Shown: in pieces, positions 1-48,647 of the stretch
Position numbering within the stretch: position 1 is the stretch's first letter
Layout of the letters: every line of letters starts with the position of its first letter
Origin: Macrostomum lignano
Lineage: Eukaryota
Reading direction: 5' to 3'
Assembly (NCBI GenBank): GCA_002269645.1
Contig: NIVC01004359.1
Location: 1-48,647 of the forward strand
DNA: 48,647 nucleotides
Position numbers and translations under genes: made by a program
Notes under the pieces: generated by a model
Database searches by the model: none
Told to the model about the DNA's origin: nothing
What the model saw: the letters and a program-made list of their open reading frames with translations, nothing else

Positions 1-660
1 GCGCCCTCTCCAGATAAAGGAGCGCTCTTTTCAAATGAAGTGGCGTCCCCTTCAGATGATGTTGCGATGTGATTCCCCTCAAATGATAAAAATGGCGCCG
101 TCTCAGATAAAAAATGGCGCCGTCTCAGATGAAAATGGTGCCGCCTCAGATGAAAATGGCGCCGCCTCAGATGATGTTGCGCCGTCTCAGATAAAAATGG
201 CGCCGTCTCTCAGATGAAAATGGCGCCGTCTTAGATAAAATGGCGCCGTCTCAGATGAAGTGGCGCCCTCTCAGATAAATGGCGCTCTATTCAAAGAAAG
301 TGGCGTCCCCTCAGATTATAAAAATGGTGCCGCCTCAGATGAAAATGGCGCCGTCTCAGATAAAAATGGTGCCGCCTCAGATGAAAATAGCGCCGCCTCA
401 GATGATGTTGCGCCGTCTGAGATAAAATGGCGCCGTCTCAGATAAAAATGGCGCGTCTCAGATAAAAAATGGCTCCGTCTCAGATAAAAATGGCGCCCGT
501 CTCAGATAAAAAATGGCGCGTCTCAGATGAAAATGGCGCCGCCTCAGATGATGTTGCGCCGTCTCAAATAAAAATGGCGCCGTCTCAGATGAAAATGGCG
601 CCAGTCTCAGATAAAAATGGCGCCGTCTCAGATGAAAATGGCGCCGCCTCAGATGAATCC
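1..660. repeat. ~20-bp minisatellite (AAAAATGGCGCCGTCTCAGAT-like), truncated by the window start
   Basis: Direct tandem periodicity; the short ORFs here are repeat translations. Confidence 0.95.
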
Positions 661-1543
661 TCAAATGAGACCCCTGGCTATACTCGTATTAACACCTGCT
701 GTTTTAAGTTACCATTATTTAAGCATAAGTTAGTTAGATAATTTAAATAACTTTTTTCGGATTTTTATTTAAATCTCCTCTCAAGTTGGCCAACAAGAGC
801 TCGTTGAGTTGACTGTTTAACTGTTTTTTTCAACCAGTTTCCAAATCCAGGCTCCTGCAGGATGCTGCTATGCGTCAGACATTCGGGGACGCTGCGACGC
901 GCATGCAGCTGGTATCGTTATTTTTTCCCAACCCTGCGTCCTCCACCACTTTTTCCTCTCCCCAGCCTCCACTCTCTCTCAGCTGCCCCACTTCCCGAAG
1001 TTCTCTACTGACCTCTCGACTGCGGCGTCAGCCTTACCGTCCCTCTCTCTGTCTGTCTTCATCCTTCCGATTCTGCAGCGCAAGCAATCGAAAGCAGCCG
1101 CGTTGCCTTTTGTATATTTGCACCTTGATTGGTTGGCCCCTCCATCTTGTGTCAGCCCTACAGCAGGCTGTATGCAACAAGTAATCTTCTTCTAAGAGGA
1201 CTGTCCAGCAGGCTTATCCCCCCTCCCCCCGGGGAAAGGCTGTCTCCGCCGTTTCGGGTAGCCAAAAATGGAACCTGCGGAGCGCCACCGCATTCTGTCG
1301 CGAAGCCAAAAACTTTCTCTGATTCGTCACCGCCGCTTTTCTGCTTCTAGTAGCAGAAACTTCTGTACGCGATTGCTTGCGCCCTCTCAGATCTGTATCA
1401 TATCTGAAATCCAAAGACTGCAGTACTTGAGTCTGCGACCGCTTGGAGACAGAGAAGCCACCCTGAGCTGGTCTTGGTGGGTATCCGTGAGTGAAATTCT
1501 ATGCAACATTGGCAAAATTATTGAACAAAAGTTTTCTTTGTAC

Positions 1544-1925
1544 TGATCTGCTTCCAATGCAGCTGTTGTTGATCTGCTTCCAATGCAGTTGTTGATCTGC
1601 TTCCAATGCAGCTGTTGATGATCTGCTTCCAATGCAGCTGTTGATGATCTGCTTCCAATGCAGCTGTTGATGATCTGCTTCCAATGCAGCTGTTGTTGAT
1701 CTGCTCCAATGCAGCTGTTGTTGATCTGCTTCCAATGCAGCTGTTGTTGATCTGCTTCCAATGCAGCTGTTGTTGATCTGCTTCCAATGCAGCTGTTGTT
1801 GATCTGCTTCCAATGCAGCTGTTGTTGATCTGCTTCCAATGCAGCTGTTGATGATCTGCTTCCAATGCAGCTGTTGATGATCTGCTTCCAATGCAGCTGT
1901 TGATGATCTGCTTCCAATGCAGCTG
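1544..1925. repeat. 26-bp minisatellite (GATCTGCTTCCAATGCAGCTGTTG[T/A]T)
   Basis: About 15 near-identical units. Confidence 0.95.
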
Positions 1926-2550
1926 TCCTGTCATCAATAAATTCATTTATTCAAAATTCCTACTAGGCAAGCCAGTTAACAGCTCAACTGTACCAAGTTA
2001 AGTCTGTATTTTTTGTTGCAAAAATCCATCTTGTTACAGAACCTCTTTCAAAATTGACTATTGCTCTTCAAAATTTTACAACTCTTTAAAAATGCCGGTG
2101 CTGTAAAAGCCTTCGCTGATGCGTCCGTCAGACAAAAACGGCAGAAATTTTTTTTAATATGCACGCGCAGTCTTGCATTCTGTCCAGATTCTGGGGCTAG
2201 ATCGGCTGCTGCGATGCCTAGCGTGAGAAATTGCCGAAATTTACACCCGCTCGCCTCTGAAAGCAGAAATTGCTGTGAAAAAGAAAGACGCAGTCAACTC
2301 CTAACCCTACTAAAGACCTTATGCAAGCAAGTTTACAAGCTCAGCTGCAGAAATTATTTCAGTCTAAAGGTCTCTGTTTGGTATTTTTTTTAGAAAAGGA
2401 AACTTCCATTCAAAACCGGCCTTCGATAGAAGCTGCAAACTGCATTCATCTCTCCCAGATCCCCAGAGAATCCACAAACCCAACTCGAACACCTGCTGTA
2501 ACCTGGCTGGAGCTTCGAGTGACGTGGGCAGCTGGAAGCAGCACAGAGGC

Positions 2551-16957
<14,407 letters not shown>

Positions 16958-17764
16958 CCGATTACCATTGTGCTGATGTAACTCGTGCCTGTTTCTCATT
17001 TCTTATTTCTCATTCATCAGTTATGGTGTGCAAATTACTCACGCATGCACTGCAGTAGTTATTGCTCCAAGCATGAGCCTCGCGAGTGACTCTTTTTTAA
17101 ACAAAATAGCAAAGTTTGTTGTGCAAATTGCATTCAACGTAGAAAAGAGTTCGGTTTCAGCTAGTGAAGCCTTTAAAAGCAGTACAAAATAAACCAGAAA
17201 TATGAAACCACACCAGGGTTTGAATCTTCCGATTGCGTTAAACCTCGCGCTATCGCCTAGCTAGCTATTCCACTAGGCGATAGCGATAAAAGTCTATTCC
17301 ACTTTTCAAGGTCAAATTTGACCCGTCAGCCAATGAGAATTGACCAGACGGGGGAATCCCAAACTAGAGCTGGGGTCTTGGGGTTGGTGGGGGTTTCCCT
17401 CTATTTAAGAATGATCAATTCGTTTTGTACGCGATGTATCTGATAGTCCTGCTTCGATTCCGGGTTAAGTTGGTTGCGGCCATAGACTAAAGACAGTCGC
17501 TAAGTCGGTATGAAGTTCGCTTATCGCGCGGCCTTCTGTTGTTTACAACCGTCAGTTAAACCTTGAACAATACAAGACAAAAATAATGTAAGTTTACATT
17601 CTTGTAAAATATTGCTCTATATAGATTTATTTTTGTCCTGAGCTAAGATTAGTGCGATAAACCGAGGCTGAAGTGTTGAACTGTAGTTAAAAATGTACCA
17701 ATTTCCTTTATTCATCAATTTTGTTGCTCCAAGAGGCGCAGCCCCAGGAGTTTTTGTTGGGAGA

Positions 17765-19453
17765 GGGGCTTTAGCACCAAGGGGCTTTAGCACCAAGGGG
17801 CTTTAGCACCAAGGGGCTTTAGCACCAAGGGGCTTTAGCACCAAGGGGCTTTAGCACCAAGGGGCTTTAGCACCAAGGGGCTTTAGCACCAAGGGGCTTT
17901 AGCACCAAGGGGCTTTAGCACCAAGGGGCTTTAGCACCAAGGGGCTTTAGCACCAAGGGGCTTTAGCACCAAGGGGCTTTAGCACCAAGGGGCTTTAGCA
18001 CCAAGGGGCTTTAGCACCAAGGGGCTTTAGCACCAAGGGGCTTTAGCACCAAGGGGCTTTAGCACCAAGGGGCTTTAGCACCAAGGGGCTTTAGCACCAA
18101 GGGGCTTTAGCACCAAGGGGCTTTAGCACCAAGGGGCTTTAGCACCAAGGGGCTTTAGCACCAAGGGGCTTTAGCACCAAGGGGCTTTAGCACCAAGGGG
18201 CTTTAGCACCAAGGGGCTTTAGCACCAAGGGGCTTTAGCACCAAGGGGCTTTAGCACCAAGGGGCTTTAGCACCAAGGGGCTTTAGCACCAAGGGGCTTT
18301 AGCACCAAGGGGCTTTAGCACCAAGGGGCTTTAGCACCAAGGGGCTTTAGCACCAAGGGCTTTAGCACCAAGGGGCTTTAGCACCAAGGGGCTTTAGCAC
18401 CAAGGGGCTTTAGCACCAAGGGGCTTTAGCACCAAGGGGCTTTAGCACCAAGGGGCTTTAGCACCAAGGGGCTTTAGCACCAAGGGGCTTTAGCACCAAG
18501 GGGCTTTAGCACCAAGGGGCTTTAGCACCAAGGGGCTTTAGCACCAAGGGGCTTTAGCACCAAGGGGCGCCAGCACCAAGGGGCTTTAGCACCAAGGGGC
18601 TTTAGCACCAAAGGGGTTTAGCACCAAGGGGCTTTAGCACCAAGGGGCTTTAGCACCAAAGGGGTTTAGCACCAAGGGGCTTTAGCACCAAGGGGCTTTA
18701 GCACCAAGGGGCTTTAGCACCAAGGGGCTTTAGCACCAAGGGGCTTTAGCACCAAGGGGCTTTAGCACCAAGGGGCTTTAGCACCAAGGGGCTTTAGCAC
18801 CAAGGGGCTTTAGCACCAAGGGGCTTTAGCACCAAGGGGCTTTAGCACCAAGGGGCTTTAGCACCAAGGGGCTTTAGCACCAAGGGGCTTTAGCACCAAG
18901 GGGCTTTAGCACCAAGGGGCTTTAGCACCAAGGGGCTTTAGCACCAAGGGGCTTTAGCACCAAGGGGCTTTAGCACCAAGGGGCTTTAGCACCAAGGGGC
19001 TTTAGCACCAAGGGGCGCCAGCACCAAGGGGCGCCAGCACCAAGGGGCGCCAGCACCAAGGGGCGCCAGCACCAAGGGGCGCCAGCACCAAGGGGCGCCA
19101 GCACCAAGGGGCGCCAGCACCAAGGGGCGCCAGCACCAAGGGGCGCCAGCACCAAGGGGCGCCAGCACCAAGGGGCGCCAGCACCAAGGGGCGCCAGCAC
19201 CAAGGGGCGCCAGCACCAAGGGGCGCCAGCACCAAGGGGCTTTAGCACCAAGGGGCGCCAGCACCAAGGGGCTTTAGCACCAAGGGGCTTTAGCACCAAG
19301 GGGCGCCAGCACCAAGGGGCGCCAGCACCAAGGGGCGCCAGCACCAAGGGGCGCCAGCACCAAGGGGCGCCAGCACCAAGGGGCGCCAGCACCAAGGGGC
19401 GCCAGCACCAAGGGGCGCCAGCACCAAGGGGCGCCAGCACCAAGGGGCGCCAG
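17765..19453. repeat. 16-bp minisatellite with two variants (AGCACCAAGGGGCTTT and AGCACCAAGGGGCGCC), about 105 copies
   Basis: Direct inspection; the CTTT variant dominates the left part and the CGCC variant the right part. Confidence 0.98.
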
Positions 19454-20139
19454 CCTGTCTGCCTGACTAAGCCCCTAATCCGACAGTCGCTTCAAGCCAT
19501 ACTTTTTTACTTTCCAATTTCTCCAGCTTCAAAATGCCTAGTGGGCGCGACTTTAATGTTTTGGGCCCCGTAAAGACAGAAGCAGACTGGGAAGAGTCCA
19601 TTATGTAGGAATCAAATTTTTCCTCAGAATCAAGCCACGCCCATTCATGCGATGCAACCCCCGAGAAGCCATGATACTCTTCAATAGCAGTCAATGAGCT
19701 GAGTAAACGCTCCAGTAGTTCGCGGGTTTACGACTTGCAACCTACAGTGGAGAAGGCGCCACGATCTCCGTTGTAAAACAGAGCTGCAGTGCTCCGCTGC
19801 TAGGCTGAATCCAGAAATTACTGGATTCACCCATTGAAAGGGCCATACCACCAACCCGTGCCTCATGGGAATGCGATTATAGCTGCCTCTCTCTCCACTC
19901 AATGTCCCTCTGCTCAAGCTGCTCCTGCAGCCTTGCTAAAGCCAAGGAGCTCGCGGTGCGATAGACTGGAGTTGAAACTCCCTTCCCCAAACCCGACATT
20001 CTGCATTATCTGTTAAGAATTGGTTGAACCAATCTTTGAAAACCACTGTCTTATTTTCAATCCGAATGATTCCATATCGTATATTTGCGTTTTAACAAAA
20101 TTTTGCGTTCTGAAAATAAGTAACATAAGCAACCCTAAG

Positions 20140-21020
20140 GGGCACCAATAGTGTCTGGGTGGGCGCCCCTTGTCTATTGATTAGCGCCTCTATCTCTTAG
20201 TCGGCGCCCCTGTCTCTGAGTCGGCGCCCCTATCTCTGAGTCGGCGCCCCTATCTCTTAGTCGGCGCCCCTATCTCTTAGTCGGCGCCCCTGTCTCTGAG
20301 TCGGCGCCCCTGTCTCTTAGTCGGCGCCCCTGTCTCTTGGTGGGCGCCCCTGTCTCTTAGTGGGCGCCCCAGTCTCTTAGTGGGCTCCCCTGTCTCTGAG
20401 TCGGCGCCCCTGTCTCTTGGTGGGCACCCCTGTCTCTGAGTCGGCGCCCCTGTCTCTTGGTGGGCGCCTCTGTCTCTGAGTCGGCGCCCCTGTCTCTGAG
20501 TCGGCGCCCATGTCTCTGACGGCGCCCCTGTCTCTGAGTCGGCGCCCCTGTCTCTTGGTGGGCGCCCCTGTCTCTTGGTGGGCGCCTCTGTCTCTGAGTC
20601 GGCGCCCCTGTCTCTTGATGGGCGCCTCTGTCTCTGAGTCGGCGCCCCTGTCTCTTGGTGGGCGCCCCTGTCTCTTGGTGGGCGCCTCTGTCTCTGAGTC
20701 GGCGCCCCTGTCTCTTGGTGGGCGCCTCTGTCTCTGAGTCGGCGCCCCTGTCTCTTGGTGGGCGCCCCTGTCTCTTGGTGGGCGCCTCTGTCTCTGAGTC
20801 GGCGCCCCTGTCTCTTGGTGGGCGCCTCTGTCTCTTAGTCGGCGCCCCTGTCTCTTGGTGGGCGCCCCTGTCTCTTAGTCGGCGCCCCTGTCTCTTGGTG
20901 GGCGCCCCTGTCTCTTGGTGGGCGCCCCTGTCTCTTGGTGGGCGCCCCTGTCTCTTGGTGGGCGCCCCTGTCTCTTGGTGGGCGCCCCTGTCTCTTAGTG
21001 GGCGCCCCTGTCTCTTAGTA
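20140..21020. repeat. 20-bp minisatellite (GGCGCCCCTGTCTCTTGGTG / ..CTGAGTC)
   Basis: About 43 units. Confidence 0.96.
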
Positions 21021-21859
21021 GGCGATTATGCTGGGGGCGATCGAGAGAGGATGGGGGGTGAGACGCGACCCCCTTGGCCCCCACCCCTCTGCCTACGCCA
21101 CTGGGCTTTTGTCTCTGCAGAAAATTTTTGAGCCATAAAATTTTACATACAGTAAGAGAAACAGGCTCCTATAGTCCATTGGCTTCGAATGCAATGAATC
21201 TATGCTCTAATACGCCGAATTTATTCAGTTTCATAATGAAACTAAGCATCACAGAAATCGGTTTACGGCATACCCAAATTTATGATTAATTTAGTAAAAG
21301 ATGACGCAGAGAAAGTCGCCCATATTTTGTATGCAAAAATGAAGAGCCGCGCAGTCAGCCTGCACTTGTCTGAAAATGTGGGTTAGGAATCTCGAGGTTT
21401 CTGCTTCCAAGTCTCACCCTGCTCAGCACTCAACCCCACGCAGCTCCCGTCCATTTCTGCGCCTCCATTCTCTCTCTCCCTTTTCCGTCTCCCTCTCCCC
21501 TACCCTCCCCTTTGCCAGCTCAACGTACTCAAAAATTGCCAGCCCAACTCTTGCCTTCAGATCAATTTCTGGAACCTCGCAATACTTCGTTTAAGCTGGA
21601 ATCTCAGGAATCGTGGCCTCGATTCTTTAAAAATTGGGCCACATTATTTGGCCCGAAATCTTCTAGCTTAGCAACTGCAAAAAAGAATTGTAAAAAGGAC
21701 GCCTCGCTCAACACTACCGGGTGAGGAGAAGAGTGTGAGAAATTCAATGCCTGGGTTTTGTGGCTGTTTTATTCACAGTTTGGGTCTATTTTTAGCTGAT
21801 AGAACAAGGGACAAGTTAGGAAATTTGCTGCAGTTGCTGCACCGCTTTCAACACTGACA

Positions 21860-22640
21860 AATTTTTAGAGACCTTAAAAAGACTCTGAGAACCCCTGTGA
21901 AAAGACTTTAGAGACCATTGACAAGACTCTAGAGACTCTAGATTGACAAGACTTTACAGACCCTTGACAGGACTCTAGAGACCCTTGATTGACAAGACTC
22001 TAGAAACCCTTGACAAGACTCTATAAACTCTTGACAAGACTCTAGAAACCCTTGACAAGACTCTATAGAAACCCTTGACAAGACTTTTAAGACCCTTGAC
22101 AAGACTCAAGAGACCTTTGCCAAGACTCCAGAGACCTTTGACAAGACTCTAGAGCAGGGGTTGGCAAACTTCTTACCTCAAGGGCCAGATACTCGTAGAT
22201 AACCCAGTGCATGACTTCGAGCCAGAGGAGGGGAGAGAGGAGAGGGAATTGAGAAGAGAAATAGGAGAAAAAAGAGGAGAAGGAATGAAGAGCGGAGAAG
22301 AGAGGAGAGGAGAGGAGAGAAGAGAAGGAGAGGAGAAAGGAGAGAAGGGAGAGGAGAAAGAAAAGAAGAAGGGAGATGAGAGAAAAGGAGAGGAGAGAAG
22401 ATGAGAAGAGATTTGAGAAGAGACACAAGCATTGAGCGGGCCGGATTGCTATTGTGAAGTTTTAAAAGACCCGAGGGCCGGATAGAGAGGCTTTGCGGGC
22501 CGCGTGTGACCCACGGGCCGGAGTTTTCCAACTCCTGCTCTAGAGACTCTTGACTCGATTCTAGAGACCCTTGAAACGACTCTAACAAAACTCTAGAGAC
22601 CCTTGACAAGGCTCAAGAGATCCTAAAAGGATTTTACGAG
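21860..22640. repeat. ~20-bp minisatellite (CCCTTGACAAGACTCTAGAGA) interrupted by a MITE
   Basis: Units are present on both sides of 22155-22537. Confidence 0.88.
22155..22537. mobile_element. hAT (Charlie/MER58-like) non-autonomous MITE, 383 bp
   Basis: TIRs CAGGGGTTGGCAAACT and AGTTTTCCAACTCCTG; perfect 8-bp TSD CTCTAGAG (22147-22154, 22538-22545) fits the Charlie NTCTAGAN target; GGGCCG subterminal motifs; internal GA-rich tract. Confidence 0.93.
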
Positions 22641-23669
22641 ACCCTGACAACACTGAGACCCAGTCAAATAATTAAAATGCAAATACCTGCTGCAGCAAAT
22701 ACTGAACTAATGAGTCACCGTGCTTCACATGGGTACCATCTTGAATCTTGTATGCCCTGGTATTTCTCGGGCAAAGTTTGCATAGCTCAAATTTCCCGGC
22801 CCTGTATGTATACGCAGCCCCGAAGAATACGTTTGCACTTTTAATGCTCAAGAAACTGCATCTAGTTTTGACGCCAATGAAACCGCTTGCAGTTGGCATT
22901 CAACTACAAACTCTATCTCACTCTTCTCTATCCGCTTTCTCCCTTCTGCTTTTTTCAGCTAAAAAGCGACTGCCAAACTGCAGAAACAGCCAACTGCAAC
23001 AGCCTTTCCGCACTGGAGCATCTTGCAGCATATCGGAAACGAAATCAATATTCATAAAAGCTCCTTTGCCGCAATTCTTTACGTGCTCACCGGTTATAAA
23101 TAGCCAAACCAGAAGATGCAATAACGTCAGCACCAAAGCTTAGAATAGAACAGACGGCCCGTCGTAAATTGGCTTTATCGCGGAATTCTAAGAAGTCGCG
23201 CGGGACTGCGCACGGCTCTCGAGATTAGAACCACTAAGCAGAGGCGTGCGCGCGCAGAGAGCGTCTTCCTTCCGTTTGATCGCACTGCACGCACGCCGCG
23301 ATTTGTCACATTTTGCCACGAGTTCAACCCGATAGCTTTTGGTTCGCGTACACCGTGCGATAGGCCAACCCCCCACCCCCCTACACTGTACTGACAGGCG
23401 GCATTTTCTCTACAAACACAGCGCTGGGTCCACACGAGCGCCGCACGTACGTCGTTCACTGCAGACCTCCACCCTCCCGCGAGGAACCGCCGCATTACAT
23501 ATTAATATAAACACATTTGCGTACCATAAGGCAGCCAAAGGTTCCACAGTGCAACTAAGACGGGTGTTGGCCGGTCCCTAGAGCAGCGATAGCCTGGTTT
23601 CTAAGGATATCTACAAGCTAAGAATATCATTATCAAAGTGTCTACTGACGAGACCCGAGGCGGACAGGC

Positions 23670-24797
23670 ATGGCTCAATACCTCTACGACCTCTTCTGGA
23701 CGGACAGCTTCTGGCTGCCTCAGGGATACACCTGGCAGAGTCTGCAACGACGATCTGATCCGCCGCCAACGGTGTTCAAAGCCTGCTTAGCCGACCTGAA
23801 ATATTCGTTCGCCTGTGCGCTGGTGCTGTTCACCATCCGGCACCTGCTGGACCGGCTGCTGTACCGCCCGCTGGGCTGCTGGCTGGGCCTGACAGATCCG
23901 GCAGTCTATCAGCCGAGAACTCAAGAGGACCGCCGCTTAGAAATGGCTTTCCAGAACGGCAAACGGAGCGGCAAAAGTGTCGATTATCAGGCCCTGTCGC
24001 GCAGCATCGATCGCTCCGAGGTGTTCGTCAGCAACTGGTTCCGGGTTCGGCGCAACCGCGACCGATCCAGCCAGCTCACCAAGTTCACCGAGAGCGCCTG
24101 GCAGATTTCTTTCTACTCCGTCAGCTTCCTCTATGGCGTCGCCATTTTGTGGAACAAGCCCTACCTGTGGAGCACCATCGAAATTTGGCGCGGATGGCCG
24201 GAGCATCACGTGACGTCGGATGTTTACTGGTACTACATGGTGGAGCTCGGCTTTTACTGGACGGCTCTCGTCACCGTGTTTAGCGACACAAAGCGCAAGG
24301 ACTTCAAAGAGATGCTGCTGCACCACTGCATAACCATAGTCCTCATGGTGTTCAGCTGGTCTCTGAACTTCACCCGAATCGGCGCGCTCATCCTTGCCCT
24401 GCACGACGCCGTTGATCCGCTGTTTCACCTGGCCAAAATCGGCAGCTACACAAAACTGCGCTGGCTCAGCGATCCGTCGTTTGTCACCTTTATGACAGTG
24501 TGGTTCGTCACCCGGCTGATTCTGTATCCGTTCCGAATCGTGCTCACCGCACTCACCGAGCTGGAGTCCGAATGTGGCATCAGTCCGGCTCTGCGGGGAC
24601 TTCAGGCCTGCCTGCTGGTGCTGCAGGCGCTCCACGTGATCTGGTCCTACTTCATCGTCAAGGTGGCCTTCAGGGTGGTGTTCAAAGGCAATCGGCAGGA
24701 CTCTAGGTCGGACTCGGAGGAATCTACCGAGGAGTGCTCAGAAACTGTGAAGGCCAATGGCGATAGCACTGTGGACAGCAAAGCTAAGTCAACTTAG
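23670..24797 (+). CDS. CERS: Ceramide synthase (LASS/CerS; homeobox-like and TLC domains), 375 aa, intronless CDS
   Basis: N-terminal FW..FWLP..TW; homeodomain-like NWFRVRRNRDR; Lag1p motif RKDFKEMLLHHCITIVL...GALILALHDAVD; acidic C-terminal DSRSDSEES. Confidence 0.96.
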   Translation: MAQYLYDLFWTDSFWLPQGYTWQSLQRRSDPPPTVFKACLADLKYSFACALVLFTIRHLLDRLLYRPLGCWLGLTDPAVYQPRTQEDRRLEMAFQNGKRSGKSVDYQALSRSIDRSEVFVSNWFRVRRNRDRSSQLTKFTESAWQISFYSVSFLYGVAILWNKPYLWSTIEIWRGWPEHHVTSDVYWYYMVELGFYWTALVTVFSDTKRKDFKEMLLHHCITIVLMVFSWSLNFTRIGALILALHDAVDPLFHLAKIGSYTKLRWLSDPSFVTFMTVWFVTRLILYPFRIVLTALTELESECGISPALRGLQACLLVLQALHVIWSYFIVKVAFRVVFKGNRQDSRSDSEESTEECSETVKANGDSTVDSKAKST

Positions 24798-25784
24798 TTC
24801 CCAGCACTGCAACTGCATGCAATGATTTGTATCTGATTTTAGTTAGACCTATAATGCATCGGCTTTGCAAATGGTATTTCTTAACTTTGTAAACGTTGTC
24901 CTTCCGCTTTGACCTTATTAGCCAGAAGACACCTTTTCTATGCAGTCATTATTTAGTCATATATTTTAATATGGTTCCAGCAGTTTGAAAATCATTACGC
25001 ATATTTCCATATGCCCGCCGGATTCCAGAGATCAAAGCTTTGTCTGGTGCAATCTTTTGCGCAGAGAAAATTATCCAAATCTTTCACTGGCGTCGCTTTT
25101 TGATTATTGAATCATTAAGGACCTTTTGTTGTTTTGATTTGATTGTAAATCGTAATCGTTTTGCATAAAATATTCATGCCAATATCGGTCTAAAATACTA
25201 TTTTTAATTGATGCTAACTTGCTTCGCATCCTGATACGTCTCATTTTTCCTTGATAAAATTCCAAGAAACACAAGAAATGACGTCCATACGGAAGTCATA
25301 CAGACAGTCTACAAACGGACATCAAAATTTCCGTATAGATTTTTGCTATTTTTGTTTGACAGAAAGTCAATTCCAGAGGATCAACTATTCCAGCTTCTTT
25401 AGAGTCGATGAAGAACGACACAGTCTTTTACTCTGGTCAAATAGAAAAGAAACACGGAAGATCCGTGACATTTTGCATGGCTCATGTGACTTGAAATTAA
25501 CTGGAATTAACTGGGTCAGGGCTGAAGGCTTATCGTTGAGATTGCCTTGGATTTTTGCTTCTTTGTATCAGTGCATCGGCGCCTATTTGTGCCACGGCAG
25601 GCCGAAAGAAACTTAGCGAAAGCCACGGCTGACTGAAGAAGGTTTACCTTGCTTGTGCGCATTGCGTCTGATAAAGAAAAAAACCAACCAGAGCGTGATT
25701 AAGACACAGACTGTTGGTCGATGCACCTGCAAGGATGAGGGATCAAAGGAGTATATTTAATTTTAAACGACACATGACTCTGCA

Positions 25785-25812
25785 TTAGTTAGTTAGTTAG
25801 TTAGTTAGTTAT

Positions 25813-25879
<67 letters not shown>

Positions 25880-25952
25880 CGAGTATTTAGTTAGTTGGTC
25901 AGTTAGTTAGTGAGTTAGTAGTTAGTTTGTTAGTTGGTTAGTTAGTTAGTTG

Positions 25953-26006
<54 letters not shown>

Positions 26007-26047
26007 AGTTAGTTTGTTAGTTAGTTCGTTAGTTAGTTAGTTAGTTG

Positions 26048-26083
<36 letters not shown>

Positions 26084-26181
26084 TTTAGTTAGTTGGTCAG
26101 TTAGTTAGTTAGTTAGTTAGTTAGTTATTTAGTTAGTTGGTCAGTTAGTTAGTTAGTTAGTAGTTAGTTTGTTAGTTGGTC

Positions 26182-26242
<61 letters not shown>

Positions 26243-26337
26243 GTTTGTTTGTTTGTTAGTTACGAGTAGTTAGTTATTTATTTATTTAGTTAGTTGGTCA
26301 GTTAGTTAGTTAGTAGTTAGTTTGTTAGTTAGTTCGT
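25785..26337. repeat. (TTAG)n microsatellite
   Basis: Direct inspection. Confidence 0.97.
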
Positions 26338-27604
26338 CAGACTCCCCAGTATAACAAAGCCATTCCAGAGTCACGCTATGGTCCGACCAGCCCAAACCGG
26401 ACCAGGAGACAGCACTTTACTCACCTTGTTAAGCTTCAGCTTGAGTCAGCAGTCCGACAAGTTCGAATTGTGCGCGAACGGCAGTGCTTTTAATCTTGAT
26501 AAGTTGGCGCAAACACAGATAAGAGCTTCGTTTGTACGGACTTGATCGAACACAAATATTGAACTACTAACAGTAGGCTATATAGTTTATGTATTATATC
26601 TTCGCAGAGAAGTCCAATATCTTTGAGTCTCTTAATTACGCTTTTTATTTAATATAGCTCTTACTATCACTTTGCACCAAGCACTTTGCAACTTTGCACT
26701 TTGCACTTTGCAGTCACTTTGCAACCAAGTTGTATGCACATCAAGATATAGAAGCGAACACTGTCTTTTGATGTTTCCATCAGCTACTGAAAACACATGG
26801 AAAATATATGGCTGTGAAATTTTACTGGAGCACATTTGGAAGCCAAAAATGCATATAAATATAGCAAACAGATACAGCTGCATATGTGTAAGTTTTTGGC
26901 TTTTGCCGATTCTATAACTAAAAGCTATAACAAAAGGTTGCAGAACTTTTTGATCACCCCTCGTATTATCTATTCAATAAAATTGGACACCCGTCATGCA
27001 GGCGCGCTTGACAAGTTCTTCATTGTCCAGTCTGAATGCAAATTGTCACGCTGCATGAGGCAGCGCTTATTAAATTGCATGTATTGTGTGCGACAACTGG
27101 ATAATTAGTTGAAAGTTGTCGAGCACAGGTATAATTGCACACGGCCTTCTCAAAGCTTAGTTGAAATCTTCACCAACTGATATCTGCAAGCATCTGACCG
27201 CGCAAGAAAAGCAAGCATTTGGCTATTTTTATGTTTTTATTGAAATACATGTAGTATTGTCATACAGTAGATGAAAATGAAAATGAAAATGAAATACATT
27301 TATAACTCAAATATCCCGTTTCGCAGCGATGATTTTTCTATCTTGGAGTGGCGCCTTTTGATACAAAGGGGTGCCATTTCAGTCGGGAGGGTGCCATTTC
27401 AGTCACATATCAGTTTCAGTCACCATTTCAGTCACCCTCCGCGAGGTGCAAAAGCGATCCGTCCCGCTCGAAAAGTCAAATCTATAAGTATAGAAGCATT
27501 GCCCAGCCTAATTGCTCAATGCTTAATTACAGAGTAGGCGCTTATTTCCGTTTTGCACGTACACTTCCGTGTACACTCAGAACCTCCGGCATTCGGAGGT
27601 TGTT

Positions 27605-27905
27605 GTACGAGTAGCTTAGTGGTCAGAGCGTCCGACGACTCCCGATTGAAAGGTTTGAGGTTCGATTCTTGAGCCACTCGGAACGATTTTGTCCTTGAAC
27701 AAGACTCTTGAGTCTGCATTGCTTTAGTTTACCCAGCTGTAAAATGGGTGCCAGCATTAGCTGGGGTAATTGAGGGTGTGTGGTGACCCCCAGTCCTTGG
27801 ACTGCAGCTTGGTACGCAGCTTTCAGATACACCACGCACTAGCTGCGGCTGAGCTGTCGGTTGCACATCTGGCCATTAGGGCAGGTGTAGTCAACTATTC
27901 TCATT
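27605..27905 (+). mobile_element. tRNA-derived SINE family 1, copy 1 (CORE-like body)
   Basis: A box TAGCTTAGTGG, B box GGTTCGATTC; body ACCCAGCTGTAAAATGGGTGCCAGCATTAGCTGGGGTAATTGAGGG is shared with the copies at 33.4 and 45.1 kb. Confidence 0.88.
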
Positions 27906-28212
27906 ATTAATATAACACTCGATTGGTACGAGCGTATTGTTAACAAAAGTACGCGCGGTTATATCTTCATAGGAAAAACTGGGTCCATATTCGCAATACG
28001 GAAATGATCACACTGCAGACTCGGAACTGGGAGCCGCGGTACCATGGAAAATGTATAAAAAAACGTTTTGTCTTTGACACCGCGATCGGCGCGAACTGTG
28101 CATGTCAGCATGGTGCTCCGCCGCAGCAGATATATCGCAAGACGATAAGATCCGAATCAGCTATCGCAAAAGACGTGATAACCTCTTTTAGGCAGTTAGG
28201 TACGTAATTCAA

Positions 28213-29165
28213 TACGTACCTAACTGCCTCCACCAGGACTTTCTCACTCAGAGACAGCCCCCCACACCCGAGACCTTGACCGAATCGCTCATTCTCAGCT
28301 CTACTAGAGTGCACTAAGAAGTTGCTCACGTAACCCGATCTAGCTTCGCAAAGACAAAACAATTTGATGCCATGTCGCGCTTTCTTGGAGGGAATATATT
28401 GACGAAACATGACGCGACCCCTGAACAGAACAAGCTCTTCGTCGACACTAATTTCTTTTTCTGGCATGTACACACTGCGATATATCTCAGCTACACGCGT
28501 AATAAATGGTCTTGCCTTTGCTAGCGGGTCGTTTTCATCAAAGTTGTTGCAGGCATAGAAGCGCTGCTGGCTACTGATCTGTTGGTACCTGTCCCTTGTC
28601 AGGCAAGCCAGTTGTTGGAAGAAAGGTGCATGTTGCGTAGAAATCATCTTTGCTCCAATAGTTGGCGATCTCGGGCTTTTTAACTATTCCCATGTAAAGC
28701 GACATGGCGACAAACTTCTTCATCTCGTCCACGGTCACGTCTTTCTACGCAGAGAACCTTTGAGGCAGGTTTGGCATCGGGATTGGTCCAAGCGCAGAGC
28801 TGTTGCAGTAGGTCAGCAGTCAGAAACAGCTTGAAAAACGCAGCTGGATTGTCATCGGCAGTCTCTGGCAAGTCAGGATCCACACCAGGCATTCCCAAGA
28901 ATTCGGGCTCTGCATCTGGCCATTGATCCTGCCCAGCTTCCCGTGCCACCCAAGCATCATTTGGCAAGCCTCCGGCGTCTTCATTTGGCTGGAGATGCAG
29001 GTCCTCCTCTTCTTCATCTTCACCCTCATCCGCTGTTAGCCAGCCTTCCTCCTCCTCTAGTTCGGAGTCGGTATCCGGATCAAAATGCACTTGAGCAGCC
29101 ATGACAAACACTGTCCGATACTTGGAAATTATTGCACTAAATAAAGCTGCTGATCGATGATTCAA
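28213..29165 (-). pseudogene. Decayed piggyBac-family (PGBD, DDE_Tnp_1_7) transposase, C-terminally truncated
   Basis: PAAFFKLFLT..WTN, KDVTVDEMKKFVAMSLYMGIVKKPEIANYWS, DPLAKARPF..YMPEKEISVDEELVLFRGR..RQYIPSKKARHGIKLFCLCEARSGY. Two frameshifts and a TAG at 28745-28747 where Trp is expected. Confidence 0.92.
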
Positions 29166-29920
29166 TTAACTAATTGGCACTTGAATTTTATCGTGTAGCT
29201 TCAAGCTTTCTTGATTTGATGAATCCCACAATTTTGCTGTGTCATTTATACCCACCCACCCGTCTATCCACCCCACCCCACTTTGTTTTTTGCTTTCATG
29301 TTTATCTTTTATTGCTACAAGTATAAGCTAATCCGCAAGCTACGTTGGTGAATAGAATCCCAACCAAGCACCAAATCCCAATCATTTGAATTCTTGCTCT
29401 TATGGTCTGATATCTATAATAATATCAGCACGATTATTATTGACACTTGTTGTAAGCTCAAGCCACGAGTGAAGCAGATGCAAATTGACAGCCCATTGTT
29501 CGTAGCTTCTTTTCTCGCGCAGAGGCTTGTCCCCAGCAGCCCAGTGGGACAGCTCCATCGCCCGGGGCAACGCGGAATGTCTGGCTAGAACTTTTCCGTC
29601 AATATGTGGTTGTAGGCTGTTTCCTACAGGCAGCTCCGAGAGTGGTAACAGAAATTCAAAGGCTTTCTGGAAAGGAAAGCACTTCGTAGAACACACTGAG
29701 CGTTTTTGGGAGTGGTTGAGAGCCAATGGGCTTAGTGAGCTGTGTGGTTAGTAGAGTGCAGGAGTCTGTACATTGAGTAGCTCTAGCACCTGCAGATGAC
29801 TTTCCCTTCTCCATTGGCTGGGCCATGCTTTTAGTCCATATTTTGTGCGCTTCTGAAGCCAAACTATGGTAAAACAGGCTCGCTTTTTGTTGCACTTTCA
29901 GATCCGACCCAAGCAGAGCC

Positions 29921-30256
29921 ATGAAAGCCAAAGCAAAGCCGGACAAATTGGCCAGCAAGTCGAAGCAGCAAAACGACGGAAAGGCGAGGCAGCAAAAATC
30001 AAAGCAGCCATCGAAGGAGGCCGTGATCAGGTCGAGGTCGGAGCAGCTGCAGCAACAGCAACAGCAGGAGCAGCAGACTTCGCAGCCTCAGGAGACGCCT
30101 CCGGAGCAGCAGCAAGCCAGTAAGCTGAGCGGCTACACCAAAGTTCATCAGGCGATTGACGCGACCCACACTGTGGCGCAGGCGCTGAGTCTGCTTGGCC
30201 TGCGGGAGGCGCCAAAACCCAAGCTGCCAAGGAGGCAGGGAAGGAGGAAAAAGTAA
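29921..30256 (+). CDS. Orphan 111-aa basic, Gln-rich protein
   Basis: Strong acceptor (tgcactttcag) ends at 29900, 20 nt before the ATG; G/C-rich third positions; ends KPKLPRRQGRRKK. No family recognised. Confidence 0.5.
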   Translation: MKAKAKPDKLASKSKQQNDGKARQQKSKQPSKEAVIRSRSEQLQQQQQQEQQTSQPQETPPEQQQASKLSGYTKVHQAIDATHTVAQALSLLGLREAPKPKLPRRQGRRKK

Positions 30257-30611
30257 CGACGCGCAGCGTACGAAGTGTCCTGACGACGTACAATTATCAT
30301 TTTTGTGTTTAACATTTCTTTAAACTCTCTTTAGACTCTTTTGTATGGAATTGTATCCGTGTTTCACGGAGCTCCACGGTGTTTTTATTGTCGTGAGAAG
30401 CGTTCAAACAGATATAAATATTTCTGGCAAAAATTTAAATTAGGAAAGGAAACGCGTGAAAAACACTTTGCATTACGACTCGTCAGCCTGTCGAGTTATC
30501 CAATCGAATGCTTAAGCTTTTTCACGCACTGAAGGTGTTTATGATAAAAACGCTTTGATTAGTTCGTATTAAGTACGCTCGTAACTATTCGTCCGTGATG
30601 TGATCTTATTG

Positions 30612-30952
30612 TCACGCCCTCAGATCCGCTTTCTTTCCATTGTCCTTTTTCAAGTCGTAGGCGGTGATAACATCCGGCATGGCTTTCTGTACGTACATCA
30701 TCGGGTCGCGAGGTCCGTCGAGCAGGAAGTGTGTTGTGAGGTGACCAACGCCCTTAACAGTGATGGAGCCCCTGGTCTCAAAGCTGTAGCCTCTCTGTTC
30801 CAGGCCTTCCCGCACGGTTCCCGTCACCTGTATGCGATCTTGAAGTCCGCTGCTCTCCATTCTTGAAGCGATGTTGACCGTGTCGCCCCAGATGTCGTAC
30901 TGGGGCTTGCGCGTGGCGATCACTCCGGCGATTACCACGCCGTGGTTCACTC
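30612..30952 (-). CDS. Adenylate cyclase last exon, C2a end
   Basis: [35 protein letters not shown]...[12 protein letters not shown]; AATAAA on the minus strand at 30384-30389. Confidence 0.96.
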
Positions 30953-33900
30953 CTGGGTTGTAAAGTGCTTAAATTTAAAGTAGAACTTGAACATACGCAG
31001 ATGCGTTACTTCTCAGTCGCAATAATTTTTACACTCGGTGGAGCAACTAACATCCTGATGTTCTTGGCATTCGACAGCTGAACAATCGCAGACAGTTTTA
31101 AGTATCTCTACATCACCACGAGAACTAAAAGTTTAGTCTATCACTTCAATCAATTTATATGGTTTTAATGCGAAAGGTGTGTGCGATTTTCGCTAAATTA
31201 CTTAAGCAGGGAAGGCACAGTTTCAATTACTTTTAAGTGTGACAACATCCCATACTCTATAAAATGTATTCATTTCAGGAAAATCTGAACAAATGACACA
31301 ATACCAAACAGACACAATTGACACAGTAGCAAACAGACACAACTGACACATTACTAAACAGACACAACTGACACAATACCAAACAGACACAACTGACACA
31401 ATACCAAACAGACACAACTGACAAAATAGCAAACAGACACAACTGACACAATACCAAACAGACACAACTGACACAATACCAAACAGACACAACTGACACA
31501 ATACCAAACAGACACAACTGACACAATACCAAACATACACAACTGACACAATACCAAACAGACACAACTGACACAATACGCTCGTAGCAAACAGACACAA
31601 CTGACACAATACGCTCGTAGCAAACAGACACAAGATACCAGAGACTAATCAGTGAAGTGGACTCACCGATGCGCATCTTGAACGAGGCGAACAGGTTGCG
31701 ATTGTGAATGCAGATGAGACGCAGCAGGGCGAGAGCAAAATCCGCTGTGTCTTCCAGGTGGCGCTGCCGTTGTTTCCTGCGCAGCTCCTGGCCGTCGCCC
31801 GGGTGCCGCTGGGTGTCGGCAGACAGGCCGGCAGCCGCCATGTAGGTGGAGCCGATAGTTTTAATTTTCTCCACGCAGCTGAACTGTCGTTGAAGATCGT
31901 CGAAATCTGAGATGATCTCGTTGAGCACTAGGCAGCAGGTCTGCTCATCGAATCTAGCCATGTCCATGTAGTACTCTGAGAAGTTGCAAATGGAAGCGAA
32001 GATCACGGTGGTCTCCCAGCAGTGCTCCGAGTAGATTTCCTGCGAGTTGAGAAAGTGCTCGGCCACGTGAGGCGGCAGGATGTTATTCACAAGCCGTTGA
32101 TTTTTTCGCTTCATCTTCTCCGTGCTCTTGTTGGCCTCGTAGGCTTGAGATTTCCACATGAAGTCAAGCCGGACGGTGATCTCCACCAGGTGAGACTGGA
32201 CCACCACGATGAGCAGAGCGGACAGGATTAACAGGTTGCAGTTGATCCACTGCAGAGGGAAATTATCCCGGTCAGCGCAGCAGTGCTTCTGCACCAAATC
32301 CACGCTGCGAAAGTCCGAATGAAAAGCGAAAAAGCTGGACAGAAGGTAGATGACGAACATGACCAGTCCGATGGCGGATTTCCACAGGAAACTGCTGTAG
32401 GTGAAGCAGGTCAGGCTGAGGATAGACAGCGAGGCCGAAAATGTTGTGTACTGGAAGTTGGGTTGGAAACGGTTTAGGGATGATTGCAATCGATAACTGG
32501 AAAATCTGTGCTGTTTGCCTATTTTGATATTGTTTCAGCTGTGTCAATTTAGTATTGAGTCTGTTTTTGTCTGTTTAGACTGTTGTGTGTATTTAGTATT
32601 GTGTCAGTTGTGTCTGTTTGGTATTGTGTCAGTTGTGTCTGTTTGGTATTGTGTCTGTTTAGACTGTTGTGTGTATTTAGTATTGTGTCAGTTGTGTCTG
32701 TTTGCTATTGTGTCTGTTTGGTAGTGTGTCAGTTGTGTCTGTTTGGTATTGTGTCAGTTGTGTCTGTTTGGTATTGTGTCTGTTTGGTAGTGTGTCAGTT
32801 GTGTCTGTTTGGTATTGTGTCTGTTTGGTAGTGTGTCAGTTGTGTCTGTTTGGTATTGTGTCTGTTTGGTAGTGTGTCAGTTGTGTCTGTTTGGTATTGT
32901 GTCTGTTTGGTATTGTGTCAGTTGTGTATATTTGGTAGTGTCGAAGCATTGATTTGGTATTGAATGCGACTCGAACACAAATACTCTGAAAGCCACAGTC
33001 AGATACTCCAAATACTACTAACAGTAGCTTAAATGCGTGCAAACTTGTCTGGCAAATTTAAATTTCACACACAGAGCTGAACTCTCACCTCGGGCATCGC
33101 CAGCTCTGCTCGATGGCAGACTCCGTCTGTCAGTGCACTGCTGCTCAGGCAGTAGGAAGTCCAGTTGCTGTCGTGTTGGCTGTTGACGTGGTCCTCCAAG
33201 TCCAAGCAACCAGTTTGTGTGAACTGTAAACGAATTCTTACGCGAAATATAAATTGCGCTTAACTTCAAAAATTCAAGGCTTGCATCAAGGTGAGCCATC
33301 TGTCGGCTATCTGTCGGTTAACAAATTTATTCGCCAACGAAGTCGAGTTGAAAAAGAGGATTTGGTTGTCCAAATCTCAAGGGGTTGCAGCCTAGTGGTC
33401 AGAGCGTCGGACACGCGACTTGAAGGTTGAGGGTTCGATTCCCGATCCCACTGGAACAATTTAATGTTCAACCCAGCTGTAAAATGGGTGCCAGCATTAG
33501 CTGGGGTAATTGAGGGTGTGTGACGACGACCCCCCCCCCAGTCCTTGGACTGAAAAGCCGTACGCATCGTTCAGATGCGCCGCGCAATAGCTGCGGCTGA
33601 GCTGTCGGTTGCACATCTGGCCCAATTATTATTTATTATTATCCAAAGATGGCAAACTTTACAGATCAGGCTTGGAGCGGCTTGTAACTAATTTGCAGGC
33701 TGTCATTGCATGCAGTTAAGTAAATATTACAAATAATTATTTCGCAAAACTGTGTTACCTTGGGAACCAAGATTGACACGAGATTAGCCACCATTCCGAT
33801 CAGTATGGAGCCGTTGACAAAAATTGACCAAATGTGTCCGCTCGCGATTTTCTGAAAAAAAAATAAAAATGTGTCAAAATGCTTACCTCTACTATGTAAG

Positions 33901-36900
33901 TAGACTAATGCGGATTTTAAATTCGCAACTCACCATTCGATCTGTTGTGAAGGCCACAGCGCAGGCGAACAGCGTGGTTAAGGTGACGAACGAGAACAGG
34001 TAAATTGGCACCATGGTCATCGAGCTGGAATGAGCGCGAGTTAATTGGTGAAAAGCATCTCATAAAACCAGCCTAAATGCTGGATTGTTTGCATTTGATT
34101 GGCATTGGGAAATGACAATAAGGGGAAAAAGGCTGAGTTGAGCTATCGACACTTCAGGATTCAAGTCGAGTGCTCTGCAAAGTTTGCAATAAGCACTTTA
34201 TGAGTCTCATTTAGAAGAGAGAGCAGGGCTCGTAACAGTTGAAAAATTATGGTCAAGTGAGAGACTTGGAAACTTCTGCAGTCTGGCTGAAGTCTCATAT
34301 CCTGGCTGTCTATGGGGATGATGAGCAGCTTTGATTAGCAGGTTGGTCCAAATTTGATGGCACTGTTGCCAAAACTAGAAATTCACTCGCTTTAACAGTT
34401 CAATATTAGTCCGCACCTCGAATCCACCGCCAGTCTGCATACCCTCAACCTGTCTACCAATCTGTGTCCCTATCTACCAATCTGTGTTCCTATCTACCAA
34501 TCTGTGTTCCTATCTACCAATATGTGTCCCTATCTACCAATCTGTGTTCCTATCTACCAATCTGTGTTCCTATCTACCAATATGTGTCCCTATCTACCAA
34601 TCTGTGTTCCTATCTACCAATCTGTGTTCCTATCTACCAATCTGTGTTCCTATCTACCAATATGTGTCCCTATCTACCAATCTGTGTTCCTATCTACCAA
34701 TCTGTGTTCCTATCTACCAATCTGTGTTCCTATCTACCAATCTGTGTTCCTATCTACCAATCTGTGTTCCTATCTACCAATCTGTGTTCCTATCTACCAA
34801 TCTGTGTTCCTATCTACCAATCTGTGTTCCTATCTACCAATCTGTGTTCCTATCTACCAATCTGTGTTCATATCTACCAATCTGTGTCCCTATCTACCAA
34901 TTTGTCTCCTTATCTTCCTATCTGTTCTCTATATCTACCAATCTAGCTCCCTATCTACCAATTTGTCTTCCTGTCCCTACCTACCAATCTGTTCTCCCAA
35001 TCTACCAATCTGTGTCCCTATCCACCAATATGTCTTCCTACCAACCTATACCAATCTGCCTCCCTATCTAGTACACATTAATTCACAATCAATTATCTAT
35101 CTCCAACTATACCCACACTGAACTTACCTACGCTGAGTCAGAATTTGAACGCAAAACGTGCCAGTGAGAAAGGCCAACAGAAGACAGCTGACTTCAATGG
35201 AGAAGTAGGGATCTCTCACGGTGCCGAACTGCAGATAGAGAGTTGCAGCGAAATGAACAAAATATATAAGGATGGTTAGGCTGTAACTATGAAGTTGACC
35301 CAGTTTATAATCCAAACTTTAACTCACACAGTGGGCAATAGTCTGACCTAGACTGTGACCTAGACTGTGACCTAGTCTGTCAACCAGCCTGTGACCCAGA
35401 CTGTGACCCAGACTGAGACCCAGACTGTGACCCAGATTACGAGTATGACCCAGACTGTGACTCAGACTGTGACCCAGACTGTGACCCGGACTGTGACCCA
35501 GACTGTGACCTAGTCTGTGACCTAGACTGTGACCCAGACTGAGACCCAGACTGTGACCCAGATTATGACCCAAACTGTGACCTAGTCTGTGACCTAGACT
35601 GTCAACCAGCCTGTGACCCAGCCTGTGACCCAGACTGAGACCCAGACTGTGACCCAGACTGTGACGTAGTCTGTCACCTAGACTGTGACGTAGTCTGTCA
35701 CCTAGACTGTGACCTAGTCTGTGACCTAGACTGTGACCCAGACTGAGACCCAGACTGTGACCCAGATTATGACCCAAACTGTGACCCAAACTGTGACCCA
35801 AACTGTGACCCAGACTATGGCTTTTATCAACAATAATCCTGATAAAAATATTCCCGACCTTCTTTTCCAGCCGGGGAAGCTTGAACCGCAGGTTGACGGG
35901 GTGGCAGTGCTCCTGGTACAAGCTGTCGATGGTATGAGACTGGATTGCCGAGCTCAACGCTTCGTTGATTACTGCATCATTGACGCTTCGAGTTCGGTTG
36001 CCGTGATCATCGACTCCCATTCTAGTGGCGATTGTTTAGAGTAGAGTAAAGTCGAGAAGAGTAGAATAGAATAGAGTAGAGTAGAGTAAAGTAGATAAGA
36101 GTAGAGTAGAATAGAGAAGAGTAGAGTAGACAAGAGTAGACTAGAGTAGAGTAGAGTAAAGTAGATAAGAATAGGGTAGAGTAGAGTAGAGTAGAGTAGA
36201 GAGTAGAGTAGACTAGACTAGACTAGACTAGACTAGAGTAGAGTAGAGTAGAGTAGAGTAGAGTAGAGTAGACTAGACTAGACTAGACTAGACTAGACTA
36301 GACTAGACTAGACTAGACTAGAGTAAACTAAAGTAGAGTAGAGTAAGGAGTAGAGTAGAATAGACTAGACTAGAGTAGACTAGACTAGAGTAGAGTAGAG
36401 AAGAGTAGAGTAGAATAGAGCAGAGAAGAAACAAGCAGACTAGAGCAGAGAGTAGAATAGACAGTAGCAAAGCACCAATGAAGCCAGGTATGCAAAAGCA
36501 AAACTGACCCAGCCACCTTTTATGAATGTGAGATGCCGGCCGCCTTCCCTGACCAGCAGGTTCTGCTGCATCGCCGCAGTGCTGAGGCTGCTGCTGCTGG
36601 TCAGCCGGCACCACCAGAAAAGTTTTCACCCGATGCTCTCTCAGATAAGCGTGCCGGCTTTCACCTTCGCCGTCCTCAAAGCTGTAATCTCCGCCGAGGC
36701 TGTCGCGGGTCACCTCGGTGATGTGCACCCGGCCAGGCCGGCCGCTGGACTCCAGGATCTCCGCCAGGTAGACGTCGCCCGACCAGACGTCGAACTGCAG
36801 TTTGTCGCGGCCGAGAACTCCGCAGATCACCGTGCCGGTGTGAATACCGACTCTCATGTCCACCGGGGCGTTGGTCATCACGCGGACTAGTCTGCCGATA

Positions 36901-39900
36901 TGTATCGATAATAGAATTAAAGCCAAGCAGATTTAAAAAATTTGCCGATATGTATCGAAGTTAAAATAAAATCCTGTCTATTATACATGGCCTATCTTAT
37001 ATAAATGTTCCCGTATATAGGGTTTGCCAATTAGGAGCCGTAGCCCAGTGGTCCAGCGCGGCGCTCTGATGTACCAGCGGCCCAGGCTCGATTCCCAGTG
37101 TAGCCACACATTAATTTGGGGCTAAATTGGAATCTCGGCTTGGCTCTGCTCGGGCAATTAACGCCCTTGAGAACCAACCCCCCCCAAGGCGCAGTGAAGT
37201 GTACATGCCTAACGATAAATAAAGTCGGGGCCACTGTACACTCCTGTGTGAGTGCCTGTGCGTATGACTGCGTACGTGTCTGGGCGCTTGTGTGCCTGCT
37301 CAGGGGAGTCGGCGGAATGGGCAGTAATGCCTCTCGCCGGTTGTGTGACAATTTCGCCTAAAGTGCGCTTAAAGTCCCCTTTGCTGGCTGCCTCTAGGTT
37401 AGCCAGTTTAGGAGTTTTACCGATATGTATCGAAAGTCAATTTAAATTACACGTTCAATATGTATCGAAGATTGAGTGGGAATAACACTCATTTTCAAAC
37501 ATTGCCGATATGTATCAAAACTGAGCTTACTCATAAATCATTTTCAAGCTCGTACTCGTATTTTAATAAGTCATGAGCATAAACTGACACTTTAAAATTT
37601 TATTAGCCCGCCCAGGCAGTCATATTTTATCGATGATGAAGAGCTGCTCCACAGTCCAATAAATTATGCTGGAGTTCGGCCTGAAGCCGGGGCTGCCGTC
37701 CGAAATTCGGGACTCCCGCTGAATCTGGGCCGCTGTGCCCAGGATTTGGACCGCAACAGCATGTACAGTCTGAGCCATGTGGGCTGGCCTTCATGGGTGT
37801 GAATTGACAGACCCCCCCCAAGCACCAAACGAACGCGTTTACGCACAAAATCCAACCAAGGGCCGTGTGGTGCAAAAGTCAAAAATAAAATTTCAAGCTC
37901 ATGAAACTTTAAGCTTGTGAAAGTCGCACGAAAAAAAACTGGTGCTGATGATATCGAATGTCACATCGTCGAAGGCACTAAACTTTAATAATCTTAATTA
38001 TTAAAACGTTTGAGGCCCACTCACGATATGGTGGAGATCATGTCCAAGCCCATCTCAACGCAGCACTTGGCGTGGTCGGCCCTGGGTTCCGGCAGTCCGG
38101 ACACGCAGTAGTAGCAGTCACCCAGCAGCTTGATCCGCAGGCAGTTGTTGCTTTCAGCCAGCTGGTCGAATCTGGCAAACAGAACGTTGAGCAGCCGGAC
38201 GATGAACTCCGGGTCGTTCTGACGACACAGCGTGGTGAAACCGCAGATGTCCGCAAACAGAATGCTGGAAATGCCGAGTCATCTTGGTTCAATTCTGTGC
38301 ATTCAAAAAACTAATCATTGATTAGTTATCGAGCCAGCATGACACACTGTAGCACTGACGCATAGTTCTCATTCATGGTCATTGTGACACGAGGCGAAGT
38401 CGGAATTTTGCAGGAAATTTGAAGAGGCCATCAAGATAAGTCGAGTGCTTAGGTCGAAGTGCATAAGTAACTCTCTGGGATTTTAGAGATGCCGACAGCC
38501 TTGAGAGCTGAAAATTAGCTGCTTAAGGATTAAGAAGTTCTTAATGACGACAGGTAAAAGTCTCAGTCAGAGCCGGCTACGGCCTGTTGACCTGAGTTTG
38601 AGGGAGTTATTCGCACTGCATAGTCTCTGCAGTTCCGCCCTTTGCTTGCCTCATCCTCTTTAGGCTCTCCTTCTCCGTCTAAAGCTGTCTGTTTTCACTT
38701 CGTGACTCCGACTTTGAATTTTCATTTCCAGCATCTTTGCTCGTCCCCTCTTGTTCCTCGTTCAGCCTCCACCAGAGATTAATATAGCCTGCATAATAAG
38801 TGTACACCAGGCAATGCAGCTACACCTGCCAAAGTCAACGAATCAAAAAAACAGCCCGACCCAGCTTGTGAAATGCAAACATGCAGCTACTGTATGCATG
38901 AAGTAGAAAGTTCCACTTTAACTATTTTATATTTGTACGAATTCTCTTTTGGCTACCAGTTTAGAAGATGTTTAATCTAGTGGGTAAAGTGGGTATAGTA
39001 AGCCTCAGCATTAGCTTCAGAAGTTGCTAAAATCAAAATTAGATTGTATCTTACTTAAGTACGAAAGGTACTTAAATATACTTCAGTATTATTCATTTTT
39101 CGCACTCAGTCATGCGTACAAAAAATTCAGATGTACATTTGGCCTTCGCTGGGGGGGGGACGAAATTCAGATGTACATTTGGCCTTCGCGGGGGGGGACG
39201 AAATTCAGATGTACATTTGGCCTTCGCGGGGGGGGACGAAATTCAGATGTACATTTGGCCTTCGCGGGGGGGATGAAATTCAGATGTACATTTAGCCTTC
39301 GCGGGGGGACGAAATTCAGATGTACATTTGGCCTTCGCGGGGGGGACGAAATTCAGATGTACATTTGGCCTTCGCGGGGGACGAAATTCAGATGTACATT
39401 TGGCTATATACTTGATCTTGGTCTATATACCAAGAAATTGATTAATTAAACAAAACATTAAAAACAAAACACGTCTTAGAAACCGAATGTTGCTACTCAC
39501 CTAACATTTTCATGTCTCTGTATGTAAACTTTGTTAAACATCGATCTGTGCGCTGGATTCTTCTCGGGATGTAGCAGCGGAGACGCCACGTACTCCGGCA
39601 GAAGCGACAGTATCAAACGGTCCTTGGGTAAATCAGTTTGTTAATTTTACTATTACATTTTTATACAGAAGAACGTTACAATCGTCATTTTTTACTCCTC
39701 TTGACTGAGCGGGTGCTGTTTATCCCGAATCGATTTAAGGATCTGTGGTGACCACTAGGAATGATTCGAAAGTTGCTACGCAAGAAAACCATTGAAGAAA
39801 AAGTAATTAATTCCCTTTGGTTTTTGCAGGGCTTCTCGTGTGAGGAAAAGTATCAGCAAGAAATCATTGAGTAGAATAGACTCACTTCGGCTGCCTGGAT

Positions 39901-42610
39901 ACTTTAAGCTCTGGGCTTGAACTTCGATCTTATTGTGGCCAATGTGACAGCAGACCCTAATGCATTCGCTCTCATTTCCTTTGAGTTTATAAGGCTTCCT
40001 GTTTTGATTTTTGTCTTATGGATTTTATGCTTGTTAGTCTCATCAAAGTGAAATATTCGCCTTCACTTCCCGCCATTTCTCTTTGCAGAGTTTCCCTAGC
40101 CGGCGCTCACCAGCTTCTCCATTTCCAGCTTGGCGCGCAGTCCGGCTTCGTAATAGCGCCTGGTTTCCAGGAAAGTCTGCCGGCGGCCCATCTCCACGGG
40201 GCCGTGCACGAAAACGCCCACTATGTTTGCGGCGAGCAAGTAGAACGCGTTGGCCGCAAGCTGCATGCAAGGGCAATGGGGGTTCAATGTACACCAGCCA
40301 GCTGCTACGGGGTGAAGAATTCAATATACATTGGCCATGTCACTGTGGGGTGGGAGTTCAATGTACATTGGCCAGCCACTGGGGGATAGGAGTTTAATGT
40401 ACATTGGCCAGCCACTGGGGGGATAATGTACATTGGCCAGCCACAATGTACATTGGCCAGCCGCTGGGAGTGCTGTACATTGGCCAGCCACTGGATGGGA
40501 TGTTCAGTTTACATTGGCCAGCCACTGGAGGGATGGGAGTTCAATGTACATTGGCCAGCCACTGGGGGGATGGGAGTTTAATGTACATTGGCCAGCCGCT
40601 AAAGGAAAGGAAATTTAAAGTAAATTATCCAGGGTATGGCAAATTGTTGTACCGATTAGCCAATCAATCTGTCAATGCGAGTTACGTGATTCAATATTAC
40701 GGAAACTAAAGGTCGATATGACGATATCAGAACAGAAAAGTGACAAAAAAGCTTTTATCACACACAAAAATTTTGACTACCACTACCAGCTCGTCACGAA
40801 TGTGATTTCTAATCCGTGAATTAAGGAACCAGTTTGAGAGCTTAATCTCTACAGAAAACTTGCTAGATCCGATCCAAAAGAATGCAGAAATGTTCTGTCT
40901 ACCTTCAGCCTGCGAGCGTCAGTCGATGTGACTGACTCGGGGACGGGGTGGACTCCGGCCGCCCCCCCCCCCAGGGGCATGAGAGGCAGGACTTCTCACA
41001 GTTGAGTGCGCAGGCGAGTGGACGACAGGCCTTTTGCCCGTGATCTTGTCGGGCCTAATTAGAGCGAGGCGGCCGTCAGGGTGTGAAAACGGGAGAATGT
41101 GGAGCAAAGATAAGATCCCGCTCGCTTCATTCAGCTGCTCAGTTCCTACTGGCACTGATACATTTTCTGACGTGACCTCCAACCAATAAAAGCTGCATTT
41201 TCGTGCAAGGTTATTTGGCTTAGGCTGACATCGCGTTTAAAAAGCAGTGAGCTGTTTACGCTTGAGCAGTCATCAATTTGAGAACGGTCGCCCGCGTGTC
41301 CGGTGGATATTCAGGTGGGGGCGAAGTGACCTCGGATGACCTTTTAGTGCTTACCTCGAATGGCAATCATCAAGGTTTGAGAAACCTTGATAATTGCCAT
41401 AATTGGGAGAAAATCACACGCTCTTCTAATTGCACTCAAACGTGGAACTGTTGAAAAATTACCCGTTTACTCTGACTACAACCCGGGTGTAGCGGCCAAA
41501 ATCCCAAGATTTCGACGCTACCCTAATTTATTAAATCAAATCGGGATTCGGGCAGACAAGATGATTTATTTGCTGCTGAGCCATTGAGTGTCTCTGAAAT
41601 CTGGTTGAAAAGCAATGAGCCTACTCGCAGAATTGCTACAAAGTGTAGCGATGGCGAAGATGCTGGTTCAAGCGAGAGACGCCACCCCACTCCAGCTCGC
41701 GTACCCGAGCACCGAAATCCGGTCGGTTCATTCCAGAAATTCTAGACAACAGGTGCAGCATCATGATGAGGCCGCAGCAGGCCAGCAGGCTGCGAACACG
41801 CAACGGCAAGAACAGGTAGGCGATGACCGTCATCAGCGAGCTGGTGAACAACCCGCTGCTCGGCTTCCAGCACAGCGGATCTGGCTCCTCGCCGATGCGA
41901 ATGACGCTGGCGCCCTGCAGCAGCAGGAAGCAGATGGCCAACCCGTAGCTCAGGTGCTGCTGCCGGGCCAGGCCAACGCGACAGCGCAGCATACCAATCA
42001 GGAGACCGCTGAAGCCGGCGAAGGCGACAGTGGAGAGGCTCAGGTGCAGCAGGGTGTTCTCAGATGGACCGCGGGCCGTCTGCGGCAGCTGCGTGACGGC
42101 GGAACCGGCGCTCAGAAGCGTCAGCGTTGCCACCAGAACGAGCAGGGAGCGATGGTTCAGCCGGCGAAAGTACATCTGGTAGAGCTGCTCGAGCTCGGCG
42201 CCTGGGAACACCTTGGAAGAGAAGAGGCACTTGAACAGGATGGCCAGGAAGCGCCAACTCTCAGCGCAGTTCGCCGGCGGCTTGGTGTGCAGCAGGTCGC
42301 TGATGGTGTCCCGGTTCGGGTCCAGGCGCTGCAGGGCAGAGCTGTGCGACGATTCGGAGTCTCTGGGCCGAGTGTTCCATCGACCGCTGCTACTGCCAAC
42401 CTTGCTGCCGCCGCGCGCACTGGCGGTGCCGCCGCCTTCGCTGCCACCGATTCTGACAATTTTCGTCGTTCTCTGAAGTCGCTGCCAGCCCGACGGGCGA
42501 TCCGGGTTTCTTCGAAGCATTCGGGCGACTTCCTTCGGCGCCGATATTTGGTCGCCGTTGCCGACTGAAACTGGATCGGCGTCCACCATCGGGGCCGGGT
42601 GGACGCTCAT
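30612..42610 (-). CDS. ADCY: Transmembrane adenylate cyclase (ADCY5/6-like), 11 coding exons, about 1165 aa
   Basis: complement join(41705-42610,40111-40260,39501-39622,38025-38264,36517-36891,35859-36021,35128-~35316,33934-34024,33089-33223,31667-32450,30612-30952). C1a [11 protein letters not shown] and GDCYY (both metal-binding Asp); C2a [13 protein letters not shown] and [16 protein letters not shown] (Lys/Asp/Asn/Arg intact). One junction is unresolved. Confidence 0.95.
31294..31632. repeat. 25-bp minisatellite ACACAATACCAAACAGACACAACTG (array A)
   Basis: About 13 units; reverse complement of the array at 32535-32940. Confidence 0.95.
31667..32450 (-). CDS. Adenylate cyclase exon 10 (784 nt): last TM helices and C2a first half
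   Basis: YTTFSASL...[10 protein letters not shown]...[70 protein letters not shown]. Confidence 0.96.
32535..32940. repeat. 25-bp minisatellite CAGTTGTGTCTGTTTGGTATTGTGT (array B, inverted relative to array A)
   Basis: The unit is the exact reverse complement of the array A unit. Confidence 0.95.
33089..33223 (-). CDS. Adenylate cyclase exon 9, extracellular loop
   Basis: [45 protein letters not shown]|Y; phase 0/0. Confidence 0.85.
33381..33640 (+). mobile_element. SINE family 1, copy 2 (internal deletion, ATT-rich tail)
   Basis: GCAGCCTAGTGGTCAGAGCG..GGGTTCGATTCCC..shared body..ATTATTATTTATTATTAT. Confidence 0.88.
33934..34024 (-). CDS. Adenylate cyclase exon 8, TM helix
   Basis: [30 protein letters not shown]; phase 2 in, phase 0 out, consistent with both neighbours. 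Confidence 0.85.
34450..35070. repeat. 20-bp minisatellite (TATCTACCAATCTGTGTTCC)
   Basis: Tandem periodicity. Confidence 0.95.
35128..35316 (-). CDS. Adenylate cyclase exon 7, two TM helices (5' boundary unresolved)
   Basis: [52 protein letters not shown]; strong donor AG|gtaagt. All candidate acceptors are phase 2 while the upstream donor is phase 0. Confidence 0.7.
35340..35820. repeat. 12-bp minisatellite (CCCAGACTGTGA), reading (HSLG)n on the minus strand
   Basis: Tandem periodicity. Confidence 0.95.
35859..36021 (-). CDS. Adenylate cyclase exon 6, C1b
   Basis: [43 protein letters not shown] resembles ADCY5/6 KRMGF..EFLGRAIDARSIDRL..EH..F..LEKK. Confidence 0.88.
36040..36455. repeat. 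(GTAGA)n/(CTAGA)n compound microsatellite
   Basis: Direct inspection. Confidence 0.93.
36517..36891 (-). CDS. Adenylate cyclase exon 5, C1a second half
   Basis: [70 protein letters not shown]. Confidence 0.96.
37034..37410 (+). mobile_element. tRNA-derived SINE family 2, copy 1
   Basis: A box TAGCCCAGTGG, B box GGCTCGATTCC; body GGGCTAAATTGGAATCTCGGCTTGGCTCTGCTCG..CCTAACGATAAATAA is shared with 48464-48647. The 3' end is approximate. Confidence 0.8.
38025..38264 (-). CDS. Adenylate cyclase exon 4, C1a catalytic Asp residues
   Basis: [58 protein letters not shown]. Confidence 0.97.
39123..39405. repeat. ~37-bp minisatellite (GAAATTCAGATGTACATTTGGCCTTCGCGGGGGGGAC)
   Basis: About 8 units. 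Confidence 0.93.
39501..39622 (-). CDS. Adenylate cyclase exon 3
   Basis: [27 protein letters not shown] matches ERLLLSVLP..MFHKIYIQ.H.NVS. Confidence 0.94.
40111..40260 (-). CDS. Adenylate cyclase exon 2, TM6 and coiled coil
   Basis: [50 protein letters not shown]. Confidence 0.92.
40285..40600. repeat. ~36-bp minisatellite (TTCAATGTACATTGGCCAGCCACTGGGGGATGGGAG)
   Basis: About 9 degenerate units. Confidence 0.9.
41705..42610 (-). CDS. Adenylate cyclase exon 1, N-terminus and first TM cluster
   Basis: MSVHPAP...[27 protein letters not shown] (ADCY5/6 N-terminal motif) and hydrophobic helices; donor CGG|gtacgc. Confidence 0.88.
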
Positions 42611-43894
42611 TGCCGTCCTCAGGATGAAGTTTCTGTGGCTTCTGAGTGCTGATTTAATTGGATCCTGCAGCAAGATAGAAATGGAGTAGTTTTGTTGGTG
42701 CTCTACAGGTATTAGCGGGTTACCGTATTCAACAACAACGCAAAAAAGGTCTTGTGTTTTCACAAAGTATGAGCAGCATCACAGGGCAAACGTCGCGTGT
42801 GTTCAAAGTACTCAAAGTACTTATAAAGGTAATTCACAACGAAAATCGGTTAAAAAGTCACAAGGAAGACCTCAATCTTCTTTAGAAGATCATCTTCGTT
42901 CACGGAAAAAAAATCATGCGGACGCACAGACAGACAGAACCAATTCTGTATATTTCAGGTAGGGACGATTACCGGTATTCAAATAGGAATACCTACGAAT
43001 TTTCAAGCGTTGTAGCTGAAACCTTGATTCAGACTTGGCTTTGCCGCCGCTTCCGAACTCGAAGAGCTCTTTCTTCTTTTGCCATGCAACTCGGGCAGAT
43101 GGAGAGCTGTTTAAATAGCCGTTAAAGCCTCCCTCCAGCTTCGATTAAATGCATTGGTGCAATGTTGCCGCCCCAGCTCGGCTGTTTGCTCACCAGAGTA
43201 GATAAGGAAGCAGGGTCGGACTTGAGCAAGTGAGGCTCTTAGCAACAGCTGAGGCCAAACTAAGATTTCGTATGAGATTTGATAATAAAGAGAACACGTG
43301 TGTTTCTGAGATTCTGGGCCACCCACATCCTTAGGCTTATTCTACTCGTACTCGCGTAGACGTGCCGCATCGATATGAATTTTGTCAGGCCCAGCTTCCC
43401 AGCTGCATCACACATTGGAGTAGTCCTTCAGACTCGATAGGCAACAGTCTGACTGAGGTTGGACTTAGCATAAATCCCGAGCTGATACCGCTGGGCCTTC
43501 GAACTCAGACTTTATGAAGTCTTTTCCCGTGAAACATAAGTCAACTCTGGTTGAGCAAGCATGAGATAAGAGCACAAAACTGCTGAGGCAAAATGTCAGG
43601 CATCGTGGTGTGATGGAAAATCTGTTCTCGGAAGCTTATCTGTTACTGAAATTCGAAAGACAACAAAAATTTCGCTTACAGTGTTGATGAAGCGGGATTC
43701 TGTGCGGTATAAGAAAGAAAAGCACAGAAATGCAATTGAAAATTTTATGCACGCGGGCTTCGCACATTCAAAAATCAATTTCGATGATTGCGGTGAGGTC
43801 ATCGCCACAATCAGTCATTGTCATCTCGTTCAACGGTTACTCAGATTGCTGAATAAGTAGTAGAAATTATTTATTAAAGCTGCTTGCAAATTAC

Positions 43895-43900
43895 TTTATT
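43895..43900 (-). terminator. Polyadenylation signal AATAAA of the neuropeptide gene (second copy at 43870-43875)
   Basis: TTTATT on the + strand, about 120 and 145 nt past the TGA. Confidence 0.6.
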
Positions 43901-44016
43901 GACCATTTTGGCAGGAAAAATAGTCAATTTTCACTTGAATCTCAAATAGATGACAAGTTTGCTTTCTTTAAGTGATCGTGTTGTCAGTTGGTCATTCATT
44001 TCTGGATCCTTGACTG

Positions 44017-44465
44017 TCACTCCGAACGCTTTTTTAGGATGTCCCGGTCCAGCATGAAGTCGGGTACCTGGTGAAGCGTTTCTTCAGAATGCCCCGGTCC
44101 AGCATGAAGTCGGGGTACCTGGTGAAGCGCTTCTTCAGAATGCCACGGTCCAGCATGAAGTCGGGGTACCTGGTGAAGCGTTTCTTCAGAATGCCACGGT
44201 CCAGCATGAAGTCGGGGTACCTGCTGAAGCGTTTCTTCAGAATGCCCCGGTCCAGCATGAAGTCGGGGTACCTGGTGAAGCGTTTCTTCAGAATGCCCCG
44301 GTCCAGCATGAAGTCGGGGTACCTGGTGAAGCGTTTCTTCAGAATGCCGGTCCAAGCATGAAGTCGGGGTACCTGGTGAACCGCTTATCAAGGTGCTTGA
44401 TGCCGTCGTCCTGGTGAACGTTCTTCGTATCATCATGGTGCTTCTCTGCACCAGTTACATCCAAT
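44017..44465 (-). CDS. Neuropeptide precursor exon 2: 7 x F[T/S]RYPDFMLDR[G/D]IL flanked by KR/KKR (two apparent frameshifts)
   Basis: Acceptor ttctcccttgcag|; 51-bp in-frame unit; the terminal unit keeps ILKKR through five synonymous codon changes; ends KKRSE-TGA. Confidence 0.85.
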
Positions 44466-45036
44466 CTGCAAGGGAGAATGCAAAACTTCAGAATTAGACC
44501 ACATGTAGCTGAAGGTCTAGCAAGTCCAGTTTGCATTCAGTGCCAGTATTTTCTTCAAGGGGCCACCTTATCACGAGCTAAACTTAATAAAAATGTAATC
44601 AAATCCGTCTCTGCGACCCTGGGCGTCTGTCTCTTGTCACGGAATTTTGTGTTACTACGCAGGCCAAAAGCTCCTCAGACATCTCAAGAGCTCTTCTGGT
44701 GAAAAGAGACCTTGGGCTTCTCAGTTTAGACCACAGACGCCCCTATTTATTCCAGATTATGTAAGCCCAATGATTAAAAGTTTATATGCATTTTACAGTC
44801 CACTGGGACTGCAGATGATCTCTTGTCAGCGTGTGTCCCATCCCAAATCTTGGGTTTCAGATCTGAAGTCGCATAGGAAAGACTAATGCATTGAGAAGCT
44901 CTACAATGAAAGCTCAAAGGCCAGAGGTGACAACTCAGAATTTCGCTATCCGTTCAAGAAGTCGTGTTCTATCCGCTTTCCTAGTTTTGAATTGGGTCCT
45001 CGCAGCAAGAGGCGGTCTGTTGTTAGACCAAAAATG

Positions 45037-45275
45037 TGTTGTAGCCTAGTGCTTAGAGAGGGGTTCGATTCTCAACCTACTTAAAAATTGTATCCTTAAG
45101 CAAGACACCTAATTCTGCATTGCTTCACTACACCCAGCTGTAAAATGGGTGCCAGCATTAGCTGGGGTAATTGAGGGTGAGTGTGGGGACCCCCCAGTCC
45201 TTGGACTGAACAGCCGTACGCAGCCTTCAGATGCTTCAGAGCTGTCGGCTGCAAATCTTCCCATTATGGCAGGTG
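45037..45275 (+). mobile_element. SINE family 1, copy 3 (in the neuropeptide intron; deletion between the A and B boxes)
   Basis: GTAGCCTAGTG..GGGTTCGATTC..CCTTAAGCAAGACACCTAA..CCCAGCTGTAAAATGGGTGCCAGC. Confidence 0.88.
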
Positions 45276-45348
45276 TAATGAAAAATACAAATTTTAAGAC
45301 ATGTCATTTAAACTATTTAGCTGGCAGATAGTTACTACAGGAACTCAC

Positions 45349-45395
45349 ACCACGGCGCCGAGCAGGACTATCGACAGAATCAATGGCGATCGCAT
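45349..45395 (-). CDS. Neuropeptide precursor exon 1, signal peptide
   Basis: MRSPLILSIVLLGAV+GT|gtgagt; the phase 2 donor joins the phase 2 acceptor at 44465 to give ..GAVVLDVTGA-EKHH. Confidence 0.85.
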
Positions 45396-45889
45396 GGCAA
45401 AGCACTTTCTATAGTCAGAAGCGGAGCCTCTTCAGAAAGTTTCTTTCAGAAAGAGGGTCTTTTTAATTGTTGAGAGACTCTATCGCTGGGAAGCAGATGG
45501 CTCGGTAATGAAGACAAATGCGCTTGGAATAAAGGAAAAAGTTTTTATGCCAGCGACTCGGCTCTCTGGGCTAGAATGCGCCGTTATAAAGGGAAGCGTC
45601 ACTGGGAACTCGCGCGCCTCCACACCCCGTCCCCTGCAGCAGTCGCAGCCATCGCATCCGCGCCTTCTCTCATCTTCCCACCCTTTCATTGGCTGCTGGG
45701 CCTCCTCGCCATATTCCTATGCCTTTGCGGGAAAGAAATTGAGAAGCGTTTGAAGAATCGCCCGGTCTAAAGATGATTAATTGACAGGGTCAGAAAAGCG
45801 ACTTCATCCTGGCCATCTTAATTTAAGAATTGAGGGATGACCTGAAAGCGTATTGAAACTCAAAATTTGAAACTTAAAAGTTAAGCGAT

Positions 45890-46750
45890 GGGCGCTGCGG
45901 TGGGATTTTAACCCTCAGGTTGCAGAGGTGGGATGTGAACCCTCGGGTGGCAGCGGTGGGATGTGAACCTCGGGTGGCAGCGGTGGGATGTGAACCCTCA
46001 GGTGGCAGCGGTGGGATGTGAACCTCTCGGGTGGCAGCGGTGGGATGTGAACCCTCGGGTGGCAGCGGTGGGATGTGAACCCTCGGGTGGCAGCGGTGGG
46101 ATGTGAACTCTCGGGTGGCAGAGGTGGGATGTGAACCCTCAGGTGGCAGCGGTGGGATGTGAACCCTCAGGTGGCAGAGGTGGGATGTGAACCCTCAGGT
46201 GGCAGAGGTGGGATGTGAACCCTCAGGTGGCAGCGGTGGGATGTGAACCCTCAGGTGGCAGAGGTGGGATGTGAACCCTCGGGTGGCAGCGGTGGGATGT
46301 GAACTCTCGGGTGGCAGAGGTGGGATGTGAACCCTCAGGTGGCAGAGGTGGGATGTGAACCCTCAGGTGGCAGAGGTGGGATGTGAACCCTCAGGTGGCA
46401 GAGGTGGGATGTGAACCCTCAGGTGGCAGAGGTGGGATGTGAACCCTCAGGTGGCAGAGGTGGGATGTGAACCCTCAGGTGGCAGAGGTGGGATGTGAAC
46501 CCTCAGGTGGCAGAGGTGGGATGTGAACCCTCAGGTGGCAGCGGTGGGATGTGAACCCTCAGGTGGCAGAGGTGGGATGTGAACCCTCGGGTGGCAGCGG
46601 TGGGATGTGAACTCTCGGGTGGCAGCGGTGGGATGTGAACTCTCGGGTGGCAGAGGTGGGATGTGAACTCTCGGGTGGCAGAGGTGGGATGTGAACCCTC
46701 AGGTGGCAGAGGTGGGATGTGAACTCTCGTGTGGCAGCGGTGGGATGTGA
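45890..46750. repeat. 28-bp minisatellite (CCCTC[A/G]GGTGGCAG[A/C]GGTGGGATGTGAA), about 30 copies, resembling the tRNA-Leu 3' end
   Basis: Tandem periodicity seen directly; the tRNA similarity comes from a remembered tRNA-Leu sequence. Confidence 0.95.
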
Positions 46751-47999
46751 GTCTTCAACCTTTATTCAAGATCGTCTCAAATTCAGAAGCCACATAATAT
46801 TCACTTACTTCTCGGTACCTCGATAATATGCTGAAAATATAATTTTTTCTCACCCCTCCCACAAAACAAGTGCACCACTGAAACAGAAAATAATTGATTT
46901 GGCTAGAGAAATCAATCACTTTATTGTGGGTGGCAGTGATGTATCTATTTTATTCCCTTCAATTCTTTCTCTCTCTCTACTTGTAATCCCGACCCTTGTT
47001 CCCCCAGTTTCCTTCTATATCGTTTCCTTCCAGCATCCATCGCGAAACAGATGAAGCGAGCGGGCATAAACTGCCTGGATATTTCAGCTCGCACAGACAG
47101 GCAGGAGATCCCAGAACAATCCCTGTTCCCCCGACCCCAATTGCACTATTTGATCAGCAAGGGGAGGCAGCACACGGCTTGCTCTCTTTATCAGCCCCTG
47201 CTCGCGCTAATTGAGTTATAAGCGGACAGGAATGATGCAGGGAGTTGAGCTCTTGTCTGACCCTGTCAGGACTGAGGCAATTTAAATCCGGGCCCTGAGA
47301 GCCCAGAGCCAGGTTTAAAGTTTCTCGCTCCTGTGTGATGACTTTTTCGACTAAAAACTTGCTTAAAAAAGCTCATCGGCTAAACTTGTTCCGGACTTGT
47401 TACTGTAGGGGAGACTTTCTGAGTTTGTTTGAGTTCTCTCATAGCTACATGCTCGCAAAAAAAGATTATTAAAGTTTCAAGTGAACTTTTGCAACACTGT
47501 CCCGATGGGGCGTGGATAATCTGAGATTATTCAGACCCAGCGAACAAAAATCCATCATCCAGACCAGACACTGATAGCGGTGTTTGCAGTTGAAATATTG
47601 TGTCAATATGTACATTTAATTAAGCAAATCGAAAAGTTTCACCTGATTGGTCTGAGAAATGATGGTGTCCGCGTTCTCATTTGAAAAACAAGTTTGACTA
47701 ATCGGTCGGTCTGACTATTTTGAGCTGAACTCAAACAATGTTTTTTCCATTTCTCCCACAGCGAGCGGTAAGGCAGATCCGCTCCGTTCCGCTGACTCCC
47801 GAACACGCGCTCACACAGGGTGTACCGGTACAGCTGCCCTGACTTTATTTATCGTCAGGCATGTGCACTTGGAGGTGTTGGCCAAGGACCACTAGGAACA
47901 CTTCGTTAGTCTAGTCTAGGCTAGTAGTCCTTGGTGTTGGCTCTCATGAGTGTGAATCGTACGACAAGACTGACCAATTTTGATGTGTCCGCTCACGGA

Positions 48000-48185
48000 A
48001 GGTTGAGCGGCATTCAGAGAGTTGAGCAGCATACAGAGAGTTGAGCAGCATACAGAGAGTTGAGCAGCATTCAGAGAGTTGAGCAGCATACAGAGAGTTG
48101 AGCAGCATACAGAGAGTTGAGCAGCATACAGAGAGTTGAGCAGCATACAGAGAGTTGAGCAGCATACAGAGGGTTAAGCAGCATA
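48000..48185. repeat. 19-bp minisatellite (CAGAGAGTTGAGCAGCATA)
   Basis: About 9 units. Confidence 0.93.
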
Positions 48186-48463
48186 CCTGTATAGCTAGCA
48201 TTAGTCACGTGCCGGTAAACAGAGCGAAATTAAGATAATTGGCCTCCGGCATCAGAACTCAATGCCAGCCAGCAAGTATAAATACATATCGCCTAATTAG
48301 CAAGTCTGAAGCATTGTTAGAAACCAAAGTTGATTCATCCCAATGCGAGTAGAAATATCTGGGAATTATATTTTAAAAGGCAGTCGCATTTGCCTATTTT
48401 CAGCCTTTATGCATTCACCTCTTCTGTTTGCTAATCATGCGAGTGTCACAGGTGCACAAATGA

Positions 48464-48647
48464 GGGGCGTGGCCTAGCAGGCTAGCGCGGCGTTCTGGTG
48501 TGCCAGCGGCCCAGGCTCGATTCCAAGTGCAGCTACAGATTATTTAGGGCTAAATTGGAATCTCGGCTTGGCTCTGCTCGTGCAATTCAGCCTTAAGGGC
48601 AACCCCAAGGCACAGTGCAGTGTACACGCCTGCCTAACGATAAATAA
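48464..48647 (+). mobile_element. SINE family 2, copy 2 (truncated by the window end)
   Basis: Colinear with 37034-37220. Confidence 0.8.

What the first reader, a model, noticed from the sequence alone, without database searches (positions are those of the whole stretch)
44017..45395. Hidden two-exon multi-copy neuropeptide precursor with an unrecognised peptide (FTRYPDFMLDRGIL x7)
Seen: a 47-nt exon encoding MRSPLILSIVLLGAV ends in a phase 2 gtgagt donor and splices in phase to a strong acceptor at 44465. The product has a signal peptide (..VLDVTGA|EK), an acidic/His spacer and 7 peptides bounded by KR/KKR, followed by a stop and two AATAAA. The last unit reads ATC CTA AAA AAG CGT against ATT CTG AAG AAA CGC in the others, i.e. 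five synonymous changes that preserve ILKKR. That argues for protein-level selection rather than a neutral minisatellite. Two indels in homopolymer context (~44345-44356, net -1; ~44062, -1) split it in the ORF track; adding 2 nt restores an ORF of about 165 aa. Established: dibasic sites are prohormone-convertase sites, and there is no Gly-Lys/Arg, so the peptides should be non-amidated. Inference: 14-mers with hydrophobic ends recall the pedal-peptide/orcokinin architecture, but I do not recognise the sequence, so it may be a new family.
Basis: partly seen in the sequence, partly recalled or inferred. Interest (0 to 1): 0.9.

Follow-up and report, generated by a model that had tools for sequence, protein, structure and literature searches.

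The report
Flatworm multi-copy secreted peptide gene, frameshifted copy
This is a real two-exon gene of the flatworm Macrostomum lignano for a secreted precursor carrying tandem copies of an undescribed 14-residue peptide, but this copy has two frameshifts and an intact, already annotated ("hypothetical protein") sister copy lies on another contig.

Summary
On the minus strand there is a 47-nt first exon, a GTGAGT donor, a CAG acceptor at 44465, seven 51-nt units, two frameshifts, a stop and two AATAAA signals.

The window is the whole contig NIVC01004359.1 of the M. lignano Mlig_3_7 assembly. A homeologous contig, NIVC01000393.1, carries the same gene intact: 199 aa with 9 units. GenBank annotates it from transcripts as hypothetical protein BOX15_Mlig001732g5, and that protein has exactly the predicted exon junction.

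Differences among the units are 9 synonymous to 2 non-synonymous in the peptide frame only (P = 6e-5). The array is therefore coding, not one more of the minisatellites that fill 33% of this contig.

No relative was found among 1.84 billion representative proteins, in Pfam, in the planarian prohormone catalogue or in the literature. The resemblance to pedal peptide/orcokinin does not exceed shuffled controls.

Best reading: a lineage-restricted multi-copy peptide precursor cut at KR/KKR into non-amidated FTRYPDFMLDRGIL. Neuronal expression is untested. Whether the window's frameshifts are consensus or polishing errors or a dying homeolog is unresolved. Interest is modest: a new orphan member of a known kind.

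The parts
45349..45395 (-). Exon 1 (CDS part): ATG plus 15 codons plus 2 nt. It encodes most of the signal peptide, MRSPLILSIVLLGAV(V).
   Evidence: It is 100% identical to the homeolog's exon 1, whose ATG is the annotated CDS start.
44466..45348 (-). Intron of 883 nt in phase 2, with a GTGAGT donor and a polypyrimidine tract plus CAG acceptor. It contains a dispersed repeat at about 45030-45300.
   Evidence: Only this donor/acceptor pair keeps the frame open. The junction matches transcript-based protein P0001. The intron differs from the homeolog at 15 of 881 aligned positions. Repeat copies lie at 27659-27889 and 33471-33578.
44381..44465 (-). Start of exon 2. It encodes the end of the signal peptide (..VLDVTGA|EK, cleavage inferred), the acidic/His-rich spacer EKHHDDTKNVHQDDGIKHLD, and the first KR site.
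   Evidence: It shows 0 of 85 differences from the homeolog. The -3/-1 rule (Thr, Ala) was read by eye; SignalP was not available.
44331..44380 (-). Unit 1, 50 nt, frameshifted. It has an extra T and lacks two G within CTTGGACCGGC (about 44356-44344).
   Evidence: The anomalies sit on the two positions that are polymorphic among units (C/T at unit position 24, G/T at position 32).
44076..44330 (-). Units 2-6, five intact 51-nt units: FTRYPDFMLDRGIL-KKR four times and FSRYPDFMLDRGIL-KKR once.
   Evidence: (91-aa ORF).
44026..44075 (-). Unit 7, 50 nt, frameshifted by CCCC to CCC (about 44066-44059). After repair it would read FTRYPDFMLDRDIL-KKR.
   Evidence: The homeolog's last unit is intact and also reads DRDIL.
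44017..44025 (-). C-terminal Ser-Glu and the TGA stop codon.
   Evidence: The homeolog's annotated CDS ends at the same stop.
43870..44016 (-). 3' UTR with two AATAAA signals (43900-43895 and 43875-43870).
   Evidence: It is conserved in the homeolog, with 4 substitutions in 137 nt.

Best explanation
The locus is one homeologous copy of a Macrostomum lignano gene for a small secreted preproprotein.

Proposed mechanism:
1. A signal peptide of about 22 residues takes the protein into the secretory pathway.
2. Subtilisin-like proprotein convertases cut after the KR and KKR sites.
3. A carboxypeptidase trims the basic residues.
4. This releases a spacer peptide and many copies of the non-amidated 14-mer FTRYPDFMLDRGIL, with minor FSRY... 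and ...DRDIL variants.
5. The peptides most likely act as a lineage-restricted signalling peptide, in the neuropeptide / 'multi-copy peptide' style.

What is shown: the gene structure, coding constraint on the peptide frame, an intact transcript-annotated sister copy with 9 units, and the absence of detectable relatives.

What is inferred: signal-peptide cleavage, convertase processing, secretion, and neuronal or endocrine use.

The copy in this window cannot make the full product as assembled, because of its two frameshifts. I rate 'consensus or polishing error inside a tandem repeat of a triplicated genome' and 'real decay of a redundant homeolog' as about equally likely.
For: - Gene anatomy was read directly.
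- The only database hit is M. lignano BOX15_Mlig001732g5, with the identical N-terminus and exon junction.
- Its locus NIVC01000393.1 is collinear with window 34144-48647 at 91-95% identity. It encodes an uninterrupted 199-aa, 9-unit precursor.
- GenBank gene models of Mlig_3_7 derive from StringTie/TACO/de novo transcripts plus TransDecoder (PMC5730564). The spliced mRNA is therefore supported for the sister copy.
- Among 11 distinct nucleotide variants across 15 units (6 window, 9 homeolog), 9 are synonymous in the peptide frame (binomial P = 6e-5). The next-best of the other five frames has 6 synonymous (P = 0.02) and the remaining four have 1-2 (P > 0.8).
- The unit is not dispersed. It occurs only at this site in the window and at the orthologous site in L001.
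- M. lignano has a PC2 homolog with a strong knock-down phenotype (PMC4490696).
- Species-restricted multi-copy peptide precursors are a common outcome of neuropeptidome surveys (PMC6188537).
- In favour of the error reading, the unit-1 lesion coincides with the two polymorphic unit positions. In addition, 93% of read pairs multi-map in this genome (PMC10733133), and Pilon polishing was used.
Against: - No expression pattern, peptidomic detection or receptor is known.
- The peptide has no Gly amidation signal and no similarity to any known neuropeptide. 'Neuropeptide' therefore rests on architecture only.
- The window copy is broken as assembled, and no gene model is on record for it.
- The neighbouring adenylyl-cyclase exon in the same contig keeps its frame over 372 aa. 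A near-identical twin contig differs from the window by only about 0.4-2.7 indels per kb. Base quality is thus generally good, which favours real frameshifts.
- Non-coding flanks between the homeologs carry 6-16 indels per kb. Two or three indels in 357 nt are what neutral decay would give.
- No transcript-derived fragment of this protein turned up in the protein collection beyond the GenBank entry.
Confidence: 0.7

Rival explanations
1. The copy in this window is a genuine pseudogene: a redundant homeolog of the recent whole-genome duplication that has picked up frameshifts. It now encodes at most a 57-aa product with one aberrant peptide. Only the NIVC01000393.1 copy (and possibly a third copy) is functional.
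For: - Two frame-breaking lesions are present as assembled.
- The indel density between homeologs in non-coding DNA (6-16 per kb) predicts about 2 indels in the array under neutrality.
- Unique coding sequence on the same contig is frame-perfect, and the twin contig differs little, so the assembly error rate looks low.
- The repeat number differs (7 against 9 units).
- No gene model is on record for this copy.
- DV1 carries three subgenomes, so redundancy is high (PMC10733133).
Against: - All lesions are homopolymer-length changes inside a tandem repeat, where long-read consensus and short-read polishing are least reliable.
- The unit-1 lesion falls exactly on the two polymorphic unit positions, as expected from mixed-paralog read pile-ups.
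- Splice sites, ATG, stop and the 132 nt of non-repeat CDS are all unchanged. That is only weak evidence: 0 observed against about 2.2 expected substitutions.
Confidence: 0.45
2. The gene is real and secreted, but the product is not a neuronal signalling peptide. It could be a gland-derived secretion, a pheromone-like or seminal/mucus peptide, or a repetitive secreted protein that is not cleaved at all.
For: - No tissue data could be obtained.
- The peptide is non-amidated, net-neutral (pI about 6) and matches no neuropeptide family.
- M. lignano expresses many lineage-specific secreted reproductive and gland proteins (knowledge of the field; e.g. PMC5977470 is listed).
Against: - Perfectly regular KR/KKR spacing.
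- Near-identical short units under purifying selection.
- An acidic spacer after the signal peptide and a total size of about 200 aa, which is the canonical prohormone layout. Compare the planarian prohormones in Collins et al. 2010.
- The peptide is not cationic or amphipathic like antimicrobial peptides.
Confidence: 0.2
3. The array is just one of the many neutral minisatellites of this genome, and it happens to lie in an open frame. The 'gene' would then be an annotation artefact.
For: - 33.4% of the window is tandem repeat.
- Many arrays give long spurious ORFs.
- The GenBank model of the sister copy is itself imperfect: 4 units annotated against 9 in the genome.
Against: - There is a frame-specific synonymous excess (9:2, P = 6e-5).
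- The unit length is a multiple of 3.
- The array is joined in frame through a canonical intron to a signal-peptide exon.
- The gene model is transcript-derived.
- The unit occurs nowhere else in about 91 kb of M. lignano sequence examined.
Confidence: 0.03

Closest known systems
Planarian pedal-peptide-prohormone-like genes Smed-ppp-1 and Smed-ppp-2 (Collins et al. 2010, PMC2953531 supplement)
   Same: Both are flatworm precursors of 100-200 aa. Both have a signal peptide, a short spacer, and 5-8 tandem non-amidated 11-12-mers ending in hydrophobic -LL and bounded by KR/KKR/RR. A BLASTP alignment with ppp-1 gives E = 9e-4.
   Different: The BLASTP score is driven by repeat period and dibasic sites. 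After permuting the 14-mer, 4.7% of shuffles equal or beat the real score against ppp-1, and 34% against ppp-2. The family core D-[PSK]-I-G-x-x-L-L is absent from FTRYPDFMLDRGIL. No 4-mer of the peptide occurs in any of the planarian prohormones.
Orcokinin / pedal peptide (PP/OK-type) neuropeptides of protostomes and echinoderms
   Same: Both have a multi-copy architecture and non-amidated peptides of 12-16 residues with acidic residues inside and hydrophobic ends.
   Different: Unit-level alignment scores against orcokinin, Aplysia pedal peptide, C. elegans NLP-14/15 and starfish SMP (all recalled from memory), and against flatworm units, are reached by 15-85% of shuffled peptides. The SGF/GGLL-type C-terminal motif is missing. 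The receptor relationship is untestable here.
Species- or clade-restricted 'multi-copy peptides' (MCPs) reported in neuropeptidome surveys, e.g. Thiel et al. 2018, PMC6188537
   Same: It meets the same operational definition: a signal peptide plus repeated near-identical peptides between dibasic sites, with no ortholog outside a narrow lineage. This is the category the gene fits best.
   Different: Those MCPs were called from transcriptomes and were in part confirmed by mass spectrometry. Here only genomic sequence and a transcript-based gene model exist. The taxonomic range, even within Macrostomum, is unknown.
GenBank BOX15_Mlig001732g5 (M. lignano hypothetical protein, 114 aa; P0001)
   Same: It is the same gene family and a homeologous locus. 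The N-terminal 44 aa, exon junction, peptide and C-terminus are identical.
   Different: Its locus has 9 in-frame units (199 aa), but the deposited model skips 255 nt (5 units). The window copy has 7 units and two frameshifts.

Membership tests
Convertase-processed multi-copy peptide (prohormone/neuropeptide-type) precursor | N-terminal signal peptide | tested here: met
   By inspection only. There is a basic n-region (MRS), an uncharged 14-residue h-region (PLILSIVLLGAVVL), and a c-region DVTGA with Thr at -3 and Ala at -1. SignalP was not available, so the cleavage site is inferred.
Convertase-processed multi-copy peptide (prohormone/neuropeptide-type) precursor | Repeated near-identical peptides each flanked by dibasic (KR/KKR) sites | tested here: met
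   There are 7 units in the window and 9 in the homeolog, all preceded by KR or KKR.
Convertase-processed multi-copy peptide (prohormone/neuropeptide-type) precursor | Purifying selection on the peptide frame | tested here: met
   There are 9 synonymous and 2 non-synonymous distinct variants, P = 6e-5. The antisense frame 1 reaches 6 synonymous (P = 0.02); the other four frames have 1-2 (P > 0.8).
Convertase-processed multi-copy peptide (prohormone/neuropeptide-type) precursor | Spliced, polyadenylated mRNA exists | tested here: inconclusive
   This is met indirectly for the homeolog. The GenBank protein with the predicted junction comes from a transcript-only annotation pipeline. No reads could be inspected, and nothing is on record for the window copy.
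Convertase-processed multi-copy peptide (prohormone/neuropeptide-type) precursor | Uninterrupted reading frame in this window | tested here: not met
   Two net -1 frameshifts, in units 1 and 7. The spliced ORF ends after 57 aa.
Convertase-processed multi-copy peptide (prohormone/neuropeptide-type) precursor | Expression in neurons or endocrine cells, and detection of the mature peptide | not testable with these tools
   No expression table containing Mlig001732 was found. Peptidomics was not available.
Pedal peptide / orcokinin (PP/OK) family | Sequence similarity of the mature peptide to family members beyond chance | tested here: not met
   Full-length Smith-Waterman scores were compared with 1000 unit-shuffled controls. 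The fraction of shuffles reaching the real score was 0.047 (ppp-1), 0.34 (ppp-2), 0.16 (P0008) and 0.047 (P0009). Unit-level fractions were 0.15-0.85.
Pedal peptide / orcokinin (PP/OK) family | Multi-copy, non-amidated peptides of 11-16 residues | tested here: met
   The peptide is a 14-mer with no Gly before the basic site. The feature is generic and not diagnostic.
Amidated flatworm neuropeptides (FLP/NPF/RL-amide types) | C-terminal Gly amidation signal before the dibasic site | tested here: not met
   Units end ...GIL-KKR, so Gly is not adjacent to the basic residues.
Neutral non-coding minisatellite | No frame-specific constraint, and the unit dispersed or unlinked to exon signals | tested here: not met
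   There is frame-specific constraint. The unit occurs only at this locus and its ortholog in the 91 kb examined. It is joined in frame to a signal-peptide exon. A genome-wide scan was not possible.

The most novel reading that the evidence does not exclude
FTRYPDFMLDRGIL is the founding member of a previously undescribed neuropeptide family, restricted to Macrostomum or to macrostomorph flatworms, with its own receptor. It is made from up to three homeologous genes, one of which is caught in the act of being lost after the recent genome duplication.
Probability: 0.35. Interest if true: 0.45.

Novelty: new member of a known kind. Interest (0 to 1): 0.3.

Why it matters
M. lignano is the only flatworm with routine transgenesis, yet its peptide-signalling repertoire is barely catalogued. 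A transcript-supported orphan multi-copy peptide gene gives a concrete candidate for in situ hybridisation, RNAi, peptidomics and GPCR de-orphanisation.

The case also makes two points about method:
- In a genome that is one-third tandem repeat, coding arrays can be told from minisatellites by frame-specific synonymous excess.
- Tandem-repeat genes are mis-modelled in this assembly. One copy is frameshifted and the other is annotated with 4 of its 9 units.

It does not change any general picture. Lineage-specific multi-copy peptides are routinely found in every neuropeptidome survey.

Tried and rejected
- Homology searches found nothing real. The word-indexed search of 5.8 billion proteins returned only the M. 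lignano entry. The exhaustive phmmer search against 1.84 billion representatives returned only that entry plus spurious TPR and other repeat proteins. Pfam gave nothing above threshold.
- Literature searches found nothing. 'RYPDFML' and 'Mlig001732' occur in no paper. The 5-mer hits were a nematode RdRP motif and file-name noise. McVeigh et al. 2009 (PMC2749192) is not held.
- Supplements of Wudarski 2017, Grudniewska 2018 and Mouton 2018 contain no entry for the gene. No expression information was obtained.
- The planarian prohormone catalogue contains no 4-mer of the peptide in a comparable context.
- The pedal-peptide lead looked promising: BLASTP E = 9e-4 against Smed-ppp-1. It was rejected after shuffle controls.
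- I tried to find gene models or transcripts for the window copy through exact-product look-ups of its ORFs. None is on record, and the spliced 57-aa product was not accepted by the tool.
- I asked whether the non-repeat CDS shows constraint since the homeologs split. The result, 0 of 132 substitutions against 15 of 881 in the intron, is not significant.
- ARAGORN found no tRNA in the intronic tRNA-like segment.

Full report
**1. What is in the sequence**

On the minus strand an ATG at 45395 opens a 47-nt exon encoding MRSPLILSIVLLGAV plus two bases. It ends at a GTGAGT donor. An 883-nt intron ends in a pyrimidine tract and CAG, and exon 2 starts at 44465.

Spliced in phase 2, the frame reads ...VVLDVTGAEKHHDDTKNVHQDDGIKHLDKR and runs into a 51-nt tandem array. 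TRF places the array at 44039-44380, with 6.7 copies and 96% matches.

- Five units (44330-44076) are intact. Four encode FTRYPDFMLDRGIL-KKR and one encodes FSRYPDFMLDRGIL-KKR.
- Unit 1 is 50 nt. It reads CTTGGACCGGC where the others read CTGGACCGGGGC.
- Unit 7 is 50 nt. It reads TACCCGAC where the others read TACCCCGAC.
- Unit 7 is followed by Ser-Glu, a TGA stop at 44019-44017, and AATAAA signals at 43900 and 43875.

As assembled, however, the spliced ORF stops after 57 aa. The 165-aa product exists only after a 2-nt repair.

**2. Where the window comes from**

The repaired protein has one hit among 5.8 billion proteins. It is Macrostomum lignano hypothetical protein BOX15_Mlig001732g5 (P0001, 114 aa), with the same first 44 residues including the predicted junction.

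An exact look-up of the window's intact ceramide-synthase ORF shows that the window is the entire contig NIVC01004359.1 (48,647 bp) of assembly GCA_002269645.1, known as Mlig_3_7.

P0001 is encoded on a different contig, NIVC01000393.1 (L001). That contig is collinear with window 34144-48647 at 91-95% identity. Substitutions run at 1.7% in the intron and 3-5% in the flanks. This fits the 2-2.4% SNP divergence reported between the three subgenomes of the neopolyploid DV1 line (PMC10733133). The two loci are therefore homeologs.

A third contig, NIVC01004123.1, is a near-identical twin of the window (99.6%). It ends before reaching the peptide gene.

**3. The sister copy is intact and transcript-supported**

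In L001 the same ATG, donor and acceptor give an uninterrupted 199-aa ORF. It has nine in-frame units, eight ending GIL and a last one ending DIL.

GenBank models of Mlig_3_7 were produced only from mapped transcripts (StringTie/TACO plus a de novo assembly) with TransDecoder ORFs (PMC5730564). The deposited protein therefore vouches for the splice junction. The deposited model has only four units because it skips 255 nt, which is five units. This is most likely a collapsed-repeat artefact. That explanation is my inference.

**4. Coding array or minisatellite?**

This matters because 33.4% of the contig is tandem repeat, and many arrays yield long meaningless ORFs.

I pooled the 15 units that could be aligned in register: six from the window and nine from the homeolog. 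There are 11 distinct nucleotide variants. In the FTRYPDFMLDRGILKKR frame, 9 are synonymous and 2 are conservative or terminal replacements (Thr to Ser, Gly to Asp). With 11.7 synonymous sites out of 51, the binomial P is 6e-5. The antisense frame 1 reaches 6 synonymous (P = 0.02), and the remaining four frames reach 1-2 (P > 0.8). By my own hand count, not a tool result, the window's units alone give 6:2 (P about 0.003).

The unit occurs nowhere else in the window, and in L001 only at the orthologous site. It is absent from L002 and L003. The neutral-satellite reading is effectively excluded. A genome-wide scan was not possible.

**5. What the product most likely is**

The N-terminus has the n/h/c layout of a signal peptide, with Thr at -3 and Ala at -1 (..VTGA|EK). 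This was judged by eye, because SignalP was not available.

An acidic, His-rich spacer follows, and then identical short peptides separated by KR/KKR. This is the canonical prohormone layout. It is the same as in planarian prohormones, for example Smed-ppp-1/2 and ppl-1 in the supplement of PMC2953531.

The inferred mechanism has four steps:
- ER entry
- proprotein-convertase cleavage after KR/KKR
- carboxypeptidase trimming
- release of non-amidated FTRYPDFMLDRGIL, since no Gly precedes the basic site

The peptide has monoisotopic M 1742.881 and pI about 6. An alternative cut at the R-F-T-R motif would give YPDFMLDRGIL; this is speculative.

M. lignano has a PC2 homolog whose knock-down is severe (PMC4490696). 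Nothing here shows neuronal expression. A non-neuronal secreted peptide remains possible; I put that at about 0.2.

**6. Comparison with known families**

- Pfam gave no family.
- Exhaustive phmmer against 1.84 billion representatives returned only the protein itself and spurious repeat proteins.
- No paper contains the peptide or the gene identifier.
- No 4-mer of the peptide occurs in a comparable context in the planarian prohormone catalogue.

BLASTP against Smed-ppp-1 gives E = 9e-4. When the 14-mer is permuted and the KKR sites are kept, the share of shuffles that equal or beat the real score is:
- 4.7% for ppp-1
- 34% for ppp-2
- 16% and 4.7% for two ppp-like proteins found in Logan assemblies

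Unit-level scores against PP/OK peptides fall well inside the shuffle distribution. The resemblance is therefore one of architecture, not of family membership.

The best category is an orphan 'multi-copy peptide' precursor. Such precursors turn up as species- or clade-specific genes in every neuropeptidome survey (PMC6188537).

**7. The two frameshifts**

Evidence for assembly or polishing error:
- All changes are homopolymer-length changes inside a tandem repeat.
- The unit-1 lesion lies exactly on the two positions that vary among units (C/T at position 24 and G/T at position 32). That is what a mixed pile-up of paralogous reads would produce.
- The assembly is Canu on PacBio reads with Pilon polishing, in a genome where 93% of read pairs multi-map.

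Evidence for real decay:
- The neighbouring adenylyl-cyclase exon keeps one frame over 372 aa against the homeolog.
- The twin contig differs from the window by only 0.4-2.7 indels per kb.
- Non-coding DNA between the homeologs carries 6-16 indels per kb, which predicts about two in the array.
- The unit number differs (7 against 9).
- No gene model is on record for this copy.

The unchanged 132 nt of non-repeat CDS is not informative, with about 2.2 substitutions expected. I leave this near 50:50. Anchored long reads or a HiFi assembly would settle it.

**8. Verdict**

The gene is real, coding and secretory in design, and the peptide is undescribed.

Four qualifications apply. It is not hidden, because a sister copy is annotated as a hypothetical protein. 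The window copy may be dead. The neuropeptide role is inferred. The PP/OK affinity is not supported.

Novelty: a new, orphan member of a known kind. Interest: modest, 0.3.

Noticed in passing
L001 10001-11483 (NIVC01000393.1): The GenBank model BOX15_Mlig001732g5 encodes 114 aa with 4 peptide units. The genomic locus encodes an uninterrupted 199 aa with 9 units. The model skips exactly 255 nt (5 units), probably through a collapsed-repeat transcript mapped with a false intron.
   Followed up: yes
window 30612-42763 (minus strand): A multi-exon transmembrane adenylyl-cyclase gene lies here. It has AC_N in the exon at 41636-42763 and Guanylate_cyc catalytic domains at 36318-36926, 31275-32489 and 30612-30950. 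It starts only about 1.1 kb downstream of the peptide gene's poly(A) signals on the same strand. The gene name suffix 'g5' hints that several genes may share one transcriptional unit, as is common in this trans-splicing species. I did not examine co-transcription.
   Followed up: partly
window 28105-29165 (minus strand): There are piggyBac-type transposase fragments (DDE_Tnp_1_7, E = 6e-26) split over two ORFs, lying between adenylyl-cyclase exons.
   Followed up: partly
window 45030-45300, with copies at 27659-27889 and 33471-33578: The intron of the peptide gene contains a dispersed repeat with a tRNA B-box-like GGTTCGATTCTCAACC on the plus strand, which looks SINE- or MITE-like. ARAGORN calls no tRNA. 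The homeolog has the same insertion, so it predates the duplication.
   Followed up: partly
whole window: 33.4% of the contig is tandem repeat. Examples are a 16-nt unit repeated 105 times at 17764-19448, (TGTC)n at 13014-14436, a 28-nt unit repeated 30 times at 45899-46750 just upstream of the peptide gene, and a 20-nt unit repeated 50 times at 9489-10507. Many of these create long spurious ORFs.
   Followed up: partly
window 13670-34797 versus L003 (NIVC01004123.1): A second contig of the same assembly is 99.1-99.6% identical to window 22538-33761 and encodes an identical 375-aa ceramide synthase (TRAM_LAG1_CLN8; window 23670-24797). This is either the same haplotype assembled twice or the L1/L2 subgenome pair. 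It ends before the peptide gene.
   Followed up: partly
window about 12620-16957 (plus strand): There is a collagen-like Gly-X-Y ORF at 12620 onward. An annotated gene whose product hits Endostatin (PF06482) overlaps the (TGTC)n and (GTA)n arrays.
   Followed up: no
P0008, P0009 (Logan assemblies): Two unannotated precursors carry tandem MLDPIGxxLL-KKR and xDPIGGGYLL units. They are clear relatives of planarian Smed-ppp-1, from unknown source organisms. They could be useful for defining the flatworm or spiralian pedal-peptide-like family.
   Followed up: no

What the first reader, a model, noticed from the sequence alone, without database searches (positions are those of the whole stretch)
45890..46750. 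Minisatellite whose 28-bp unit matches tRNA-Leu positions 49-76: a tandem array of primer-binding-site-like sequences
Seen: the reverse-complement unit is GAGGGTTCACATCCCACCGCTGCCACC[C/T]. From memory, the cytosolic tRNA-Leu 3' end including CCA is GTGGGTTCGAATCCCACCGCTGCCACCA, giving 24/28 identity. The unit length equals the span from the first T-stem base to the end of CCA. The CC after the discriminator base is not encoded in eukaryotic tRNA genes, which suggests an origin by reverse transcription of mature tRNA. On the + strand each GCGG-variant unit gives GGTGGCAGCGGTGGGAT, 17 of the 18 nt of a tRNA-Leu PBS. The B box is broken (GTTCAC). The array lies about 300 bp upstream of the putative neuropeptide promoter. 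Inference: it is an amplified LTR-element PBS or tRNA retro-fragment, and a transcript could bind or mimic 3' tRNA fragments.
Basis: partly seen in the sequence, partly recalled or inferred. Interest (0 to 1): 0.7.

Follow-up and report, generated by a model that had tools for sequence, protein, structure and literature searches.

The report
Flatworm minisatellite derived from tRNA-Leu tail
A 30-copy, 28-bp tandem repeat in the flatworm Macrostomum lignano really does descend from the last 28 bases of a leucine tRNA, but it looks like one more neutral minisatellite in a very repeat-rich genome, not a working element.

Summary
Window 45899-46750 is a 28-bp minisatellite (30.4 copies, 95% matches). 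Its best units match published human tRNA-Leu-AAG plus CCA at 25/28. This compares with at most 22/28 in 1000 shuffles, at most 20/28 in 1000 random window 28-mers, and 14-18/28 for 19 other minisatellite units in the window. The same tRNA 3' 18-mer was sequenced as a small RNA in a snail. The window is a whole contig of Macrostomum lignano Mlig_3_7, a genome with 21% LTR retrotransposons and 15% simple/tandem repeats. The resemblance runs beyond the 18-nt primer-binding footprint into the T arm. It includes CC after the discriminator, and full CCA only in the outermost degenerate unit. No tRNA gene, LTR, gag/pol remnant, annotated gene or special fold accompanies the array. tRNA-like variants sit at the left end and a derived variant fills the centre, as expected for slippage or unequal exchange. 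Best reading: a neutral minisatellite seeded by a tRNA-Leu 3' fragment, probably reverse-transcribed. The proposed tRNA-fragment decoy or mimic function and the "neuropeptide promoter" context have no support. New member of a known kind; low-to-moderate interest.

The parts
45889..45944 (-). Two degenerate left-edge units. In tRNA sense (- strand) the outermost reads TGAGGGTTAAAATCCCACCGCAGCGCCC+A. It keeps A58 of the T loop and ends in CCA in exact tRNA register (complement of TGG at 45889-45891). Unique flank follows.
   Evidence: 21/28 and 23/28 identity to tRNA-Leu-AAG positions 48-75.
45945..46115 (-). Left block, units 1-6. All are the tRNA-like GCGG variant, including the two best units (46032-46087; 25/28 to the tRNA) and the only length variants (27 and 29 bp).
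46116..46731 (-). Main body, units 7-28. It is dominated by the derived GAGG-CCC-A unit (12 copies; a pure run at units 14-21, 46312-46535). A five-unit variant motif occurs at units 9-13 and again at 20-24, marking a segmental duplication inside the array.
   Evidence: Each unit is 23-24/28 to the tRNA.
46732..46756 (-). Truncated, diverged right-edge unit (TGGCAGCGGTGGGATGTGAGTCTTC), GCGG type. Beyond it the flank shows no similarity to tRNA positions 1-47.
   Evidence: flank alignment scores 10 and 12, below the shuffle mean of 13.2.

Best explanation
This is a neutral minisatellite whose founding unit was a fragment of about 28-30 nt homologous to the 3' end of cytosolic tRNA-Leu(AAG): T arm, 3' acceptor strand, discriminator A and CC(A). 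The tRNA sense is on the - strand and the primer-binding-site sense is on the + strand.

The fragment most likely entered the DNA through reverse transcription of a CCA-bearing molecule. That could be the primer-binding side of an LTR retrotransposon whose copy ran on into the T arm of the primer tRNA, or a cDNA of a tRNA 3' fragment. These two cannot be separated with the data here.

Replication slippage and unequal exchange then amplified it to about 30 copies. These processes operate at very many sites in the Macrostomum lignano genome. A derived C-to-A variant (GAGG) was homogenised through the centre, while tRNA-like variants persist at the edges.

Shown: the homology, the array architecture, and the absence of tRNA, TE or gene features. 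Inferred: the reverse-transcribed origin, the amplification mechanism and the lack of function.
For: - Homology: 25/28 to the published tRNA-Leu-AAG+CCA, against a shuffle maximum of 22, a random 28-mer maximum of 20, and 14-18 for the 19 other minisatellite units.
- A 17-nt exact run, ATCCCACCGCTGCCACC, equals the conserved 3' tRF of human and snail minus the final A.
- The match continues past the 18-nt PBS footprint at 8/11.
- CC follows the discriminator in all units, and CCA is in register at the outermost unit. CCA is not templated in eukaryotic tDNA, and CCA-bearing 3' ends match the PBS rather than tDNA.
- Edge-versus-centre gradient: units 1-6 and unit 29 are GCGG, and the centre is pure GAGG. 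A five-unit variant motif recurs.
- Comparing edge and internal units puts the ancestral T loop at TTCAAAT, a canonical loop, so A58-to-C arose inside the array.
- Genome background: 21% LTR retrotransposons and 15% simple/tandem repeats. About a third of this contig is tandem arrays.
- Orthologous arrays on the duplicated contig share their units but differ up to 2.4-fold in copy number.
- tRNA-derived SINE-like copies lie nearby, so retroposition of tRNA-like templates occurs in this genome.
- No sign of function: no tRNA, no Rfam family, folding no better than shuffles, no protein or gene model.
Against: - The host's own tRNA-Leu genes and their 3' trailers were not available, so the comparison rests on human tRNA and a snail small RNA.
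- CC could come from a gene trailer by chance (about 1/16).
- The A of CCA is seen only in one degenerate unit.
- No LTR, target-site duplication, poly(A) or gag/pol remnant marks a retro-insertion.
- Other genomic copies, which could show the unit is part of a larger repeat family, could not be searched.
- The homeologous copy of the locus was out of reach.
- Absence of function is inferred without expression or small-RNA data.
Confidence: 0.55

Rival explanations
1. DNA-level origin. The seed was the 3' third of a genomic tRNA-Leu(AAG) gene or pseudogene, and the CC after the discriminator is simply the first two bases of its trailer. Slippage amplified a 28-bp segment, and no reverse transcription was involved.
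For: The match extends through the T arm at 25/28, as expected from a tRNA body and not from an 18-nt PBS. No retroelement hallmarks flank the array. Tandem repeats traced to a tRNA gene ancestor have been described in plants (reference seen).
Against: CC in all units and CCA in register at the edge unit have about a 1/16 to 1/64 chance from a random trailer. Eukaryotic pol III trailers are usually T-rich (general knowledge). Neither flank retains similarity to tRNA positions 1-47. There is no tRNA gene in the window.
Confidence: 0.22
2. A functional element. Transcripts of the + strand act as a multi-site decoy for tRNA-Leu 3' fragments or for the tRNA primer of LTR elements; or - strand transcripts mimic such fragments; or the array is a cis-regulatory or recombination element upstream of the adenylyl cyclase gene.
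For: Twelve sites have 17/18 and seventeen have 16/18 complementarity to the conserved 3' tRF. 3' tRFs are known to target PBS sequences. The array lies about 3.1 kb upstream of the cyclase's N-terminal exon. The majority unit resembles the human hypervariable minisatellite sequence beyond shuffles, score 18 against a maximum of 16.
Against: The most tRNA-like variant is being replaced by a mismatched one in the array centre, the opposite of selection for pairing. There is no structure signal. The array is one of about 30 unrelated arrays in 48.6 kb. No expression evidence exists. Neighbouring arrays vary freely between duplicates.
Confidence: 0.05
3. Pure 18-nt PBS relic. The seed was only the primer-binding site of a decayed LTR retrotransposon, and the extra similarity to the T arm is fortuitous.
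For: The longest exact run (17 nt) coincides with the PBS footprint. The B-box/T-loop part is the less conserved part. LTR elements make up 21% of the genome, so PBS copies vastly outnumber tRNA-Leu genes.
Against: 8/11 identity in the adjoining T-arm segment is unlikely by chance, about 1e-3 by my binomial estimate. No LTR lies to the left and no gag/pol to the right. The base preceding GG is A or G instead of the canonical T in all internal units.
Confidence: 0.12
4. Chance resemblance of a G+C-rich minisatellite unit to a tRNA, found because many arrays and many possible targets were available.
For: An unrelated metagenome 18-mer hit also fell in a tRNA T arm.
Against: With rotation, strand and target all left free, 0 of 1000 shuffles and 0 of 1000 random 28-mers exceed 22, and no other array exceeds 18, against the observed 25.
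Confidence: 0.03

Closest known systems
Primer-binding site (PBS) of LTR retrotransposons and retroviruses
   Same: The + strand carries [A/G]GGTGGCAGCGGTGGGAT. This is 17/18 complementary to the tRNA-Leu(AAG) 3' end, including the CC of the non-templated CCA.
   Different: It is present 30 times in tandem instead of once. TGG is complete only at the outer edge. The complementarity runs on into the T arm. No LTR precedes it and no gag/pol follows.
Tandem repeats and satellites derived from tRNA genes (plant case of Benslimane et al. 1986, NAR 14:8111)
   Same: A tandem array whose monomer is traceable to a tRNA sequence.
   Different: Here only the 3' third of the tRNA is present and it includes CC(A). 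The unit is minisatellite-sized at 28 bp. I saw only the citation; the paper is not held, so details come from memory of the title.
Satellites and minisatellites born from short tandem repeats inside transposable elements (for example Ogre 3'UTR repeats, Vondrak et al. 2020)
   Same: A short piece of mobile-element-related sequence is amplified in tandem.
   Different: In that case the element context is still visible next to the arrays. Here no element context remains.
Classical G-rich hypervariable minisatellites (Jeffreys core and 33.15 sequence)
   Same: Unit length, G-rich strand asymmetry, edge-versus-centre variant gradient and internal segmental duplications. The majority unit contains CAGGTGGCAGAGGTGGG, which resembles tandem 33.15 (score 18 against a shuffle maximum of 16).
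   Different: The organism is a flatworm, and the human motif's recombination machinery is not known to apply to it. The resemblance is weaker for the ancestral GCGG variant (24/500 shuffles reach its score).
3' tRNA fragments of tRNA-Leu-AAG (tRF-3001a / tRF-Leu-AAG; mis-annotated as miR-1260 or miR-1280)
   Same: The - strand of each GCGG unit contains ATCCCACCGCTGCCACC, the first 17 nt of the 18-nt tRF.
   Different: Those are processing products of mature tRNA, not products of a genomic array. No evidence exists that this array is transcribed.
tRNA-derived SINEs
   Same: They are tRNA-related sequence dispersed by retroposition. Copies of such an element lie in the same window.
   Different: SINEs keep the 5' tRNA head with A and B boxes. 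The array has only the 3' part with a damaged B box, and it matches the local SINE-like element's T-arm/acceptor part at only about 16/28 (my count).

Membership tests
Minisatellite (VNTR-type tandem repeat) | Head-to-tail tandem copies of a unit of about 10-100 bp | tested here: met
   Period 28, 30.4 copies, 95% matches, 0% indels. 31 phased matches against 0.07 expected.
Minisatellite (VNTR-type tandem repeat) | Internal variant units with patterns of unequal exchange or slippage | tested here: met
   Six variant types. GCGG sits at the edges and a pure GAGG run fills the centre. A five-unit motif repeats at units 9-13 and 20-24, and 27- and 29-bp units are present.
Minisatellite (VNTR-type tandem repeat) | Copy-number variation between alleles or duplicates | not testable with these tools
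   The homeologous contig could only be read up to window-equivalent 33.8 kb. Eight other arrays there do vary, for example 356 vs 151 and 105 vs 49 copies.
tRNA gene or pseudogene | Cloverleaf with anticodon arm, recognisable by tRNA finders | tested here: not met
   ARAGORN finds 0 genes in the window. There is no Rfam tRNA hit even at E<=10 on the array. The flanks show no similarity to tRNA positions 1-57.
Sequence derived from the tRNA-Leu(AAG) 3' end | Similarity to tRNA-Leu(AAG) positions 48-76 beyond shuffled and local controls | tested here: met
   25/28 against a shuffle maximum of 22, a random maximum of 20, and 14-18 for the other arrays. The reference sequence comes from print. 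The host's own tRNA was not available.
LTR-retrotransposon primer-binding site | About 18 nt complementary to a tRNA 3' end, starting with TGG | tested here: inconclusive
   17/18 at 12 sites. The first base is A or G instead of T in internal units. TGG is complete only at 45889-45891 in a degenerate unit that is 15/18.
LTR-retrotransposon primer-binding site | Lies directly after a 5' LTR, with a matching 3' LTR elsewhere | tested here: not met
   There are no direct or inverted repeats other than the tandem arrays in 42.8-48.6 kb. The contig ends 1.9 kb to the right, so a distant 3' LTR cannot be excluded.
LTR-retrotransposon primer-binding site | gag/pol coding sequence downstream | tested here: not met
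   No Pfam domain is found in six frames of 46751-48647 at E<=0.05. No protein relative is found for any flank ORF of 45 aa or more.
tRNA-derived SINE | 5' tRNA-related head with intact A and B boxes, body and tail; dispersed copies | tested here: not met
   Only the 3' tRNA part is present. The B box is altered (GGTTCACATCC versus GGTTCGANNCC). There are no copies of the unit elsewhere in the window.
3'-tRF target / decoy RNA | Transcribed, and bound by tRFs or Argonaute/PIWI | not testable with these tools
   No expression or small-RNA data are accessible. Only sequence complementarity is shown.

The most novel reading that the evidence does not exclude
The array is transcribed. Its roughly 30 tandem sites, each 16-17/18 complementary to the tRNA-Leu(AAG) 3' end, would then act as a decoy that titrates 3' tRNA fragments or the tRNA primer used by Leu-primed LTR retrotransposons. 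This would be a genomic 'PBS sponge' that modulates retrotransposon control in a genome that is one-fifth LTR elements.
Probability: 0.04. Interest if true: 0.7.

Novelty: new member of a known kind. Interest (0 to 1): 0.28.

Why it matters
If the reading is right, this locus is a clean example of how a minisatellite is born. A tRNA 3'-end fragment of about 28 nt, probably carried into DNA by reverse transcription, became the seed of a 30-copy array. The ancestral variants are still visible at the edges.

It also shows that the many minisatellites of Macrostomum lignano can occasionally be traced to a specific source molecule. It would matter more only if transcripts of the array were shown to interact with tRNA fragments or with retrotransposon priming, and nothing here supports that.

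A practical point for annotators: such arrays will attract small-RNA reads from tRNA-Leu 3' fragments, which are the same sequences once mis-annotated as miR-1260/1280. They could therefore be mistaken for small-RNA loci.

Tried and rejected
- **Rfam.** The whole window at gathering thresholds and the array at E<=10 gave no tRNA or any other credible family.
- **ARAGORN.** No tRNA in the window or in the homeologous locus.
- **Hairpin or T-arm-like folding as a driver or function.** Three-unit segments of both strands fold no better than shuffles, with z between -0.9 and +2.0.
- **Public collections.** The 18-mer core gave 0 viral contigs and 8 single metagenome hits with no arrays. One hit lies in a degenerate duplicate of a bacterial tRNA-Ser whose intact sister has a canonical T arm. 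I judged it coincidental.
- **Reaching the homeologous copy of the array on NIVC01004123.1.** The cyclase first exon has no protein on record. A composite of all flank ORFs has none either. Three ATG ORFs within 10 kb are not on record. L002 ends at window-equivalent 33.8 kb.
- **LTR context.** No LTR-like repeats and no Pfam domains in the right flank.
- **Idea that the G57/A58 mismatches are a reverse-transcriptase signature at m1A58.** Rejected, because the edge unit keeps A58, so A58-to-C arose within the array.
- **Idea that the local SINE-like element is the source of the unit.** Rejected, at only about 16/28 in the homologous register (my count).
The 51-bp repeat at 44039-44380 is open in several frames and has KKR motifs. 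It has no homolog and only a sub-threshold spurious Pfam hit.

Full report
**1. What is there**

TRF reports a tandem array at 45899-46750 with period 28, 30.4 copies, 95% matches, no indels and consensus GGTGGGATGTGAACCCTCAGGTGGCAGA. Reading the sequence and splitting it on the TGGCAG anchor gives 29 units:
- 27 units are exactly 28 bp, one is 27 bp and one is 29 bp.
- Two more degenerate units lie at the left edge, from 45889.
- A truncated, diverged unit lies at the right edge, to about 46756.

Three positions vary, giving six main unit types. The commonest, with 12 copies, is TGGCAGAGGTGGGATGTGAACCCTCAGG. Thirteen units carry GCGG and sixteen carry GAGG. The core 18-mer occurs 31 times in phase, against 0.07 expected, and nowhere else in the window.

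**2. Is the tRNA resemblance real?**

- Human tRNA-Leu-AAG-1-1 ends ...GGAGGCGTGGGTTCGAATCCCACCGCTGCCA.
- Its 18-nt 3' fragment with CCA is ATCCCACCGCTGCCACCA.
- The identical 18-mer was sequenced as a small RNA in the snail Biomphalaria glabrata. This 3' end is therefore conserved from mammals to spiralians.

I then let every rotation and both strands of the unit slide over seven published class II tRNAs:

| Query | Best score out of 28 |
|---|---|
| GCGG unit | 25 (tRNA-Leu-AAG+CCA, canonical positions 48-75) |
| Majority GAGG unit | 23 (same place) |
| 1000 shuffles of the unit | mean 16.65, sd 0.99, max 22 |
| 1000 random window 28-mers | max 20 |
| 19 other minisatellite units in the window | 14-18 |

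As a PBS, 12 sites are 17/18, 17 sites are 16/18 and 2 sites are 15/18. The three mismatches to the tRNA are T50 to A, G57 to A and A58 to C. They break one T-stem pair and the B-box/T-loop consensus.

**3. What organism and what context**

The ceramide-synthase-like ORF at 23670-24797 is on record on exactly two contigs of GCA_002269645.1, and the window is the whole contig NIVC01004359.1. That assembly is Macrostomum lignano Mlig_3_7. The published description of the genome gives 21% LTR retrotransposons, 15% simple and tandem repeats, and 180 Mb of duplicated blocks at least 95% identical.

The window fits this description:
- About 30 distinct arrays occupy roughly a third of its 48.6 kb (my hand sum).
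- It holds a TLC-domain gene, a piggyBac transposase remnant, and a multi-exon class III adenylyl cyclase on the - strand (exons between 30612 and 42763).
- The cyclase is not in the protein collection.

The array lies about 3.1 kb upstream of the cyclase's N-terminal exon.

The 'neuropeptide' context has no support. The 51-bp repeat at 44039-44380 and every other ORF of 45 aa or more between 42.8 and 48.6 kb have no relative among 5.8 billion proteins. Pfam gives only one spurious sub-threshold hit.

**4. What it is not**

- It is not a tRNA gene. ARAGORN finds none. Rfam finds nothing at gathering thresholds, and the tRNA model does not fire on the array at E<=10. The flanks show no similarity to tRNA positions 1-57, with scores below the shuffle mean.
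- It is not a recognisable LTR element. There are no LTR-like direct or inverted repeats within 42.8-48.6 kb. No Pfam domain appears in any frame of the 1.9 kb to the right, where gag would lie. No protein relatives exist for the flanks.
- It is not a structured RNA or DNA. Three-unit segments of either strand fold no better than shuffles.
- It is not found as an array in viral or metagenome collections. One metagenome 18-mer hit lies in a decayed duplicate of a bacterial tRNA-Ser. This is a coincidence, though it shows the unit's first half is generically T-arm-like.

**5. Origin**

Three features bear on the source.

(a) The similarity does not stop at the 18-nt PBS footprint. Eight of the next eleven bases, covering the T loop and the 5' T stem, also match. 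By my binomial estimate this is about 1e-3 by chance. A bare PBS is therefore not enough, and part of the tRNA body was copied.

(b) Every unit has CC after the discriminator A. The outermost left unit reads ...CCCACCGCAGCGCCC-A, so CCA is in exact register before unique flank begins. Eukaryotic tRNA genes do not encode CCA. CCA-bearing 3' ends match PBS sequences and not tDNA. This favours a reverse-transcribed source, but only moderately. CC alone has about a 1/16 chance from a trailer, and the A rests on one degenerate unit.

(c) Comparing edge and internal units, the ancestral T loop was most likely TTCAAAT, a canonical loop. A58 to C therefore arose inside the array. I dropped the idea that the mismatch is a reverse-transcriptase signature at m1A58.

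I could not separate the two possible sources: an LTR-element PBS copy that ran on into the primer tRNA, or a cDNA of a tRNA 3' fragment. Copies of a dispersed element with a tRNA-like head lie at about 37045-37215 and 48462-48640, and a third, more distant one lies near 33395-33560. So tRNA-related retroposition does occur in this genome. Their T-arm/acceptor region matches the unit at only about 16/28 and is not its source.

**6. Growth and dynamics**

The most tRNA-like units (25/28) are units 4-5. Units 1-6 and the last unit are all GCGG, and the centre (units 14-21) is a pure run of the derived GAGG-CCC-A type. The five-unit variant motif ACA-ACA-CCA-ACG-CTG recurs at units 9-13 and 20-24. 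This is the usual footprint of slippage and unequal exchange, with older variants stranded at the edges.

The duplicated contig (L002) is 99.1-99.6% identical to the window in unique DNA. Its orthologous arrays keep the same units but differ in copy number:

| Array | Window | L002 |
|---|---|---|
| (TGTC)n | 356 | 151 |
| 16-mer | 105 | 49 |
| (GTA)n | 139 | 118 |

So arrays in this region predate the duplication and are unstable. By analogy the same is likely for the 28-bp array, but its homeolog could not be reached.

**7. Function**

Nothing indicates function. The variant that pairs best with the tRNA 3' end is being displaced by a mismatched one. That is the opposite of what selection for tRF or primer binding would produce.

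The majority unit resembles the human hypervariable minisatellite 33.15 sequence more than shuffles do, at score 18 against a maximum of 16. The ancestral variant does not stand out, with 24/500 shuffles reaching its score. This may say something about which variants spread, or it may just reflect G-richness. I record it as an aside.

The decoy or mimic idea remains possible in principle, since 29 sites have 16/18 or better complementarity. I give it about 4-5%.

**8. Comparison with known things, and verdict**

tRNA-derived tandem repeats (citation), TE-derived tandem repeats that become satellites, PBS-tRNA complementarity and 3' tRFs are all established. This locus is a new and rather neat member of that known kind, in a genome already known for abundant tandem repeats.

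- Interest is low to moderate.

Noticed in passing
window 37045-37215 (+), 48462-48640 (+), and more distantly 33395-33560 (+): Copies of a dispersed element with a tRNA-like head (GG.GCCGTAGCC.AGTGGTC.AGCGCGGCG...GGCTCGATTCC...). The first two are clearly homologous over about 170 nt. It is probably a tRNA-derived SINE family of M. lignano. ARAGORN and Rfam do not call them tRNAs. Local alignment to human tRNA-Leu-CAG scores 28 against a shuffle maximum of 24.
   Followed up: partly
whole window; L002: About 30 unrelated micro- and minisatellite arrays fill roughly a third of the 48.6-kb contig. Orthologous arrays on the duplicated contig NIVC01004123.1 keep unit and position but differ in copy number up to 2.4-fold: (TGTC)n 356 vs 151, and the 16-mer AGGGGCTTTAGCACCA 105 vs 49. 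Unique DNA between them is 99.1-99.6% identical.
   Followed up: partly
window 30612-42763 (- strand): A multi-exon class III transmembrane adenylyl cyclase. Pfam Guanylate_cyc hits at 30612-30950, 31275-32489 and 36318-36926, and AC_N at 41636-42763. Its introns are packed with minisatellites. Its first exon has no counterpart in the 5.8-billion-protein collection, so the gene appears unannotated in this assembly.
   Followed up: partly
window 44039-44380: A 51-bp repeat (6.7 copies, 96% matches) that is open in several frames on both strands and encodes ...ILKKRFTRYPDFMLDRG... on the - strand. No homolog exists in the protein collection and there is no credible Pfam hit, so it is probably another non-coding minisatellite.
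   Followed up: partly
window 46116-46731 (majority units): The derived majority unit contains CAGGTGGCAGAGGTGGG. This resembles tandem copies of the human hypervariable minisatellite 33.15 sequence AGAGGTGGGCAGGTGG beyond 500 shuffles (18 against a maximum of 16). The ancestral tRNA-like variant does not (13; 24/500).
   Followed up: partly
window 23670-24797 (+) and 28105-29165 (-): An intronless 375-aa TLC-domain (ceramide synthase-like) ORF that is identical on both duplicated contigs. Its closest named relatives are only about 40% identical (annelid, spider, bivalve), and one unnamed relative is 72% identical. Next to it lies a decayed piggyBac-type transposase (DDE_Tnp_1_7).
   Followed up: partly
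L009 504-594 and 3470-3559 (metagenome contig Ga0210003_1022083): Two tRNA-Ser(cga) kb apart. The second is a decayed duplicate whose T arm (GAGGGTTCACATCCCAC) happens to equal the flatworm unit over 21 nt. The intact copy has GAGGGTTCAAATCCCTC. Rfam does not pass the decayed copy at its gathering score.
   Followed up: yes
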